Virus record (IMG/VR): IMGVR_UViG_3300028840_001395
Location: 62,001 to 126,000 of that record
Length of the DNA: 64,000 nt
Reading direction: 5' to 3' (one strand)
This document shows, piece by piece, positions 1 to 64,000 of this stretch. Made by a program: the position numbers and the translations under genes. Within the stretch, counting starts at the first letter, position 1, and each line of letters begins with the position of its first letter. The notes below the pieces were generated by a model. That model was not told the origin of the DNA. It saw only the letters and a program-made list of their open reading frames with translations, and made no database searches.

Positions 1-1540
1 CCACGGGAACCTGCTGGTGATACTTCTGGATGGTCTTGGCCTCGTTGACCACCTTCCGGCCCAGGTAGGCCTTGAGCTTGCCCCCGGCGACGGACTTGGG
101 GGTCTCCGCGCCCTTCTTGATCTTGTCGCCTAGATTCTTCCCGGCCTCGTAGGGGGGACGCTTGAGGCCGGACTCGGAACCATCGAAGCTGAGGCCCATC
201 AGCGCGGAGTTGAGGATGTCGAAGGGCTCGATGGGCACGCTGTAGGTTCTGGCGGTCGCCTTGATCGCCATCTCCAGGATGCCATACATCCCCGAGTACT
301 TCTTGTCGAACCACTCCGGCTGGACAGAGAAGCCGTTGTCCGCGAACCAGGCCCGTGCCTGGTCGAGTCCACGCTGGCCCTTGTCGAACCAGGTGCCCAC
401 CTTGACTCCGGCAGCCCCTTCGAGCACCTGGGCGCGGAGCATCTTGTCGTAATCGTCCGCCATCGAGGCCAGAATCCAGCGTGCGGCGACTCGGAAACGG
501 GCATCCTTGATGCTGGCTGCCCTGAGCAGCTTGAGCACGGTTCTCGCGGTCTTGATGTTCATTTCACACCTATCCGATCTTGATGCCTTACGTCGGCGGA
601 ACTTCTTGGAAAAGAGTATCTCGGGGTCAGGCCTCTGTTGGAACCAGGGGAGCCCTTCCATCTCGTATCGCTTCTGGAGCTGTGCCTGGAGACTCTGATT
701 GGCCCAAAGGGCGTCGAACACCCTTCGCCAAGCCCTTGGCCAGTACTTCTGGCTCAAGTCCTGTGGGAGGACTCCGGCTCGTTGAGCGACTTCCTTCTTC
801 GGGGGGATACGCTTCTCGGTCTCCACGATGTCGAGCCAGGTGTTCATCACCTCTTCGGTGCGGCCCGTGCCCGCCCAGGTTTTCCTCATGAAGTCGCGGA
901 TCTTCCTGCCCAGTGAATCTTGAGGTTGTCTGAAGATGATCTCCAAGAGGAAATCTCCGGCTTCCTCATCGCTGGCTGGCACAGGGGCGTCGTAGTCTTC
1001 AGGCAGGGATTCAAACTTCTTCTGTCGATTGGCCTCGGTGTATATCCCTCTTACCATGTAGCCCTGAAGGTCACGGTTGGCGGCCACGTTTGGACTCATC
1101 CTTCCAGAGAGGATAGCCTCAGCCTGATTCTTCCCGGCCTCGAAGACGGGACGCGACTTCTTCAGCTTCTCCGGGTCGATGATGCTCAGACCCATGAGGT
1201 AGTCGTGGATGACCTCGTAGGGGTCGAGCGACAAGTTGAGCCTCTTGAGTGCCCGCTGGATCTCCTTCATCACGATGTTGTAGACCACGGTGGAATCCAT
1301 GTCGAACCAGCGAGGGTCGAGTTCGTATCCTCGGTCGAGGAAGTACTTCTCGGCCTGCTGGAGACCCTTCTTTCCACGCTTCCACCAGGTATCGGGACGG
1401 ACTCCAGCGACCCCTTCAAGCATCTGCGTCCGCATGAAACGGTCGTATTCGGTGGACATCGAGGCCAGAATCACCCGAACACGGGGGTCTGATCTCCCGA
1501 GGAGCTTGATGATCGCTGCCGCTACACGAATATCCATCAT
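1..1540 (-). CDS. Hypothetical protein of two tandem homologous units, running off the left edge; unit 1 ends in an HTH-like segment
   Basis: Absent from the ORF track because no stop is reached. MMDIRVAAAIIKLL... reads in frame into MNIKTARTVLKLL... at 562. The units share ILASM..YD...R.Q.LEG.AGV...TW and LMGLS...P..EAGKN. Confidence 0.7.
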   Translation of the reverse strand, partial: MMDIRVAAAIIKLLGRSDPRVRVILASMSTEYDRFMRTQMLEGVAGVRPDTWWKRGKKGLQQAEKYFLDRGYELDPRWFDMDSTVVYNIVMKEIQRALKRLNLSLDPYEVIHDYLMGLSIIDPEKLKKSRPVFEAGKNQAEAILSGRMSPNVAANRDLQGYMVRGIYTEANRQKKFESLPEDYDAPVPASDEEAGDFLLEIIFRQPQDSLGRKIRDFMRKTWAGTGRTEEVMNTWLDIVETEKRIPPKKEVAQRAGVLPQDLSQKYWPRAWRRVFDALWANQSLQAQLQKRYEMEGLPWFQQRPDPEILFSKKFRRRKASRSDRCEMNIKTARTVLKLLRAASIKDARFRVAARWILASMADDYDKMLRAQVLEGAAGVKVGTWFDKGQRGLDQARAWFADNGFSVQPEWFDKKYSGMYGILEMAIKATARTYSVPIEPFDILNSALMGLSFDGSESGLKRPPYEAGKNLGDKIKKGAETPKSVAGGKLKAYLGRKVVNEAKTIQKYHQQVPV

Positions 1541-1761
1541 CCACCCACACCAGGTTCCTGTCTTTACAGGGATATAGGCGGGCAACCGAAAAAGTTGTCG
1601 CCTCCCCCCGATTTCTTGGTGTCAGAGGTTGACTTGTCAGGGGGGTCTGGTATTGTGGTCTGCAAGCTACGACCCGGACCCGCTGGTCATTAAGCTCAGT
1701 CCTGTCGTGGCCCGATACATAACCGTGGCTCAGGCCAATGGCCCCAGCCCAGGAGGAAGCG

Positions 1762-2910
1762 ATGCCCCAGTCCAGAGATCCCAGTCTCCCCCCTGTTCTG
1801 ACCATCTTCATCGAGCCGTTGCTCAAGGTGCTCGGTCGAAAGGTCAACTTCAAACCCGGCGTGTTCGTCAATCGCAAAGAGGTCATCCACGACGCCATCC
1901 GTGAAGCCGGTTTCGACCCCGACAATCTGGCCCAGTACGGCGACCCCGACAAGGGCTGGAAGTTCAGTGGGCAGAAGCCGATGGGGTTCCAGCGCCGTGT
2001 CTGGTTGGCCCACCGCAAGTGCTATGACCAGGGCAAGGGCTGGCTCCCCAAGGGTCAGGTTCCCCTCACCCTCAAGGGGAAGAAGCGGGGCTACCTGGCG
2101 CTCACCGAGGCGGGAGCCGAGAAGGCCAAGGCCCTCTGCGGAACCACCGAGGACGACACGGGTGGGAGCGGAGGGAACCTCACCGCTGACTTCCTCAACA
2201 AGCGGCTGACCGATACCGGGGGCCTCGACGGCACGCTCTACTCCTTGATGAAGGCGGCGGTCCGGGTCAAGCTCCCCCTGTCCGCGACCATCGGCATCGT
2301 GGACGACCACATCCAGACCTGCTTCATGAAGCTCATCCAGCGGGACGCCCTCCGCGAGCGCATCCTGCGGGGCAAGAACATCACCGACAGTCACCTCGCC
2401 ACCTACGCCGTCCGTAGCGGCTTCACCGACATCCGGCGCGACGGCACGGAGCCCGTGTGCCGGGAGATGTACGGTGCCCAGACGGAGCGGGAGCGGGCCA
2501 AGCTGCGGGAAGAAAGGGCGAGGCGGCAAGAGGAGAACAAGGATCTCTATGAGGCCCGCCCCTCCACCTCCATCGCCTCTGGGCGTCGTGTCACCTGGGA
2601 CAAGGACGACAAGGACTGGAAGACCATCGCGGACGTGGAAGATACCCAGGCCGTGGACGGCGACGAAGCGATGGCGAAGCGGGCCTTCGATGACCTGTGG
2701 GAGCGCATCGAGGTCGTCGTCCGCTACAAGAAGCCCAACGCCTGGAAGCGGTACATGACCATCCTCCGCATGGTCTCGAACGGCTGGTCTGTCAAGGAGA
2801 TCGCCCATGCGGAAGGCGTGTCCCGCAACCGGGCGGCTACGCTGGTGGCTCAGGCCCGGAAGTGTGTCCGTGAGGGTCGGAACTCGGATATGCTGGCGGC
2901 TGTCCTCTAG
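1762..2910 (+). CDS. Sigma70/ECF-like factor with N-terminal Mrr_N-like winged helix
   Basis: C-terminal region-4 HTH (GWSVKEIAHAEGVSRNRAATLVAQARK); region-2-like DDHIQTCFMKL; N-terminal ...RGYLALTEAG; SD AGGAGG. Confidence 0.65.
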   Translation: MPQSRDPSLPPVLTIFIEPLLKVLGRKVNFKPGVFVNRKEVIHDAIREAGFDPDNLAQYGDPDKGWKFSGQKPMGFQRRVWLAHRKCYDQGKGWLPKGQVPLTLKGKKRGYLALTEAGAEKAKALCGTTEDDTGGSGGNLTADFLNKRLTDTGGLDGTLYSLMKAAVRVKLPLSATIGIVDDHIQTCFMKLIQRDALRERILRGKNITDSHLATYAVRSGFTDIRRDGTEPVCREMYGAQTERERAKLREERARRQEENKDLYEARPSTSIASGRRVTWDKDDKDWKTIADVEDTQAVDGDEAMAKRAFDDLWERIEVVVRYKKPNAWKRYMTILRMVSNGWSVKEIAHAEGVSRNRAATLVAQARKCVREGRNSDMLAAVL

Positions 2911-3257
2911 GGAAGATCCAAGAACTCGTCCTCTTCATCTTCGGGCTCTGGCGGAGGATTGGCCGCGAGCATCTCCGCATCCTCCTCGCTCATCACCTGC
3001 ATCTCCCGGCACACCGGGTCAGCGAGAGCCATTCCGGGCATGTCATAGAGCCCGCTGGTGGGGATCTTCTGCCCTGTGGCGACGAACTGCCGGACGAAGA
3101 ACAGGATGATCTGGGCCACGTCGTCGGTGGTGAACCCGTGCGTGGCCATGCTCTGGGTGAATCCGACCGTGTTGGCGTTGATGCCCTTGGATCGCAGCGG
3201 CTGCCCCGCGAGCTGCTGGATGTAGGCTTCCCACTCTTCCAACGTCTGCAAGACCAT
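2907..3257 (-). CDS. Hypothetical protein
   Basis: Coupled to the helicase stop, acidic C-terminus. Confidence 0.7.
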   Translation of the reverse strand: MVLQTLEEWEAYIQQLAGQPLRSKGINANTVGFTQSMATHGFTTDDVAQIILFFVRQFVATGQKIPTSGLYDMPGMALADPVCREMQVMSEEDAEMLAANPPPEPEDEEDEFLDLP

Positions 3258-6200
3258 CAGGCTTCTCCGGACTTGCCCACGAAGGGCGACATCATCAGCT
3301 CCGCCACCTTGTCATCCAGGTCAGCCAGGGACGCATCCCGCTGAACCATCTCGGCCCACTTGCCCCCAAGCTCGGTCTTCATGGACTCGATCATGATGTC
3401 GTCAAAGACCTTCTTCCCGACCGCCTGCTGCGCCGCCTTGATCTGGTCGAGCGTCAGGTCGTGCTCATCACGGGGCTTCCCATCATCGTCGTCCGCCGAG
3501 TAGGTCGCGTCCAGGGTGAACTCATCAACCGGGTTCTTCTGACCCTGCCGCCAGGCTCGGGCCGTCCTCTGCTTCATCGTCTCTGACTGGGCGCTGTCCC
3601 GGTCGAGGTGAATCACCGTGTCGAACATCTGGAGGTTCAACCCGTAGGCGTACTCGGAACCCAACAAGACTACGGCCTTGATACCCTGGTCAGGGCCGAT
3701 GACCTGCTCGAAGGCGAACGACTGCCACATGTCCGGCCTGTAGTACTTGTTGTCCGTCATGTTCCGCCTGACCAGCGGGTGAGGCTTGTACTTCTTCTTC
3801 CGCAGCGGGAGGGGGATGACGGACACTTTGCCGCCCTTGTCGAAGTCAGCCTTGGTGACCGACTTGACGAGCCTGTCCCTCATGGACGGGGTGCGCTCGA
3901 ACACAACCTCCTTGAGAGGCGTCGTGCCCTGGTAGATATAGATCTTGTCCTTCAGGGCCACGGCAACCTTGCCGCCCATCTTCTGTCCGAGGAACTTCAC
4001 CGCGTCCATGCAGAACTCAGGGTCGTCCGCGAACAGCAACGCCCGGCTCGGGTTCGGCCCTCGCTGTGTCTGGGCGAGCTTCTGGGTGACGATCCTCTCG
4101 GCCTCTTGGAGCTTCGGGTTCTCCATCTGACGGGCGACCTCTCGAAGCTCTGCCTCGGTGGCCATCTTCCGCCACTTGGTCACGACTCGGGACAGAATCC
4201 GAGGGATGGGCTCGCCATCCGGCATCCGGTTCGTCCCGACCATCGTGGCGATGGTCTCCAGGGCCTTCTCGGGCCGGTTGGACAGATCTCGCATGAGCTT
4301 GACCACGGGCCGGAACTCCAGGCGGGCGAACCGCTTGACATCCTCTCCGCCCGTCCCGGCTCCGCCACCTTCCGTCCACTTCTTCGCCAGGCCGAACATG
4401 GTCTTGGAGAACTGCCTGGTGAGCGTCTGGTAGGCGTTCTGCACCGTAGGATCCATCTCGATGGCGACAGGGGTTCGGGTCGGCTTGTCCAGAACCTTCC
4501 CCTCGGGGTCAACCACATCGGACTTCTCGGCGTAGAACACGTTGCGCTTGACCCACTGATCAAGCTCACGCTTCAAGGAGGGATCCTCCTTGACCCCGAC
4601 CACATCGCCGCCCACGGTCTCGCAGTACCGCTTCTTGAAACGGCGCTTCACGGCCTGGGCTTCGCGGACAGCCTGGGTCTGGGCCGCGTTGTCACCTGGG
4701 AGGCTGAACGTCCGGATGTTGTTGGACACGGCAGCCAGGATGTAGGCTTCCATCGGCTCCTTGTCCATCGGGCTGGCCGTGAAACAGACCTTGCGGGGGT
4801 GCCAGAGCTTGAGAGCAGCCTTGGACGCCTGGTTGGTGCCCTTGAGCTGATGGGCCTCATCGAAGTAGATGGAGATGTAGAACTTGGCGTCGAACCTGTA
4901 GCCTCTGTCCTTCCAGAACTGCTGCTTCCGCAGACGGGAGTTCTTCGGGATCCTTCCGTGCTTCTGGGCTCTCCCGAACTCCTTGTAGTCCATGATGTCC
5001 ACCCGCTCACGCAGGGCTGCGGGGTCTGACATGAACTTCACGGCCTGCGAGGGCAGGTTGCCCTTGAGATGCCTCGGGCAGACGTAGAGGAAGCGCCCGT
5101 TGGTCTCGATCTCCTCACCATCCGGGGTCGTGTAGGAGGCACCCTCCTCGGCCATCCCGTCCCGGAGCAGCTTCTGCATCGCCGCGATGGCGGTCAGAGT
5201 CTTGCCGATTCCGGTGTCGAGCGCACAGACGCCCGAGCCACCGTTGGCATCGAGCCACGCCAACGCCTGCTTCTGCTTGTCGATGAGCTTGGTACGTGGA
5301 CGGAATCCACCAATAGCCTCCGCCGTGTAGTGCGGGAGGTTCTCCTCGGTGGTGGCCCTATCGGAGTAGGCCTGCTCCTGGGTGTACTTCTGCATCATCT
5401 CCATCGCGGACTGGGAGAGCGACATGCCCGCGAGGTTGTCCATGATGGTGGCGTAGTCCTTGGGGTCGAAGTAGAACTCTGCCGCCCGGCTACCGGGAAC
5501 CTTGTGGTAGGAGATGCTCTGGATGCAGTTACCCTTGGGGCTCGGCACGTTGCAGGCCAAGGCCTTGATCGCATCCCGGATTTCCTTGTCCGTGTTCCTC
5601 CCCGAGATACGCATGAACAGCTTCTTCGTCTTCTTCTTGACCCGCTTGCCCTTGATCACCATCGTCTCGGTCATGTCCGCGACCGTGGTGTAGGGCTCAC
5701 GCTGGGCCGGGTCGATGCGCTTGGGAGCCTTCCCCTTGCGGCCCGAGATCGGGCTGTAGGTGTAGGCCGTACCCTCGATCATCCGACCGAGGCCATTCAC
5801 CATGTCATCGAGGAAGATGCCCTTGTAGCGACCACCGACGATGACCTTGACCCCCTCATAGCGGAGAACGTCCCCTTCCTCATCCAGAATGGGCACCTGG
5901 GTCACCTTCGTCGGGAACACGCGGGTCAGCTTGCCCTGCTTGGCCAGGTCATCCGTCAGGGCGTCCCACTGCACATCACCGTCGAGGGCGTCCACTTCGC
6001 CCTCGGTGAGCATCCGCATCTTCTTGAGCGGAACCTCTGTTCTGGTCGAGATCAGTGCGAGCCTGGTGCGAGCCTTGTCCTTGCCCCGCATGTGCTGGCT
6101 GTACTGCTGCTCCGCTGTGCCGTCCCAGTTCCACTTTTCCTTGCCGGTCTCGGGGTTGATGACCCGGACAGGGGGTGGGCCTCGGAACTCGGTTCCGTCA

Positions 6201-6898
6201 CGGGCCAGGATGACGTGTTCCTTGGTCTTGGGGTCGATGCCGACGAGGATGGGCTTTCCAGCGAGGGGCTTGCGCTCGATCACGAGGCCCTGGGCCTTCA
6301 TGTGAGCTTCGATGTTCTCATCGATCTCTGCGAGGGTCTTCTTGCGCTTCACCGTCAGGGCGTAGGACTCGGGATCGGTGTCCCGCATCTTCTCCCGGCG
6401 CTGCTGCTTGGGGGACAGAGGGAAGAAGATGGCCCACCGCTCCATCCCCTTCTGCCGGGGCTTGAGGTAGATCTCCTTGTCACGGGCGACCTGGATGAGA
6501 AGCGGGACAAACAGTTCGTTGAGTTGCCGCCAGTGAGTGGGGCTGAGCATCCCCTGCCGGACGAGCCGGGCGAAGTGAATGTTGAGATCAGACCTCAGCT
6601 CTGCGATCTGATTCGTGATGGCCGGGGAGACGTTCTTCCCATCCACGGGACTCGTGATCTGGTTGAGCCGGTTCGTCGCCCTCCTGAACTGCATCCGAAG
6701 ATCGTCAGGGATGGGGTATCCCCGATTGATGGACTTCAACAAACCGTAGAAGTTGAAGAACTCCAGACCCTTCGGGGTAAACGCCTTGCGGAGACGCTGC
6801 ATGATGGGTCGAGAGAATCCCGGCAGGAGCTTGGGCTCGTCCTCATCCCCCTCGGGGGCTCCCAGACGGAGGATGGGCCTATCATGCGGGTAGATCAC
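3257..6898 (-). CDS. SNF2-family (SF2) helicase/ATPase, 1213 aa
   Basis: LDTGIGKT, FDEAHQLK, FTASP, GLNLQ, QRTARAWRQGQ motifs. Confidence 0.9.
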   Translation of the reverse strand: MIYPHDRPILRLGAPEGDEDEPKLLPGFSRPIMQRLRKAFTPKGLEFFNFYGLLKSINRGYPIPDDLRMQFRRATNRLNQITSPVDGKNVSPAITNQIAELRSDLNIHFARLVRQGMLSPTHWRQLNELFVPLLIQVARDKEIYLKPRQKGMERWAIFFPLSPKQQRREKMRDTDPESYALTVKRKKTLAEIDENIEAHMKAQGLVIERKPLAGKPILVGIDPKTKEHVILARDGTEFRGPPPVRVINPETGKEKWNWDGTAEQQYSQHMRGKDKARTRLALISTRTEVPLKKMRMLTEGEVDALDGDVQWDALTDDLAKQGKLTRVFPTKVTQVPILDEEGDVLRYEGVKVIVGGRYKGIFLDDMVNGLGRMIEGTAYTYSPISGRKGKAPKRIDPAQREPYTTVADMTETMVIKGKRVKKKTKKLFMRISGRNTDKEIRDAIKALACNVPSPKGNCIQSISYHKVPGSRAAEFYFDPKDYATIMDNLAGMSLSQSAMEMMQKYTQEQAYSDRATTEENLPHYTAEAIGGFRPRTKLIDKQKQALAWLDANGGSGVCALDTGIGKTLTAIAAMQKLLRDGMAEEGASYTTPDGEEIETNGRFLYVCPRHLKGNLPSQAVKFMSDPAALRERVDIMDYKEFGRAQKHGRIPKNSRLRKQQFWKDRGYRFDAKFYISIYFDEAHQLKGTNQASKAALKLWHPRKVCFTASPMDKEPMEAYILAAVSNNIRTFSLPGDNAAQTQAVREAQAVKRRFKKRYCETVGGDVVGVKEDPSLKRELDQWVKRNVFYAEKSDVVDPEGKVLDKPTRTPVAIEMDPTVQNAYQTLTRQFSKTMFGLAKKWTEGGGAGTGGEDVKRFARLEFRPVVKLMRDLSNRPEKALETIATMVGTNRMPDGEPIPRILSRVVTKWRKMATEAELREVARQMENPKLQEAERIVTQKLAQTQRGPNPSRALLFADDPEFCMDAVKFLGQKMGGKVAVALKDKIYIYQGTTPLKEVVFERTPSMRDRLVKSVTKADFDKGGKVSVIPLPLRKKKYKPHPLVRRNMTDNKYYRPDMWQSFAFEQVIGPDQGIKAVVLLGSEYAYGLNLQMFDTVIHLDRDSAQSETMKQRTARAWRQGQKNPVDEFTLDATYSADDDDGKPRDEHDLTLDQIKAAQQAVGKKVFDDIMIESMKTELGGKWAEMVQRDASLADLDDKVAELMMSPFVGKSGEA

Positions 6899-6911
6899 AG
6901 CAGCCTCCAGC

Positions 6912-7110
6912 TAATCCACCGTCACACCGAGAGTCTTGGAGATGTCCTTCGGAGGCGGGGCATACGTCCGGGCGAACTGGAGGAAGACCGTGAGAGTCCA
7001 GTTGTATGACCCATACTCTCCGGCCTTCCAGGCTTCCATCTGTACTGACGCTTGCCCCGAATGGCCGCGTGCTTGATCGTCGGCCCCCACTGCTTCGACA
7101 GGGTGCTCAT
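6912..7110 (-). pseudogene. Small, possibly frameshifted paralog of 7107-7340
   Basis: Starts MSTLSKQWGPTIKHA; a more protein-like continuation (MEAWKAGEYGSYNWTLTVFLQFARTY...) lies in another frame. Confidence 0.35.
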
Positions 7111-7340
7111 GCTCGCCTCCCGTCTTCCCATCCCATTGCGGCCATGTTCAGGAAGAAGATGAGATCCCCCATGTTGGTCTTCCGGTCCACCTTCAACCGA
7201 ATGGCGTTCAGCCGTTGGGCATCGCCCACGGCCAGGTTCCAGAAGCCATCCGAGTCCTGGAGGCGGTTGAAGTCCATCGCCTTGGGCGGGTACTTCGCCT
7301 CCTTGATGGTCGGTCCCCACTGCTTCCCCAGGGTACTCAT
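7107..7340 (-). CDS. Small hypothetical protein (QWGPTIKEA motif)
   Basis: SD GGAGG; motif shared with neighbours. Confidence 0.7.
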   Translation of the reverse strand: MSTLGKQWGPTIKEAKYPPKAMDFNRLQDSDGFWNLAVGDAQRLNAIRLKVDRKTNMGDLIFFLNMAAMGWEDGRRA

Positions 7341-7344
7341 CTCT

Positions 7345-10300
7345 CTAGTCCTCCCAGGCCAGCCACTCGTTCACGCTGGCGGGCTTCACACTGGCGACCT
7401 TCATCTCGGCGTCCGGGTAGCTCCGAACCAGCATCCGGGAGTAGAGGCAGCGGCCCCGCTTGCTTCGGTTCCGGAGGAACTCGGTGATGCGGGCGTGCTT
7501 CTCGGCCCGACGACCGTGGAGATCCGAGGCGATGCGCCCGGCTTCCCGGCGGATGGCGTTGCAGGACTTGAGGCCCAGGTCAGCCGTCTTGGCCTTGAAG
7601 CCGTAGAGGCCGTACTTGGCGTTGCCCGCCGTCTTGCCCTCGACCTTCTCGGGCTTCTCGGCAGCCTCGACCCCACGCTCGGCGCGAAGCTCCGCGAGCC
7701 GGGCCTGCTTCTTGATCTCGGCGGCGACCTTGGGGCCGATCTCCTGCATCGCCTTGACCAGAATCTGAGCCGAGAGGCTGCCCGACCGCTCCGCGTGCGT
7801 AGCCAGGAAGCGGGCGACCCGCTCGTCCTTGCGGTAGGCGGCCTTGGCCGTGGTGATGGCGGCCTTGGCGAGCTTGCGGGAAGCGGACTCGCAGTCGGCC
7901 TGGATCTTCTTGGGGAAGCCGTAGAGGCCACCCGGCTCACGGGCAGCCGTGCGCTGCAAGGCCAGCTTCTTGATGCTACGTCCATCAGGGCTGACCTTGA
8001 TGAGACCCCGGCGGGCGAGCTTCTTGATCTCGGCCTGGAGTTGTTCCTTGGACTGGAAATGGCGGGTCATGTCATTGACCCGAATCCAACCGCCGGTCTC
8101 ATACCCCATGTGGGGCAGTTCCAGCAACTCCATCACGGGACTCTGGGACTTGGCCTCGCGCTGGGTCATGCGGTCACGGGCCGCGTGCTTGCCGCCCTTC
8201 TCGCCCCACTCGGGGTGCTTCTTGAAGGTCTGGGCCAGGTTGTACTGCGGGCTGCCTTCGGGGCAGTCGTAGTTCGGGCTGCCCGGAGTGCAGCGGCCCT
8301 TCTCCAGATCCTTGGGAATCCAGTTCTTCTTCTCACCTTCGCGCTTCGACGCCGTGCGGGGAGGAGACCAGCGGATGCCGTTCTTCTTCGCCGCCTCGGA
8401 GAGCGGCATGGGCCGGAAACTCGTGTCCCGCTCGATCTGCTGGAGACCCGGCATCTTCTCCAGGCTTTCCAGTTCCGAGAGGCTCACGTAGCCCAGCTCC
8501 GGGAAGCCCAGGTCGGCCAGGCCGAACATCGTGTCCCGACCATCGAACTCGGTGATGAGCCAGGTGCCCCGCCCGTAGGCGTTGAAGAACTTGACCCAGG
8601 CGATGGGGTCAGGGTTGTCCTCCTGCGAGTAGAGCTTCGGGATCTTGCTGCGGATGTTCTTGGGCAGGAGCATCTGCTTGCGGGCCGTCATCCGCTTGCG
8701 GGCCGGAACCTCGTCCATCGAGCCACGCTTCTGGAAGGTGTCCTTGAGCCACTTCTTCAGCTTCTTCTCGCCGCCCTTGGACAGCATGGAGTTCATCTTG
8801 GCCTTGTCGAGGTCAGTGAAGTCGTCCAGCACGTCCTCGGCCCGGCCCTTGTTGCTGATGGCCCGACCCAGACCGTCGATGGCCTTCTCCCAGGGCAGCG
8901 AGTCGAACTTCTTGCCGACCTCGGAGAACCAGTTGAAGGCCCGCTCGGACACGTCTGCGATCTCGGCAGCCTGCTTGTCGAAAGCCACCTTGGCTGAAGA
9001 CGGGATACGGTCGCCATCCTTCCAGTTCCGGGGCAGCCCGAGCAGCTTCCGTGCCTGGGCCATGACCCGCTCACGATCCCCTCGGGCGTCCCAGTCCCTG
9101 TCATAGATGAACCGGCCCATCGAGGAGACCGCGATCTCCCCTCGTCCCCGATCCTCATAGAGGATGTAGTTGAAGGGGCCGTCCTCGACACGGTTCACCT
9201 CAGCGACGGCCTGCTTGTCGGAGGCCCAGATCTTCACGGGCCGACCGTCATCCGTGCTGACATCGATCTTCTTCGGGGCCGTCTTCTTGGCCCACCACAG
9301 GACGGAGGCCACGGCCATGTCGTAGGGCTTCCGCTCCGTCTTGCAGAATCCACCACCCTTCTTGTTCTCGAAGAAGAAGTCCTCGTGGGCCAAGTCCGTG
9401 GAGTAGGGGAAGGTGCGTCCGCCCACGCTCTCGATCTCGACGTCGATCCGGGCTGACCCATCACCGTTGAACGCGATGAACTCGTCGGTGATCTCGGGAC
9501 GGCCCGAGCCATTCTGTCCCTTGAGGACGACGCCATTCTCAGCCACGTAGCCCGCGAAGGCCTTGTCCCACACGGGACTCTTGGGCGGGATCTTCTTCAT
9601 CCGGCGACCCTGGTCCCAGGCCTTGGCGGCAGCCAGCTTGATGACATTCCACTCGTCGGGGGTGAACGGCTCCTTGATCTTCCAGTAGTTCGTGTAGCCC
9701 GCCGTCTTGCCCATCGAGGCCGACTTGTCCTTGTCGAACTTGTCCTTGTACTTCTCGGTGTTGTTCCGCCACTCCTCGCATTCCTCGTCCGTCATGTTCT
9801 CACACGGGTCAGCGGGCTTGCCCTCCTCGAAGCGGCCCAGCATCTCGTCGCCGGGAAGCTCACTTCCGTCAGGATCCTCCAGCCCAGCCATCTGGCAGTC
9901 GGGGGTGCCGCTATGAGGCCCCGTCCCATCCGGGACGCCCGGCCCCAGGACGGAACCGGCGAGGCGCTCCAAAGCACCCATCGAGGCCATCACCATCGAC
10001 CCGGCCCGCATGTCGTCAAGCTCCTGCTCCCAACCACGAGGGCGCTTGCCGAAGATGCCCAGGTAGTGAACCTGGCCCTTGGAGGGGTTGAACGACCGGA
10101 CAGCATACCCGGCCTCGGACGGCCCCTTCTGCGGATCCACCTGGCGGCGCTGCTGCGGGAAAAGCTGGAAGTAGACGGTGCCATCCTTGGCGTAGCGGGC
10201 GCTGAAGGCGTGGCCCGTGTAGTAGTTGGCGCTCTTCGCCACAGACCGGCCCCGACCCATGTACTGCTGGACAGCGACCTGCTGATCCTTGGTCGGCTTC

Positions 10301-11592
10301 CCGCCCGCGAAGTAGATGATCTCGATCTTCTTCGACCCCTGCATCACGAAGGCGGGGGTGTACTTGTAGAGGCCGATGCCCCGAGGCTTCATGCCGTCCG
10401 GGAACTGCACCGGCTGTCCCGACTTGAACTGGACGAAGACGGCCATGCCCTCGACGCCGACCACGACGCCGACCTTGCCGTCGTTCTCCTTGTAGATCTC
10501 GTAGGTGTCGGCACTGCTCGGGTGCTTGTCCGCCCGGACGTACACATCGTCACCGACCGCGAAGCGGGGCTTGCCCTTCTCGCGCTTGATGGGCGGCAGG
10601 ATCTCCTTGAGGCCCGCCCGCTTGAGCGCCCGGATGACCTCGTTCTGGCTCATCACGGGCTGGTTGACGGCCCACTCGATGAAGTCCTTGGTCACCTGGT
10701 TGATGGCCTGCTTCTCGGTGCTGGCCATGCGCTCCAGGTCAGCCATCGCCCCCTTGTCGAACTTGTCCTTGTACTTCTCGGTGTTGGCGTTCCATTCGTC
10801 GCACTCGGCCTCGGACATGTTCTCGCACGGGTCGGCAGGCTTGCCTTCCTCGAAGCGACCCATGATCTCGTCACCGTCGATGGCGACGACTTCGGCCTCG
10901 TTCATGTCATCGTCCGGCACCAGGTAGGCGAAGACGAACGACCCGCGACGTTCTTCGAGGCCAGGGATGAGACTGCCTTCGCCCTCGGGAAGATCGGCGT
11001 CCTCGTCAACGTGTCCGGTCTCCCAGGTCGCCAGCTTCTTCAGTTCGTCCATCGCACTCATGGTCTTGGCCTCCCTATCCGGTGCGTTCGGGGCATCCGG
11101 CTGACTCTTGAACTTGTCCTTGTGCTGCTCGTGCATCACCGTCCACCTGTCGGCAGCTTCGGGATTCCCGTGCTCCTTCAGGTAGGTCGGGACATCCACG
11201 GGCTCTCCCTCGGGGAACCGGGCCAGAACCCACGACCCCCGGCGGAAGTTGGTCTTGAAGCCCCGGAGATGATCCTGAATCCACTTCTTCGTGATGACGT
11301 GCTCCGAGTGGGGGTCAACCTTCTCCAACGTCGCTCCGACGTACTCGAAGGTCTTCCCCCGCTGCTTCGACTCACCCCAGTCGAGACCCTGGGGAGCCAG
11401 TCGAAGCTCACCACGGGCGGCACGGAGAAGCTGCTCAACCGCGTGGCTGAGCTTCTTCTTGGCCTTCTCCATGCTCCACTGATCCTTGATGCCCACGAGG
11501 CCCAACGTCACGTCCAGAAAGCTGTCGCGGACGTTGATTGCCCCGAGTCCGGGGTCAATCATCTGACGTTGGAGGGCTTCCTTCTCGCTCAT
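7345..11592 (-). CDS. Modular polyvalent-type protein, 1415 aa, with DUF2958-like domain, GYTNYW...FCKTERKPYD domain and internal repeats
   Basis: PKLYSQE..DPIAWVKFF...GTWLITE...FGLADLGFPELGYVSLSEL; repeated RFEEGKPADPCENM. Confidence 0.8.
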   Translation of the reverse strand: MSEKEALQRQMIDPGLGAINVRDSFLDVTLGLVGIKDQWSMEKAKKKLSHAVEQLLRAARGELRLAPQGLDWGESKQRGKTFEYVGATLEKVDPHSEHVITKKWIQDHLRGFKTNFRRGSWVLARFPEGEPVDVPTYLKEHGNPEAADRWTVMHEQHKDKFKSQPDAPNAPDREAKTMSAMDELKKLATWETGHVDEDADLPEGEGSLIPGLEERRGSFVFAYLVPDDDMNEAEVVAIDGDEIMGRFEEGKPADPCENMSEAECDEWNANTEKYKDKFDKGAMADLERMASTEKQAINQVTKDFIEWAVNQPVMSQNEVIRALKRAGLKEILPPIKREKGKPRFAVGDDVYVRADKHPSSADTYEIYKENDGKVGVVVGVEGMAVFVQFKSGQPVQFPDGMKPRGIGLYKYTPAFVMQGSKKIEIIYFAGGKPTKDQQVAVQQYMGRGRSVAKSANYYTGHAFSARYAKDGTVYFQLFPQQRRQVDPQKGPSEAGYAVRSFNPSKGQVHYLGIFGKRPRGWEQELDDMRAGSMVMASMGALERLAGSVLGPGVPDGTGPHSGTPDCQMAGLEDPDGSELPGDEMLGRFEEGKPADPCENMTDEECEEWRNNTEKYKDKFDKDKSASMGKTAGYTNYWKIKEPFTPDEWNVIKLAAAKAWDQGRRMKKIPPKSPVWDKAFAGYVAENGVVLKGQNGSGRPEITDEFIAFNGDGSARIDVEIESVGGRTFPYSTDLAHEDFFFENKKGGGFCKTERKPYDMAVASVLWWAKKTAPKKIDVSTDDGRPVKIWASDKQAVAEVNRVEDGPFNYILYEDRGRGEIAVSSMGRFIYDRDWDARGDRERVMAQARKLLGLPRNWKDGDRIPSSAKVAFDKQAAEIADVSERAFNWFSEVGKKFDSLPWEKAIDGLGRAISNKGRAEDVLDDFTDLDKAKMNSMLSKGGEKKLKKWLKDTFQKRGSMDEVPARKRMTARKQMLLPKNIRSKIPKLYSQEDNPDPIAWVKFFNAYGRGTWLITEFDGRDTMFGLADLGFPELGYVSLSELESLEKMPGLQQIERDTSFRPMPLSEAAKKNGIRWSPPRTASKREGEKKNWIPKDLEKGRCTPGSPNYDCPEGSPQYNLAQTFKKHPEWGEKGGKHAARDRMTQREAKSQSPVMELLELPHMGYETGGWIRVNDMTRHFQSKEQLQAEIKKLARRGLIKVSPDGRSIKKLALQRTAAREPGGLYGFPKKIQADCESASRKLAKAAITTAKAAYRKDERVARFLATHAERSGSLSAQILVKAMQEIGPKVAAEIKKQARLAELRAERGVEAAEKPEKVEGKTAGNAKYGLYGFKAKTADLGLKSCNAIRREAGRIASDLHGRRAEKHARITEFLRNRSKRGRCLYSRMLVRSYPDAEMKVASVKPASVNEWLAWED

Positions 11593-12566
11593 GGCTTCCT
11601 CGCCTTGCGTCCCAGATACCGAGCAGCGATTCTATCCGCTGCCGTCTTCGGCGGACGGAACAGATCAGCTTCCGAACGCATCCGGGCCTGATACAGATTC
11701 CGGCGGATAGTGGAGAGCTGCTTCTCCGTCAACTTCCGCTTCTTTTGAATGAGATCCCGCATGGCGGACATGAACTTGTTGTTCGGCCTCTGCGCCAGAT
11801 ACGTGTCCAGCACTTGCAGATGATCCTTGCCGAAACTCATCTCGACACGGGGCTTGGGAGTCTTCTTCGGCTTCTTCAGCGGCTCCGGGGGCTTGTCCCG
11901 CAGACCCATCTCATAATCGGCCCAGTCGAGATTATACTGGTCTTGCTCTGTCCAACGCCGACCCCGAGGTCTGCCGTATCCCTCATCATCGATGACAGTC
12001 CGATGTCTCTTGCCTCGCCAGTCCCGGTAGGATCCGGCTGCCGTCTTGGAAGCGACCATCTGCCGACCCTCGGGGCTGATCTCAGGCTCGATGGCCATCG
12101 CCGGACGCCGGACGAGATAGTTCGGCCACTTCTCGAACCACTTCTTGTAGAAGTCACCCTTGGGAACGACCCGGACGGTCTCATCCGGGTCGGGGATGTT
12201 CGGGTCAGCTACATGGACGTTGAGGTCGTCATCCACATCGAACACGACCGAAGCGTGCGACCAGTCCCGGCCCTCGGGGTTCCAGGCGATCATCAACGGG
12301 ATGCCCCGGTCGGTGAACTCCTTGAGTTGCCGGACGGTGGCGGGGCAGATGAGATGAACACGCGCGCCGTAGTGCTGCGCGCACGCGATAGCGTCCTCCC
12401 AGGAAGCACCCTGCATGGGCTTCGCGCCCATCACCCGGTTGACCTCATCCTCGTTGGTGTCGATGTCCAGCGCCCGGAGGCACATCATCATGGACGTGGA
12501 CATGCACGAGTACTGCGTCCGTTGGCGGACCGGGTTGACGTTCGCGGCAGCCTGCTTCTTCATCAT
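11589..12566 (-). CDS. C39-like cysteine peptidase domain protein
   Basis: QRTQYSC...HASVV...VHVADPN (Q, C, H, D pattern). Confidence 0.75.
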   Translation of the reverse strand: MMKKQAAANVNPVRQRTQYSCMSTSMMMCLRALDIDTNEDEVNRVMGAKPMQGASWEDAIACAQHYGARVHLICPATVRQLKEFTDRGIPLMIAWNPEGRDWSHASVVFDVDDDLNVHVADPNIPDPDETVRVVPKGDFYKKWFEKWPNYLVRRPAMAIEPEISPEGRQMVASKTAAGSYRDWRGKRHRTVIDDEGYGRPRGRRWTEQDQYNLDWADYEMGLRDKPPEPLKKPKKTPKPRVEMSFGKDHLQVLDTYLAQRPNNKFMSAMRDLIQKKRKLTEKQLSTIRRNLYQARMRSEADLFRPPKTAADRIAARYLGRKARKP

Positions 12567-14141
12567 CTACCCGTTGATATAGTCGTGCCAGGGGCCGTAT
12601 TCGTCGTCGTAGCCAAACCTATCCTCGGGATCAGGGAAGTCTCTGGCGGATTCCGCATCGACCTCGAAGTCACTGGGCTTGAGTTCGATCTTGGCCAGCA
12701 CATCGAACCAGATCTGACGACCCTGGGGCTTCGCCACCACCTTGGGCGTACCGACCACCTTCGCGTTGAGATGATTCGGGAACACGTACTCATAGAAAGC
12801 CCCGATCCCCCCATCCATCCAGAATCGCCAGCTCTGCCGGAGGCTGTCCTCGAAGATGTGGGAGCCGCTGAGGATGTTCTTCATCCCGTCAACCAGCAGC
12901 TTGAAGAACATCTTGGCCGACCGGCCCTCGAAGAGACCGAGAAGCTCTGCCCGAAACCCCTTCTCGTCCGCCACAAACCGCTTCAGGGCGAGTCGAAGCT
13001 CGGTGACGAATACCCGGATGTTGACCGGGATCTGGTAGGATGCCTGGATAGCAGTGGGGTATTCGTAGCGTTCGTAGCCCAGTTCTTCCAGCGTGACAGA
13101 GGACTCCTGAAGTGCCTTGAATCTGCCTACATCGACTTCGTAATCGCCGTTGCCGTAGTCCATCGGCTCCGAGAGGTCTTCCCAGATGCAGGTCTCCAGG
13201 GCCTCTATCATTGCTGGCCCGAAAGCCTTGAGAAGCTGTGAGTAGTTGGTCGTGTAGGGCCGCAGAGGTTCGAGCATCGGGCCGAGAACCCGGCGGATGT
13301 CGGCGGCCTCCTTGATGGTCCGCCCCCACTGGGTAGCGAGCTTGACTGGGGTCTTCTCCGCGAAACGCCGGACATCGTGGTAGAGGTTCTCCAACCACGC
13401 ACCCGAAGTCAGCGGGTTGTCAGAACCCCCGCCCCAAGTGGGTTTCCCGCCCATCATCTTGAGCTTGGCCTCGTAGTTCCGCTGCATCTTCTTGAAGAGG
13501 GGGATGACCGTCCTCTCGGTGTCAAGGAACGCTTCGACCTGGCCCGCAGCCATCATCTCCAGGGCTGACACGATGACCAGGGCGTCCCGGTGCAGGGACT
13601 TGAGAGCCCGGTTCTGGGTGATGTGCTCCTGGAAGGCGTGAATGAGCTTGGTCGCCCAGCGGGTGTAGTGCTTGATGTTCAGCGAGGCATAGTCACTGCG
13701 GCTCGGGAAGGCGTAGGAGAAGGACTCCGTGTACGTGCCCTTCTGCGCCCGCTCCCACCCACGCTTGGGATCCTTCATCACGGCGTCGTATTCACGCTTG
13801 CCGAGACCGATGATGTGGTTGATGAGGTCGGAGAACCCGTCATCTCCGACCCCGAAGGACATGTCCTCTGCGTCCCCCCAACGGTCGAGCCGGTCGTAGA
13901 GGTCATCGAACAGTTGGCTCCGGATGTTGCCCAGCGCCGCAGCTTCCTGCGGGCTGTACTTGAGCATGATGGCCTTCTCGATGGCGTCGGTGTCGGTGGT
14001 CTTGGTACCCCAACCGATCTTGTCCACGAGCTTCCAGAAGTCCGACAGAGAGACCCTTGCTGCTGATATCCAGTGAGAAGCAACGCGGACAGCCGATGTC
14101 TTGCCTTGACTCATCGCAGTGACAGCCTGCTTCCGATTCAT
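12567..14141 (-). CDS. Modular protein with DUF4240-like domain
   Basis: FWKLVDK...DDGFSDLINHIIGLGKREYDAVMKDP; start set at MNRKQA after SD GAGGTG. Confidence 0.7.
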   Translation of the reverse strand: MNRKQAVTAMSQGKTSAVRVASHWISAARVSLSDFWKLVDKIGWGTKTTDTDAIEKAIMLKYSPQEAAALGNIRSQLFDDLYDRLDRWGDAEDMSFGVGDDGFSDLINHIIGLGKREYDAVMKDPKRGWERAQKGTYTESFSYAFPSRSDYASLNIKHYTRWATKLIHAFQEHITQNRALKSLHRDALVIVSALEMMAAGQVEAFLDTERTVIPLFKKMQRNYEAKLKMMGGKPTWGGGSDNPLTSGAWLENLYHDVRRFAEKTPVKLATQWGRTIKEAADIRRVLGPMLEPLRPYTTNYSQLLKAFGPAMIEALETCIWEDLSEPMDYGNGDYEVDVGRFKALQESSVTLEELGYERYEYPTAIQASYQIPVNIRVFVTELRLALKRFVADEKGFRAELLGLFEGRSAKMFFKLLVDGMKNILSGSHIFEDSLRQSWRFWMDGGIGAFYEYVFPNHLNAKVVGTPKVVAKPQGRQIWFDVLAKIELKPSDFEVDAESARDFPDPEDRFGYDDEYGPWHDYING

Positions 14142-14146
14142 CCGGT

Positions 14147-14635
14147 TCACCTCAAGAAGTACTGGCACATCTCTTGGACATGCTTCCGTGCTTCTGCGAG
14201 AACCTCCTGGGGGTTCTCCCAGATCATCCGATCCTTCGTCTTCATCCGTGTACGGGTTCCGATTCCCCCCTGGAACGTCCCGAACCACGGTTCGGACTTC
14301 CTGAGAACTCTAGGCGCACCACGCACAAGAACATCGCGCCTGACCTCATGCAGACTGACGACATTCTCCGTGGTTTCGCCAGTCTTGGGATCAGTTACGA
14401 GTGCTGGGGTTTTCAAGGTCACAGATCCACCGGCTACCCGAGAATCCGCCCAGCGAGAAGCAACACGGACAGCCGATGTCTTGCCTCGGTTCATCCAGGC
14501 ATCGTTGACGATCTTGAAGAAGCCCCGGCGCTTCAACTCCTGCACGGTGTCGTCCAGGCCCGCCTTCTCCAAGGCTCCCTTGAGTGCTGCCAGCACCTCG
14601 GGGGCGTTGAACTTGTTGAGCGCCTCACGTCTCAT
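14147..14635 (-). CDS. Hypothetical protein (KTSAVRVASRW motif)
   Basis: ATGA overlap with the upstream gene. Confidence 0.7.
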   Translation of the reverse strand: MRREALNKFNAPEVLAALKGALEKAGLDDTVQELKRRGFFKIVNDAWMNRGKTSAVRVASRWADSRVAGGSVTLKTPALVTDPKTGETTENVVSLHEVRRDVLVRGAPRVLRKSEPWFGTFQGGIGTRTRMKTKDRMIWENPQEVLAEARKHVQEMCQYFLR

Positions 14636-16239
14636 CGGATCACCCTCATCCGCTTGAGAGCCCGCATGTCGTGCTTCTGCCACGCCTTGTCGATGGCCTG
14701 GGACTCCTTGCGGTGATCCCACGCAATCTGGCGGAGCGACTCGATGGCCTCCTTGATAGTCCGACCGATCTCACCCATGTAGCGGTCGTCGGAGTCCTCG
14801 GAGGCCATCACCTTCTGGATGTACTGTATCTCACGTCGGGAGAGAACCTGATGGCTGGCCAGCGTCCGCAGATCCCACTTCTTCCAGGCTTTCTCGATCT
14901 CGTCGGCCATCTCGTCGTTCTCGACAGCCTCGCTGTTGTGGAACTGGATGGCCTGCTGAATCTTCTCCGCCTCGTAGGACGGAATGGGCTCGACCCGAAG
15001 GGCCATTCTGCCAGAGGCCAGCCTGACCACGGCGACCTGGGTGTTCCGCTTGAACCGGATGTTGACCGCCGAGAACCCGGCCCGCATGGCGTCCGCCTTG
15101 TTGATGGGCTTGCCGTCCCACCGGGAGGTGATGTCCTGAAGGATGAAGTCCTTGCCCGCCTCCCAGTCCGCGATGGCCTTGGCCTTGGAGGTGTAGTCCC
15201 GTCCGTAGGCCGGAGTCACGACGATGTGCTTGGCCTGAAGGTAACGGGCAGCAACCCGCGTGGCATGGCCGTGGACTCTCTTCCCGCCCTTGGCATTCTG
15301 ACCCTTGGTGGTGATCTTCATGGCTCCATTCCGCATGATCTTGATGAGACCCATCTTGGCCAGTTCGATGAGGAGGGGGTTCTTCGGGCTGTACTCGCCC
15401 AGGCGGTGGCTCCTGAAGTACTCCTTACGGTAGCCGCTCTTGATTCCACTGATGATGGCCAGGGCCGTCTTCTGATCCTCGGTGATGTCGTCCTCATCTC
15501 CGGCCCCCAGGAGCTTCGTCAGGTTGTCCGGATGAGCCTTGATGGTCGCGTAGGTGGGCTGACCCCCTCCCACGACACCACTGATGACCACGTTGTTCGG
15601 TGGAATGGGTCGGGGCTTCGTGTCCAGGTCAACGGGGTTGTCGGGGTTGAACATGTTGGCCCCACCCCAAGACCCCCACTCGACCTGGTATCGGCCCGTC
15701 CCCAGGTTCACAGCGATGGTGAATCCTTGCCGACCTGCCCCCGAGAGGGAGGACATCTGGTAGGTGCGGGACTCTACGACCATGATGTTCTTGCGACCGT
15801 ATTTGACCTCCCGGAGTGCCTTCTGGATGGGGGCCGGAAGCTCGCGTACATCCACGTAGACTTCCTTGCGGGCCTTCTTCAGATGACGGACAGCGACCCG
15901 AGCAGCAGCCTTCCGCTTCTCGTGACGCCAGGCGGTGCCCTCCACCTTGTCGCAGAGAGAGGCGCAGAAAGCTCCGGGATCGACCCCCTTGCCTTCCATC
16001 TCCTTGATGCACTTGGTCACCTTGTGCTTCACGTCCCCGGTCATCGAGTCCCAGAACTTCTTGACCGACTCGTCTGTCCAGCCCTTCGGGAGCTTCCCCT
16101 CCCACTTGGCCGCTTCCTTGTAGCTCTGGGTCAGGAAATTCCGCACTTCGGGCTCCTGCCGGGCCAGCTTCAGGAAGGCCATGTCGGTCGCAGAGCGAAG
16201 GTTGAAGAACCCAACTGGGGGGAGAATCCATCTAGCCAT
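14632..16239 (-). CDS. Modular hypothetical protein (two RVAAR-type motifs)
   Basis: Long ORF, phage-like codon use. Confidence 0.75.
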   Translation of the reverse strand: MARWILPPVGFFNLRSATDMAFLKLARQEPEVRNFLTQSYKEAAKWEGKLPKGWTDESVKKFWDSMTGDVKHKVTKCIKEMEGKGVDPGAFCASLCDKVEGTAWRHEKRKAAARVAVRHLKKARKEVYVDVRELPAPIQKALREVKYGRKNIMVVESRTYQMSSLSGAGRQGFTIAVNLGTGRYQVEWGSWGGANMFNPDNPVDLDTKPRPIPPNNVVISGVVGGGQPTYATIKAHPDNLTKLLGAGDEDDITEDQKTALAIISGIKSGYRKEYFRSHRLGEYSPKNPLLIELAKMGLIKIMRNGAMKITTKGQNAKGGKRVHGHATRVAARYLQAKHIVVTPAYGRDYTSKAKAIADWEAGKDFILQDITSRWDGKPINKADAMRAGFSAVNIRFKRNTQVAVVRLASGRMALRVEPIPSYEAEKIQQAIQFHNSEAVENDEMADEIEKAWKKWDLRTLASHQVLSRREIQYIQKVMASEDSDDRYMGEIGRTIKEAIESLRQIAWDHRKESQAIDKAWQKHDMRALKRMRVIR

Positions 16240-16374
16240 TGGATTTTCCTTGTCTTTTCTCCCTGACACGCGCCCTCCCGTGCGGGTGGCGTTCATTGAA
16301 TCTTCTATGAGGGGTCTATAATAGGGAAATCACCGGGTAGAGTGGAGCCATGAGCTGCATCACCCAGAAGCGGA

Positions 16375-16653
16375 GTGACGACAATGACCTATGAGAAGCT
16401 GGTGACTCAACTGTCGGAGATGACGGGTCAGCCCGAGGAGGCTGTCCGGAATATCCTCTTTGCGCTGCCTGATGCCCTCATCAAGATGGATGAGAAGGAC
16501 GTGGTTCGGACTCCGATGGGGGTGTTCCGTATGACCAAGCGGGCCTCGCGGAAGATCAAGCCGCCCAAGGGCGATCAGGTGGTCACGGTGCCGGAGGAGA
16601 TGGTCGTGAAGTTGCGGGCCGGAAAGCGGCTGCGGAAGCCGGTGGAGGGCTAG
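16375..16653 (+). CDS. HU/IHF-family DNA-binding protein
   Basis: MGVFRMTKRASRKIKPP...VVKLRAGKRLRK. Confidence 0.8.
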   Translation: MTTMTYEKLVTQLSEMTGQPEEAVRNILFALPDALIKMDEKDVVRTPMGVFRMTKRASRKIKPPKGDQVVTVPEEMVVKLRAGKRLRKPVEG

Positions 16654-16901
16654 TTCAAGCTGTCGTTGGGGTCAGACACTCCGGCGACGATATCGACTCC
16701 AACATCCATCCCCAGATCGACTCCATCTGCGAGCCCCTCGCCGTAGCCCGTCTGAAGACCCAGACGATAGCCCAACGCCAATGCCTCCTCCGGAGAATCC
16801 GGGGTCTCGACATCCTCGGGAGGCCGAAGATGAAGAAGGCTGAGGAACCGCCCCCACAGGGTCGGTTTCTTGGCAGCGAGCACGCGATCACCAGAGATCA
16901 T
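16650..16901 (-). CDS. Hypothetical protein
   Basis: SD GGAGG before MISGDR. Confidence 0.5.
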   Translation of the reverse strand: MISGDRVLAAKKPTLWGRFLSLLHLRPPEDVETPDSPEEALALGYRLGLQTGYGEGLADGVDLGMDVGVDIVAGVSDPNDSLN

Positions 16902-16977
16902 ACTACGGGCCTCCTCCACCCCCATGATACACCATCTTGCGGTCGGGTAAACCCCCCACCGCAAGGGCTGGGCAGAG

Positions 16978-17376
16978 TCAGACCTGCTGGGCGAGCATCT
17001 GGAGGATCTCCTTGGCAATGGAATCCCCCATTTTTAGGGCGGAGTTGGACAGAACCGTCTGGATGGCCAGACTCAGGTCAGACTCCATCTTGGCCTTCCC
17101 CTTGTCGTCTGACTCCTTGTATTTCTTGAGGAAACCCTTGTCCTTGGACATCTCGACCAGGGTGCCTGTGTAGGCTTCCCGGCGGAGGGCCTCGGTCAGG
17201 AAGGCGTAGGCCAACTGGCGGGCTCCCCCTCCGGGCCAGTGAAAAGTCTTCTGTTCGTCCGCCGGACTTCGGAACTGATGCACCGACCAGACCTGGCCAT
17301 TCTCATCTTGATGGACACGGATTTCGAGTGCCGCCGTGTTCGGGCCGTCCTTCCAAAGTTCTTCAGGGGCTTCCAT
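16978..17376 (-). CDS. Hypothetical protein
   Basis: Follows groEL. Confidence 0.7.
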   Translation of the reverse strand: MEAPEELWKDGPNTAALEIRVHQDENGQVWSVHQFRSPADEQKTFHWPGGGARQLAYAFLTEALRREAYTGTLVEMSKDKGFLKKYKESDDKGKAKMESDLSLAIQTVLSNSALKMGDSIAKEILQMLAQQV

Positions 17377-18973
17377 CAGACCTCCGAGCGACAGAAGCCT
17401 CGACCGTCAGGAGGGTCGAGGCCACCGACACCGCCGTCTCGATGACCGTCACCACCACATCCGCAGGGTCAATCACGGGCGGCTCATCACTCATGTTGCG
17501 GAACTTCAGGGCCTTGGCATCCCAGCCCTCCCAGCTTTCAAGCTCGCCATCTTCCAGAACCTTGCGGACGATGTAGGCCCCGTTCTCCCCGGCGTTCTCC
17601 GCCAGATACTCCAGGGGCTTCGTGAGAGCCTCGACCACGATGTTGGAACCCGCCTCCATCTCGTCCACGCAGTAGGCCATCTTCTCCCTGTCGGCCAAGA
17701 CCGCCAACCCAGCACGGAGGTAGGCGATACCCCCGCCGGGCACCACACCACCGTTCAGAGCCGCCTGGACGGAGCCCAACGCATCCTCGACCCGAGCCCG
17801 GCGCTCCTTGAGAGCAGCCTCGGTAGTCCCACCGACACGGAGAATGGCGATGCCTCCCGCCAGCTTGGAGATGCGCTCCTTGAGCCTGTCGGCATCGTAG
17901 TCCGAAGCACAGGACGCCTGCTCCGCCTTGAGCCACTCCATGCGCTCCTTGATACCCTCCTGAGCCTCGGGATACGCCTCGAAGAGGGTCGTCCGGGCCT
18001 TGATCGTCGCCTTCCGCACCGACCCGAACCACTCCTGCTGCCACTTGGTATGGTCGAGCCCGATCTCCTTGGACACGTAGGTTGCCCCCGAGAGGGCAGC
18101 GATGTCCTTGAGTTGCTCTGACTTGTGAGGCCCGAAGCCCGGAGCCTTGATGGCGCAGCACTGGACTACGCCCTGGTTGTGGTTGATCGCCATGACGGAA
18201 AGGGCCGGGCCTTCGACCTCCTGGGCTATCACGAGAAGCTCGTTCTTCTCGAAGCCCCCGGCGATCTCCATCATCTCCTTGATGTCGTCCAGGCTCACGA
18301 GCTTGGCGTCGATCACCGCGACCAGCGCCCCCTCGATGACCCGCTCCAGCTTCTCACCCGAGGCGAACACCGGACTGACGTAGCCTTGGTCGATCTCCAT
18401 CCCCTCCTTGAACTCCAGGATGGTCTCGACACCGTGGCTGTCCTCGATGGACAGCGTGCCGTCCTTCCCCACTGCCATGCAGCCCTCGGCCATGTTCTCG
18501 GCAATCTCTTCGTCGCCGTTGCTGGCGATGAGGGCGACCTGGTGGAGATCCTCCTTGGTCTCGACCGGGACGGAGAAGTCCCTGATGAAGCTGGTGGCGA
18601 TATCACGGACATCCCGCATCCCCTTGACCAGGTTCACGGGCGACATCCCTGCCGTGATGCGCTTGTGCCCCTCTCGGAGAAGCTCCGCCGTGAGGATGGC
18701 GGCGGAGGTCGTCCCGTCACCCACCTCATCATTGACCCGGACACAGGCTCCCTTCAAGAGCTGACAGCCCTGGTTCTCCAGGGGGTCTTCCAGGTCAAGC
18801 TCTCGGGCGACGGTCACGCCATCCTTGGTCGCCAGGAGGCCCATCGCCCTGTCCAGGATCGCGGTTCGTCCCGCAGGGCCATAGGTTCCAGAAACGGTCT
18901 TGGCGAGCTTCAGAGCACCGTCGAGGATCTTCTCTCGGGCGGCCAGGCCAATTTCGATCTCACGTCCGTCCAT
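17363..18973 (-). CDS. groEL: GroEL-like chaperonin
   Basis: TYGPAGR, TKDGVTVA, GDGTTS, GVVPGGG. Confidence 0.95.
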   Translation of the reverse strand: MDGREIEIGLAAREKILDGALKLAKTVSGTYGPAGRTAILDRAMGLLATKDGVTVARELDLEDPLENQGCQLLKGACVRVNDEVGDGTTSAAILTAELLREGHKRITAGMSPVNLVKGMRDVRDIATSFIRDFSVPVETKEDLHQVALIASNGDEEIAENMAEGCMAVGKDGTLSIEDSHGVETILEFKEGMEIDQGYVSPVFASGEKLERVIEGALVAVIDAKLVSLDDIKEMMEIAGGFEKNELLVIAQEVEGPALSVMAINHNQGVVQCCAIKAPGFGPHKSEQLKDIAALSGATYVSKEIGLDHTKWQQEWFGSVRKATIKARTTLFEAYPEAQEGIKERMEWLKAEQASCASDYDADRLKERISKLAGGIAILRVGGTTEAALKERRARVEDALGSVQAALNGGVVPGGGIAYLRAGLAVLADREKMAYCVDEMEAGSNIVVEALTKPLEYLAENAGENGAYIVRKVLEDGELESWEGWDAKALKFRNMSDEPPVIDPADVVVTVIETAVSVASTLLTVEASVARRSDGSP

Positions 18974-19024
18974 CGGTCACTCCCATGCGCGAGGTGTACT
19001 CGGCTATCATACCCGCACGGGAGT

Positions 19025-21982
19025 CTACTTGATCTTCCTCTTCCCTGTATATCCCAGCGCCTTGCGGAACTCCTTGACGGCCTTGACCCACTTGGCCCGC
19101 GTGGTGGGGATGCGCTTCAACTCGTAGAAGAAGCGAGTGTTGTCCATGATGCCCCGGTAGAGGGTCTTGTCCTTGTCGGACTTCGCGGCAACTCCTGTAA
19201 AGAAATCAATGGCTTTGTTCTTCTGGGCCTTGGTCTTCAGCTCCGAGATCTGCCCCTTGAACTCATCGACGGCATCATCGAGTCGGGTGTAGAACTCGAT
19301 GTCATCCATCGCGTGGAAGTCGAAGTCCTTGGGATTCTGCTTCACCACCCGGCCATGCCCGAAGTCCCGGTCACCGAACCCCTGCTCCCTCAGCTCCCTG
19401 AGTGCGTGCTGCAATTTGGGGTCATCCTCACGGAAGCCCTGGCTCCTGGGATTCATCCATTGCTGATACTGGGGTGTCCGCAGCTTCTTCGGAGGCAGAC
19501 CCGCCTTGCCACCCACTGCATCGGAGAGGAAGCTCTGGGCGAAATGCTGGCTCTCATGCCGGACGATTCTCCGAAGCTGGTTGCGGCTCCAGTCGTAGAT
19601 GCTGTTGGGCAGCGTGATCTTCATCGTCCTGATGATGTCCGCCCAGGTCGCCAAGGCCCCGGGGATCTCATCAGTGGTCAGGATGACTCTGACCTTCTGG
19701 AAGGGGGTGATTGGCTTGCCCGCCTTGAGGGCCTTGACCTCGGCCCGGAGATCCTTGAGTTCTTGGATCTCGATCTTCCTGAGCTTGGCCAGGCCAGGAT
19801 CTAGCTTCTCACCCCGAGCCTTGAGGGCCTTGATCTTCTTCTCGTCGTCCTTGTTCCACTGCTCCCGCATCTTCAGCCGCTTCTCTGCTCCGGCCAGATA
19901 CTTCTTGATGCGGCCCTGGTCGGCCAGGATGCCCTCGTACTTCCAGCCCTTCAGGAGCGGGGCCACCTCAAACTCCCGCTCCACGTTGCCGGGGGTGGCC
20001 TTCTTGTACTCGGACACCTGGAACTTCTTGAGGTGGGCCTTCTCCTTCTCCAGACGCTCGTTCTCCCCAGCCCCCCACATCTGCTGGGCGTTGACCCGTT
20101 CCTCGATGCCCTTGAACATGCGATCCATCGTGGCGGCGAGCTTGCCCTCACGGTAGAGCTTGTAGAAGTCCCGCGACTTGATGCCGGGTCGCCCGGGGAC
20201 ACCCACGGCTGTCCAGGCGAACTGGCTGGTCACCAGATGCACGATGCTGTTCTTGCCCTTCTGGCCCGCGTACATCTCCCAGAGGGCCTTGGGCTTGGTC
20301 TTCGCTCGGAGGGCCTTGCGGAACGCGGTGAAGGCCTTCTTGATCTTCTGGCCTTCCTTCTTCTTCTCGATGTCCAACTGGCGGTTGTATTCCATGCTCT
20401 TGTCGATGTCCGCCATGATCTTCGTGGCAGCTACCGACAAGGCCCACTTGGAGATCTCTTCGACCATCAAGGGCGGGGCTTCCAGGCGACCCGACGTGCG
20501 CTGGCTTGTCGCTCCAATCCACCTGGCGGCGACCCGGACAGCCACATCCTCATCTTCCAGGTCATCGAGGATGTCCTGCAACGAAGCCGTCTTGCCCAGC
20601 GCCTTCTGCACGAAGGTCTGGGGGTCGAATAGCAGCTTGGTCTTGCCGCCCAGGATGGCCTTCTCCAACGTGTCGGCCACTCCGCCTTGGCTCAGGAAGC
20701 GCAAGATGATCTCGGGGTTCACGTAGGAGCGGATGGTCGTCGCCACATCCTCGTGGCTCAACGCCTCCTGGGCCTTGTGGTAGGCCGCGTCGAGCGTCGC
20801 TGCGATCTCCTGGGCGACCCGTTCGGCCAGGTCGTCACCCTGCTTCTTGGAGAAGCCCTTGATTCTGGCGTAGAGTTCGGCCTGAGCTTCGCGCAGGTTG
20901 TCGAGGACGGTCTCGGTCGCCTTGAGCTTGCGGAAGTCGGTCGGGGAGAAGTCCCCGAGCTGCTCCCGAAAGTACCGCTGCAGGTCGGTGTAGGTGAACT
21001 GCTGACCCTTGGAGGTCGTGAAGATGAACTTCGACCCGCCCTTCTTCGCCTTCTCCACGTAGTCCTTGAGGATCTTGACGATGGAGGCGTCCGAGAGGTT
21101 GGCGACGTTGGTGCCGCCCTTCTTTCCGAGGAACTCCATCGTGACGAAGTTGTTTCGGACGAACTTGACGTGCTTGGGGCCGAGGGTGATGGCCCCGAAG
21201 GTCTCGATCTCGACCTCCTTGCCGTCCTGAATCTTGACGACCTTGTTGCCCTCCTTGCCGGGCCGGATGCCAGTCTCCATGATGATGGCGGTGATGAGGG
21301 CAGCCATCTGGGTCAGTTCATCGCTGCTCTTGAGGTCTTTCTTCACCTGGCGGGCGATCTTGTTGTAGTGCTTGATGAGCTTGTGCATTTTCTGGATCTT
21401 CTTCGCCAGCGTCAGATGCTCGTTCTCGAAGCGGTCGGTGACCTTGGAGATCACCCCGCTCTCGTCCACCTCAACCACGATGTTCTTCGGCAGGAACGCC
21501 CGGATGTCCTCGGGCACGACCTCCCGCAAGGGGGCCTGACTCTCCGCGATGGCGATGGCCTCAAAGCCCTTGTCGGCCTGCTTGCCGACCTCGACCAGCA
21601 CCTTCTTGAGCGGGAACTTGTTGGGGTAGCAGAGCCGGTTCCTCGCCTGATACAAGACCTGGGAGCGCCACGACTTCGCCTTGGGATTCTGTGCCTCTGA
21701 CCCTATCCAGGTGTTCAGGTAGTTCTCGACCTGGGGGAGCACCTTGATCATCTTGATGAAGACCCGTCCCCTGCGGGAGAGGCTCACCTTGTCCTTGCCG
21801 GGCTGGGCGGCGTTGGCCTGGTCAGCGTAGGGCTGCAGCTCCTTCAGGAGCGCCTTGAAGGCATTGAGAGCGCCCTTGATGTGCTTCTCACGGGCCTTGA
21901 TGTCCGCCTGCCAGGCCCGGCTCTCGGGCGTAGGACGCCGAGCACAGACCCAACGGGCAGCTACTCGGGAGGCCGTGGTCAT
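19025..21982 (-). CDS. Type IB topoisomerase fused to a C-terminal zincin-like (HExxH) domain
   Basis: TGIRPGKE, FLGKKG, DFRKLKAT, LSH..ATTIRSYVNP; VRHESQH. Confidence 0.8.
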   Translation of the reverse strand: MTTASRVAARWVCARRPTPESRAWQADIKAREKHIKGALNAFKALLKELQPYADQANAAQPGKDKVSLSRRGRVFIKMIKVLPQVENYLNTWIGSEAQNPKAKSWRSQVLYQARNRLCYPNKFPLKKVLVEVGKQADKGFEAIAIAESQAPLREVVPEDIRAFLPKNIVVEVDESGVISKVTDRFENEHLTLAKKIQKMHKLIKHYNKIARQVKKDLKSSDELTQMAALITAIIMETGIRPGKEGNKVVKIQDGKEVEIETFGAITLGPKHVKFVRNNFVTMEFLGKKGGTNVANLSDASIVKILKDYVEKAKKGGSKFIFTTSKGQQFTYTDLQRYFREQLGDFSPTDFRKLKATETVLDNLREAQAELYARIKGFSKKQGDDLAERVAQEIAATLDAAYHKAQEALSHEDVATTIRSYVNPEIILRFLSQGGVADTLEKAILGGKTKLLFDPQTFVQKALGKTASLQDILDDLEDEDVAVRVAARWIGATSQRTSGRLEAPPLMVEEISKWALSVAATKIMADIDKSMEYNRQLDIEKKKEGQKIKKAFTAFRKALRAKTKPKALWEMYAGQKGKNSIVHLVTSQFAWTAVGVPGRPGIKSRDFYKLYREGKLAATMDRMFKGIEERVNAQQMWGAGENERLEKEKAHLKKFQVSEYKKATPGNVEREFEVAPLLKGWKYEGILADQGRIKKYLAGAEKRLKMREQWNKDDEKKIKALKARGEKLDPGLAKLRKIEIQELKDLRAEVKALKAGKPITPFQKVRVILTTDEIPGALATWADIIRTMKITLPNSIYDWSRNQLRRIVRHESQHFAQSFLSDAVGGKAGLPPKKLRTPQYQQWMNPRSQGFREDDPKLQHALRELREQGFGDRDFGHGRVVKQNPKDFDFHAMDDIEFYTRLDDAVDEFKGQISELKTKAQKNKAIDFFTGVAAKSDKDKTLYRGIMDNTRFFYELKRIPTTRAKWVKAVKEFRKALGYTGKRKIK

Positions 21983-22575
21983 CCCAGCCTGCGGAGCCAG
22001 CGGGCAGCGACCCTCGTTGCCACGACCTTGCGCCACTTCGACCAGCCCTCGTCAGCCAACCCTTGCACATCTTCTTCGGTGCAGACCACCTCATGGGGGG
22101 TCGCCCGGACAGGATGGGCCACGAAAGACTTGTCGAGGCCCTCCACGAAGCGAGCGATCTTCTTGATGTTGTGGAGGTTGTCCTCCCAGACATGGACGGT
22201 ATCGATCTGGGGATGCTTGGCCAGGATACCAGATACCACGGCCACCTTGTAGCCGCCCGTCGAGTCCCCGGGGTTCAGATAGACCTCATCGAAGTTGAGT
22301 CCCGCCTGCTTGAGCAGTTCACCGACACGCAGGCGGTGGGCGCTCTGAAGAGGGCGACCTGTGCAGAGGATGGCCCAGGTGTCCCGGTCGCTGATGCTCT
22401 GCTTGGCTGCCTGGACGGTCTTGCCGATCCACCAGTCGCGGCCCGGCTTGAGGGGAACGCAGGGAGGCCCCAGTGACTCGGGGGCCATGATCCAAGAGTC
22501 CTTGCCCCACCAGTCGGGGCGCTGTGGCGACCGGAAGAGAGTGCCGTCGAAGTCGTAGAGGTGGAGTTCGGCCAT
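21979..22575 (-). CDS. HAD-family phosphatase (Swiss-Army-Knife RNA-repair-like HAD)
   Basis: YDFDGTLFRSP, LCTGR, VWEDN. Confidence 0.75.
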   Translation of the reverse strand: MAELHLYDFDGTLFRSPQRPDWWGKDSWIMAPESLGPPCVPLKPGRDWWIGKTVQAAKQSISDRDTWAILCTGRPLQSAHRLRVGELLKQAGLNFDEVYLNPGDSTGGYKVAVVSGILAKHPQIDTVHVWEDNLHNIKKIARFVEGLDKSFVAHPVRATPHEVVCTEEDVQGLADEGWSKWRKVVATRVAARWLRRLG

Positions 22576-22841
22576 CAGATCTTCATCCGCTTGAGCTTGG
22601 CGATCTGCGGCCCCAGAATCTTGCCGACCTGGCGCATGACGCTGGCGGACTCTGCCACGTCGGGATGTCCATCGGCCAGGCCCGGAGTGCGGCCCTTGGG
22701 TGCCCAGTGGATGAGGACTTCCTCGATGTCATCGAGGGCCTTGTCGAGCTTCTTGACGCCCCAGTCGAGTTCCTTCTGGGCTTCGGTTGCCCCCTGGCGC
22801 TGAAGATGGCGGGCGGCGACTTTCTTGGCGAGGGCATCCAT
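22575..22841 (-). CDS. Hypothetical protein (KKVAARHL N-terminus)
   Basis: SD GGAGG. Confidence 0.7.
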   Translation of the reverse strand: MDALAKKVAARHLQRQGATEAQKELDWGVKKLDKALDDIEEVLIHWAPKGRTPGLADGHPDVAESASVMRQVGKILGPQIAKLKRMKI

Positions 22842-22897
22842 CGGGAACCTCCGTGGCTCTACACGGGAGCGAATCATAGGGAATCTACCGACATCAT

Positions 22898-22968
22898 CTT
22901 ATCTCTCGGGCCTCCGAAGTAGTCTGGGCGAAAAAAGTGCTTGACAACTTTGCCCAGAGGTGTATCCT
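22898..22968 (+). promoter_or_regulatory. Tandem promoters of tRNA array 1: phage motif CTTAT-N14-AAGTAGTCT and sigma70 TTGACA-N16-TATCCT
   Basis: Both motifs read directly from the sequence. Confidence 0.7.
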
Positions 22969-22996
22969 GGGAAGCCACGAAAGGGAACGACCCGAG

Positions 22997-23098
22997 ATGA
23001 ACCGCTTGTTTACCACCACCTCAACGACCACACTGAGCCTTACCTGGCTCAGCCGGTCGTACCTGTCCGAGCGCAGGCCGGAGGTGGTGAGCGGGTAG
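22997..23098 (+). CDS. Putative attenuator leader peptide 1 (33 aa, MNRLFTTTSTTTLSLTWLSRSYLSERRPEVVSG)
   Basis: Lies between promoter and terminator; its 3' end can pair with the terminator 5' arm. Confidence 0.75.
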   Translation: MNRLFTTTSTTTLSLTWLSRSYLSERRPEVVSG

Positions 23099-23121
23099 TT
23101 CCTACGCCAAGTGAGAACACC

Positions 23122-23163
23122 CGAAACCCCCTCCGGCGACTGGCCGGAGGGGGTTTCGTGCTT
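23122..23163 (+). terminator. Attenuator terminator hairpin of array 1
   Basis: CGAAACCCCCTCCGGC/GCCGGAGGGGGTTTCG 16-bp stem, weak U tail. Confidence 0.75.
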
Positions 23164-23166
23164 AGA

Positions 23167-23217
23167 GGGCCTGAGAGTGGGCCGCGACCTTTGACAAGTG
23201 AATAGGATTTCCCGTGC
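23167..23217 (+). promoter_or_regulatory. Hairpin + boxA-like element + 5' strand of long-range stem
   Basis: GGGCCTGAGAGTGGGCC then CTTTGACAAGTGAATAG; near-identical copy heads array 2. Confidence 0.65.
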
Positions 23218-23245
23218 TGACGGAATGCCACTGCCGTCAGCACAT

Positions 23246-23332
23246 GCTGGGATGGCGGAATTGGTAGACGCGCCGGTTCGAGAGGCCGGTGGACTTAGTG
23301 CCGTGGGGGTTCGACTCCCCCTCCCAGCACCA
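23246..23332 (+). tRNA. tRNA-Leu(GAG), C at position 33
   Basis: Cloverleaf, long variable arm, loop TCGAGAG, CCA. Confidence 0.75.
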
Positions 23333-23334
23333 AT

Positions 23335-23427
23335 GGAGAGGCAAGCCGATGGGTGACGGCAGCCGCTTGGAAAGCGGTCGAGGTCTGTTGAAGGCCCTTG
23401 AGGGTTCGACTCCCTCTCTCTCCGCCA
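23335..23427 (+). tRNA. tRNA-Ser(GGA)
   Basis: Loop TTGGAAA, CCA. Confidence 0.9.
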
Positions 23428-23439
23428 AAGAAACGCAGT

Positions 23440-23528
23440 GCTGGGGTGGCGGAATGGTAGACGCGCCAGGCTCAGAACCTGGTGGGACGCAAGTGCCCGT
23501 GGGAGTTCGACTCTCCCCCTCAGCACCA
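23440..23528 (+). tRNA. tRNA-Leu(CAG)
   Basis: Loop CTCAGAA, CCA. Confidence 0.9.
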
Positions 23529-23530
23529 AC

Positions 23531-23620
23531 GGAAGGTCAAGCAGATTGGCGACTGCAGCGGCTTGCTAAGCCGTCGAGGTGTAAAAGCCCTTGGGGGTTC
23601 GACTCCCCCACCTTCCGCCA
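23531..23620 (+). tRNA. tRNA-Ser(GCT)
   Basis: Loop TTGCTAA, CCA. Confidence 0.9.
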
Positions 23621-23630
23621 ACTTCGCTAC

Positions 23631-23706
23631 AGGGGGCGCTCTGGGTAAGCGGGCTGGTCTCCAAAACCGGCTGATCTGGGGAGTTCGATTCTCCCGCCCC
23701 CTGCCA
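23631..23706 (+). tRNA. tRNA-Trp(CCA)
   Basis: Loop CTCCAAA, CCA. Confidence 0.85.
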
Positions 23707-23723
23707 GATGATGCAAAGCGCGT

Positions 23724-23809
23724 GCGGTGGTGGTGGAATGGTAGACACGCCAGCTTGAGGGGCTGGTCCTGGAAACAGGGTGGAGGTTCGACTCCTCTTC
23801 ACCGCACCA
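23724..23809 (+). tRNA. tRNA-Leu(GAG)
   Basis: Loop TTGAGGG, CCA. Confidence 0.9.
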
Positions 23810-23817
23810 ATCTTCGT

Positions 23818-23892
23818 GCTGGGGTAGCTCATTGGTAGAGCACCTGAGTGAAGCCCAGGGTGTAGGTGGTTCGATTCCACTCCCCAGCACCA
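23818..23892 (+). tRNA. tRNA-Phe(GAA), atypical anticodon arm
   Basis: Loop GTGAAGC, CCA. Confidence 0.75.
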
Positions 23893-23903
23893 CAAACTTC
23901 GTT

Positions 23904-23980
<77 letters not shown>

Positions 23981-23989
23981 AGACCCGTT

Positions 23990-24076
23990 CGGAGAGTTGA
24001 GCAGTGTGGTGAGCTTAGCGGGCTGTAACCCCGTGGCCGATTGGCTTTGGAGGTTCGATTCCTCTCTCTCCGACCA
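23990..24076 (+). tRNA. tRNA-Tyr(GTA)
   Basis: Loop CTGTAAC, CCA. Confidence 0.85.
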
Positions 24077-24085
24077 AGAACGCAT

Positions 24086-24173
24086 GGCGCGGGAAGCGTG
24101 TGGCTGGGACCGCCGGTTGACTGTAAATCAACTGCCTGATGGCTGAGGGGTTCGATTCCTCACCGCGCCACCA
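24086..24173 (+). tRNA. tRNA-Tyr(GTA)
   Basis: Loop CTGTAAA, CCA. Confidence 0.85.
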
Positions 24174-24195
24174 ACTTCGGGGGTATCATGCCCTC

Positions 24196-24666
24196 ATGAG
24201 CGTCTGGTTCCACGGAACGACCCAGGAGAACGCCGAGAAGATCCTACAAGAGGGCTTCCAGCCCGGCACCTACTTCGGTGAGCACCTGGAGGATGCTGTC
24301 CACTTCGGCGGTGGGTTCGTCTTTGAGGTGTACTTCAAGGAGGCACCCTCCAAGAACTGGCAGTGGCGCTGCTCCGAGGTCATCCCCGTGAGCGCGATCC
24401 TCAACCTCATCAGGTATCAACCCGAGGTCGTTCACTGGAGTCCAGAAGCAGCCCGCCGGATGAAGGCGGATCACTTCGAGGAGGAAGGCTACACCATCTG
24501 TGACACCTGCGATGGCAGAGGTCAGATGGAAGCCTACCCGCCCCTCACCCACTGGCGCGACCGGGAGAAATGCACCCTCTGCCCCGACTGTAGGGGGTAT
24601 GGCTCCCCAGACAAACGCGACGCCTGGGATGAAATGTCCAGGAAGATGGAAGAGGCAAAGGGTTAA
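24196..24666 (+). CDS. ADP-ribosyltransferase-like domain plus CxxCxGxG zinc finger
   Basis: WFHGTT...ILQEGF...YF; CDTCDGRG, CPDCRGYG. Confidence 0.55.
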   Translation: MSVWFHGTTQENAEKILQEGFQPGTYFGEHLEDAVHFGGGFVFEVYFKEAPSKNWQWRCSEVIPVSAILNLIRYQPEVVHWSPEAARRMKADHFEEEGYTICDTCDGRGQMEAYPPLTHWRDREKCTLCPDCRGYGSPDKRDAWDEMSRKMEEAKG

Positions 24667-24752
24667 GGCCCTGTGGCGGAATTGGGAGACGCGCCCGCCT
24701 TAAAACTGGGTGTCCTAGCGGCGTCCGGGTTCGAGTCCCGGCGGGGCCACCA
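24667..24752 (+). tRNA. tRNA-Leu(TAA)
   Basis: Loop CTTAAAA, CCA. Confidence 0.8.
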
Positions 24753-24757
24753 CCTGC

Positions 24758-24836
24758 GAGGGGCGGAGCCAGTCATTGCCGTAGGCTGGCGGGTAGGCAA
24801 AACGGGCCAGGGTTCGAGTCCCTCAGCCCCTCATCA
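24758..24836 (+). ncRNA. tRNA-like element without a canonical anticodon arm
   Basis: GAGGGGC/GCCCCTC acceptor stem, T arm AGGG-TTCGAGT-CCCT, ends TCA. Confidence 0.5.
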
Positions 24837-24851
24837 AGACGCTTTGCGTGT

Positions 24852-24938
24852 GCGAGGGTGGCGGAATTGGTAGACGCGCCGGTCTTAGGAGCCGGTGTCC
24901 TCCGTGGCGTAGGGGTTCAAGTCCCCTCTCTCGCACCA
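24852..24938 (+). tRNA. tRNA-Leu(TAG)
   Basis: Loop CTTAGGA, CCA. Confidence 0.9.
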
Positions 24939-24946
24939 TCTTCGTT

Positions 24947-25032
24947 GCCAGAGTGGCGGAATGGTAGACGCGGCTGGCTCAAACCCAGTTGTCCGAAAGG
25001 GCGTGAAGGTTCGACTCCTTTCTCTGGCACCA
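24947..25032 (+). tRNA. tRNA-Leu(CAA)
   Basis: Loop CTCAAAC, CCA. Confidence 0.9.
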
Positions 25033-25044
25033 ACTTCGATCAAT

Positions 25045-25119
25045 GCCAACGTGGCTCAAAGGTAGAGCAGTCGCCTCGTAAGCGACAGGTTGTCGGTTCA
25101 AGTCCGACCGTTGGCTCCA
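25045..25119 (+). tRNA. tRNA-Thr(CGT)
   Basis: Loop CTCGTAA, CCA. Confidence 0.92.
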
Positions 25120-25126
25120 GATTCGT

Positions 25127-25202
25127 GCCAGTGTAGCTCAGTTGGTAGAGCGCCTCCCTTGTAAGGAGGATGTCGCGGGTTCGATCCCTGTCACTGGCTC
25201 CA
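25127..25202 (+). tRNA. tRNA-Thr(TGT)
   Basis: Loop CTTGTAA, CCA. Confidence 0.92.
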
Positions 25203-25316
25203 CGGTATAATCCCCAGGCCCCCTCGGTGAGTGGGAATGGGCAAGGCGGCGGTCAAGGTCCCCCACCGGCCTTGGCGTGAAGTGTCGCGGCTCACCTTGG
25301 GGGCTTCATCAACAAC

Positions 25317-25391
25317 GCCAACGTGGCCAAGTGGTAAGGCACCGCCTTGGTAAGGCGGCGATCCCCGGTTCAAGTCCGGGCGTTGGCTCCA
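25317..25391 (+). tRNA. tRNA-Thr(GGT)
   Basis: Loop TTGGTAA, CCA. Confidence 0.92.
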
Positions 25392-25400
25392 AAGTTGTGA

Positions 25401-25555
25401 GGGGGAGTGGCGAAATTGGTAAACGCGCTGACTCAAACTGGCGTTTCCACCCTACCCTCCCGGCGAGGAGGAACTGCGAAGCGGCTTCAGAGTATCTGGG
25501 CTTGAAACCCAGTGCCTTTCGAGGCTTGTAGGTTCGATTCCTACCTCCCCCTCCA
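25401..25555 (+). tRNA. Interrupted tRNA (anticodon TGA) with a 68-nt insert in the anticodon stem
   Basis: Removing 25431-25498 gives an 87-nt type II cloverleaf. Confidence 0.65.
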
Positions 25556-25558
25556 TTC

Positions 25559-25633
25559 GGCCCCTTCTTCTAGTGGTTAGGATACCAGACTCTCAATCTG
25601 GCGACACGGGTTCAACTCCCGTAGGGGTCACCA
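25559..25633 (+). tRNA. tRNA-Glu(CTC)
   Basis: Loop CTCTCAA, CCA. Confidence 0.9.
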
Positions 25634-25643
25634 CAGTTCTCAT

Positions 25644-25719
25644 GGCCCGGTGGTCTAGTGGGCAGGACGCTGGACTCTCAATCCAGAGGTCGCGGGTTCA
25701 AACCCCGTCCGGGTCACCA
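25644..25719 (+). tRNA. tRNA-Glu(CTC)
   Basis: Loop CTCTCAA, CCA. Confidence 0.9.
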
Positions 25720-25934
25720 TCTATTCCCTTGCCGCCCCCTGTTTCCGTCGTCAGATGGATGCGGGCGCGGTAGGTTTCCCGCCTGGGCATTCCAACCGTC
25801 CGGGGTCAAGGGTCCGGAGGCCCTGATGGGGGTGACCTCATCGGGAGGCCCGAGAGAAGGTATCCGGTATGGGAACCAGCAGGGGGCGGCTTACCTCTTC
25901 GCCCGTGAGAGTAGTATAGGTGTGGAGGTGTCCC

Positions 25935-26801
25935 GTGATCACCGCGATTCGCATCAGCAACCCCGAGACCGCCTGTGTCCCCTGGTGGTCAGAGGTGGAG
26001 CAACTCAAGGGCCTCAAGAGCATCAAGTTCGACCCTGGACTCAATGTCCTGGTTGGCCCCAATGGCTCGGGCAAGAGCACCATCCTGATGGCCCTGGCCC
26101 GGATGCTTCACTGCGCCCAAGGGGATGTCCAAGTTGTCACGCAGACCTCCGTGATTGACATCTGTGGGCCTGGTCTTGGCTCGAAGATCATGAAGGGCGT
26201 GATGCCCGTCCATGATGGCCTCCCGGTGATGCACTTCGACCCGTCCAAGACGGTCGGTCTCTTCGGCGGCTCTTTCGACTGGGACTTCGGGATGGAGGGC
26301 ATCCAGAACACGATGGCCAAAGGGTCAGCGGGGCAGACCACCCTCATCAGATTCGACCGAGTGGGAGCGGTACTCCTGGGTCACAAGGAACCAGAGGGTG
26401 TCGAGTGGAAGCACACCCCCTACAAGGACACGACCAAGAATCAGATCGAGAAGATCCTCGCGGGCAAGCCGATCAAGGGGAAGAAAAGCCGACCGACCCT
26501 CCTGCTGGATGAACCGACTCGCAGCCTCGACATGAGGTACCAGATGGGGGTCTGGGTCAACATCGCAAGAGCGGCCCAGAAGCGTCTCCAGATCATCGTG
26601 GCGGCGCACTCTCCCCTGGCGCTCCTCATCCCAGGGGCGAACATCATCGAGATGGAGAAGGGCTACGCGGAAGCGGTCAAGCTCAACCTGGACGCGCTCA
26701 TCAACACGGAGCGGATGATCGAACTCATCAACCAGGAACCGCAGAAGCCCAAGAAGAAGGCTGTCAAGAAGCCCAAGAAGAAGGCTGCCAAGAAGAAGTG
26801 A
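25935..26801 (+). CDS. ABC/AAA-type ATPase
   Basis: GPNGSGKST, GSAGQ, LLLDEP, AHS; phage promoter motif upstream. Confidence 0.85.
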   Translation: MITAIRISNPETACVPWWSEVEQLKGLKSIKFDPGLNVLVGPNGSGKSTILMALARMLHCAQGDVQVVTQTSVIDICGPGLGSKIMKGVMPVHDGLPVMHFDPSKTVGLFGGSFDWDFGMEGIQNTMAKGSAGQTTLIRFDRVGAVLLGHKEPEGVEWKHTPYKDTTKNQIEKILAGKPIKGKKSRPTLLLDEPTRSLDMRYQMGVWVNIARAAQKRLQIIVAAHSPLALLIPGANIIEMEKGYAEAVKLNLDALINTERMIELINQEPQKPKKKAVKKPKKKAAKKK

Positions 26802-26857
26802 GTTCTCCGGGTTCGGGGCCAGGGCCGGAAGGCAGCAACCTCGAACCCAACTTCAAT

Positions 26858-26934
26858 ACCCTCGTAGCTCAGGGGATAGAGCACTGGCCTCCGAAGCCAG
26901 GTTAGCACAGGTTCAATTCCTGTCGAGGGTACCA
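26858..26934 (+). tRNA. tRNA-Arg(CCG)
   Basis: Loop CTCCGAA, CCA. Confidence 0.88.
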
Positions 26935-26935
26935 C

Positions 26936-27024
26936 GGAGGGGCAAGCAGATTGGCGACTGCACCCGCCTCGAAAGCGGACGAGCTGTGAAAGGCCTTGGG
27001 GGTTCGACTCCCCCTCCCTCCGCC
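26936..27024 (+). tRNA. tRNA-Ser(CGA)
   Basis: Loop CTCGAAA, CCA. Confidence 0.9.
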
Positions 27025-27038
27025 AAAAAGAAAACCAC

Positions 27039-27124
27039 GGAGGCGATCTGGCTGGATGAAGGCCTCGCCTTGAAAGCGAGTGGTCCGAAAGGGCTTGGGG
27101 GTTCGAGTCCCTCCGCCTCCGCCA
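27039..27124 (+). tRNA. tRNA-Ser(TGA)
   Basis: Loop CTTGAAA, CCA. Confidence 0.85.
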
Positions 27125-27133
27125 ACGACTCGT

Positions 27134-27156
27134 GCGCGGGAAATCCTGTTCACTTG
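27134..27156 (+). repeat. 3' strand of the long-range stem closing array 1
   Basis: Reverse complement of 23195-23217 with two G.U pairs. Confidence 0.85.
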
Positions 27157-27238
27157 ACCCCTCCCTCATGGTATAGTCCTCCCAGGTTTCGCGTCGGGGA
27201 CGGCCTGACGCTTCACGCCAACGACCAGGGAGGTCACC

Positions 27239-28192
27239 ATGTTCTTCGTCAGGGACTCTTGGCTCCAGTACGAACCCTTCAACCACTACCGGCTGCCCGA
27301 GATCATCCCCCAGCCCGGAAGCTATGGGGAGCACAAGACCCCCCAGGCCACCGCCTTGTTCAACGACAAGGACACGGGCAAGCTCCGGTTCAAGCGGCCC
27401 ATGTACCGACTTCGGTGGCCCGGAGAGCGCGACCGTCAGCACGATGACGGCATCCCCACCTCCATCATCCAGCACTGGCCCAACCCGATGGCTCGGGCGG
27501 TCAAGGAGCGCATCGAGTGTGCCGACAAGGGTGCCCATGTGGCGATGCCCCTGGATCAGATTCTCATCGCTCGAATGCTCCCCCCGGACGACCAGATCCC
27601 CGAGGCCATCGCCTACCACCTGGCCATGAACTACAAGCTCTACGAAGAGATCAAGGACGCGGGCGTCCAGTTCCCGGTCGCGGGTCTTCCGGCCCGGCGA
27701 GTTCAGCAGATTCTGGATGCCACCTTCGCCCTCGATGACAAGCACCTGGCTGCCCTCAAGTACCTCAAGTGGATGGCCGAGGGTCACCACGAGCACCCTT
27801 TGCTCCACGACTTCGGCTCCGCCGTCCGGGGGACTCTCGGGATTCTGGGCCAGACGGCGGCGGAGTTGTTCTTCTATCTTCTCTTCGACTGCCAGTATGA
27901 CGTGAAGACCCAGTGGTGGGCGCGGAACGAAGGCGGGCTGGCCTACCAGATCCCGCTCTATCTGCACTGGGTCGGGCGGACCGGGATGGGCATGTACTCG
28001 CACATGGCGACCATCCCCCCTCCGGCCCGGCACTGCTCCGACCCGCCCTGGGATGAGCGGTATCCCGATGTCCTCGACCAGCTCAAGCGGTGGGACATGG
28101 ACAAGATGCGCCGTTTCATGCACGAGGACGGGAAGGTGCCCGAAGCCAAGGGGGATCATCCCCGTGTCCAGTTCCCGGAGTCAACGCGGTAG
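27239..28192 (+). CDS. Hypothetical protein
   Basis: SD GGAGGT, 317 aa. Confidence 0.8.
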   Translation: MFFVRDSWLQYEPFNHYRLPEIIPQPGSYGEHKTPQATALFNDKDTGKLRFKRPMYRLRWPGERDRQHDDGIPTSIIQHWPNPMARAVKERIECADKGAHVAMPLDQILIARMLPPDDQIPEAIAYHLAMNYKLYEEIKDAGVQFPVAGLPARRVQQILDATFALDDKHLAALKYLKWMAEGHHEHPLLHDFGSAVRGTLGILGQTAAELFFYLLFDCQYDVKTQWWARNEGGLAYQIPLYLHWVGRTGMGMYSHMATIPPPARHCSDPPWDERYPDVLDQLKRWDMDKMRRFMHEDGKVPEAKGDHPRVQFPESTR

Positions 28193-28591
28193 GCAGCAGA
28201 GGGTCTCCCGAGGGATGATGCTCACGTAGAAGTCGGTGTCTGTCCAGGCGAACCCTACGACCTGGACGTTGCCCTCGATGGGGCGCACGTTGGTGATCTT
28301 GCCCCGCTCTCCGAGGTAGTAGATGTGGCCCGGCGTGAGGCCCTTGCCGAAGTCCGGGACACGCCCCCTCGTCACGATGAAGCAGGTCGTGGAGTTCTTG
28401 ATGTGGACAACGAAGCCGATGGCGTTGTGCCCCTGGGAGTGGTAGGCCCGATTCACCTCGCCCGGCCCCGAGAGGTAGACCGCATCGTACAAGGCCACGC
28501 CATTCTTCGGGTTTCTGCACTCCTCCATGTTGTCGGCGTCCGGCACCTTGACCATCTTGCCGTGTCGTGGAGTGAGTTTTTCGCCCTTCAT
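28181..28591 (-). CDS. Hypothetical protein, resembles phage capsid cement/decoration domain
   Basis: GLTPGHIYYL...G.IT...P....QVVGFA pattern. Confidence 0.5.
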   Translation of the reverse strand: MKGEKLTPRHGKMVKVPDADNMEECRNPKNGVALYDAVYLSGPGEVNRAYHSQGHNAIGFVVHIKNSTTCFIVTRGRVPDFGKGLTPGHIYYLGERGKITNVRPIEGNVQVVGFAWTDTDFYVSIIPRETLCCLPR

Positions 28592-28687
28592 GGCCTTTGT
28601 CTCCTATCTTCGGAGGACTATAGGCCAAATAGGGGGCTTACTTTTTGGCTCTGATGGAGTAGTATAGGGGAGGTTCTCTGAAAACAT

Positions 28688-29048
28688 GGGGGCGAAATGG
28701 CTTCGACTGGGGTGTTGAAGCTCAGGGCGCGTTCCGTGATTGTCGCAGGTCACGTTAAACGGCGGCACACTACAACTGCCAACGACGAGGCGGTTCTCCA
28801 GGCGGCTTAGGCCACCTCGTCCGACCGGGAACCCGTATCCCCGAGGGGTCCTGGGAGGGCGTAAGCAAAATCGAGGATAGGGTCTGCTGCTAGCTGCCCG
28901 GCTCGGCAACCTGAAACGTGCTAGGGATGCTGGTCACGAGAGTCTGCCACTGGACGCTCGGGGTCAAAAGACAAACCAGGGGCTATGAACGTAGGGCCTT
29001 GAAGTGGATTGCTTCAGGACAGGGGTTCGACTCCCCTCGCCTCCACCA
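28688..29048 (+). ncRNA. ssrA: tmRNA, tag (A)ANDEAVLQAA
   Basis: GGGGGCG...TTCGAC 5' end, G3.U70, tag ORF 28778-28810, T arm and CCA. Confidence 0.93.
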
Positions 29049-29101
29049 TTCAATCCTTGACACCTCCACACCACGCTGATACAGTGGGTGTCGGAGGTCA
29101 G

Positions 29102-29743
29102 GTGGGCCGGAAGAAGATTGAAGTTGTCTGCATGAATCCTGCTTGTGGAAAGCCCCACATGAAGGCCCTCAGCGAGGTCAACAGGTCAAAGAAGCTGGGC
29201 CGGGGTTTCTACTGCTGTCGTTCCTGCTCGGTCACACACGCCAACGAGTTCCTGGGCCGGAAGGCCAAGGAGGAGACCCGGACGTGCGAGGTCTGCGGAA
29301 CCACCTTCCAGGTGCTCGGCAAGGCCAAGTCCAGAATCACCTGCTCCAACGAGTGTGCCGACACCCTCCGCTACAAGAAGATGAACCCAGACTCCAAGGA
29401 GCGACAGCGGGAAGCCGGTCGGCAGACAGGCAACCTGAGTGTGTCCGCCTCCCTCAAGAGTCGGGAGATGCCGAAGTATGCGAAGCTCGTCCCGTATCTG
29501 AAAAGCAAGGGCGTGAACTTCGAGTTCGAGGCAGAGATTGGCCCCTACGTGGTTGATCTCTGCCTGCCTGACCACGGTATTGTAGTGGAGTTCGATGGCC
29601 CCTACCACTCTTGGCATGAGGTGGTGGCCAGCGATGCCCAGAGAGATAACTACCTCACCAGGGCAACCTGGCGGGTGTTCCGAATCGGAGTCGAGGCCGG
29701 AGCAGTGATTTCACCCTCCGCCCTGGCTCCACTTGGTCTTTGA
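29102..29743 (+). CDS. DUF559/Vsr-like endonuclease with zinc-finger N-terminus
   Basis: YVVDL...VVEFDGPYH...DAQRDNYL...WRVFRI; Cys clusters. Confidence 0.8.
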   Translation: MGRKKIEVVCMNPACGKPHMKALSEVNRSKKLGRGFYCCRSCSVTHANEFLGRKAKEETRTCEVCGTTFQVLGKAKSRITCSNECADTLRYKKMNPDSKERQREAGRQTGNLSVSASLKSREMPKYAKLVPYLKSKGVNFEFEAEIGPYVVDLCLPDHGIVVEFDGPYHSWHEVVASDAQRDNYLTRATWRVFRIGVEAGAVISPSALAPLGL

Positions 29744-29942
29744 AAGTGGGAGGTGGACTCCCGCCGCCTCCACCAGACTTGTCCCTCTGCTGGCACTACC
29801 GCGTTGCCGTGGCTGGTTGTTTGACCGGACATGGGATTGGGCCGGACAGGGGTGTTCGCAACTACGCTTCAATGAGCGGGGTCGCAACGCCTTCGGGAGG
29901 ATGTAGAATCCCGTCGCCCGCTTTTTGGTTACAAGGACACTG

Positions 29943-30203
29943 ATGCCCGACAAGAACGACATCTACCAAGCTGCCCTACAAATCCTCCGAGAGAAGCTGG
30001 ACGGCTGTGCAGTCATCGATCACTTCAAGGTCGAGGTAGAGCATGACCAGGTAGACATCGTGCCCCAGAGAGGCGCTCAGCTCTCTCTGGCCCGGACTGA
30101 ACCCACCTCATTCAAGGTCACTATCACGGCCCTGAGTCCTTGGGGGCAGCAGATGCTCCGCCAGGCCAACCTCACTGGCAATCTCTCGATCACAACCTAC
30201 TAA
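29943..30203 (+). CDS. Hypothetical protein
   Basis: SD AAGGA. Confidence 0.55.
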   Translation: MPDKNDIYQAALQILREKLDGCAVIDHFKVEVEHDQVDIVPQRGAQLSLARTEPTSFKVTITALSPWGQQMLRQANLTGNLSITTY

Positions 30204-30218
30204 ACTGCGTGGGCGAGG

Positions 30219-30761
30219 TCACGCCCTGAAGGCCACCACAGCACCTGATGGTTCCCGTTCCCACTTGACCCACTTCTGACCATCGAAGGTCTCGGCGTGG
30301 CCTGTGAGTGCTTCGCAGAGCGCCCTCTCCACGTACACAGAGTCACCCCGCCTGGGCCGGTCGGGCTTATCTTCGAGCCAGTGCAGCTTGACCTTCTTGA
30401 GGATATCCAGGTCGTCTTCCTCGACGCTGGGGCAGCCCTGTCGGTGCCACTCGTTGAGGTCGAACAGGATCATGTTCGTGGCCGTGTCGAAGGTGACGAG
30501 CCCCAGCTTGTAGCACTCCCAGGTGCCGGGCCAAATGCCGTCCCATACGACCTCGCAAGGATTCTGGTCGCACTCGTCGCACGGGGCCTGGAGCGCCTGG
30601 ATCTTGTGGAGAGGGCACTGGGCCACATCGCAGTAGTAGCCGTGGTTCTCTCCGGGTTTGGCCCCGCAGTCGTGACAGGGCTTGCCTTGGAGCTTCCTGT
30701 CTCGCTCCCACAGCCAGTCGAGGAGTCCCTGGTCGGCGTTCTTGATGGGATGGAAGGCCAT
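30219..30761 (-). CDS. Cys-rich hypothetical protein
   Basis: CHDCGAKPGENH..CDVAQCP. Confidence 0.7.
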   Translation of the reverse strand: MAFHPIKNADQGLLDWLWERDRKLQGKPCHDCGAKPGENHGYYCDVAQCPLHKIQALQAPCDECDQNPCEVVWDGIWPGTWECYKLGLVTFDTATNMILFDLNEWHRQGCPSVEEDDLDILKKVKLHWLEDKPDRPRRGDSVYVERALCEALTGHAETFDGQKWVKWEREPSGAVVAFRA

Positions 30762-30762
30762 G

Positions 30763-31044
30763 TCAGTCCCAGTCTTCCGTGAGGTCGGCGCAGTGGTTGG
30801 CGACCATCCTCCGGATGTCACGGATCTCGGCCTCGGACAGCTCGACCGATTCTCGGGTGTCCACTCGGGTCACCGATAGCGGGATGAGGAATCTCGCATC
30901 GGGCTTCGTGAAGTCGTCCGAGAACTCCACCTCGAACGTCGCTTCGAGAATCGGGGCATCGGCGTCGGGGACGTTACGTTCCCATCGGGCCGTGACGATG
31001 AGGCGACCCTCGGTGGAGCGGTCGTGTGTGATCTGGACTTGCAT
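30763..31044 (-). CDS. Hypothetical protein
   Basis: Operonic ORF. Confidence 0.7.
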   Translation of the reverse strand: MQVQITHDRSTEGRLIVTARWERNVPDADAPILEATFEVEFSDDFTKPDARFLIPLSVTRVDTRESVELSEAEIRDIRRMVANHCADLTEDWD

Positions 31045-31048
31045 GGTG

Positions 31049-31531
31049 TCACTCCGCCTTGGTCGCCACCCCCGTCACCGACAGCTTCGCGCCCTTGGCC
31101 TTGGCGGACTTCTTCACGGGGGTGCGGGGCAGGGTGGCGATGACCTTCTCCTTGACCAGCTTCTCGGCCTCCGCGACCCCGGCCTCCTGCATCAGCGCCT
31201 TGGCGGCGTCCTTGTCGAGGGCGAGGGCCTCCTCCATCGCGCCCTTGATGGCGTCGAGGGCGGCGTCGCGGGTGACGCCCATGCGCTTCACGAGCAGCGC
31301 GAGCGTCGGGAGCAGGGGGATGCTCGCCGTGGGGGCCTTGTCGGAGTCGTGCCCGATGGTCAGGGTGTCGATCTCCAGGGTCATGTTGATGACCAGCCCG
31401 TTGAGGGTCTGGTCGGGCTCGGCCCGCTCGCGGGCGTCCCCGGCGGTCTTGGCCACCTTCTTCAGGGCGTCCTTGACTCCGGCCTCGATGGCGAGGTGCA
31501 GTGCGGGCGTGTCGGCAATCGCGGTATCCAT
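31049..31531 (-). CDS. Hypothetical protein
   Basis: Downstream of phage promoter motif at 31572-31599. Confidence 0.75.
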   Translation of the reverse strand: MDTAIADTPALHLAIEAGVKDALKKVAKTAGDARERAEPDQTLNGLVINMTLEIDTLTIGHDSDKAPTASIPLLPTLALLVKRMGVTRDAALDAIKGAMEEALALDKDAAKALMQEAGVAEAEKLVKEKVIATLPRTPVKKSAKAKGAKLSVTGVATKAE

Positions 31532-31603
31532 CCTTAGTCCCTCCTCCCCCACCGTGGGGGATGTTCTATGCAGACTACTCTCGGATGGGGAGGGATAAGC
31601 CCC

Positions 31604-32779
31604 CTAGACCGTGATATTTTCCCGGCGCTTCGTTTCCAGTTCGATAGCCTGCATCGCCCGATTGAAGTCTTCCTGGTGCATGAGGCAGCACTCGGAGAAG
31701 ATAGGATAGCCGTTGACACTCCGGGGGAACGTGTGGTGCTTAGCCGTATCGGCCCAGACACACCCGAAGTCCTTGAGGTATTGCTCCCCGACACCTCGGG
31801 TGACGGCATCCCATCGGGCCTTGGCCTCGACCCAGGCGGCGTGCTTGGGCGGGAAGTCCGAGTTGACGGTCTCCCAGGTGATCATCGCGGCCTTGTGCTT
31901 GGCCTCGATGAGATCGATCTTCTCCTGCACCTGGGCGCACTCGGCCTGCCACGCTTTGACCTGGGCCTCGTAGTCGGCTTGTAGCTCGGCGTTCTGTTCT
32001 TCGATCTTGGCCTTGTAGGAGGCGATGTCCTGGCTGTCCTTGTCCTGCCAGTCGATGCCCATCTTGATCTCCTTGAGCACCTCGGGGTCAGGCTTGATGG
32101 GCTCGGGCTTCTCGGGCTTCTCGGGCTTCTCCGGTAGCTCGTCCATCTTGGGCTTGTCGGGACACTCGGGCTCGGGGCCGGGGTCGTCCATCAGGTTCTT
32201 GAAGATCCGCTTCTGCACCTTCTCCGGAATCGACATGCACCCGAAGGCAACGGGCATGAACACCATCCCGATGTCGGTTCCCCTGATGTGGCGGCTTGTC
32301 CAGATGGTGTTGTTGCTGAAGCTGATCACGAACTCCCGGAGATCCTTGTCATCCATCCGGGGGAGCCGCATCTCATGGCCACGGGCGGCGTTACGACCCT
32401 CCATCTCCAGGCGGAACTCCTCCGAGAGCCGTAGCACGGGCTTGTAGGAGATGCCCAGGATCTCCTCATAGAGGCCGAAGTTGTCGAGGGCCTCGTCCAC
32501 GGTCAGGGTTGGGTCAACCTCGACACCGATGCCTTTCTGGTTGTTCACGAACAGCCGCAGCGGAGGTAGATCCCAGATCCAGTAGCGATGAACACCCGTC
32601 CAGCAGAAGCTCTGCCGACCCAGACGGGTTCGGTGGAAGTCCACGGCGGGGAAGTTCCGCAGGATATCGGCCACGCGAAGCTGACGCCTCGTGTAGAACT
32701 CCATCGCCCCCGGCTCCGTCTGGAGGATGTTGGCGATAGGGGTCGAGGGCTTCTCTTCGAGGATACGGCTCTTGCTCAT
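31604..32779 (-). CDS. Hypothetical protein with PEK repeats and coiled coil
   Basis: ATGA-coupled start MSKSRIL. Confidence 0.75.
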   Translation of the reverse strand: MSKSRILEEKPSTPIANILQTEPGAMEFYTRRQLRVADILRNFPAVDFHRTRLGRQSFCWTGVHRYWIWDLPPLRLFVNNQKGIGVEVDPTLTVDEALDNFGLYEEILGISYKPVLRLSEEFRLEMEGRNAARGHEMRLPRMDDKDLREFVISFSNNTIWTSRHIRGTDIGMVFMPVAFGCMSIPEKVQKRIFKNLMDDPGPEPECPDKPKMDELPEKPEKPEKPEPIKPDPEVLKEIKMGIDWQDKDSQDIASYKAKIEEQNAELQADYEAQVKAWQAECAQVQEKIDLIEAKHKAAMITWETVNSDFPPKHAAWVEAKARWDAVTRGVGEQYLKDFGCVWADTAKHHTFPRSVNGYPIFSECCLMHQEDFNRAMQAIELETKRRENITV

Positions 32780-33333
32780 GGCCTCCATCCGATGCCCAGG
32801 AAGTTCTTGTCCTTCAGCCGGATCGCCTCCCGGATGGCAGCTTCGGCCTTGTGGAAGTCCGGGTTCTCCCGCTCTACCCCCATGCACTCCATGCAGATGA
32901 CCTGGCTGCTGAACCGGCTCGGGGTTGATGCCTTGGCTCGCTTCCCGCAGCGCTGGCAGTAGCCGTTCCACTGCGAGGTTCCCCCGAAAAGAACCTGCAC
33001 ATCCTCGAAGGACACATTCCTGGCGAGCACCTTCCACCCGAAGCTACGCCAGCGACCCTCCGTGGGAGCCCTCCACTTCCCTACGGGCTGGCGGGTAGCC
33101 AGCACCACCGTCCGCTTCGGCTGGAGGGGATCCTCGGGGTCGCCCAGGCCCGTGATGGCCCAGGAGCGGTCGTAGCGCAGCATGTCAGCCGGGAAGTGGC
33201 CCCGGCCCTCGACCATGTAGTAGCGCGTCTTGGCCCGCTTCACACCTTCCGGAGTGACGGGCATGTAGGGATCGAACTCCCGGCCTTGCTCGTCCTTCCA
33301 GATGGGAGGATCTTCCAGCATTGGCAGTCCCAT
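32776..33333 (-). CDS. Hypothetical protein with C-terminal zinc finger
   Basis: CQRCGK...CMEC. Confidence 0.7.
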   Translation of the reverse strand: MGLPMLEDPPIWKDEQGREFDPYMPVTPEGVKRAKTRYYMVEGRGHFPADMLRYDRSWAITGLGDPEDPLQPKRTVVLATRQPVGKWRAPTEGRWRSFGWKVLARNVSFEDVQVLFGGTSQWNGYCQRCGKRAKASTPSRFSSQVICMECMGVERENPDFHKAEAAIREAIRLKDKNFLGIGWRP

Positions 33334-33334
33334 G

Positions 33335-35953
33335 TCAACCTCTCACCTTGCTCGGCTTCATTCTACCGCCCCGGATGTCGGCAAGCTCGTTGAGCTTGGC
33401 CACCAGGAGCTTGGGGATCTCCGAGAGCTTGTCCGACCAGATGTGGTCGGGGAACAAGGTCTGCACGTAGTCGGCCCCGTGGCCCAGGCCCACACCGACG
33501 ATGTGAATCCCGGCCTCCTTCGCCAGCCGGAGCTGACGGTTGATGACCGGCATGTGCTCGTGGTTCGGGCACCCGTCCGTGACCACGAAGATGAACCGAT
33601 GCGCCTGCGGAGCCATCGCAGCGAGGTCGAGCGCGAACTGGATGCCGTCCGACATCGGGGTGCTCCCCTGCGCCCGCGTGTTGGCGAAGCGCCAGCGGAT
33701 GTTCTTGAACTTCTCGTGCGGAGCCTTGAAGATGTCGTAGCGAATCCCGTGGGTTCGGTGGTAGTCGTCCCGCTTCTCCCCGTCGCTCACGTTCGGGTTG
33801 GAGTACCAGCGATGGCCCCGACCATCGCGGAAGCCGATGGCCAGGGTCGGGCAGTTGAGCGCGTCGAACGGCTCGGTCAGGGCCACCAGCATCCGGCTGG
33901 CGTCTTGAAGCTGTCCGCACATCGAGCCGGACTCATCGAGAACCACCCCACACCACATGGTCATGTCGATCTTGATGCCCTGGCGGAAGTAGGCCTTCTC
34001 GGGCTGGTCACCGGCCCGCAGCGAAGCCTTGGTGTCCACCAGGAACTTGCTCGACAGGCCCTTGCCCTTCGGCACCCCGTGGACGGTGCTGGTCATCTCC
34101 AGCGCCCGGACGATGGTGCGGAGTCGCGCCCGCAGGTAGGAGGTCTCGGCCTTGACCGACTTGATCAGGTGGTCGGCCTGCTGTGTGTCGTGGTTCTTGC
34201 CCTGGTGCGAGGGCTTGACGTACTCGGCCTTGTCGAGGCCCTGGTCGTAGGGTCGCCACGCGGCCTCGTCGCCCTTGACCGTGCGCTCCTCCCGCTCCTG
34301 CTCGGCGTCGAAGGCCTCTTCCAGGGCTTCGTTGCCATCCTTCAGCCCGGTATCCTCACCGGACTCGATGCCGTCGCAGGCATCGTTGGCGATGTCGCTC
34401 CAGTCGTTGCCCTGGTGATCCTCGCCCGCGTCCTGGTGCCCGCCCGCGCCGTCGCCACCCTCCGCGTCGTCACCCTCGCTGGCCTCGCCCTCACCGCCCT
34501 GGTCACCGTCGCCGTCCTGGTCACCCTGCTCGGAGCTACCGCCGCCCTGGCCGTCCTGGTCATCGTCGGCGTCATCCCCGGAACCGGAGCCATCGGCGGT
34601 GTCGTCGTCATCCTGGTCGTCGCCCGAACCACCGGCCCCGTCCTGGTCGTCGCCGGAACCGCCACCACCCTGACCATCTTGCTCGTCTCCGTCGTCCCCG
34701 TCGCTGCCGCCCCCGCCGCCGGATGACCCGTCCTGGTCGGCGTCATCGTCCTGGTCGTCGCCAGAGCCCCCCTGGCCGTCCTGCTCCTCGCCATCCTGCT
34801 TGTCACCGCTGTCCTGGCCATCCTGCGGGTCGGCATCCTCGGGGTCGAACCCCTCCATGTCCGGGCCGTCCTGCTTCTTGCCGCCCTTGCCGTCCTGTGG
34901 CTTCAACTCGATGTCGATCTCGTCCTGCCAGCCGCAGGCGGTGCAGGTGATGGTTCCCTTGCCCTTGACCTTGCCGCCCTTGCCGTCCGAGAGCGGGCGG
35001 ATCTTGAGCTTGTTCGCGGGAGCGCCGCAGTTGGGGCACGGCTGCGGCTTGTCACCGTCGCCGTCCTTTGGCTGGTGATCTTCCTTGTCGCGCCCGGCCA
35101 GCTCGCCCAGGATGGCGATCACGTCCATTGCCACACGGATGCAGCCGATGTCGTCGTCGTTGGGGAGGTCGATGGCCTCGCGGAGCATCGGGGCGAGCGG
35201 GCCGTCGAGCACCATCTTGACCGCATCGGCGTTGTCGTTGCGGTACTGCATCATCACGATGCCCTGGCGCTCGGTGTTGTAGCCCAGGCCCACGTCACGG
35301 AACACACCCTCGATGATGGAGAACGCGCCCGGCTTGCCACCGTGCGCCCGGAGGTTGTCCTTGCCCTTGGCCTCCATCGAGAGGATGAAGTCCTGCAAGT
35401 CGCAGAGCTTGACGTGGACGCCATCGAACTTCTCGCGGCCCCGGCGCTCGATGCGGATATCCTCGATGATGTTCGACCAGCGCTGGATCGCCTCGTGGTA
35501 CTTGCTCCAGTCCTTGAGCCGCGCCCACCGAGGCAGCACGACATCCGCGACCTCTCGGGCGACCAGCGGGCGGCGGCAGGAGTAGAGCGAGTGGAACGCC
35601 TCGTGATACGCTCCCCCCGTGAGGGCCAGCGCCACCCGCAGCGGCAGCTTGTCCGGAGTGTTGGCGATCACGATCTCGCGGTTGGGCACCGTCTCCGCGT
35701 TCGCCGCCTTGACCCACCCCCGCACGTCATCGAGCGTCGGGGTGCAGTCCGGGTTCTCCTTGGCCCACTTGCACATGTGGGTGACAACCGCTCGCACCGT
35801 CCAGCGGTCGCGGTTGTAGAACATGCTCCCCTTGGAGAACACGTCCGGGGCATCGGAACCCAGGATGCCCACGACCGACGCCTTGTGCGTCCGGCGGTAT
35901 TGGTCGCCCCGCAGCATCGGGGCGGGGTCAGCCTTGACCTTCTTCGGATCCAT
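33335..35953 (-). CDS. CobT-like VWA protein with N-terminal HExxH and long Asp/Gly linker
   Basis: YHEAFH, EDIRIE, LDESGSM, GSTP, VTDG. Confidence 0.85.
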   Translation of the reverse strand: MDPKKVKADPAPMLRGDQYRRTHKASVVGILGSDAPDVFSKGSMFYNRDRWTVRAVVTHMCKWAKENPDCTPTLDDVRGWVKAANAETVPNREIVIANTPDKLPLRVALALTGGAYHEAFHSLYSCRRPLVAREVADVVLPRWARLKDWSKYHEAIQRWSNIIEDIRIERRGREKFDGVHVKLCDLQDFILSMEAKGKDNLRAHGGKPGAFSIIEGVFRDVGLGYNTERQGIVMMQYRNDNADAVKMVLDGPLAPMLREAIDLPNDDDIGCIRVAMDVIAILGELAGRDKEDHQPKDGDGDKPQPCPNCGAPANKLKIRPLSDGKGGKVKGKGTITCTACGWQDEIDIELKPQDGKGGKKQDGPDMEGFDPEDADPQDGQDSGDKQDGEEQDGQGGSGDDQDDDADQDGSSGGGGGSDGDDGDEQDGQGGGGSGDDQDGAGGSGDDQDDDDTADGSGSGDDADDDQDGQGGGSSEQGDQDGDGDQGGEGEASEGDDAEGGDGAGGHQDAGEDHQGNDWSDIANDACDGIESGEDTGLKDGNEALEEAFDAEQEREERTVKGDEAAWRPYDQGLDKAEYVKPSHQGKNHDTQQADHLIKSVKAETSYLRARLRTIVRALEMTSTVHGVPKGKGLSSKFLVDTKASLRAGDQPEKAYFRQGIKIDMTMWCGVVLDESGSMCGQLQDASRMLVALTEPFDALNCPTLAIGFRDGRGHRWYSNPNVSDGEKRDDYHRTHGIRYDIFKAPHEKFKNIRWRFANTRAQGSTPMSDGIQFALDLAAMAPQAHRFIFVVTDGCPNHEHMPVINRQLRLAKEAGIHIVGVGLGHGADYVQTLFPDHIWSDKLSEIPKLLVAKLNELADIRGGRMKPSKVRG

Positions 35954-35968
35954 CCTGCCTCCTCCCCC

Positions 35969-36184
35969 AGACTACTCGGCCAAACGGCGAGATAAGACCT
36001 GGGGGCCTTTCACCTAGACTACTCTCTCGGCGCAAGAAATAAGACCCCTACGCGCATACGATCATCATATAATTTTTTCGGCAGGGGGTCTTATTTCGGG
36101 TCTGGACAGAGTAGTCTGGGTGAGGCAACAGGCTTCAGGTCGAATCGGCAGGGAGGCTTACTTCGACCTGGAACAGAGTAGTCT
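35969..36184. promoter_or_regulatory. Divergent region with four copies of the phage promoter motif (two per strand)
   Basis: CTTAY-N14-GAGTAGTCT at 35969-35996 (-), 36016-36043 (-), 36090-36117 (+), 36157-36184 (+). Confidence 0.75.
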
Positions 36185-36199
36185 GGGTGAGGAGGCAGG

Positions 36200-37429
36200 A
36201 TGCCCAAGACGAACAAGGCTGGAATCGAGTGCCGCGAGTGCGGTCACGTCGAGCAGGACTTCCTGGGGGATCACCTCTTGGAGGCCCACGGACTCACGGT
36301 TCAGGAGTACCTGGACAAGCACCCCGACGCACCGACCGCCAGCAAGCGACTGCTCGACCGCTTCGGGAAGAAGCACAAGAACCCGCGCCGGGCGGCACCC
36401 CCGGCCCCGGACGCCTTGGAGGTCAACTTCTCCAACGTCCGGTTCCCGCTCCACTCGGACGTGCCCGAGAACGCCTGCCTGCCGATGCCCCCGCACTACC
36501 GGCTCCCGGAGCACGGGAAGCTGAGCCAGGACATCCAGCACGCGGTCGTGGCCCTGTCCCACGGTCGAAGCGTGTACATCTGGGGCCTGCCCGGCAGCGG
36601 CAAGGACGCGCTGCTCCACGCTTGGAGCGCCTCCACCCGCCGCCCCGCGCTGATGCGCCAGGTCACGCCGGGCTCCGACATCGAGAGCTGGTTCTTCACC
36701 CGAGCGTTCAACGAGCAGGGGACGTACTGGGAAGAGGGCGAGGTTCTCACGGCCCTGCGCGACGGGTACGAGACCCCGAGCGGACAGCGGCTCCCCTACC
36801 TGTTCCTGGTCACGGACTTCGACCGGGCGACGCGGGAACAGGCCGAGCACCTCCGCCTGATCACCGACTCCATCCAGGGTCGGATCTCCGGGCCGACCGG
36901 CAAGACCTACACGGTCTTCCCCGGCACGGTCATCGCGGTCACGGCCAACACCAGCGGGTCGGGCGACGACCGGGGGCGCATGATCAGCGCCAACCCCATC
37001 GACGCCAGCATCCTCGACCGCTTCCAGCGGACGTTCCAGTTCCGCTGGATGGACTGGAAGGATGAGGAGATCATCTGCCGGGCCAAGTTCCCGGTGCTGG
37101 CGCAGCGGTGCCCCAGCGTGTTCGCCAAGCTGGGGGCGGCGACGGTCGCACTCCGCGAGGCCATCCTGAACGGCGACCTCTACGCGGAGTTCTCGCACCG
37201 GGGCGTCTGCAAGATCCTCGGGCACGCCCAGGACATGCTGGAGTGCCAAAAGGGGCGCAAGGTTCCCGCGAACCTGCTCAAGATGGCCTCGCGGGCATGG
37301 CTCGACGGTCTGCCCGATGAGGAGAGCCGGGACTTCGCCAAGAAGACGATGGATCCGCACTTCAAGATGCTCGATGAGGGCGACACGTCGCACGTCGGCT
37401 CCGGTGGAGTCGCGGACGGCTGGAAGTAG
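36200..37429 (+). CDS. CobS/MoxR-like AAA+ ATPase with N-terminal zinc finger
   Basis: GLPGSGKD, TANT.G.GD, LDRF; CRECG..HLLEAHGLTVQEY. Confidence 0.85.
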   Translation: MPKTNKAGIECRECGHVEQDFLGDHLLEAHGLTVQEYLDKHPDAPTASKRLLDRFGKKHKNPRRAAPPAPDALEVNFSNVRFPLHSDVPENACLPMPPHYRLPEHGKLSQDIQHAVVALSHGRSVYIWGLPGSGKDALLHAWSASTRRPALMRQVTPGSDIESWFFTRAFNEQGTYWEEGEVLTALRDGYETPSGQRLPYLFLVTDFDRATREQAEHLRLITDSIQGRISGPTGKTYTVFPGTVIAVTANTSGSGDDRGRMISANPIDASILDRFQRTFQFRWMDWKDEEIICRAKFPVLAQRCPSVFAKLGAATVALREAILNGDLYAEFSHRGVCKILGHAQDMLECQKGRKVPANLLKMASRAWLDGLPDEESRDFAKKTMDPHFKMLDEGDTSHVGSGGVADGWK

Positions 37430-37438
37430 GAGGAAGAG

Positions 37439-38293
37439 ATGGCCAAGCAGGAGATGAGCGCCAAGGACTTCCGCGAGGATCTCCTTCGGGTTCTCGCGGA
37501 CAAGACGGGGCTCAAGGCCAACAAGCCGGTCAAGCACGGTGACGTGTATGACTCGGTGGCGACCCTCAAGGGCGTCACCCGCGACCAGTACGGTCAGCAG
37601 GCCAACACCAACATCCTGTGGGTGGATCGCTGGATTCAGTGGGCCTTCAAGTCCCTGGTCGATGAGGGACTCGGCAAGCGGGCCGGGCGTGGCCAGTGGG
37701 CGCTGACCCCCCAGGGCGTCAAGGAAGCATCCGGGCTCGTCGCCGGGACGGCGGACGCGACCGCCAACACCGACACGGACGCCGACGAACAGGACACCCC
37801 CGCTCCGACCAAGCCGGTCGAGGCGGTCAGCCTCTCGGTCGGGCCGGGCCAGGACGAGAACTCCTACCACACCGACCCCTACATCCGGGCGCTGGCGGCG
37901 CAGGACACCTCCTGCTTCGAGGCCTACTCGGACAAGAGCACGACCTGCTCCGCCTGCCCCCTCGCGGGCGCGTGCATGAACGCGATGGCTGCCGAGCTGT
38001 CCACGCTGGCCCGCGAGCTTGCCGAGGAGGACAGGGAGGCCGAGGCCCGCGCGAAGATGGGCATCTCCGACCCGAAGCCGAAGAAGGACAAGGATCAGGG
38101 GGCCAAGTCCAGCGGGGGCGGCTCGAAGACCAAGGTGTCGCAGAGCAACGCCAACCTGATCGTCGTCCAGCAGCAGGCCATCTGCCGGGGCTGTGGCAAG
38201 ACCATCCCGAAGGGCGATGAGGGCTGGTGGGTGCGCTCGACCAACACGAGCGAGGGTGGTCTCTACCACGCGGACTGCCTGGAGGTCGAGTGA
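37439..38293 (+). CDS. Mrr_N-like winged-helix protein with zinc-binding motifs
   Basis: RWIQWAFKSL...RGQWALTPQG; CSAC, CRGC. Confidence 0.65.
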   Translation: MAKQEMSAKDFREDLLRVLADKTGLKANKPVKHGDVYDSVATLKGVTRDQYGQQANTNILWVDRWIQWAFKSLVDEGLGKRAGRGQWALTPQGVKEASGLVAGTADATANTDTDADEQDTPAPTKPVEAVSLSVGPGQDENSYHTDPYIRALAAQDTSCFEAYSDKSTTCSACPLAGACMNAMAAELSTLARELAEEDREAEARAKMGISDPKPKKDKDQGAKSSGGGSKTKVSQSNANLIVVQQQAICRGCGKTIPKGDEGWWVRSTNTSEGGLYHADCLEVE

Positions 38294-38778
38294 GCAACCG
38301 GATTGATGATCTGCGGAAGCTGGTGCAGGCCACCGAACTGGTGGCCCGCGCCGTGTCCACCGAGCTTCGAGCCGGAACGCTGGACACCGACGACCAGGTG
38401 GCCGTAGGACAACTTCTCGACACCATCTCCAAGCGGGCGAACAAGGCGCTCGACCCTATCAAGGTGGCGCTCCGCGAGAATGCCGTGCAGCAAGGCGGCA
38501 AGCCGGGGCCGGTCTACCACAACTCGACCCACGGGCCGAGCTGTACGGTGGTCATCCCCAAGCCCGCCTTGAAGATCCTCAAGGATGCGGACATGGACGG
38601 TCTGCGGGCACTCCTGGGGGATCGGTTCGATGGGTTCTTCGAGACCATCACCAAGTACAAGCCACGCCAGGAGTTCGAGAACCGAACCGCCACCTGCAAG
38701 GACGCCGCCGAGCGTCAAGCCGTGCTGGACGTGGTGGAGCTTGATGAGGGGACGCCCCGCGTCTCCTTCAAGGGGTGA
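38290..38778 (+). CDS. Hypothetical protein
   Basis: GTGA-coupled start. Confidence 0.7.
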   Translation: MSNRIDDLRKLVQATELVARAVSTELRAGTLDTDDQVAVGQLLDTISKRANKALDPIKVALRENAVQQGGKPGPVYHNSTHGPSCTVVIPKPALKILKDADMDGLRALLGDRFDGFFETITKYKPRQEFENRTATCKDAAERQAVLDVVELDEGTPRVSFKG

Positions 38779-38781
38779 AGC

Positions 38782-39105
38782 ATGAAGCCGAACCAGGCCG
38801 AGATCATCGAGGTCATGCGCGTGGTCTCGCAGATCGAACGCGAGATCAAGGAGCGTGACGAGGCCGAGGGTACCAGACGACCGGATGGCCCGAGCGAAGG
38901 GCGGCTCTACGAGCGCCTGGGTATCTTCCTGGTGGCCATGTGCCGCTCCGGGGTTCACCCTGGCCGGGCGCTCGACCTGATAGGCAAGATGGCCAACATG
39001 CCCGAGGTGAGCAAGGACTACTTGATCCTCCTGGGCTCGATTCAGATGGAGGGCGATGGGGCCTTCCTGGTGCCGCCCAACATGCAAGGGCTGATGGAGT
39101 GCTGA
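38782..39105 (+). CDS. Hypothetical protein
   Basis: Operonic ORF. Confidence 0.7.
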   Translation: MKPNQAEIIEVMRVVSQIEREIKERDEAEGTRRPDGPSEGRLYERLGIFLVAMCRSGVHPGRALDLIGKMANMPEVSKDYLILLGSIQMEGDGAFLVPPNMQGLMEC

Positions 39106-39106
39106 T

Positions 39107-40513
39107 ATGTCGTTCAAGTACCAGGTCATCCGGGACGGGGACAACCGCTTCGTGCTCCCGCAAGTCGGGGAGATGAACTGCGAGGTCGTGGCCTTCCTGA
39201 CCGACGAACTCTTCGACGGAACCGACGAGAAGCTCTGGTCGCAAGCGGCGAACAGCGCCTCGTATCCGGGTGTCACCCACGTCTACCTGATGCCGGACAC
39301 CCACCTGGGCTACGGGGTGCCCATCGGCGGCGTCGTGATCACGGACGGCACGCTCATCCAGGCCGGGAGCGGCTACGACATCTCCTGCGGTGTCCTCTAC
39401 ATGAAGGCCCACATGGGAGCCATCGAGGTCACCGACCCGGAGAAGCGGCTCGCCTGGATCCGGGAGATCGAGAAGCGCGTCGCCACGGGTGTCGGCTCGC
39501 ACCAGCCGGAGTTGATGAAGTCGGCAGACCACAACGTCATTCAGTCCGCCTTCCTCAACGGGGCGGCTCCGCTCAACGTCTCCGCGACGCAGTGCGAGCG
39601 CCTGTGCATCCCGGTGGACGAGCAGTACTTCGACCCGAACCGTATCGAGCGAGCCATCACCAAGGCGGCTCCGCAGATGGGCAGCCTGGGCGGCGGGAAC
39701 CACTTCATCGAGATGCAGGTTGACCCGAGGGACTCGTCCGTCTGGCTCATGGTTCACTGCGGCTCGCGTGGGTTCGGCTGGCAGACGGCCAACCACTACT
39801 ACTACGCCGGGGCCGAGGCCCGTGGACTCGTGCCGAAGAAGCGGGAACAGTCCTGGCTCTACATGGACGAGCCGCTGGGCCGGGAGTACTGGGCGCACCA
39901 CAACGCGGCGGCGAACTACGCCATCGTCAACCGGCACGTCATCGCGGAGCGTCTGCGCGAGGCCACCCAGGAGGTGTTCAACGCCGACGCCAGCGTGTAC
40001 TACGAGATCAGTCACAACCTCATCCAAGAGGAGACCATCTTCCTGCCGGACGGATCCGTGGCCACGGGTTTCGTCCACCGCAAGGGCGCGACTCGCGCTC
40101 TGCCCCCGAAGCATCCGGAGCTGACGGGCACCGCCTGGATCGAGTCGGGGCACCCCTGCCTCATCCCCGGCTCGATGCAGGCGGGTGCGGCCATCCTGTT
40201 CGCCAAGGACTCCGCGAAGTCGGGCCAGTCGGTCAACCACGGCTCCGGGCGTCTCCTGGGTCGCGGCCAGGCCAAGCGGGAGTTCTCCGAGATGCAGGGC
40301 ATGATCGATGAGGAGATGAGCGAGGCCAAGGTCACCTGCGACGATGGCACCGAGGTCGAGGGCATCGTCCTCAACACGGACAAGACGCCGCTGGACGAGT
40401 GCGGCCACGCCTACAAGGATCTCGACACCGTTCTGGGTGTCCTCGAAGCCGAGGGCATCGCGGAGGTCAAGCACCGGATGTTCCCCGTAGCGAACATCAA
40501 GGGTCTGGACTGA
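39107..40513 (+). CDS. rtcB: RtcB-family RNA 3'-phosphate/5'-OH ligase
   Basis: MPDTHLGYGVPIG, DISCG, GSLGGGNHFIE, HCGSRG, HRKGAT, PGSM, HGSGR, YKD. Confidence 0.95.
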   Translation: MSFKYQVIRDGDNRFVLPQVGEMNCEVVAFLTDELFDGTDEKLWSQAANSASYPGVTHVYLMPDTHLGYGVPIGGVVITDGTLIQAGSGYDISCGVLYMKAHMGAIEVTDPEKRLAWIREIEKRVATGVGSHQPELMKSADHNVIQSAFLNGAAPLNVSATQCERLCIPVDEQYFDPNRIERAITKAAPQMGSLGGGNHFIEMQVDPRDSSVWLMVHCGSRGFGWQTANHYYYAGAEARGLVPKKREQSWLYMDEPLGREYWAHHNAAANYAIVNRHVIAERLREATQEVFNADASVYYEISHNLIQEETIFLPDGSVATGFVHRKGATRALPPKHPELTGTAWIESGHPCLIPGSMQAGAAILFAKDSAKSGQSVNHGSGRLLGRGQAKREFSEMQGMIDEEMSEAKVTCDDGTEVEGIVLNTDKTPLDECGHAYKDLDTVLGVLEAEGIAEVKHRMFPVANIKGLD

Positions 40514-40701
40514 TGAAGGACCACCCCGGCGGATCAACCAACCTGCAAGCCTTCCCCGAGGAGAAGGGGCCTCCCCTGGAGTACCAGCGGAACTCGCACA
40601 ACTCCAACCAGAGGCAGATCGCCAAGAAGGCCCAGCGGAAGAAGCGCCGGGGATGGGACAAGGAGAAGATCCAAGAAGGGCTGAAGGAAGACAATGGCTG
40701 A
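40513..40701 (+). CDS. Small basic hypothetical protein
   Basis: TGATG coupling. Confidence 0.5.
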   Translation: MKDHPGGSTNLQAFPEEKGPPLEYQRNSHNSNQRQIAKKAQRKKRRGWDKEKIQEGLKEDNG

Positions 40702-40924
40702 CAAGGGCCTGAGCCTTGATGACTTCGTGGCCGAGCTTCGCCGGGACGTGGACGCCTTCGAGAAGTGGTGGCGGGAGCAGAACGCCAAGAACCCCGAACA
40801 CTTCGAGATGGCATTCCCCGAGGACAACTCCGGCCTCTGGTTCGAGCAGTTCCTCTACTTCATGACGGAGGGCGGCAGTGAGCGAGAAGAAGATCCGGGT
40901 GCTGGGGCCGCTCCCACATCCTGA
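40694..40924 (+). CDS. Hypothetical protein
   Basis: Operonic ORF. Confidence 0.6.
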   Translation: MADKGLSLDDFVAELRRDVDAFEKWWREQNAKNPEHFEMAFPEDNSGLWFEQFLYFMTEGGSEREEDPGAGAAPTS

Positions 40925-41177
40925 CGAGCTTCCCCGACTCAACATCGAGCGCATCCCCCGCAAGGAAATCTGCGAGATGTGCCAGAATCTCTTCGGCAGC
41001 CTGCTGGAGTTCGGTCGGGAGTGTGAGGAGAATGGCATCGAGTTCCGCCGCTTCGACATGTTCGAGGATCAGACTGTGGCCGACGCCCAGCGCCAGGCCG
41101 AGGAGGACGAGAAGTTCTTCAAGGCGCTCGATTCTGTCACGGATGGGGTAGAAGTATCCGAGGAGGACGACGGATGA
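40878..41177 (+). CDS. Hypothetical protein
   Basis: Operonic ORF. Confidence 0.6.
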   Translation: MSEKKIRVLGPLPHPDELPRLNIERIPRKEICEMCQNLFGSLLEFGRECEENGIEFRRFDMFEDQTVADAQRQAEEDEKFFKALDSVTDGVEVSEEDDG

Positions 41178-42304
41178 GCACCTGGGTCTGGCCAGTTCCC
41201 GGAGTCGTGCCGTGGGAGATCCCCAACAGGGAGACTACCCCAGGTTCGTTCGCAGCCCGAAGGAAGCACGACATCCACACGGGCATCGACATCTACGTGC
41301 CCGAAGGCCAGCCCGTCCACGCCGTCGAGGCTGGGACGGTCATCACCGTGGACGACTTCACCGGCCCCAAGGCGGACTCCCCCTGGTGGGAATCCACCCG
41401 AGCCGTGTTCATCCAGGGCGCATCGGGCGTCGTCGGTTACGGGGAGATCCTGGAGGTCGAGGGCATCGAGCCGGGAGCACAGGTCGAGCAGAGCCAGCTC
41501 ATCGGCCACGTCAAGCGGGTGATCAAGCAGAACAAGAAGCACCCGAACCCCAAGGCCATGCTCCACATCGAGCTGTACGAGGAGGGCTACAACGGAGAGG
41601 GTGAGTGGTGGAAGCTCGATGAGGAGAAGCCCCACCTCCTGCTCGACCCGACCCAGAATCTCCGGGGAGCCTGGGCGCGCGTGACCGAGCGTGACCACCG
41701 CGACCTCCCGCCCCTGCCGACCGACCTGGTGGAGCGCAAGGAACTCGTCGGGTTCGCCATCGACCACCGCCTGTTCACCTACCCGTTCCCCCTCGGGGAT
41801 GAGACCGAGGAACAGGCGATGGCCAAGGACTACTGGGCTGGGGGCAGCTTCGATGAGTGCGTCAGCGTCGAACTCCAGTACGTCGATCCCACGACCGAAT
41901 CCCTGCGTGGAGAAAGGGCCTCCTGGGATGACCCCCGCAACACGACGCCCCGCGTCTGGATCGAGGGTGGCGGCTGGAGCGACGAGTCCAAGGGTGATAG
42001 TGGGCACCCCGAGCCGCCCGAGGGATGGAACCAGTACAACAAGTGGCAGAGCGTCCACGACTACCGGCTCAACACCGGGGGCTACACTCTGGAGGAAGCC
42101 TACCTGAACTTCGCCCGGCTGGTGAAGTTCTTCTACAACGACGACGGGACAGACCGTGAGGACGCCCCAGAGCAGTGTGAGGGCGATTTCACGCTCCCGA
42201 ACGAGCGCGGATACAAGTCGGGATGCAAAGACGCCGGAGACGGCTTCTGCGAGGTCTGCGGCTTCCTCATCAAGCCCCACGAGGACGAGGAGGAGGACGA
42301 ATGA
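41174..42304 (+). CDS. M23-family peptidase domain plus unknown C-terminal domain
   Basis: HTGIDI, PVHAVEAGTV, LHIEL. Confidence 0.75.
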   Translation: MSTWVWPVPGVVPWEIPNRETTPGSFAARRKHDIHTGIDIYVPEGQPVHAVEAGTVITVDDFTGPKADSPWWESTRAVFIQGASGVVGYGEILEVEGIEPGAQVEQSQLIGHVKRVIKQNKKHPNPKAMLHIELYEEGYNGEGEWWKLDEEKPHLLLDPTQNLRGAWARVTERDHRDLPPLPTDLVERKELVGFAIDHRLFTYPFPLGDETEEQAMAKDYWAGGSFDECVSVELQYVDPTTESLRGERASWDDPRNTTPRVWIEGGGWSDESKGDSGHPEPPEGWNQYNKWQSVHDYRLNTGGYTLEEAYLNFARLVKFFYNDDGTDREDAPEQCEGDFTLPNERGYKSGCKDAGDGFCEVCGFLIKPHEDEEEDE

Positions 42305-42516
42305 GAACCAAGACGTTCGAGGTCGTCCACTGGAATCGTCGGGAACCGCCCCTTGTCGGGCTGAAGCCCAATGCCGAGGGCAAATACATCGTGGAGTTGA
42401 GCGGGGATGAGATTCTGGATCTCCTCGATACCCACAATATCAAGTTCCAGCGGACAGCCGCAGGACAGATACGTCTCTGGGTGGCTCCGCCGACCGAGAA
42501 CTTCTCGCAGAGGTGA
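42301..42516 (+). CDS. Hypothetical protein
   Basis: ATGA coupling. Confidence 0.6.
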   Translation: MRTKTFEVVHWNRREPPLVGLKPNAEGKYIVELSGDEILDLLDTHNIKFQRTAAGQIRLWVAPPTENFSQR

Positions 42517-43064
42517 CAGAGATGGGTGACCCACACCGCAAGGAACGCTACGGCGAGACCTGGCCCCAGCACCGCATCGACGGCTACCTCGAAGAGATGG
42601 AGTATCTCCGTGACCTGGTGACCATCTCCGGCGGCTGGGCCTGGCACTTCATGTGCCCGCTGGGGCACACTGAACTGAAGCACGGACACGACCACAAGGA
42701 TCTGGACATCTACGTTGACCCGAATCGGCTCTGGGAGGTCATCGAGCGTCTCATCCAGCGAGACTTCGAGCGCAAGAGCACCAAGTACGACAGCAACGAG
42801 TTCATGCGCTACCAGAAGACCCTCAAGCTCAAGGGCGAGAAGCCCTTCAAGATGGTCATTGACCTGTTCGTAGGCGAGGTGTCCAAGCGCCAGGTCGGAG
42901 ACGGCTGGTTCGTGGTCGAGCCGGTCACGTTGCTGTCCTTCTACACCAAGGGGCATCACGGGTCGAGCGAGAGCTTCGCCGTCCAGGCGGCGAGGGAACT
43001 CGTCGCTCACGGGGTTGACCCCGTAGATCGGCAGGAGTTGATCGCCATCCCCACGGAGGAGTGA
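42513..43064 (+). CDS. Nucleotidyltransferase-superfamily protein
   Basis: ISGGWA...HKDLDIY...IDLF. Confidence 0.65.
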   Translation: MTEMGDPHRKERYGETWPQHRIDGYLEEMEYLRDLVTISGGWAWHFMCPLGHTELKHGHDHKDLDIYVDPNRLWEVIERLIQRDFERKSTKYDSNEFMRYQKTLKLKGEKPFKMVIDLFVGEVSKRQVGDGWFVVEPVTLLSFYTKGHHGSSESFAVQAARELVAHGVDPVDRQELIAIPTEE

Positions 43065-43330
43065 TGACAGTCCGAGTAGGAAGCTCTGAACTGGTTCCCG
43101 TCGAGGGTGGGAGAGAACTCACCTTCCGGGTGGACAGGCTCATCCTGAAGAGTGAGGTGTTCCAGATCGTCAAGAGCCATGCCCCCTCGAAGGCGCTTGC
43201 CGAGCACCTCAAGGAGATGGGCCTCCCCGAGAAGTTCACCCACGCCTCGTTCGCGACTTGGGAGCGGGCTTCCTCTTCCGAGGGCCTGACGGTCGTGGAA
43301 GGGATCACCCTCCAGCTACGGGAGGGCTGA
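43061..43330 (+). CDS. Hypothetical protein
   Basis: Operonic ORF. Confidence 0.55.
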   Translation: MMTVRVGSSELVPVEGGRELTFRVDRLILKSEVFQIVKSHAPSKALAEHLKEMGLPEKFTHASFATWERASSSEGLTVVEGITLQLREG

Positions 43331-43752
43331 TGCAGAATCTCGCCACCGCTGGAGGACTGCTGTTCCTCCTGACCTTCTTCCACTTCATCTTCGACTGGGT
43401 GCCCCAGAACCACGAGGAGGCCACCACCAAGTCGAAGGACTCGTGGGTTCGGGCTCTTCACGTCAGCCTCTACACGTCCTTGATGTTGATCCCGATGGCC
43501 GCGATGTTCTGGCACTTCCCTCCCCAGAAGATGACCTGGTACTGCATCTCCAGCTACGCGGTGACCTGGGTGACCCACTTCATCGGGGACAGCTACCTCA
43601 TCGTGTTCGCGTGGGCCAAGTATGTCCGGAAGATCCCTCCTGAGCTTCAGACGCCCAAGGAGCCACTGACCCTGATTCTGGCAATCGTGATCGACCAGCT
43701 ATGGCACATCGCTTGGCTCGGAGTGCCGGTCGCGTTGGCCGTGTGGGGGTGA
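43330..43752 (+). CDS. DUF3307-like membrane protein
   Basis: HFIFDWVPQ...H...THFIGD...DQLWH. Confidence 0.75.
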   Translation: MQNLATAGGLLFLLTFFHFIFDWVPQNHEEATTKSKDSWVRALHVSLYTSLMLIPMAAMFWHFPPQKMTWYCISSYAVTWVTHFIGDSYLIVFAWAKYVRKIPPELQTPKEPLTLILAIVIDQLWHIAWLGVPVALAVWG

Positions 43753-43755
43753 CTC

Positions 43756-44016
43756 GTGCCTGACGAGAACAAGTTCGCTATGCTCGGAGAGGTCTGCTAC
43801 ACCGTGCGGGCCTGCTGCGAGATCTGCACCCACGGGACGTTCATCTCGACCTCCATGTGGGGCACCTGCGCCAAGCACACCTATGAGCACAAGAAGCACA
43901 CCGGGAAGCCCCGGCAGATGAGCATCAACCGTGTCGGTGTCTGCAAGACCTTCGACGCCGACGAGTCCAAGCTCGACCGGCTCCAGAGCTTCCGGAACTT
44001 CTTCGTGGGGGAATGA
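43756..44016 (+). CDS. Cys-rich hypothetical protein
   Basis: CCEICTH...C. Confidence 0.65.
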   Translation: MPDENKFAMLGEVCYTVRACCEICTHGTFISTSMWGTCAKHTYEHKKHTGKPRQMSINRVGVCKTFDADESKLDRLQSFRNFFVGE

Positions 44017-44258
44017 TGGCCAAACCCACCGTCAGGGACATCCATGAGATAGTGGCCCGTCTCGACCGGGATGCTTCTGCCTTCAAGGAAGTGGCGAACG
44101 CCACACCTCTCGAAGATTCTATCCAGCCCGCTGTTCCGTTGACCATCGTGAGCGTGCTCGAACACGCGACCTTCCTCGAAGGTCTGTCGGCCACACTGAA
44201 GAAGCTGATTCCCGAGGACGAAGTCAGCGTAGAGACTGATATCGCTCCAGAAAAGTAG
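44013..44258 (+). CDS. Hypothetical protein
   Basis: Operonic ORF. Confidence 0.5.
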   Translation: MMAKPTVRDIHEIVARLDRDASAFKEVANATPLEDSIQPAVPLTIVSVLEHATFLEGLSATLKKLIPEDEVSVETDIAPEK

Positions 44259-44838
44259 CCCTCGCCACCTCGGAAGAGTCGAAGCGCACCTCGATGTGCT
44301 CTATCTCCTGCGGGATAGGTGGCAATCCCCAGTTCATGTTGCGGATGGACGGACACTGGGACTTCTCCAGACACAGTGCCAGCAAGTCCGCCGCCTTGAC
44401 CTCGGATCTGGCGTAGAACCGCTTGTTCAGCCCCAGCGCCTTGGCGACAACCCCGTTGATCTTCCGCTCCAGGTCACCCCAGGTGATCTGCTCTCCGTTG
44501 GGCATGTCCACCTTGATGAACTGTCGGACAGGGGCCTGGATGTCGTGTGTGTAGGCTTCACAGGCATCGTGCATCAGTCCCGAGAGCATCTGCTTCGACT
44601 CGGGCCACAGAATCTCGATGATGAGCGACACCAGGACGCTGTGCTCGGCTACCGTGATAGGCTCGACCTGACCCCCGTACCGATACGTGTAGGAGAGCCC
44701 GTAGGCGATGTCCTCCAGTCGGACATCCTCGGGCTTGGGGTCGATGAGGAAGAAGCCGTTGCCAGTGTGGGTCGGAATCCATCCTTCCCAGCGGGGCGGA
44801 CGGCGGAGCTGTCTGGTGATTGTTGAGGGCTTGACCAT
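44224..44838 (-). CDS. HD-domain phosphohydrolase (YfbR/YfdR-like)
   Basis: EDIAYGLS...RYGG...VAEHSV...MHDACEAY..D. Confidence 0.85.
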   Translation of the reverse strand: MVKPSTITRQLRRPPRWEGWIPTHTGNGFFLIDPKPEDVRLEDIAYGLSYTYRYGGQVEPITVAEHSVLVSLIIEILWPESKQMLSGLMHDACEAYTHDIQAPVRQFIKVDMPNGEQITWGDLERKINGVVAKALGLNKRFYARSEVKAADLLALCLEKSQCPSIRNMNWGLPPIPQEIEHIEVRFDSSEVARATFLERYQSLR

Positions 44839-44845
44839 CCTTGCC

Positions 44846-45403
44846 TCAGAGATTGAGTCGTGCCCACATCACGGACACGAGCGGGTCGTCACATGTCGAG
44901 GGGTCGTTCGACCAGGCAGTGCTGGCCTCATCTTCGAGCCGGGAGCCATCACCCGTTGCCTCGCCAGGCTCCACGCCCGTCACGTCCACGGCGAAGAGAT
45001 GGAACACGGTGTCAGTGGACTTGGTGCCTCTGCAGGTGTTGAGGGAGGTGAGGGACTCGATGGGAACGTCGTAGCCAGCCTCTTCCCGGAGTTCCCGCTG
45101 GGCGACCTCGACAGGTTCCTCGTCTTCGTGGTCACAGCCGCCCGTGATGGCGCAAAGGGAAGAGGAAAGGCCCCACGGCGGGACAACTTCGTCCCGCAGC
45201 AGGGCTTCCCAAGCATCACGGCCAACCCTCCGATAGGGCAGAATCGCTACGATGTTGCCATTGCAGCGACCCTCGTGGCTGAAGACGTATCCGTCGATTC
45301 CCAGGTGGGGGGCCTTGAGGTTGCGGAGGGCCAGCCACTCGTTGTCGGCCAGAGTCTCGACGGTTGCGTCGTGGAAATCTAACTCCAGCGGGTCTATGGG
45401 CAT
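44846..45403 (-). CDS. Nudix hydrolase
   Basis: GGCDHEDEEPVEVAQRELREEAGY Nudix box. Confidence 0.85.
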   Translation of the reverse strand: MPIDPLELDFHDATVETLADNEWLALRNLKAPHLGIDGYVFSHEGRCNGNIVAILPYRRVGRDAWEALLRDEVVPPWGLSSSLCAITGGCDHEDEEPVEVAQRELREEAGYDVPIESLTSLNTCRGTKSTDTVFHLFAVDVTGVEPGEATGDGSRLEDEASTAWSNDPSTCDDPLVSVMWARLNL

Positions 45404-45463
45404 GGGCTCCTCCTCTCAGAGCGACCCCTCCATAATACCCGCTGGGGATAGAAAAGCTACCAG

Positions 45464-46012
45464 CTACCCGGACTCCAAGGCTCCGTCCCAGTACTGCACG
45501 GTGCCGAGGTAATCCTGCCACGTCGGCGGCATCCCCTCCGTCCACGAGAGAACGGGGAAGCTGACACCGGGCAGCGACTTCGGCTTGACCGGCTTCGAGC
45601 GGAGCTTCATCCTGGCCTGCTCCGGCGTCCTGTCCTTCTTGCGCTGGTTGCACTCCATGCAGGACACGACGATGTTCTCCCAGCGAGTCCGGCCCCCTGC
45701 AGCCTGCGGGATGACGTGATCGAAGGTGAACTCCGCCATCGACACCTTGGTGCCGCAGTACTGGCAGGTGCCCTTGTCACGCAGCCAGACGTTCTTCCGG
45801 TTGAACTTGACGCCCTTGCGGAAGATGCCGGTGACCTTGTGGACGAAGCGCACGATGGACGGCATCGGGAACACCTGTGACGGCGACCGAATTGTCCGAT
45901 CCTCATACTCCTCCACCACCGCTGCGCGTCCCGAGATGACCCAGGTGATCGCCTTCTGCCAGCTTACGCGGCTGATCGGCATGTAGGTGTTGGTGAGTAC
46001 TAGCGTGTCCAT
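45464..46012 (-). CDS. HNH endonuclease (McrA-like)
   Basis: CQYCG, DHVIP, CMECNQRK. Confidence 0.9.
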   Translation of the reverse strand: MDTLVLTNTYMPISRVSWQKAITWVISGRAAVVEEYEDRTIRSPSQVFPMPSIVRFVHKVTGIFRKGVKFNRKNVWLRDKGTCQYCGTKVSMAEFTFDHVIPQAAGGRTRWENIVVSCMECNQRKKDRTPEQARMKLRSKPVKPKSLPGVSFPVLSWTEGMPPTWQDYLGTVQYWDGALESG

Positions 46013-46079
46013 CTCCGCATCCGTCCCTTCTGAAGCCTAGTCCTTTCCCTATCCTACTCTCGACGTGAAGCCAATAAGC

Positions 46080-46107
46080 CTCTGACGAAGTGAATAGCAA
46101 CGCGATT
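46080..46107 (-). repeat. 3' strand of the long-range stem closing array 2
   Basis: Inverted repeat of 61103-61129 (27 bp, one bulge). Confidence 0.85.
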
Positions 46108-46116
46108 CTGTGATGG

Positions 46117-46193
46117 TGGTCAGGGTGACTGGAATCGAACCAGCGACTTCCTGCGTCCAAGGCAGGTACTCTACCAGACTGAGCTACACCCTG
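46117..46193 (-). tRNA. tRNA-Pro(TGG)
   Basis: Loop CTTGGAC, CCA. Confidence 0.9.
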
Positions 46194-46194
46194 A

Positions 46195-46271
46195 TGGTGA
46201 CCCCGGCGGGAGTTGAACCCGCGCCTCCGGCTTGAAAGGCCAGCGTCCTAACCGTTAGACTGTACGGGGCC
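46195..46271 (-). tRNA. tRNA-Glu(TTC)
   Basis: Loop CTTTCAA, CCA. Confidence 0.85.
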
Positions 46272-46276
46272 GCGAA

Positions 46277-46355
46277 TGGTACTCCGGAGAGGACTTGAAC
46301 CTCCAACAGTCCCAGGTTCGTAGCCTGGCGCTCTATCCAGTTGAGCTACCGGAGC
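46277..46355 (-). tRNA. tRNA-Arg(ACG)
   Basis: Loop CTACGAA, CCA. Confidence 0.9.
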
Positions 46356-46367
46356 ATCGTATGAAGT

Positions 46368-46443
46368 TGGTACCCCCAGCAGGACTCGAACCTGCGACCT
46401 CGTGGTCCGCAACCACGCGCTCTTTCCTCTGAGCTATGGGGGT
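46368..46443 (-). tRNA. tRNA-Arg(GCG)
   Basis: Loop TTGCGGA, CCA. Confidence 0.85.
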
Positions 46444-46445
46444 AC

Positions 46446-46522
46446 TGGAACGACGGGTGAGAGTCGAACTCACATCCTCCTGGGGCACAACCAGGCGCTG
46501 CTTCCTACTGAGCTTCCGTCGC
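46446..46522 (-). tRNA. tRNA-His(GTG), U73
   Basis: Loop TTGTGCC, CCA. Confidence 0.75.
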
Positions 46523-46524
46523 AT

Positions 46525-46598
46525 TGGTCCTGGCGAGAAGAGTCGAACTTCTGTTTCCTGATCCACAGTCAGGCGTCCTACCACTAGACGACGCCAGG
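46525..46598 (-). tRNA. tRNA-His(GTG), A73, no G-1
   Basis: Loop CTGTGGA, CCA. Confidence 0.8.
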
Positions 46599-46602
46599 GA
46601 TG

Positions 46603-46905
46603 TCAGTGGCGGCGCTTCCGCCTTCGGCGCTCGCGGGGCAGCTTCGCCTTGATGCGCTTCCCCGGTCTGATCTTGCGGATGAAGACCAGCGCCTTCTGGA
46701 TCTGCGGGTGGGCCTGTAGTCCTTCGATGGTGTCAAGGCCCAGTGTCTCGTCCCGCAGCTCCTTGTTCGAGAACAAGGTGTGGATGGTCTTGTGGCACGC
46801 TGCACAGAGCAGGGCCGTGTCGAACCTGTCCTTGCCCCTCGTTTTCAGGTGGTGGTCCGACATCCGGTGCTGGGGGACATCTTGCTCGCACAGCGCACAG
46901 ATCAT
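46603..46905 (-). CDS. Small HNH-like protein
   Basis: CALC...DHHL...CAACHKTIH. Confidence 0.75.
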   Translation of the reverse strand: MICALCEQDVPQHRMSDHHLKTRGKDRFDTALLCAACHKTIHTLFSNKELRDETLGLDTIEGLQAHPQIQKALVFIRKIRPGKRIKAKLPRERRRRKRRH

Positions 46906-46974
46906 CTCACGATTCCTCCCGTCGTGCCTATTCTACTCCAACAGGGGCCACTCCGGGCCTCCTGCTTTCATTCT

Positions 46975-47051
46975 TGGTCGGGGTGACTGGATTTGAACCA
47001 GCGGCCTCCGCGTCCCGAACGCGGCGCTCCACCAGGCTGAGCTACACCCCG
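46975..47051 (-). tRNA. tRNA-Pro(CGG)
   Basis: Loop TTCGGGA, CCA. Confidence 0.92.
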
Positions 47052-47072
47052 ATCTGTGGTATAGTGGCGGTC

Positions 47073-47651
47073 ATGACAAAGCCCATCACGAAGAAGGAGA
47101 TCCGGGAAGTCGTCCAAGGCGTCCACGGAGAGGACATCCAGATCGAGCACGCCCCACAGGAGGAGGTGGTCGATCTGTCCGAAGAAATCACCACCATCCT
47201 GAAGGCCATCGGCTTCCCGACCGCCTGGGTGTCCGACGAGTCAACCCTCTGGGACTTCTGGTTCTCCCGCGACCCCGACGAGGTGCAGAAGGAAGAAGCC
47301 GCGCTCACCGAGACAGTCGGCTTCGAGGTGTCCATCAAGGACTACCTGGTGGACATCGCCCGGCGCATGAAGGGCCTCCCGCCTCGTCCCGAAGTCTGGA
47401 AGTTCCCCAAGGAGGTTGAGATCCTCTTGGCCATCGTGGACCGCGATGATGCGGTGGTCACAGACCAGACCACCTTCCGGGACTTCATGGACCCCGGAGA
47501 CCCCGAGGGCCTGGCCAGGATCTCCCGTCGCTGCAAGACGCTGGAGAAGCGGTATGAGTTCCTGGTCGATCACGACGACACCTTCCTCGATGTCGCCCGC
47601 AAGATGCGGAAGTTCCGCAACGAGCACCGGGCCAAGAGTGGTAGGCGGTAG
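47073..47651 (+). CDS. Hypothetical protein with an internal duplication, antisense to array 2
   Basis: Two units ending YLVDIARRMK / FLDVARKMR. Confidence 0.75.
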   Translation: MTKPITKKEIREVVQGVHGEDIQIEHAPQEEVVDLSEEITTILKAIGFPTAWVSDESTLWDFWFSRDPDEVQKEEAALTETVGFEVSIKDYLVDIARRMKGLPPRPEVWKFPKEVEILLAIVDRDDAVVTDQTTFRDFMDPGDPEGLARISRRCKTLEKRYEFLVDHDDTFLDVARKMRKFRNEHRAKSGRR

Positions 47652-47714
47652 GGGACTTGAACCCCTGACCTCCGCCTTGTAAGGGCGGCATTCTCCCAAC
47701 TGAACTAACCGCCT
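47639..47714 (-). tRNA. tRNA-Val(TAC)
   Basis: Loop CTTACAA, CCA. Confidence 0.92.
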
Positions 47715-47722
47715 ATCGAAGT

Positions 47723-47797
47723 TGGTGGGCCTGACTGGACTCGAACCAGCGACTTCTACCGTGTGAAGGTAGCACTCTCCCACTGAGTTACAGGCCC
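47723..47797 (-). tRNA. tRNA-Val(CAC)
   Basis: Loop TTCACAC, CCA. Confidence 0.9.
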
Positions 47798-47803
47798 GAA
47801 GAT

Positions 47804-47880
47804 TGGTCGGGGTGACTGGACTCGAACCAGCGACCTTCGGTCCCCCAGACCGACGCGCTACCAGGCTGCGCCACACCCCG
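47804..47880 (-). tRNA. tRNA-Pro(GGG)
   Basis: Loop CTGGGGG, CCA. Confidence 0.9.
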
Positions 47881-47884
47881 ATAT

Positions 47885-48505
47885 CTACTCCCCGAACAGG
47901 TCGAGGATGTCTCCAATGTCATCGTGTTTCGTGAAGTTCCGGCAGAAGGTCGCCCGGTGCAGAGGCGTCAACCCGTGTTCCCGGATGGCCTCGATGTGGC
48001 CCTTCGACCCGTAGCCCTTGTTGCCCTCCCAGCCGTACTGGGGATACTGCTTGGCCATCTGCACCATGTAGGCATCTCGCTCGACCTTGGCCACGATGCT
48101 CGCAGCCCCGATGATCCAGTCCTTCGCGTCACCCTTGACGATGAACTCGGTCGGGATGGGCCGGAAGTCCACCCCGATGGGCTTGCCGTCGATGCGGACA
48201 GCTTCGACCGGGAGATCGAGAGCTAGCAGACCCTCGATGGCCTCCCAGAAGCACTCCAAGAGGGCGGGGTTGATGCCCACCTCGTCCACCCTGGCAGCCG
48301 TTCGGATGCTGACCCGATGGTGGAGGCCCGGATGTTCAGTTATCGCCTTGTGGAGCCTCTCACGCTTCCTGGGGGTCAGCTTCTTGCTGTCCGTCACGCC
48401 CTCGATGGGGGCCATATCGGCGGGGGCCATCACAGCACAGACGTAGCACCCACCGGCCAGGGGGCCTCGCCCAACCTCGTCTGCACCGATGATGTAAGTG
48501 CTCAT
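47885..48505 (-). CDS. rnhB: Ribonuclease HII
   Basis: GADEVGRGPLAG, DSKKL, KGD...AASIVAKVERD, NKGY. Confidence 0.95.
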   Translation of the reverse strand: MSTYIIGADEVGRGPLAGGCYVCAVMAPADMAPIEGVTDSKKLTPRKRERLHKAITEHPGLHHRVSIRTAARVDEVGINPALLECFWEAIEGLLALDLPVEAVRIDGKPIGVDFRPIPTEFIVKGDAKDWIIGAASIVAKVERDAYMVQMAKQYPQYGWEGNKGYGSKGHIEAIREHGLTPLHRATFCRNFTKHDDIGDILDLFGE

Positions 48506-48533
48506 GCCCTATACTACCCTATCTCGGATGGGA

Positions 48534-48628
48534 TGGTAGCCCCGGAGGGAGTCGAACCCTCGGTGGAGCCCCTACGTCTCCGGCACGGTTTATAAGACCG
48601 CCGCTGTGACCGTTCAGCTTACGGGGCC
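48534..48628 (-). tRNA. tRNA-Ile(TAT) with long variable arm
   Basis: Loop CTTATAA, about 23-nt variable region, CCA. Confidence 0.75.
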
Positions 48629-49452
48629 AGCCCGTCCGCGAGGGCGAAGGTCTTGTCGGCCAGGTCGGGGTCGAGTCCCTTCATGGCCTCGGGGATGTCC
48701 TTCTGCTTGTAGCGGTCGGAGAAATGGGTCAAGACCAGCGCCTCGACCTGGGCCAACAGATGCTCCCGCACCCCGATCTGGAGCAGGTGCGTGTGGCCCC
48801 GGCTCTCCGCGAACTCCCCGGTGTGCTCGTTGGTCAGGAAGGTCGCCTCGGTGATAAGGATGCGGGCCTTCCGGATGCCGGAGATCCGGTCAAGGGTGCT
48901 GATACGGGTGTCCCCCGTGTACACGACCTCCAGGGTCTTGACCTCATCCGTGACCTCGACGCCCTCCTCCTGCCGGAGCCGTCCGATCTCCTTGCCAGGC
49001 AGGTCTGCGAACTCGGGCTTGAGCTTTCTCTTCGCCCGGAAGATGGCGTAGCCCTGCGACGGAACCGTGTGGTCAGTCGGGAACGCCGCCACCGACAGCC
49101 CCTTACCGAGCTTCATCTCTTCGTCGCCCGGAGCCAGGGGGAGCACGTCGCACTTGAAGCCGCCGTGCTGGAGAGGTTCCCACAGGGCGAACATCTGGTG
49201 GATGGGCTTGACCAGGTGAGGCGGCACGATGAAGCGGGAGGGCTTCATCCCCATCATGTTTCGGGTGAAGGCGTGCCGGACGATGCCCGCCATGTGGTCA
49301 ACGTGTCCGTGCGTGATGAGCACCGTTCGGATGCGCTGGGCCTCGCGGGGGCATACCCCCATGTCGAAGACCAGCTTGAAGTCGGGCATCCAGATGCAGG
49401 TTCCCAGGCCGCTGACGGACTCTCCTCGGATCTCGGTGTTCAGGATTCGCAT
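48619..49452 (-). CDS. rnz: Ribonuclease Z (MBL fold)
   Basis: THGHVDH, flexible arm KLKPEFADLPGKEI, TGDT, EAT, THFS.RY. Confidence 0.85.
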   Translation of the reverse strand: MRILNTEIRGESVSGLGTCIWMPDFKLVFDMGVCPREAQRIRTVLITHGHVDHMAGIVRHAFTRNMMGMKPSRFIVPPHLVKPIHQMFALWEPLQHGGFKCDVLPLAPGDEEMKLGKGLSVAAFPTDHTVPSQGYAIFRAKRKLKPEFADLPGKEIGRLRQEEGVEVTDEVKTLEVVYTGDTRISTLDRISGIRKARILITEATFLTNEHTGEFAESRGHTHLLQIGVREHLLAQVEALVLTHFSDRYKQKDIPEAMKGLDPDLADKTFALADGLAP

Positions 49453-49688
49453 GGCTCTTTTTCCTCCCGAGGCTCCATGCCTCACCTGTTCTTAGCAACC
49501 TCGCGCAACCTGGCGGGCTGCGGCGTCAGTGGAAGAACAGGTGTCCACCGAGACTACTCTATGAGAAGGAAAAGTAAGCGACCCCCTGCCCCGTTCCCGG
49601 TGCTCCGCTGGCGAGTCCTGGGTGGCGAGGCTTGTCCCCAGCGTGGTGGCCCTACCTCACTAAAGCCGTTCGCAGGGGGTCACGAAGT

Positions 49689-49762
49689 TGGAGACAGCGG
49701 TCGGATTTGAACCGACGATCAGGGGGTTGCAGCCCCTAGCCTTACCGCTTGGCTACGCTGTC
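49689..49762 (-). tRNA. tRNA-Cys(GCA)
   Basis: Loop CTGCAAC, U73, CCA. Confidence 0.9.
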
Positions 49763-49770
49763 ATGTTCCT

Positions 49771-49845
49771 TGGTCGCTATGGAGGGACTCGAACCCCCGA
49801 CACAGTGGATATGAGCCACTTGCTCTGCCTCTGAGCTACATAGCG
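49771..49845 (-). tRNA. tRNA(CAT), elongator Met or Ile2
   Basis: Loop CTCATAT, CCA. Confidence 0.85.
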
Positions 49846-49847
49846 AT

Positions 49848-49921
49848 TGGCTGAGGCATGAGGACTCGAACCTCAACTTCCGGGGCCAGAACCCGGCGTC
49901 CTGCCATTAGACGATGCCTCA
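49848..49921 (-). tRNA. tRNA-Gln(CTG)
   Basis: Loop TTCTGGC, U1-A72, CCA. Confidence 0.85.
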
Positions 49922-49945
49922 GTAGAAATCAGGAGAGGGCAGGAG

Positions 49946-50281
49946 CTACACGCCACCCAGTTCCTTCTGGGCCTCGTGGATCCCCTTCATGATGTGACGC
50001 GGGAACTGGATCTTCCGGCTCTTGAACAAGCCCCTCCCCTTGTCAACCAGTTCGGAGTCACCCCGGCTCGACCCTGGGCGGCGGGAGTTCTCATCCCACA
50101 TGAAGACCGTCCAGGTGCCGTCGTTGACCAGGCCGACCTTGACCAACACCCCGGCATCCTTGTCGCGGATCTCGATGGTATCGAACATCTTCGCGGTCTT
50201 CTTGAGCAGGGGCACCAGATGCTTCCTGGTCTCGGGCACTTCCCCTGCCAGCTTGATGAGGGCCTCGCGGAGTTGAGACAT
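49946..50281 (-). CDS. Hypothetical protein with LIKLA..PE.R.HL.PLLKKTA N-terminal motif
   Basis: SD AGGAGG. Confidence 0.75.
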   Translation of the reverse strand: MSQLREALIKLAGEVPETRKHLVPLLKKTAKMFDTIEIRDKDAGVLVKVGLVNDGTWTVFMWDENSRRPGSSRGDSELVDKGRGLFKSRKIQFPRHIMKGIHEAQKELGGV

Positions 50282-50327
50282 CAGACACCTCCTTGTCTCT
50301 ACTCCAGGGTGACCATAGACGAAAAAT

Positions 50328-50403
50328 TGGCTGGGGCAGAGGGATTTGAACCCCCGATCACAGGGTCAGAGCCTGCTGCCTTACCAGACTTGGCTATGCC
50401 CCA
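50328..50403 (-). tRNA. tRNA-Gln(CTG)
   Basis: Loop CTCTGAC, CCA. Confidence 0.9.
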
Positions 50404-50408
50404 GCGGA

Positions 50409-50674
50409 TGGTGCGGGTGGTGGGAGTCGAACCCACAAGACCAGAACGTCTCTTATCGGGACTCACGCTTCCCTGTGGGGGGATGAGGTTCCCCAACCCC
50501 TGCCATTACTGACAGCGGCCCCAACCCGGTGCTTCTGAAGCCTAGAGACCGTGCCCCGTCCGGGAACGCCACAACGCAGCTTTTTACCTTCCGGTAGCAC
50601 CCTGGCCCCTCAATCACGAGGTTTCCGGTTTCACCTTGGTTTTCCGGTTCCGTTGCCTGTTAGGTCACACCCGC
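50409..50674 (-). ncRNA. 266-nt RNA with tRNA acceptor/T arm and a large insert in place of the anticodon loop
   Basis: GCGGGTG/CACCCGC-A-CCA, GTGGG-TTCGACT-CCCAC, ACCGGAA/TTCTGGT stem. Confidence 0.6.
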
Positions 50675-50914
50675 ATTCGTGTCCACGCTCTGACGAGCCT
50701 CGATGCCTTCCTGCTCCAGCTTCAGGTGCTTCCTGATGTAGCGCATGAACAGAAGAGCCTTGTCCTCGGCCAGAAAGGTCGCGGTCCCCACGTCATCGAT
50801 GGGAACCGGGAACTCGAACCCGCATTCGGTGCGGTACCAGAGGTTGCTGTCGCAGTAGAACGCGAAGCGAACCTTCTTCCCTGACTTCACCATCTCTGTG
50901 AGTCGCTGTGCCAT
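50660..50914 (-). CDS. Conserved phage hypothetical protein
   Basis: LWYRTECGFEFPVPIDDVGTATFLAEDKALLFMRYIRK. Confidence 0.8.
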   Translation of the reverse strand: MAQRLTEMVKSGKKVRFAFYCDSNLWYRTECGFEFPVPIDDVGTATFLAEDKALLFMRYIRKHLKLEQEGIEARQSVDTNAGVT

Positions 50915-50934
50915 TTCTGGCCTCCTCCCGAAGT

Positions 50935-51009
50935 TGGCAGGGGCGGAGGGAATTGAACCCATCATCTCAGGAATCAAAGGCCTGTGTCCTACCGTTGAAC
51001 GACACCCCC
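50935..51009 (-). tRNA. tRNA-Gln(TTG)
   Basis: Loop CTTTGAT, CCA. Confidence 0.75.
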
Positions 51010-51052
51010 ACTGGGCAGGTCGTCAACTTTGACGACCGCCAGATTTGACGAC

Positions 51053-51128
51053 TGGTGGAGCTGAGGGGAATCGAACCCCTGACCTCGGCATTGCGAACGC
51101 CGCGCTCTCCCAACTGAGCTACAGCCCC
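51053..51128 (-). tRNA. tRNA-Ala(CGC)
   Basis: G3.U70, loop TTCGCAA. Confidence 0.92.
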
Positions 51129-51141
51129 ATCTATGTGTCCG

Positions 51142-51217
51142 TGGTGGAGCTAGCCGGGATCGAACCGGCGACCCCCTGCTTGCAAAGCAGGCGCTCTCCC
51201 AACTGAGCTATAGCCCC
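51142..51217 (-). tRNA. tRNA-Ala(TGC)
   Basis: G3.U70, loop TTTGCAA. Confidence 0.93.
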
Positions 51218-51230
51218 ACGGATTGATTGT

Positions 51231-51306
51231 TGGAGCGGACGACCAGGATCGAACTGGCGACCTCCTGCTTGGCAAGCAGGTGCTCTACCGGCTGAGCTAC
51301 GTCCGC
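51231..51306 (-). tRNA. tRNA-Gly(GCC)
   Basis: Loop TTGCCAA, U73. Confidence 0.92.
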
Positions 51307-51926
51307 ATCTTGTCCCACCCCTCGGCTGCGGACGGGCTAACCGCCACGCACCTTTTCAGGTGAGCCACTTCCTCGGATGACCACACATAACAGGTGTCCG
51401 CGTAGAGGTCATACCCGACGATGAAGTCGAAGTCTGCCTTCTGGTATCGAACCGCCTTGTTGTGGCCTTGGACACACTTGAGAGACACAGAGGGAAGACC
51501 CTTCCCCGAGGCATGTGCCCACTTGACCTGCACCTTCAAGATTCGACCTGTCTCTGGAATCTCCACTACCCAGTCGGCCTTGTCTCCATCGAAAGGCGAC
51601 CCAAAGACATTGAACCCACAGACGGTCATCCTAAACAAGACGGCTGCCTCAGCGATCTTCGCCTTCTGAAGGCGCGAGGCATTGGGGTTCATCATCCGAT
51701 AAAGAGGGGACTCTGCCCCGCGTGACTTTTTGGGGTGCCCCCCTCGTTGATTTTCCTTACGCTTGGCTGCCTGCTCACTCTTTGTCAAAGGATGGGGCTT
51801 GAGCCATCCACTCAGAGAACCTTTCGAGGCCCCTGTCCGTTGGTGGATTTCTCGCAGAGACAAGCCTTCCTCAACTCGGAGCCGAATGCACTCCGCCTTC
51901 AATTTAGGATTAGACTTTCCGCGCAA
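51297..51926 (-). CDS. HTH + PD-(D/E)xK endonuclease (group I intron-associated type)
   Basis: LSLREIHQRTGASKGSLSGW; D...LKVQVK...DFDFIVGY. Confidence 0.8.
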   Translation of the reverse strand: MRGKSNPKLKAECIRLRVEEGLSLREIHQRTGASKGSLSGWLKPHPLTKSEQAAKRKENQRGGHPKKSRGAESPLYRMMNPNASRLQKAKIAEAAVLFRMTVCGFNVFGSPFDGDKADWVVEIPETGRILKVQVKWAHASGKGLPSVSLKCVQGHNKAVRYQKADFDFIVGYDLYADTCYVWSSEEVAHLKRCVAVSPSAAEGWDKMRT

Positions 51927-51981
51927 AATGAACCTCCAATCTCCACAAGGAGTATAGCACTTGAAGGTTCACAGGTAAAGC

Positions 51982-52057
51982 TGGTGTGGATGACGGGGTA
52001 TGATCCCGCAACCCCTGCCCTGGCAAGGCAGTACTCTTCCAGTTGAGCTACATCCAC
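51982..52057 (-). tRNA. tRNA-Gly(GCC), atypical (A73, T loop ATCATAC)
   Basis: Loop TTGCCAG, CCA. Confidence 0.65.
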
Positions 52058-52061
52058 AGAT

Positions 52062-52184
52062 GGTGGGGAGAGACGGTGTTGCCGACTGTCAGTAGGGCTA
52101 CGGGAATCGAACCCGCATCTCCGGGCCTCACCCGGCGTGTTGTCCATTACACCAAGTCCTTGTCGGCGGCGTCCCGTGCCCACC
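52062..52184 (-). ncRNA. tRNA-like core with extended terminal stem (1)
   Basis: D and T arms, 5-nt anticodon loop, flanks pair GGTGGG/CCCACC and GCCGAC/GTCGGC. Confidence 0.6.
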
Positions 52185-52297
52185 GAGAACAAGATGGAGA
52201 GGGCCGTTCCAGAACTGCACCCCCAGAACCCAGGAAGGCCCGCGCCCGCCAGGGTAGGAGGACACAGCCCGACAGGCCCGTGTCCATCTGATTTACT

Positions 52298-52373
52298 TGG
52301 AGCGAGTGACCGGGATCGAACCGGCGACCTTCTGGATGGGAACCAGATGCTCTGCCAACTGAGCTACACTCGC
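52298..52373 (-). tRNA. tRNA-Gly(CCC)
   Basis: Loop TTCCCAT, U73. Confidence 0.9.
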
Positions 52374-52377
52374 AACG

Positions 52378-52506
52378 GGTCGAGGCAAGGTGTGTGTCGC
52401 GTACAGGTGAAGAAAACGGGTCTCGAACCCGCAACCTTCGGCTTGATAAGGCCGACGCTCAACCATTTGAGCTATCTCTTCTGAAACGACACCGCAGTCC
52501 TCGACC
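52378..52506 (-). ncRNA. tRNA-like core with extended terminal stem (2)
   Basis: 8-nt loop CTTATCAA, no CCA, flanks pair GGTCGAGG/CCTCGACC and GTGTCG/CGACAC. Confidence 0.65.
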
Positions 52507-52512
52507 GCGAAC

Positions 52513-52588
52513 TGGTGGAGCTGAGGGGACTCGAACCCCTGACCCTCTGGATGCCATCCAGATGCTCTCCCAACTGAGCTACAGCCCC
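52513..52588 (-). tRNA. tRNA-Ala(GGC)
   Basis: G3.U70, loop ATGGCAT. Confidence 0.92.
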
Positions 52589-52596
52589 ACATGTGC

Positions 52597-52673
52597 TGGA
52601 GGCGGAGGCGGGAATCGAACCCGCGTGGCCCGGCTCATGAGGCCGGGGCGGCAAGACCAACAGCCTCTCCGCA
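52597..52673 (-). tRNA. Atypical tRNA(CAT), 1:72 mismatch, weak D arm
   Basis: Loop CTCATGA, CCA. Confidence 0.65.
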
Positions 52674-52680
52674 CAGATGA

Positions 52681-52758
52681 TGGTAGCGGGGGCGGGATTT
52701 GAACCCGCGATCTCCAGGTTATGAGCCTAGCGGGATGACCAGACTTCCCTACCCCGCA
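52681..52758 (-). tRNA. tRNA-fMet-like (CAT)
   Basis: 1:72 mismatch, TTCAAATCC T loop, loop CTCATAA. Confidence 0.85.
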
Positions 52759-52763
52759 ACAAG

Positions 52764-52853
52764 TGGTCTCGGGGGGATGGCTGCGAACCATCCAACTCCT
52801 GCCGATGAGAGGGCCTCACCAGCCCCTGCAAGAGTCGCCTTGCTTGGCCCCGA
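52764..52853 (-). ncRNA. tRNA-like element ending in CCA
   Basis: TCGGGG/CCCCGA stem, GGATGG-TTCGCAG-CCATCC arm, bulged central hairpin. Confidence 0.45.
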
Positions 52854-52862
52854 TAGTGAATG

Positions 52863-52938
52863 TGGTTGTCCCGAGGGGACTCGAACCCCCAACCTCCCGG
52901 ATATCAGCCGGACGCTCCACCAGTTGAGCTTCGGGACA
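52863..52938 (-). tRNA. tRNA-Ile(GAT)
   Basis: Loop CTGATAT, CCA. Confidence 0.88.
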
Positions 52939-52948
52939 ATAGATGACT

Positions 52949-53025
52949 TGGTACTCCCGAGTGGAATTGAACCACCGACCCCGCGCTTATCAGGCGCGTG
53001 CTCTAAACCGCTGAGCTACGGGAGC
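52949..53025 (-). tRNA. tRNA-Ile(GAT)
   Basis: Loop CTGATAA, CCA. Confidence 0.92.
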
Positions 53026-53031
53026 GAAGAA

Positions 53032-53793
53032 CTAGGGACAGGCTGTGGCATCCTCACAGGACGGGCAGGAAGCCGCGTCACAGCCTGTGGGACAGAACTC
53101 GACCTTGTAGCCCACCGCCTTGTTGAACGTGTCCTGACAGCCGCCCTGGGGGCTTCTGCCATCCTTGCAGCCACCCTGCGTGGGGTTGGCGTAGGCGTCC
53201 GGGCACTTCTCATCGCCGCACCAGAGCGGGCGGCAGTCGTGATTCGCATGGTCAACCGCACACGTCAGGTCCGGTGCGAACTTGACCGGGACCGAGAAGC
53301 CCAGCTCCAGGTCGAGGTTGTAGGAGTCGAACTTGCCGTAGGTGTCACCCTCGTTGCCCGCGCTGAACTCGATGCGGGTGCCCTCGGTGCAGTTCGGGGC
53401 GTCCTTGTGCGCCATGACCTCGAAGCCTTCGGTCAGGCAATCTGGCTTCCAGGGGGTGCAGGAACCGGGCGCGTAGTTGGCGTTGACGATGTGCCAGAAG
53501 GTGCTCTTGCCAGCGGCCAGGAGGGGCAGCTTCGTGCAGTCACACTGCGGAGCGCCCTTCGTCCCGTCGCCATTGCAGCCGACCTGGTAGGCCACGCCCA
53601 CGTCGTAGGTGCAGGAGTTGTGGAACTCGATGCACCGCTCACCTGCGGGACAGGCTTTGACCCAGTACTTCGTGTAGTCGGTGCAGGCGTTGGTGCAGAC
53701 CGGCGCAGCCGCAGCTTCCTTCTCGGGAGCAGCAGGCGGGTCGTCAGTGCATCCGACCAAGAGAAGTGCGAGAACCAAGGCCCAGGATTTCAT
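53032..53793 (-). CDS. Thaumatin-like Cys-rich lipoprotein
   Basis: Lipobox LLVGC; TRIEF...DSYNLDLELGFSVPVKFAP...CPDAY...YKVEFCP. Confidence 0.75.
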   Translation of the reverse strand: MKSWALVLALLLVGCTDDPPAAPEKEAAAAPVCTNACTDYTKYWVKACPAGERCIEFHNSCTYDVGVAYQVGCNGDGTKGAPQCDCTKLPLLAAGKSTFWHIVNANYAPGSCTPWKPDCLTEGFEVMAHKDAPNCTEGTRIEFSAGNEGDTYGKFDSYNLDLELGFSVPVKFAPDLTCAVDHANHDCRPLWCGDEKCPDAYANPTQGGCKDGRSPQGGCQDTFNKAVGYKVEFCPTGCDAASCPSCEDATACP

Positions 53794-53830
53794 GGGTCAC
53801 CTCCGTTACAGAGCCGGAGGTATAGGCTCT

Positions 53831-54160
53831 CTAGGGCTGGTTGAAAATCTCCGCGCGCCCTTCGGGGGTCCGAATAAGACGCAGGAGGTCTTTCCAAGTG
53901 AATCCGACACTTGGCCAATCCAGTTTCTTGTTCTCCTTGTCGGACAACGCCTTCACGCGCATAAGCCCGGTGGTGAAGAACTCACGGGTCTCCACATCGA
54001 AAAACCCGAAGCGGAATCCCACATGATTGTCAACCGCCTCAGTGGGGTGACCTGCTGCTTGCCGTTCTCGGAGAATTTGAAGTAGCTCATAAAGAGTGGG
54101 CACAAACTCCTCTACCCTGGTTCCATTCTCATCGTGTCCTATCACTCGCGTCAGAGCCAT
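53831..54160 (-). CDS. Hypothetical protein
   Basis: SD GGAGGT. Confidence 0.65.
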   Translation of the reverse strand: MALTRVIGHDENGTRVEEFVPTLYELLQILRERQAAGHPTEAVDNHVGFRFGFFDVETREFFTTGLMRVKALSDKENKKLDWPSVGFTWKDLLRLIRTPEGRAEIFNQP

Positions 54161-54172
54161 CCAGATTACCTC

Positions 54173-54679
54173 CTAGAGGTCGTGCGCCCGCTTGACGATC
54201 TCGCTCGTGGAGGCAAGCTCATCGATGTCCGGGATGATGACGACCTCGACGGCCTTCTTCCCACTGCGGGGGAGCTTGCCCGTGGCCACCTCGTCCTCAC
54301 GTCCGGCGAACTCGTCGTTGCGAAACACCTTACCGCCCCGGACACCGAGAAGCTCCGTGGCGACGTTGGTGAAGTCCCAGAGGCCGTCTTGGATGTAGGC
54401 GAAGGTGACGAGCTTGTTCGCGTTCAGCAGCATCACCCGCTGGAACTCGCTCGTGAGGGGTCTGGTCGGCCCCTTGACCTTCCTGACGGCCTTGTCGCTG
54501 TCCACACCGACGATGAGGATGTCGCACTCCCGGCGACATCGGAGCAGGTAGCGCAGGTGGAAGTCGTGGAACAGGTCGAAGGTTCCCGAGGTCAGCCCGA
54601 CCGTCTTGTCCTTGGGCTGATGCTCAATCCAGAGCTTCGCCGCTTCCAGCGACGTGGACTCGTAGGGGTTGATGATCAC
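54173..54679 (-). CDS. Cytidylyl/adenylyltransferase-family protein (RfaE/TagD-like)
   Basis: GTFDLFHDFH, IVGVDSD..VRKVKG..RP, STSEI. Confidence 0.85.
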   Translation of the reverse strand: MIINPYESTSLEAAKLWIEHQPKDKTVGLTSGTFDLFHDFHLRYLLRCRRECDILIVGVDSDKAVRKVKGPTRPLTSEFQRVMLLNANKLVTFAYIQDGLWDFTNVATELLGVRGGKVFRNDEFAGREDEVATGKLPRSGKKAVEVVIIPDIDELASTSEIVKRAHDL

Positions 54680-54728
54680 CCTTGCACCTCCACCTAGACT
54701 ACTCTCTCGGTGGGGTGGATAAGCCTAG

Positions 54729-54804
54729 TGGAGCGGGCGACGAGAATCGAACTCGCAACCCTCGGCTTGGAAGGCCGATGCTCTAGCCGTTGAGCTACGC
54801 CCGC
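54729..54804 (-). tRNA. tRNA-Gly(TCC)
   Basis: Loop CTTCCAA, U73. Confidence 0.92.
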
Positions 54805-54811
54805 TTGGAAG

Positions 54812-55216
54812 CTATCCCTTGAACTCGTAATCAGAGGCCCATCGAATGTTCTTCTTCTGACCCTGCCGGGCTGCCTCCAGGCGCAGCCGCGCACATTTGA
54901 CGCCAACTTCATCCACAGGAACGAGATAGACCTTATCGAGTCCTGGGGCATAGACTGCGAAGATGTCAGCCTCGCCCCGGTAAGTCCGGGTTTTCTTCGT
55001 ATTCCAGTTGTTTGAACAGGTGGGAAACTGGATGTATCCAGGAAAGACCTGAGCAGTCTTGCACTGGACTCGGGTGAACTTCCCTCCCTCGTCCAACACC
55101 ATGTCGTATCTCTGGTTGTCCCCGAAGGGGGTGAGGACAACCTTCCCAGCCCGGAGAAAGGCGGCAAGAATCTGCCCCTCTGACCTTTCCCCAACTGCTT
55201 TGGGATTCATGTCCAT
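54812..55216 (-). CDS. PD-(D/E)xK endonuclease (group I intron-associated type)
   Basis: GERSE...PFGDNQRYDMV...RVQCKT...ADIFAVY. Confidence 0.85.
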   Translation of the reverse strand: MDMNPKAVGERSEGQILAAFLRAGKVVLTPFGDNQRYDMVLDEGGKFTRVQCKTAQVFPGYIQFPTCSNNWNTKKTRTYRGEADIFAVYAPGLDKVYLVPVDEVGVKCARLRLEAARQGQKKNIRWASDYEFKG

Positions 55217-55263
55217 GTGAACCTCCAAAGAGAAGGTATCACATTCCCAAGGTTATATCTAGG

Positions 55264-55341
55264 TGGTGAGCCGGGCGGGACTCGAACCCGCGACCGCCTG
55301 ATTAAAAGTCAGATGCTCTAATCCAACTGAGCTACCGGCCC
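55264..55341 (-). tRNA. tRNA-Lys(TTT)
   Basis: Loop CTTTTAA, CCA. Confidence 0.92.
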
Positions 55342-55342
55342 G

Positions 55343-55418
55343 TGGTGGGCCTGACAGGAATCGAACCTGCGTCTCTCCGCTTAAAAGGCGGCAGCAACCC
55401 AACTTTTGCTACAGACCC
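55343..55418 (-). tRNA. tRNA-Lys(TTT)
   Basis: Loop CTTTTAA, CCA. Confidence 0.85.
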
Positions 55419-55490
55419 ACGGAGAAGTCACCGCGAGCCCTGCGTTTCAGCCGAGTCATGATTGACCTCCTTGGGTCTGTGGAGTGTATC

Positions 55491-55566
55491 TGGTGCCCCC
55501 AGCAGGAGTCGAACCTGCGGCCATCCGCTTAGGAGGCGGGTGCTCTATCCTCTGAGCTATGGAGGC
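55491..55566 (-). tRNA. tRNA-Arg(CCT)
   Basis: Loop CTCCTAA, CCA. Confidence 0.9.
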
Positions 55567-55573
55567 AGGGAGT

Positions 55574-56701
55574 CTAGGGCGGAGGATTTGGGTCAGAGAA
55601 TACGGTGAAATATCCAAGACCAGCTAGCACGAGTTCACCCTTGGTGATGTATGCCTTGATGAGCGCGTTGGACGTCGAATCTATGTTCAAGGAAAGCGCC
55701 CCACCGAGGGTCAACGTCCCAGGGAGGGCTGGTGGCTCCCGGCCCACGAATGACGATGCGGTCATGAAACGGGAAGACCCATCCTCGTTGATGGTGACAT
55801 CCCCGCCCAGCGACGACGTAATTATCTGTGCCATCTCTCCGATGGAAATGAAGTCCTTTGCGTAGATGATAGCGTTGTTCAAAACCACCCCACCAGCGGC
55901 GGGGGCGTCGATGCTGTTGATCAACATCCGGGAGTCAAAGACCGACAGTGTTGACCAACCCGGCAGATTCCGGTTTGCCTCGTAGGGGGCGGCACAGATG
56001 ATGTCGGATGTGTAGTTGGAAAGGAACCCGCCCGTGGCGATGTAGATCTCATACGGGGTGTCAACGTGAGGGAGAAGGATATCCCCCTGGAGTCCCGCAT
56101 TCACAAGGTTCAGGATGACCTTTCCCAACGGGGCAGTGTCCCCGACGATGCTCCCGAAAACCACGGACTCTGCCAAGGTGAGCTTGCGCCCGTAGTCGGC
56201 CCCAGGAGCCGGAGGCCACGCGGGTTCTCCCGTGAATGTGATATTCCCGGCAATGAACATGCCGCTGAATGAGGTTCCTCCAAGGTGCGGCCCCGGAGTG
56301 CCGTAGCTCCTGATGTTCAAGGTGGACTGGTTGATAGGCGGAGCCGAGCCGTTGGGCACGTTGAACGTGATATCCCCTCCAGGCCCCCCGATGCTGCTTG
56401 GGTCTCCGAGAAACACCGTACCCAGCGTGTAGATGTTGAATACACCCGCTGTCGAAATGGTGATGGACTCGTCGTAGATCCCCGGATAGACCCAGAGAGT
56501 CTGAATCCAGGTCGTAGGATCACCCGCGTCATACACGGGGAGCGCAGCTATGGCCTCCGTGATGGTTCGGAATGGGGCGACCCAGGAGCCATTCGCTTCG
56601 GGCGTCCCTGCGGGAGCCGGGCCAGGGGCCACGACCTTCATCTGCTCGTTGGGCGCTCCCGTGATGAGGTCTGCAAGCTCTGCCGGGATGTTGTAGGACA
56701 T
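55574..56701 (-). CDS. Putative beta-helix (pectin-lyase-like) protein, paralog of 56711-58033
   Basis: NGSWVAPFRTITEAI...VYPGIYDE. Confidence 0.6.
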   Translation of the reverse strand: MSYNIPAELADLITGAPNEQMKVVAPGPAPAGTPEANGSWVAPFRTITEAIAALPVYDAGDPTTWIQTLWVYPGIYDESITISTAGVFNIYTLGTVFLGDPSSIGGPGGDITFNVPNGSAPPINQSTLNIRSYGTPGPHLGGTSFSGMFIAGNITFTGEPAWPPAPGADYGRKLTLAESVVFGSIVGDTAPLGKVILNLVNAGLQGDILLPHVDTPYEIYIATGGFLSNYTSDIICAAPYEANRNLPGWSTLSVFDSRMLINSIDAPAAGGVVLNNAIIYAKDFISIGEMAQIITSSLGGDVTINEDGSSRFMTASSFVGREPPALPGTLTLGGALSLNIDSTSNALIKAYITKGELVLAGLGYFTVFSDPNPPP

Positions 56702-56710
56702 CGTGACCCC

Positions 56711-58033
56711 CTACGGGATGACCGCGTCGTTGAGGAGATTCGTCCCTGCGGGGAACGCCGACCCCGCGAGCTTCGTCATCGAGTTCGTGGCCAAGTCCAC
56801 GTAGAAGTTACCAGGAACCGTGAACGTGACCACCCCTGTCACCCGGCAGTCCAGGAAGTATGCCTCTGCGGAGGTGGCGTCCAGCGTATCGTTGAACCTG
56901 CATCCGTGGACAAGCCCCACACTCCCGAAGTCCACACCACCACTGAACAGGCAACCCTTGACATCGGGGTTCCCGGAGTCGTTCTCGAAGTTGGCCTGGA
57001 AGATACAGTCCTCGATCAAGGTGATGTCATGCACATCGACGTTCCCGTTGAACTCGCAACGGCGCATCTTGTCGGCATCGTCCGCCACGGTAACCGAGAA
57101 CCCGAACACGCTGTCGGTGAAGTGGGCGTCCTGGAGAGTCACACTGCCCCCCAAGAGAGAATCCTGATAGACTCCCTCACGGGCGGTCACGGCACCCTCG
57201 AATCTGCTCTGCTCTATGGCGATCATGTCGGACGCCTCTGGTGCCCAAACGGAAGCCGTCTGCATGGGAAGGCCATTCGGGGTGAATGTCCCCTGCCTCA
57301 CGTCCGTTCGCTCGAAGTTGAGTTGACGCTCACCCCCGACCTCCGACCCGCCGACAAAGACCCCATCACCAATTTCGCTATTCTCGAAGTACCATTTGTA
57401 GGTTACCTCGCGTCCGAACTGGATGGCATCACATCGACTCTGCACAAGAGCCATGCCGAGCTGCCCAGCCCACTCGGTCGGCTGGCCTGCGTCCTTGCCC
57501 ACGATGTTTCCGCCGATGTTGGTATTCCGGAACCAGCAGAAGCGGTCAACGGGGTCTCCATCGATGATTACATCCCCAGAGATATCGAAGAGCGTGATCT
57601 CTGTGTTCCCTACCTGTGGCATCGGGAGAACAATGAGGGAGGCCGGAACGTAATTCCCAGGAGGAGCCCCCGTGATCTGGGTGGGGGCGTCCTTGTCCCA
57701 GGTGACCGACTTGGGATCACCCTGCTCCCCGATACGGGCAGCACCCACCGTGTAGAAGAGCATGATCTTCGACTTGGTGATTGTGACATCCTCGTTGTAG
57801 ATGCCCGACATGATCCAGATCTGCTCAAACCAGGTGTTCTGGTCAGCCCCATCCACGGGAGCCATTGCATCTACGGCAGCCTGGATTGTCCGATAGGGAT
57901 TGGCCCATGTCCCGTCAGCAGGCTCCCCGGCCCCAGCGCCTCCGGCGGGGTCGTTGCTCACGACCTTGATGGCAGAGGGGAGCGCCCCGCTCTGGAGCAT
58001 ATCGAGAAGTGACTGCGGGATGTTGTAGGACAT
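56711..58033 (-). CDS. Putative beta-helix (pectin-lyase-like) protein
   Basis: DGTWANPYRTIQAAV...IMSGIYNE; C.F.G.V repeats. Confidence 0.65.
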   Translation of the reverse strand: MSYNIPQSLLDMLQSGALPSAIKVVSNDPAGGAGAGEPADGTWANPYRTIQAAVDAMAPVDGADQNTWFEQIWIMSGIYNEDVTITKSKIMLFYTVGAARIGEQGDPKSVTWDKDAPTQITGAPPGNYVPASLIVLPMPQVGNTEITLFDISGDVIIDGDPVDRFCWFRNTNIGGNIVGKDAGQPTEWAGQLGMALVQSRCDAIQFGREVTYKWYFENSEIGDGVFVGGSEVGGERQLNFERTDVRQGTFTPNGLPMQTASVWAPEASDMIAIEQSRFEGAVTAREGVYQDSLLGGSVTLQDAHFTDSVFGFSVTVADDADKMRRCEFNGNVDVHDITLIEDCIFQANFENDSGNPDVKGCLFSGGVDFGSVGLVHGCRFNDTLDATSAEAYFLDCRVTGVVTFTVPGNFYVDLATNSMTKLAGSAFPAGTNLLNDAVIP

Positions 58034-58077
58034 GGACGCCTCCTTGGCCCTACACTGTACCCCGGATAGGCAGATTA

Positions 58078-58154
58078 TGGCACCCCCGGAGGGACTCGAA
58101 CCCCCACCGTCCTGATTAGAAGTCAGGCATCCTCTCCAATTAGACCACGGAGGC
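58078..58154 (-). tRNA. tRNA-Arg(TCT)
   Basis: Loop CTTCTAA, CCA. Confidence 0.88.
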
Positions 58155-58211
58155 ACAGGGGCCATCCAGGGTCGCGGGTGAACGCGCCTCGCTGGACGGC
58201 AGGACGGAACT

Positions 58212-58288
58212 TGGTGGGCCTGACTGGGCTTGAACCAGCGAACCTCCGCCGTGTCGAGGCGGCGCTCTCCCAACTGAGCTACAGGCCC
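58212..58288 (-). tRNA. tRNA-Val(GAC), C at position 33
   Basis: Loop TCGACAC, CCA. Confidence 0.85.
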
Positions 58289-58295
58289 ATGATTT

Positions 58296-59102
58296 TTAGG
58301 AATTGATGACTTCTCCGACCGCCCTGACGACTTTGTTCAGGTCACAGGCGTAGAGGCCAGCACAGGACAGACACCCAACTTCGAGGACTCTCCACTCACC
58401 GCTCTCGGTCTGGCAGGTGTCCAAGACCCACATCGGGTCAGGACTGAAATCCGTCTTGTCCAAGAACTCACGGGCAATGTGGAACGCCTCATTGCCCGGC
58501 TCCACGACCTCGTGCTTGAGGGTGCTCTTGACCTTGTAGAGACTCCCTGTGACGACCTCCCGGCCCTTCACGATGAACCGGAACTCACGGGCGATGTTCG
58601 TGGCCGGGGCCACGACAATCAGCGTGTCCGGTGGGATGTCGCTGTATCGCTCGATGAACTCGATGTCCTGCCCCAGCGTCTTGCGGCACATCACGATGCC
58701 CGTGAAGGTCTTGAGCCCACTGCTGGGCCGGACGAAGAAACACTCATGTTCCCCGCGCCCAAACCTCTCGAAGAGATGGGCTGCGTCATCCCGGAGTTGC
58801 CGGTAGGGAATCATGGTGCATTCGTCGTTGAGCAGCAGTCCCTTGAAGGCCGGGTAGTAGGACGAGCACTCGTAGGCTTCTACCGTGTGAAACACATTGC
58901 AGGTGGGCGAGTCCTTCATGACCCGCAGCGAGAACTCCAGGCTACCAAAGAGGAAGTCCTGGGGTCCGAAGCGGCTGAAGTCTCCTCCACCGAAGGGGAT
59001 GTAGTCCACGATCTCGTAGGTCATCCCCGCCCTGGTGATAGCGGCTTCGAGCCCCTGTTGGTTCTCCTCGAAGGTGTGGTTTTCCAAGATCCAGTTCAAC
59101 AT
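58296..59102 (-). CDS. ATP-grasp domain protein (R2K/DUF4343-like)
   Basis: FVRPSSGLKTFTG, EFRFIV, VLD...VLEVG..SCAGLY. Confidence 0.8.
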   Translation of the reverse strand: MLNWILENHTFEENQQGLEAAITRAGMTYEIVDYIPFGGGDFSRFGPQDFLFGSLEFSLRVMKDSPTCNVFHTVEAYECSSYYPAFKGLLLNDECTMIPYRQLRDDAAHLFERFGRGEHECFFVRPSSGLKTFTGIVMCRKTLGQDIEFIERYSDIPPDTLIVVAPATNIAREFRFIVKGREVVTGSLYKVKSTLKHEVVEPGNEAFHIAREFLDKTDFSPDPMWVLDTCQTESGEWRVLEVGCLSCAGLYACDLNKVVRAVGEVINS

Positions 59103-59554
59103 GGGAGGCCCATTTCTTGTAGAATCTTGACCCGAAGGTCGCCTCGCTCGATAGCCGACTTCCGCCGATGGCATTTTGCACAGCGGACCTCGCATTTCGC
59201 AAGCTCCGCTTCGACTCGGTGCCACGCAGGTAGCCGATGGTAGATGGTTGACAGACCCATGACCTTCTTACCTCGCACATGGTCGAAATCAAGGACGAGG
59301 GGGTCTGTCTCTCCACAGTCCACACACGGATGAGCGAGAAGATACGCCACGATGCGGCGCGTGTACAACTCCCTTCGGGCAGCGTTGTTCTTTCCGACGT
59401 TCTTCCGATGGGATGTCTTGTTCTTCTTGTACCAGGACTTGCGGTACTCCGCCTGGCACCGTTTGCACATGGACTGGTAGCCGTCCTTCTTGCTCTTGTT
59501 GGTGTTGAACTCCTTGAGAGGAAGGGAACGCCCACATTTTCCACAAGTCTTCAT
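59096..59554 (-). CDS. HNH endonuclease
   Basis: CGKC...CKRC; CVDCGETDPLVLDFDH...CAKCH. Confidence 0.85.
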   Translation of the reverse strand: MKTCGKCGRSLPLKEFNTNKSKKDGYQSMCKRCQAEYRKSWYKKNKTSHRKNVGKNNAARRELYTRRIVAYLLAHPCVDCGETDPLVLDFDHVRGKKVMGLSTIYHRLPAWHRVEAELAKCEVRCAKCHRRKSAIERGDLRVKILQEMGLPC

Positions 59555-59606
59555 ACGGGGAGTGTACCAAGGGCGGCTCCTAAAAGCAATCACCCTTTCA
59601 AATTCA

Positions 59607-59682
59607 TGGTGGGCCGAGAAGGATTTGAACCTTCAACCTTCAGGGTAAGAGCCTGCTGCACTATCCGTTGTGCTACCGACCC
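59607..59682 (-). tRNA. tRNA-Lys(CTT)
   Basis: Loop CTCTTAC, CCA. Confidence 0.9.
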
Positions 59683-59695
59683 ATGAATGAAAATG

Positions 59696-59771
59696 TGGTA
59701 GGCCCGGAGGGAGTCGAACCCTCAACTTCCCGGTTAAGAGCCGGGTACTCTGCCAGTTGAGCTACGGACCC
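59696..59771 (-). tRNA. tRNA-Lys(CTT)
   Basis: Loop CTCTTAA, CCA. Confidence 0.92.
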
Positions 59772-59799
59772 ACATGCTCGTGAAGGACGCCGTTTTAGA

Positions 59800-59929
59800 C
59801 AGGATTCGGGAGAGAGGCCCGGTCATCGGTGGGGGTCGAACCCACGACCTCCGGGTTGAAAAAGCCGTCAAGCCGTCCCGACGCTCTGCCGACTGAGCTA
59901 CGACTACGTGGACTTCATCCCGTCCCCTG
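59800..59929 (-). ncRNA. tRNA-like core with extended terminal stem (3)
   Basis: Canonical D and T arms, 21-nt anticodon loop, no CCA, flanks pair CAGG/CCTG and CGGGA/TCCCG. Confidence 0.6.
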
Positions 59930-60066
59930 AATGACTACTGACCTGAACCGTTCCAAGGTTCCCCACTGGCACCCTCGCGGGGGCGGAAAGGTAGGCTTGA
60001 CGGCCCCACCCCCAGGCACCAGGCTTCGCCAGGGTTCAGTCCAGGCGTTCATCCGGCGATAGAACT

Positions 60067-60143
60067 TGGTCGGGAAGACAGGATTTGAACCTGCGACCGC
60101 TCGGCCCCCAGCCGAGTGCTCTACCAGACTGAGCTACTTCCCG
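60067..60143 (-). tRNA. tRNA-Pro(GGG)
   Basis: Loop CTGGGGG, CCA. Confidence 0.9.
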
Positions 60144-60152
60144 AATGTCTCT

Positions 60153-60229
60153 TGGCGGGAATGACGGGAGTTGAACCCGCTTCCTCTGGCGTGACAGGCC
60201 AGCGCCTCCTCCACTTCGGCCTCATCCCC
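60153..60229 (-). tRNA. tRNA-Asp(GTC)
   Basis: Loop CTGTCAC, G73. Confidence 0.9.
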
Positions 60230-60238
60230 TTGCGTTCT

Positions 60239-60315
60239 TGGTCGGGGCGACTGGATTTGAACCAGCGACCTCTCGGATCCGAACCGAGTACTCTTCCAGA
60301 CTGAGCTACACCCCG
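60239..60315 (-). tRNA. tRNA-Pro(CGG)
   Basis: Loop TTCGGAT, CCA. Confidence 0.9.
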
Positions 60316-60325
60316 AAAATGACTG

Positions 60326-60403
60326 TGGCAGGGACGACGGGACTCGAACCCGCGACCTCCTGGGCGACAACCAGGTGTCCTAAACCAACTAGACCACGCC
60401 CCT
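60326..60403 (-). tRNA. tRNA-Asp(GTC)
   Basis: Loop TTGTCGC, G73. Confidence 0.85.
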
Positions 60404-60412
60404 GCGGCGTGT

Positions 60413-60487
60413 TGGCAGGAGTGACGGGAATCGAACCCGCCTCACTCGGGAGACAGCCGAGCTGCATCACCAGATGCACACACCCCT
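60413..60487 (-). tRNA. tRNA-Asp(GTC)
   Basis: Loop CTGTCTC, G73. Confidence 0.8.
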
Positions 60488-60706
60488 ATCGAATGGACGG
60501 ATGGGAAGGGTGTGACCCCTCCATCCCCGTGTCGCGTGGCTGGCCGTGTCACAGCCCTTTGGACTCGCGCCACAGGGACCCACATCTACGGGCACCCCAT
60601 CGTCGGTTACCCCGTCAGGAGTCTCACCTGCTCCTCCTCTCCCGTCCTTCCTCTGTCCGAGGCGACTTGGGTCTGGTGTGCATCTACACCACGGGGTCAT
60701 TGATCT

Positions 60707-60781
60707 TGGCTCCTCGGGAGGGAATCGAACCCCCGACACACTGGTTAACAGCCAGCCGTTCTACCGCTGAACTACCGAGGA
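60707..60781 (-). tRNA. tRNA-Asn(GTT)
   Basis: Loop CTGTTAA, CCA. Confidence 0.92.
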
Positions 60782-60793
60782 ACATTTGACTTT

Positions 60794-60868
60794 TGGCTTA
60801 CCGGACGGGACTCGAACCCGCGCGCTTTACGTTAACAACGTAGTGCTCTGCCGCTGAGCTACCGGCAA
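60794..60868 (-). tRNA. tRNA-Asn(GTT)
   Basis: Loop TTGTTAA, CCA. Confidence 0.88.
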
Positions 60869-61102
60869 GACAGACGATTCGTGTCCCTTGAGCTACCGGG
60901 AGGAGGGCCTTGGCCGCAACCCCAGAGGACTCTGCGTGGATGGCCTGCGGGGACTTCGCAGATTTCCGGGCGGGTGGACTCACCGCTCTGGGGGTCGCAC
61001 GCTGCCGAACCACAACCGCGCACCGAAGGCGTCCCTCTGGTCGGGGACGCCGAGTTCATGAAGCCGGGGGCCGGTTGGGAGCCGACCCCCGGCGATTTTT
61101 GC

Positions 61103-61151
61103 AATCGCGTTGCTATTCACTTGTCAGAGACCGTGGCCCACTCTCAGGCCC
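61103..61151 (-). promoter_or_regulatory. Hairpin + boxA-like element + 5' strand of long-range stem (array 2)
   Basis: GGGCCTGAGAGTGGGCC...CTCTGACAAGTGAATAG, matches 23167-23205. Confidence 0.65.
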
Positions 61152-61165
61152 TAAAAACGAATGGG

Positions 61166-61573
61166 TCACTTTTCAAGGTACGCCTTGGCTTTTCCCAGTA
61201 GCTCCTTGTCGTCCTTGAAACTCCCCAGCCCCAAATTACAAGGCTGGCACAGCAACCCTCTTATCTTTCCCGACTCATGGCAATGATCTACGGAGAGCCT
61301 CTGATTCTCAGGAATCTCTCCACAGATAGCACACCTCCCACCCTGGGCCTTTTCTAGAGCCTCGTACTCATCCCAGGTGATATTGATGCCGAGTTTCCTC
61401 CATTTGGCCCGTGCTTTCTTCCGATACCATGTCTCCGGGTTCCTCAGTGCAGGGGATGAGCGACAAGTTCGACAAGCATACACCCGAAGATTCTTGTTCC
61501 TCGCCTGTCGGGGGAACTTCTCCAGGGGCTTCTCTTTCCCACACTTCTTACAAACCCGCGTTTCCATCCGCAC
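61166..61573 (-). CDS. Endonuclease VII-like (HNH) protein
   Basis: QGGRCAIC...LSVDHCH.SGKIRGLLCQPCNLGLG. Confidence 0.9.
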   Translation of the reverse strand: MRMETRVCKKCGKEKPLEKFPRQARNKNLRVYACRTCRSSPALRNPETWYRKKARAKWRKLGINITWDEYEALEKAQGGRCAICGEIPENQRLSVDHCHESGKIRGLLCQPCNLGLGSFKDDKELLGKAKAYLEK

Positions 61574-61576
61574 CCC

Positions 61577-61612
61577 AAAAAAAAAGCCAGGCTCCTCTCG
61601 GTGCCCGGCTTT
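61577..61612 (-). terminator. Attenuator terminator of array 2
   Basis: AGCCGGG/CCTGGCT stem followed by a 9-U run on the - strand. Confidence 0.85.
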
Positions 61613-61639
61613 CGCTCTCTTGACCTTTGCCCTTGAGCT

Positions 61640-61792
61640 TTAGCCAGGCACCTCCCGCTTGGGATCGCAACCATTGGCGGCGACCGGGGTCTGGTGCTGG
61701 CGAATTCGTCCGGTCATCCCAAACACCACTCCCGTCGCCCTGGCTGCTACCGCCATGCGTTCGGTTTTCGGTGCTGGGAATCTGGACAACAT
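61640..61792 (-). CDS. Putative attenuator leader peptide 2 (50 aa, MLSRFPAPKTERMAVAARATGVVFGMTGRIRQHQTPVAANGCDPKREVPG)
   Basis: SD AAGGAG; its 3' end GGTGCCTGGCT can pair 11 bp with the terminator 5' arm. Confidence 0.75.
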   Translation of the reverse strand: MLSRFPAPKTERMAVAARATGVVFGMTGRIRQHQTPVAANGCDPKREVPG

Positions 61793-61843
61793 CGAACTCA
61801 AGCTCCTTCGGCCTCGGGTTGTTTCACTTTCGAGGCGTCCACC

Positions 61844-61998
61844 ATGATACACGTCTTGGCTTCTTTGTCAAGCTCCTTCTTTGTCTCCCGCTCCCTTGAG
61901 CGCGGATGAGACACTACCTAAACACCTGATCTCTTGGGACTTCTACCGCCCCGAGTTGGTGCTCATAGCCAGACTACTCTGCCCGAGGGCTGAGTAAG
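61844..61998 (-). promoter_or_regulatory. Tandem promoters of array 2: phage motif (61971-61998) and TTGACA-N16-TATCAT (61871-61844)
   Basis: Both motifs read directly from the sequence. Confidence 0.7.
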
Positions 61999-62001
61999 AC
62001 C

Positions 62002-62304
62002 CTACTTGGCCTGGTTCCTGATCAGGAAGGAGATGGCGACCCGGAAGCCTTCCTGCGTGACGATGCCCTTGGCGTTGACCCACTTCTTCGCCAAGGCGAA
62101 CTTGGCCTGCGGGGTCTCCATGTTCGGCACCGGCTTCTGCGCCAGGGTCAGTAGGCACCAGCGCGTGAGTGCCTCGACCGCCTGGCGCTGCATGGGAACT
62201 GCCGGAGCCTTCGGCTTCACCGGGGCCTTCTTCGCCGGAACGGCCTTCTTCACCGGGGCCTTGACGGGACGACGAGCAGGGCTTGCGGGCTTGCGGGCTG
62301 CCAT
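62002..62304 (-). CDS. Lys/Ala/Pro-rich basic hypothetical protein
   Basis: SD GGAGGT; histone-H1-like N-terminus. Confidence 0.7.
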   Translation of the reverse strand: MAARKPASPARRPVKAPVKKAVPAKKAPVKPKAPAVPMQRQAVEALTRWCLLTLAQKPVPNMETPQAKFALAKKWVNAKGIVTQEGFRVAISFLIRNQAK

Positions 62305-62358
62305 CTCATACCTCCAGAGGGAGTGTTCTTTGGCTACTAGGTGGGGGGTATAGAGGCT

Positions 62359-62934
62359 CTAGTGAGATGTCCCGTAGAGCTTGTGCTCCAGAATGTAGTC
62401 CATCACCTTGGGCGGAACCATCTTCCGAGCATGACCCAGACCACCTGGGCCGCTCGCCAGGCTCATCCTGATGTCCGTGCTGCTGATGTCAGGGAGGACG
62501 AAGGGCATCTGGGACTCCGCACCATCGGGCCGGGGCATCACGAAGAATTCGACCAACCCGGCCAAGTCCTGCCAACGATGCCAGGAGTGCATCACGCCCT
62601 CATTGTCCGAGCCGATGATCAGGAACAGGTCGAAGTCCTCCTTCGGGTACTCGACCCGCATCTTCTCCATGAGATCCACCGTGTAGCGGATACGCAGGAG
62701 TCGCTCCATCGAGGACACATGGACGTCCGGCATACCACTGAACGCCCGTCCACACATGAAAAGCCGATGGTCGAAGTCGATGAGGTGGGAGTCCTTGTCG
62801 AAGGCGTGGTGCCAGCAGGGGTGGACGTAGATGCGGTCAAACTGGCCCATCACCTGGGCGTAGGCCAGGCCCATGACATGAGCGATGTGGGGTGGGTTGA
62901 ACCCGCCGCCGAAGAACGCGATACGCTGCTTCAT
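62359..62934 (-). CDS. nadD: Nicotinate/nicotinamide-nucleotide adenylyltransferase
   Basis: FGGGFNPPHIAH, YTVD, IIGSDN...WHRW, ISSTDIR. Confidence 0.9.
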   Translation of the reverse strand: MKQRIAFFGGGFNPPHIAHVMGLAYAQVMGQFDRIYVHPCWHHAFDKDSHLIDFDHRLFMCGRAFSGMPDVHVSSMERLLRIRYTVDLMEKMRVEYPKEDFDLFLIIGSDNEGVMHSWHRWQDLAGLVEFFVMPRPDGAESQMPFVLPDISSTDIRMSLASGPGGLGHARKMVPPKVMDYILEHKLYGTSH

Positions 62935-63152
62935 GGTAACACCAACCCCCAGAAGCCAGGAGTGACCCGAGCTACGTCAGGGCAGAGGTAGGCCCGGCAG
63001 ACGGTGGGTCTCTCCTCACGAGGGAGGGTACATCCCGTGTCGCTCCAGTGGCGACAGTAGCCGTCCTTGCGGTAGGGCTTGGCGAAGCCGTAGCCAGGCT
63101 GGTAGCAGCACTCGCCGCATCCCGTGGGGCATTCCCAGTCCTGACCTTCCAT
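62931..63152 (-). CDS. Small Cys-cluster (YkgJ-like) protein
   Basis: CPTGCGECC...C...GC...RPTVCRAYLC. Confidence 0.6.
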   Translation of the reverse strand: MEGQDWECPTGCGECCYQPGYGFAKPYRKDGYCRHWSDTGCTLPREERPTVCRAYLCPDVARVTPGFWGLVLP

Positions 63153-63168
63153 CGGGGCCTCCAGTCAC

Positions 63169-63504
63169 CTAGACTACTCTCGCGTGTGCCCGTGTAAGCC
63201 CCTGGATGGTCGCCATCACCCTGCCGGGGATATTCTGCTCGTAGGGGCGATAGTCCCAGGCGAGCATCTTGGTGAGCCTCTCCTGGTCGAAGGTGTCCTC
63301 GGAGCCTTCCGGATTCCACTCCTGGTCGAAGATGACCAGCATGGTCTTGATGAACTTCCGCAGGTAGTGGTGAACCGAAGGATCTCCGGAGATCTTCCTG
63401 AACACGTCCATGTACTCTACGGGAATGGCGTGGAAGCCCCGCCAGGTGAACGGGAGGAACGCTTGACTACCATCGGGGAGGGTCTTCTGAATCAGATGGT
63501 GCAT
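63169..63504 (-). CDS. Hypothetical protein
   Basis: Operonic ORF. Confidence 0.65.
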   Translation of the reverse strand: MHHLIQKTLPDGSQAFLPFTWRGFHAIPVEYMDVFRKISGDPSVHHYLRKFIKTMLVIFDQEWNPEGSEDTFDQERLTKMLAWDYRPYEQNIPGRVMATIQGLTRAHARVV

Positions 63505-63517
63505 CCTCGATGCCCTT

Positions 63518-63958
63518 TCACATCAACTTCAAGTGTCCCGTGATCTCATCGATGGCCTTGGGGTGTGCCGGACCGATGGCCACACAGGTCTTGGTAGGTA
63601 CCCCGTGGAACTCCGTCGCCCCCGAATCAGTGATGACTGCCGTGGGGAATCCGAGTTTCTGGGACTCCTCCGCCAGGGCGAGAAGCTCCTCCTCGTCCTT
63701 GCAGCCCACGACGACCTTGGTGAACAGCCCCTTGATCCAGCCCTCCAACCCCGCCGTGTCCAGCATGACGATGAGACAGGCCATCTCCTTGGTCGTCCTG
63801 CCGGGATTCTGAGGGTCGGCATCGACCTCGACCATCCCGAACTCTCCCCGGTCAAGCAGCACCTTCATCGAGGCATGGGCCACCTGGGCGGCAATCTTGC
63901 CCTTCCGCATCTTGAGATCCTTGCGGACGACGATCACCTGCTTCATCTCATCGGCCAT
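63518..63958 (-). CDS. pth2: Peptidyl-tRNA hydrolase 2 (Pth2)
   Basis: KQVIVVRKDLKMRKGKIAAQVAHA, KVVV, DSGATEF, AIGP...ID.ITG.LKL. Confidence 0.93.
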   Translation of the reverse strand: MADEMKQVIVVRKDLKMRKGKIAAQVAHASMKVLLDRGEFGMVEVDADPQNPGRTTKEMACLIVMLDTAGLEGWIKGLFTKVVVGCKDEEELLALAEESQKLGFPTAVITDSGATEFHGVPTKTCVAIGPAHPKAIDEITGHLKLM

Positions 63959-64000
63959 GCTACACCTCGAAGAAGATGCCGTCCTTCTGGAGTCGGCGGT

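What the first reader, a model, noticed from the sequence alone, without database searches (positions are those of the whole stretch)
61577..61871. Second codon-sampling attenuator, matched to the complementary tRNA array 2
Seen on the - strand: promoter, a 50-codon ORF (61792-61640), then a hairpin with a 9-U run. Its codons include Pro CCA/CCG/CCC/CCT, Gly GGA/GGG/GGT/GGC, Ala GCA/GCG/GCC, Val GTA/GTG/GTC, Arg AGA/AGG/CGC/CGA/CGG, Lys AAA/AAG, Glu GAA, and Gln, His, Asn, Cys, Asp, Ile and Met. That covers every amino acid served by array 2. It has no Trp or Tyr and only one early Leu and Ser, although it does contain Thr and Phe. The final codons GGTGCCTGGCT pair 11 bp with the terminator arm AGCCGGGCACC. 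Two leaders unrelated in sequence, each mirroring its own array, make chance unlikely. Inference: together they monitor nearly the whole genetic code.
Basis: partly seen in the sequence, partly recalled or inferred. Interest (0 to 1): 0.95.

Follow-up and report, generated by a model that had tools for sequence, protein, structure and literature searches.

The report
Codon-sampling attenuator before phage tRNA array
A 436-kb phage has, upstream of its 44-gene tRNA array, a short translated reading frame and a switchable terminator whose 49 codons call on 26 of the array's 28 kinds of tRNA; this looks like a feedback switch that makes viral tRNAs only when translation runs short of them, a control not described before.

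Summary
On the minus strand lie a near-consensus promoter (61871-61844), a Shine-Dalgarno site, a 50-codon ORF (61792-61640) and a hairpin with nine U (61612-61577). The last ORF codons can pair with the terminator's 5' arm.

The ORF touches 26 of the 28 distinct anticodons of array 2. This is the unique maximum among 378,220 stop-free windows of the whole 435.8-kb genome (null 15.8 ± 2.2).

Eight distinct homologues in metagenomes sit just upstream of the same Asn-first tRNA array. They keep the promoter, start, frame (all indels in frame), the 10-bp antiterminator and the terminator, and touch 25-27 of the 28. Synonymous sites are 3-6 times more conserved than in the neighbouring gene. So codons or RNA are selected, not an ordinary protein.

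Leader 1 behaves the same way towards array 1 in three phage clades.

Best reading: a ribosome-mediated transcription attenuator of classical layout, but controlling tRNA genes and sampling many codons once each.

Caveats:
- There are no RNA data.
- Array-2 codons are covered but not enriched (39 of 49, P about 0.12).
- Equilibrium folding makes codons 14-26 insensitive.
- The two leaders are not unrelated: they share promoter, 5' hairpin and a post-terminator module.

The parts
61844..61871 (-). Sigma-70-type promoter: TTGACA (61871-61866), 16 nt, TATCAT (61849-61844). The inferred transcript start is near 61837.
   Evidence: 11 of 12 match. (one of 9 such sites in the genome). The -35 hexamer is invariant and the -10 region conserved in 8 homologues. 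It is homologous to the promoter of leader 1.
61811..61836 (-). 5'-terminal hairpin GCCTCG...CGAGGC holding the motif CGAAAGnGAA(n2-3)ACCCGAG.
   Evidence: Folds. The motif occurs only twice in the genome, at leaders 1 and 2. A 5' hairpin is predicted in all eight homologues, most clearly in six. Its function is unknown.
61803..61808 (-). Shine-Dalgarno AAGGAG, 10 nt upstream of the ATG.
   Evidence: An A/G-rich SD-like stretch is kept in all homologues: most have (A/G)AGGAG about 10 nt from the ATG, L036 has GAGGGGGAG, and L060 has GGAGGAG next to a GTG start.
61640..61792 (-). Leader ORF: 50 sense codons plus TAA. Its 49 codons after the ATG touch 26 of 28 distinct array-2 anticodons; only Ile-TAT and Gln-TTG are missing.
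   Evidence: The frame is kept through in-frame indels in relatives. pS is 0.08-0.17 against 0.42-0.60 in the neighbouring gene.
61717..61779 (-). Predicted hairpin inside the 5' half of the ORF (TCCCAGCACCG ... GGTGTTTGGGA). When a ribosome opens it, its 3' arm can compete for segment 1.
   Evidence: predicted in all close homologues. Covariation is weak, so this is inferred.
61693..61701 (-). Segment 1 (GCCAGCACC, codons 31-34), which pairs with segment 2.
   Evidence: In the diverged clade a different sequence (GCACCCCC with GGGGGTGC) forms the equivalent helix.
61642..61652 (-). Segment 2 (GGTGCCTGGCT), the last four sense codons and the first base of the stop. It pairs either with segment 1 or with segment 3 (antiterminator).
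   Evidence: -23.2 kcal/mol, 0 of 2000 shuffles. (10 bp kept in 8 of 8 sequences; one position seen as UG, UA and CG).
61613..61639 (-). Spacer with a small hairpin between the stop codon and the terminator.
   Evidence: Leader 1 has the same layout with a different sequence.
61577..61612 (-). Intrinsic terminator: 5' arm AAAGCCGGGCACC (segment 3), loop, 3' arm GGAGCCTGGCTTT (segment 4), then nine T (61585-61577).
   Evidence: The hairpin is kept in all homologues, with GC, AU and GU at one pair.
61166..61573 (-). Endonuclease VII-type ORF (135 aa), inserted exactly between the T-run and the post-terminator module. It is not part of the ancestral element.
   Evidence: PF02945, E = 6e-24. It is absent at this place in L024, L027 and others (against 77).
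61113..61151 (-). Post-terminator module: GGGCCTGAGAGTGGGCC followed by TCTCTGACAAGTGAATAG (boxB/boxA-like).
   Evidence: Each half occurs exactly twice in the genome, after leader 1 and after leader 2. The consensus TCTTTGACAA lies after every leader in three clades. The likeness to rrn boxA rests on memory only.
46117..60868 (-). tRNA array 2: 44 tRNA genes with 28 distinct clear anticodons, for Pro, Glu(TTC), Arg, His, Val, Ile, Cys, Met, Gln, Ala, Gly, Lys, Asp and Asn. This is the presumed regulated unit.
   Evidence: Arrays 1 and 2 together decode all 61 sense codons without overlap.
22941..23205 (+). Sister element, leader 1: promoter 22941-22968, ORF 22997-23098, segment 2 at 23076-23089, terminator 23124-23156, post-terminator module 23167-23205. 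tRNA array 1 starts at 23246.
   Evidence: Homologues are in L056 and L058.

Best explanation
This is a ribosome-mediated transcription attenuator placed between the promoter and tRNA array 2 of a 436-kb phage.

Proposed sequence of events:
1. Host RNA polymerase starts at the sigma-70-type promoter and a ribosome translates the 50-codon leader.
2. If the ribosome runs smoothly to the stop codon, it sits on segment 2. Segment 3 then pairs with segment 4, the hairpin and U-run end the transcript, and the array is not made.
3. If the ribosome is held up because a tRNA is scarce, uncharged or has been cut, segment 2 stays free. It pairs with segment 3, the terminator cannot form, and the polymerase reads on through a boxA-like module into the 44 tRNA genes.
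4. The leader uses nearly every kind of codon read by the array's own tRNAs, mostly once or twice each. So shortage of almost any of them can raise synthesis of the array, and the new tRNAs then shut it down again.

Leader 1 does the same for array 1.

Shown here: the anatomy, the alternative pairings, the codon coverage and their conservation. Inferred: translation of the ORF, stalling, and regulated read-through.
For: Anatomy:
- Promoter, SD, ORF, terminator and the 11-position 2:3 pairing are all present.
- The 2:3 duplex is far stronger than shuffles give.

Codon coverage:
- 26 of 28 anticodons is the unique genome-wide maximum and is robust to decoding rules.

Folding with a ribosome footprint masked:
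- P(terminator) is about 0.95 with no ribosome or with a ribosome at codons 44 to stop.
- It is about 0 with the A site at codons 2-13 or 27-39, apart from 0.1-0.2 at codons 2-3 and 27-29. Within codons 40-43 it stays high except at codon 43.
- The same switch is seen in L024, L033, L036 and L053.

Homologues:
- Eight distinct homologues lie just upstream of the orthologous array, about 300 nt before its first tRNA-Asn wherever that gene is held in the locus. There is no intervening gene in L024, L027, L053 and L060.
- All ORF indels are in frame. pS is 0.08-0.17 against 0.42-0.60 in the adjacent NadD-like gene. pN/pS is 0.5-0.9 against 0.22-0.48.
- Coverage stays at 25-27 of 28 in all of them.
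- The diverged L053 leader touches 17 of 17 anticodons of its own partly known array (P = 3e-5 to 4e-4).
- The 2:3 helix is kept in 8 of 8 sequences. The 1:2 helix is remade from a different sequence in L053.

Parallel case:
- Leader 1 touches 15 of 17 array-1 anticodons with a run of 22 array-1 codons, including CGG and GAG for the two odd tRNAs of that array.
- Its homologues in L056 and L058 touch 14 of 16 and 13 of 16.
Against: - There are no transcript, Term-seq or ribosome data. No RNA run was listed.
- Array-2 codons are not enriched in leader 2 (39 of 49, P about 0.12). Ten codons belong to array 1, so specificity is weaker than for leader 1.
- In the equilibrium model, stalls at codons 14-26 leave the terminator intact. 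Yet GTA, AGG and GGG, the only codons for three of the anticodons, lie there.
- Folded up to the terminator loop, the transcript prefers 2:3 even without a ribosome. The real outcome therefore depends on kinetics that I could not model.
- The terminators of leader 1, L027 and L049 are too strong to switch at equilibrium.
- One or two codons per tRNA may give only a weak stall.
- Covariation in the upstream helices is thin, with 3 compensatory pairs of 72.
- Simulations of coverage retention among close relatives are only marginal (P = 0.03-0.06).
- The C-terminal peptide PVAA(I)NGCDPK..VPG is conserved at the amino-acid level even in the diverged clade. That could point to a role of the peptide itself.
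Confidence: 0.64

Rival explanations
1. It is a general sensor of translation capacity rather than a tRNA-by-tRNA sensor. The leader is a diverse test message. Any slowing of ribosomes (host shut-off, ribosome-targeting defence, amino-acid starvation, few free ribosomes) delays arrival at segment 2 and opens the array. On this view the codon diversity only makes the test representative.
For: - Array-2 codons are not enriched, and ten array-1 codons are present.
- The ORF is unusually diverse overall, with 36 distinct codons of 49 (P = 0.0045).
- The truncated transcript prefers the antiterminator unless a ribosome covers the last codons. That fits a timing device.
Against: - Leader 1 is strongly enriched for its own array's codons: 24 of 32 against 10.8 expected, with a run of 22. 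A general test message would not need that.
- Coverage of array-2 anticodons (P of 2e-5 or less) is more extreme than overall codon diversity (P = 0.0045).
- Each leader mirrors the array it precedes in three clades.
Confidence: 0.17
2. It is an independent small gene or small RNA with a constitutive terminator. The 50-residue peptide, or the roughly 260-nt structured RNA, has a function of its own, and the array is transcribed from other, phage-specific promoters.
For: - The C-terminal half of the peptide is conserved, with mostly synonymous changes against the diverged clade.
- The transcript is strongly structured (z = -3.8).
- The terminator is strong, and in some relatives it does not switch at equilibrium.
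- Phage-specific promoters cannot be seen with these tools.
Against: - The element always lies directly before the array on the same strand, in every lineage, for both arrays.
- The ORF end is a near-copy of the terminator's 3' arm in both leaders, although their sequences differ.
- pN/pS of 0.5-0.9 with strongly constrained synonymous sites is unlike a protein gene.
- A shared module follows both terminators and precedes the first tRNA.
- No protein family or Rfam family matches.
Confidence: 0.12
3. It is chance: a spurious ORF between a promoter-like site and a terminator, whose codon diversity and pairings mean nothing.
For: - Short ORFs are common in 62% GC DNA.
- The finding was made post hoc.
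- One other place ties leader 1's coverage (window about 30298, plus strand).
Against: - It is the unique genome-wide maximum, located just upstream of the array it matches.
- A second, independent leader does the same for the other array.
- The ORF, its frame and its coverage are conserved in diverged phages.
Confidence: 0.02

Closest known systems
Leader-peptide (ribosome-mediated) transcription attenuators of amino-acid operons: trp, his, leu, thr, ilvGMEDA, pheA (established knowledge)
   Same: - A promoter-proximal short ORF with an SD.
- Four segments with mutually exclusive 1:2, 2:3 and 3:4 pairings.
- An intrinsic terminator with a U-run.
- The stop codon lies just behind segment 2, so a terminating ribosome favours the terminator.
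- Multivalent control is known: thr senses Thr and Ile; ilv senses Leu, Val and Ile.
   Different: - The regulated genes are tRNAs of a phage, not biosynthetic enzymes.
- The regulatory codons are not tandem runs for one to three amino acids. They are a near-complete sampling of 26 anticodons and 14 amino acids, mostly one or two codons each.
- Sensitive codons are predicted in two zones through a relay hairpin.
- No Rfam leader family matches.
pheST (pheM leader) attenuator of E. coli phenylalanyl-tRNA synthetase (established knowledge)
   Same: Leader-peptide attenuation is applied to a component of the translation machinery, so that decoding capacity feeds back on its own supply.
   Different: It senses one amino acid through a run of Phe codons and controls a synthetase, not tRNA genes.
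T-box riboswitches (established knowledge)
   Same: A transcription terminator/antiterminator switch that reports on the state of a tRNA.
   Different: - The T-box RNA binds one uncharged tRNA directly through a specifier codon and the T-box bulge, without a ribosome.
- Here there is an SD, a conserved frame with in-frame indels, and no T-box match in Rfam.
rrn / lambda nut processive antitermination sites (boxB-boxA-boxC); the likeness is recalled from memory
   Same: A small hairpin followed by TCTTTGACAA lies after each leader terminator and before the first tRNA. It resembles the boxA of rRNA operons, which also carry tRNAs.
   Different: It is only a sequence likeness. Nus-factor binding was not tested, the host is unknown, and I could not confirm the consensus in the papers I read.
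tRNA clusters of large phages such as T4, T5 and huge phages (established knowledge)
   Same: Arrays of phage tRNA genes, interspersed with homing-endonuclease ORFs, are thought to compensate for codon-usage mismatch or for loss of host tRNAs.
   Different: In the held library I found no leader-peptide control of such clusters.

Membership tests
Ribosome-mediated (leader-peptide) transcription attenuator | A short ORF with a ribosome-binding site close to the transcript start. | tested here: met
   AAGGAG is 10 nt upstream of the ATG, about 45 nt after the inferred start. The start codon, an SD-like stretch and the frame are conserved, and the indels are in frame.
Ribosome-mediated (leader-peptide) transcription attenuator | An intrinsic terminator between the leader ORF and the regulated genes. 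| tested here: met
   A hairpin of 11-12 pairs plus nine T at 61612-61577. It is kept in all homologues, with a compensatory change.
Ribosome-mediated (leader-peptide) transcription attenuator | An antiterminator (2:3) that excludes the terminator. | tested here: met
   11 positions, -23.2 kcal/mol, reached by 0 of 2000 shuffles. 10 bp are kept in 8 of 8 sequences.
Ribosome-mediated (leader-peptide) transcription attenuator | A 1:2 pairing that sequesters segment 2 when no ribosome is stalled, with segment 1 inside the ORF. | tested here: met
   It is predicted in the MFE fold of all homologues. In L053 it is remade from a different sequence. Prediction only.
Ribosome-mediated (leader-peptide) transcription attenuator | The stop codon is placed so that a terminating ribosome covers segment 2. 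| tested here: met
   Segment 2 is the last four codons plus the first base of the stop. Relatives have 0-1 extra codon. Masking gives P(terminator) of 0.96.
Ribosome-mediated (leader-peptide) transcription attenuator | Regulatory codons matched to the product of the controlled genes. | tested here: met
   26 of 28 anticodons of the array are touched, the genome-wide maximum. The form is atypical: there are no tandem runs and no enrichment (P about 0.12).
Ribosome-mediated (leader-peptide) transcription attenuator | Read-through rises when the ribosome stalls in the leader. | not testable with these tools
   No RNA run was listed. Only an equilibrium folding model is available.
Rfam leader families (Trp, His, Leu, Thr leaders and the like) and the T-box | A match to the covariance model. 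| tested here: not met
   Nothing reaches the gathering score in the window. Nothing is found at E up to 10 in 60800-62100 apart from the tRNA and two chance hits.
rrn-type boxA antitermination site | A boxA consensus downstream of the promoter, bound by NusB/NusE. | not tested
   TCTTTGACAA-like motifs lie after all the leaders. The consensus is recalled from memory, and binding cannot be tested here.

The most novel reading that the evidence does not exclude
Huge phages carry a previously undescribed class of attenuator. Its leader ORF is an inventory of the codons read by the tRNA genes downstream. Shortage or cleavage of almost any of those tRNAs, for example by host anticodon nucleases or by phage-induced decay of host tRNA, switches on the viral tRNA array. 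Two such leaders split the genetic code between two arrays and together watch 41 of the 45 distinct anticodons.
Probability: 0.55. Interest if true: 0.93.

Novelty: new variant of a known kind. Interest (0 to 1): 0.88.

Why it matters
If true, this is the first case of leader-peptide attenuation that controls tRNA genes, and the most multivalent attenuator known: 14 amino acids and 26 anticodons, against one to three amino acids in the classical cases.

It would explain how huge phages time and dose their large tRNA sets. It would tie those sets to the state of the host tRNA pool, which is relevant to tRNA-cutting defence systems and to host shut-off.

It would also provide a compact natural sensor of decoding capacity that could be rebuilt codon by codon.

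The idea is easy to test, because the element is only about 300 nt long and uses a host-type promoter and terminator.

Tried and rejected
- Rfam, at gathering and at permissive thresholds, found no family in the element.
- The phage database (blastn, distant mode) gave only short chance hits, in a neighbouring ORF and not in the leader.
- Scans of viral contigs were unproductive. The shared 5' motif gave 21 chance hits, none near a promoter or tRNA array. The promoter pattern and a leader pattern gave none. A NadD-like protein scan of viral contigs found nothing.
- The metagenome pattern scan re-found the known lineages plus chance hits.
- The profile search over 1.84 billion representatives added one lineage (L060). 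The other hits were long repetitive proteins.
- I could not search the whole records of relatives because they are not held. The full array 2 of the diverged clade therefore stays unknown.
- The leader 1 peptide was too short for the word-based protein search.
- RNA evidence was absent. No RNA runs were listed. Laying DNA contigs of four runs only re-found known relatives.
- Simulations of coverage retention among close relatives were only marginal.
- RNAalifold covariation was thin because the sequences are too similar.
- Equilibrium folding cannot show switching for leader 1.
- I tried to confirm the boxA consensus in three papers, without success.
- The second-best and tied places in the coverage scan lie inside or antisense to ordinary ORFs, so I set them aside as chance.
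Full report
Context. The window is bases 62001-126000 of a 435,804-bp virus record with direct terminal repeats and 62% GC. It holds 66 tRNA genes and a tmRNA. Array 1 lies on the plus strand (23246-27123, 22 genes, 17 distinct anticodons). Array 2 lies on the minus strand (60868-46117, 44 genes, 28 distinct clear anticodons). With ordinary wobble rules the two arrays decode 23 and 38 codons. Together that is all 61 sense codons, with no overlap. Array 1 serves Leu, Ser, Trp, Phe, Tyr and Thr, plus Arg-CCG and Glu-CTC. Array 2 serves everything else.

The observation.
- promoter TTGACA-16-TATCAT at 61871-61844;
- a 5' hairpin at 61836-61811;
- AAGGAG at 61808-61803;
- an ORF from ATG 61792 to TAA 61640 (50 sense codons);
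- a spacer hairpin;
- a terminator at 61612-61577 ending in nine T.

Only nine TTGACA-N15-18-TAnnnT sites exist in the whole genome. One is this site and one heads leader 1. The last codons, GGTGCCTGGCT, pair with the terminator's 5' arm over 11 positions, one of them G-U. This duplex (-23.2 kcal/mol) is the best partner of that arm anywhere in the transcript and was reached by 0 of 2000 dinucleotide shuffles. A further segment inside the ORF (GCCAGCACC, 61701-61693) pairs with the same last codons. The layout is therefore the classical 1:2, 2:3, 3:4 arrangement. The whole transcript folds better than shuffles (z = -3.8).

Codon statistics. After the ATG the ORF has 49 codons, of which 39 belong to array 2. 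That is not an enrichment (P about 0.12). However, they touch 26 of the 28 distinct anticodons; only Ile-TAT and Gln-TTG are missed.
- The null mean is 15.8 with sd 2.2.
- No window among 200,000 drawn from long ORFs reaches 26.
- Mononucleotide shuffles of the ORF itself give P = 9e-5.
- An exhaustive scan of all 378,220 stop-free 49-codon windows in six frames puts the maximum at this ORF and nowhere else.
- With Watson-Crick-only decoding the ORF scores 22 of 28, and with loose U34 decoding 28 of 28. In both cases about 100 windows elsewhere do as well, so P is about 3e-4.
- Overall codon diversity is high but less extreme: 36 distinct codons, P = 0.0045.
- All 14 amino acids being present has P = 0.024.

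Leader 1 (ORF 22997-23098) is more specific. 24 of its 32 codons belong to array 1, against 10.8 expected. It touches 15 of 17 anticodons. It has a run of 22 consecutive array-1 codons that includes CGG and GAG, the codons of the two odd tRNAs of that array. It ties for the genome-wide maximum with one place that is antisense to an ordinary gene.

The two leaders are related. The promoter and the first 40 nt or so of the transcript align well, and the 5' motif occurs only at these two places. A module GGGCCTGAGAGTGGGCC ... TGACAAGTGAATAG also occurs exactly twice, after each terminator. Only the ORF-attenuator cores differ. The design is a cassette: promoter, 5' hairpin, leader with attenuator, post-terminator module, then array.

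Relatives. The neighbouring NadD-like protein led to syntenic metagenome contigs. The leader peptide itself, which gene callers had predicted, led to more, and a profile search added one lineage. There are eight distinct leader-2 sequences beyond the window: six close ones (L024, L027, L032/L033, L049, L036, L037) and two diverged ones (L053 = L028, and L060).
- Wherever the contig reaches far enough, the leader lies about 300 nt upstream of a tRNA-Asn that opens an array of array-2 type.
- None of the relatives has the endonuclease VII ORF that follows the terminator in the window. That ORF is inserted exactly between the T-run and the post-terminator module.
- The promoter -35 hexamer, an SD-like stretch, the start codon and the frame are conserved, and all indels in the ORF are in frame.
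- Synonymous divergence from the window is 0.08-0.17 in the leaders of the close relatives, against 0.42-0.60 in the adjacent NadD-like gene. pN/pS is 0.5-0.9 against 0.22-0.48. So codon identity or RNA is under selection, not an ordinary protein.
- Coverage of the 28 anticodons stays at 25-27 in every homologue although the missing pair differs. For example, CCA is lost at codon 6 and regained at codon 27 in L024.
- Simulated random change from the window's ORF would lower coverage to about 23-24, but the test is only marginal (P = 0.03-0.06).
- The better test is the diverged clade. Its 57-codon leader shares little of the middle part, yet touches 27 of 28. It touches 17 of the 17 anticodons seen in the 17 kb of its own array that could be fetched (P = 3e-5 to 4e-4).

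Structure across relatives. The 10-bp core of 2:3 is intact in 8 of 8 sequences. One position appears as UG, UA and CG, and the same segment-3 base pairs in the terminator as GC, AU and GU. In L053 the 1:2 helix is formed by a different sequence, GCACCCCC with GGGGGTGC. Elsewhere the covariation is thin because the sequences are close.

Folding with a ribosome.
- In the finished window transcript I masked a 30-nt footprint around each A-site codon. The terminator has probability about 0.95 with no ribosome, or with the ribosome at codons 44 to stop. It drops to near 0 for codons 2-13 and 27-39 (0.1-0.2 at codons 2-3 and 27-29). At codons 40-43 only codon 43 gives a low value. Codons 14-26 have no effect.
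- The early zone works through a relay. Opening the first ORF hairpin frees GGTGTTTGGG, which competes for segment 1.
- A similar pattern appears in L024, L033, L036 and L053. It is weak in L027 and L049.
- Leader 1's terminator is too stable to switch at equilibrium.
- If the transcript is cut before the 3' arm, 2:3 is preferred unless a ribosome covers the last codons. This suggests a timing mechanism in which any delay counts.
- These are equilibrium models. The decision in a cell is kinetic.

Leader 1 in relatives. The HAD_SAK_1 neighbour led to L056/L057, contigs from two of the same samples as the L052/L053 leader-2 contigs, and to L058/L059, a third clade on a 129-kb contig. Both carry an array 1 with the same amino-acid partition; Arg-CCG is present in both and Glu-CTC in L056. 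Both have a promoter, a leader ORF, a conserved ACG CCG GAG GTG copy of the terminator's 3' arm, a terminator and a TCTTTGACAA-like motif. Their ORFs touch 14 of 16 and 13 of 16 of their own arrays' anticodons (P = 6.5e-4 and 3.9e-3).

Interpretation. The simplest account is a ribosome-mediated attenuator whose leader samples the codons of the tRNAs it controls, giving supply on demand.
- What is shown: the anatomy, its statistical oddity and its conservation.
- What is inferred: translation, stalling and regulated read-through.
- Arguments against, or still open: the lack of enrichment in leader 2; the insensitive middle zone, which holds the only codons for three anticodons; single codons as weak stall sites; and the conserved C-terminal peptide.
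- That peptide conservation fits the sampler idea in part, because Asn, Cys, Asp, His, Ile and Lys each occur once or twice and are needed for coverage. It could also mean that the nascent peptide slows termination.

Known systems. In layout the element works like the trp, his, leu, thr and ilv attenuators, and like pheST in regulating the translation apparatus. It is not a member of any Rfam leader family or of the T-box family. Four full-text searches found no report of leader-peptide control of phage tRNA arrays. I file it as a new variant of a known kind.

Noticed in passing
window 61166-61573 (-): An endonuclease VII-type ORF (PF02945) is inserted exactly between the leader terminator's T-run and the conserved post-terminator module. 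It is absent at this spot in every relative, so it looks like a homing-endonuclease insertion that now rides on read-through transcripts.
   Followed up: yes
window 61113-61151 (-) and 23167-23205 (+); also L024 about 7500-7550, L053 about 3290, L056 about 7420 (-), L058 about 6590 (-), L060 about 2535: A small hairpin plus TCTTTGACAA-like motif follows every leader terminator and precedes the first tRNA. It resembles the boxB-boxA site of rRNA operons (from memory) and may make the polymerase termination-resistant across the long array.
   Followed up: partly
genome 241943-242033 (-), outside the window (window coordinate about 179943): ARAGORN calls a tRNA with anticodon CUA (labelled Pyl), a possible amber suppressor. 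Leader 1 and all relatives of leader 2 end in TAG. Suppression would carry ribosomes into the terminator.
   Followed up: no
window 52406-52481 (-), 59821-59907 (-), 48534-48628 (-), 52092-52161 (-): Odd tRNA genes in array 2: one with a four-base anticodon call (TATC), one of 87 nt with no clear anticodon, a 95-nt Ile-TAT, and a 70-nt 'Leu-GAG' without a long arm. All score as tRNA in Rfam.
   Followed up: no
genome 409663 (+), outside the window: A third promoter of the same type (AAAGTGCTTGACA, as at leader 1) is followed by a hairpin and directly by a tRNA-like gene at 409728-409801, with no leader ORF. Two more tRNA-like genes lie at 412787-412950.
   Followed up: no
window 28688-29048 (+) and 29057-29085 (+): A tmRNA gene (tag ANDEAVLQAA) is followed within 10 nt by another consensus-like promoter that heads a zinc-finger/HNH-like ORF. 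In the relative L056 the tmRNA sits inside array 1.
   Followed up: no
window 62359-63958 (-) and 21979-22575 (-); L023, L028: The genes around both leaders deal with tRNA and NAD upkeep: PTH2 peptidyl-tRNA hydrolase, a NadD-like adenylyltransferase, NUDIX/NrtR, NAD synthase, NAPRTase, and a HAD_SAK_1 RNA-repair-type protein. An R2K ATP-grasp gene lies inside array 2.
   Followed up: partly
genome 386778-387050 (+), outside the window: The second-highest array-2 coverage in the genome (25 of 28) lies in an HNH-like ORF just downstream of another consensus-like promoter. It is probably due to atypical codon use in a mobile gene.
   Followed up: no
window 30298-30420 (+): This place ties leader 1 for array-1 coverage (15 of 17). 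It is a Ser/Leu-rich alternative frame antisense to a 200-aa ORF, so I judged it chance.
   Followed up: yes
L060 78-1397 (+): In one relative a TnpB-like gene (Cas12f1-like_TNB) lies upstream of the leader in place of the NadD-like/PTH2 block.
   Followed up: no
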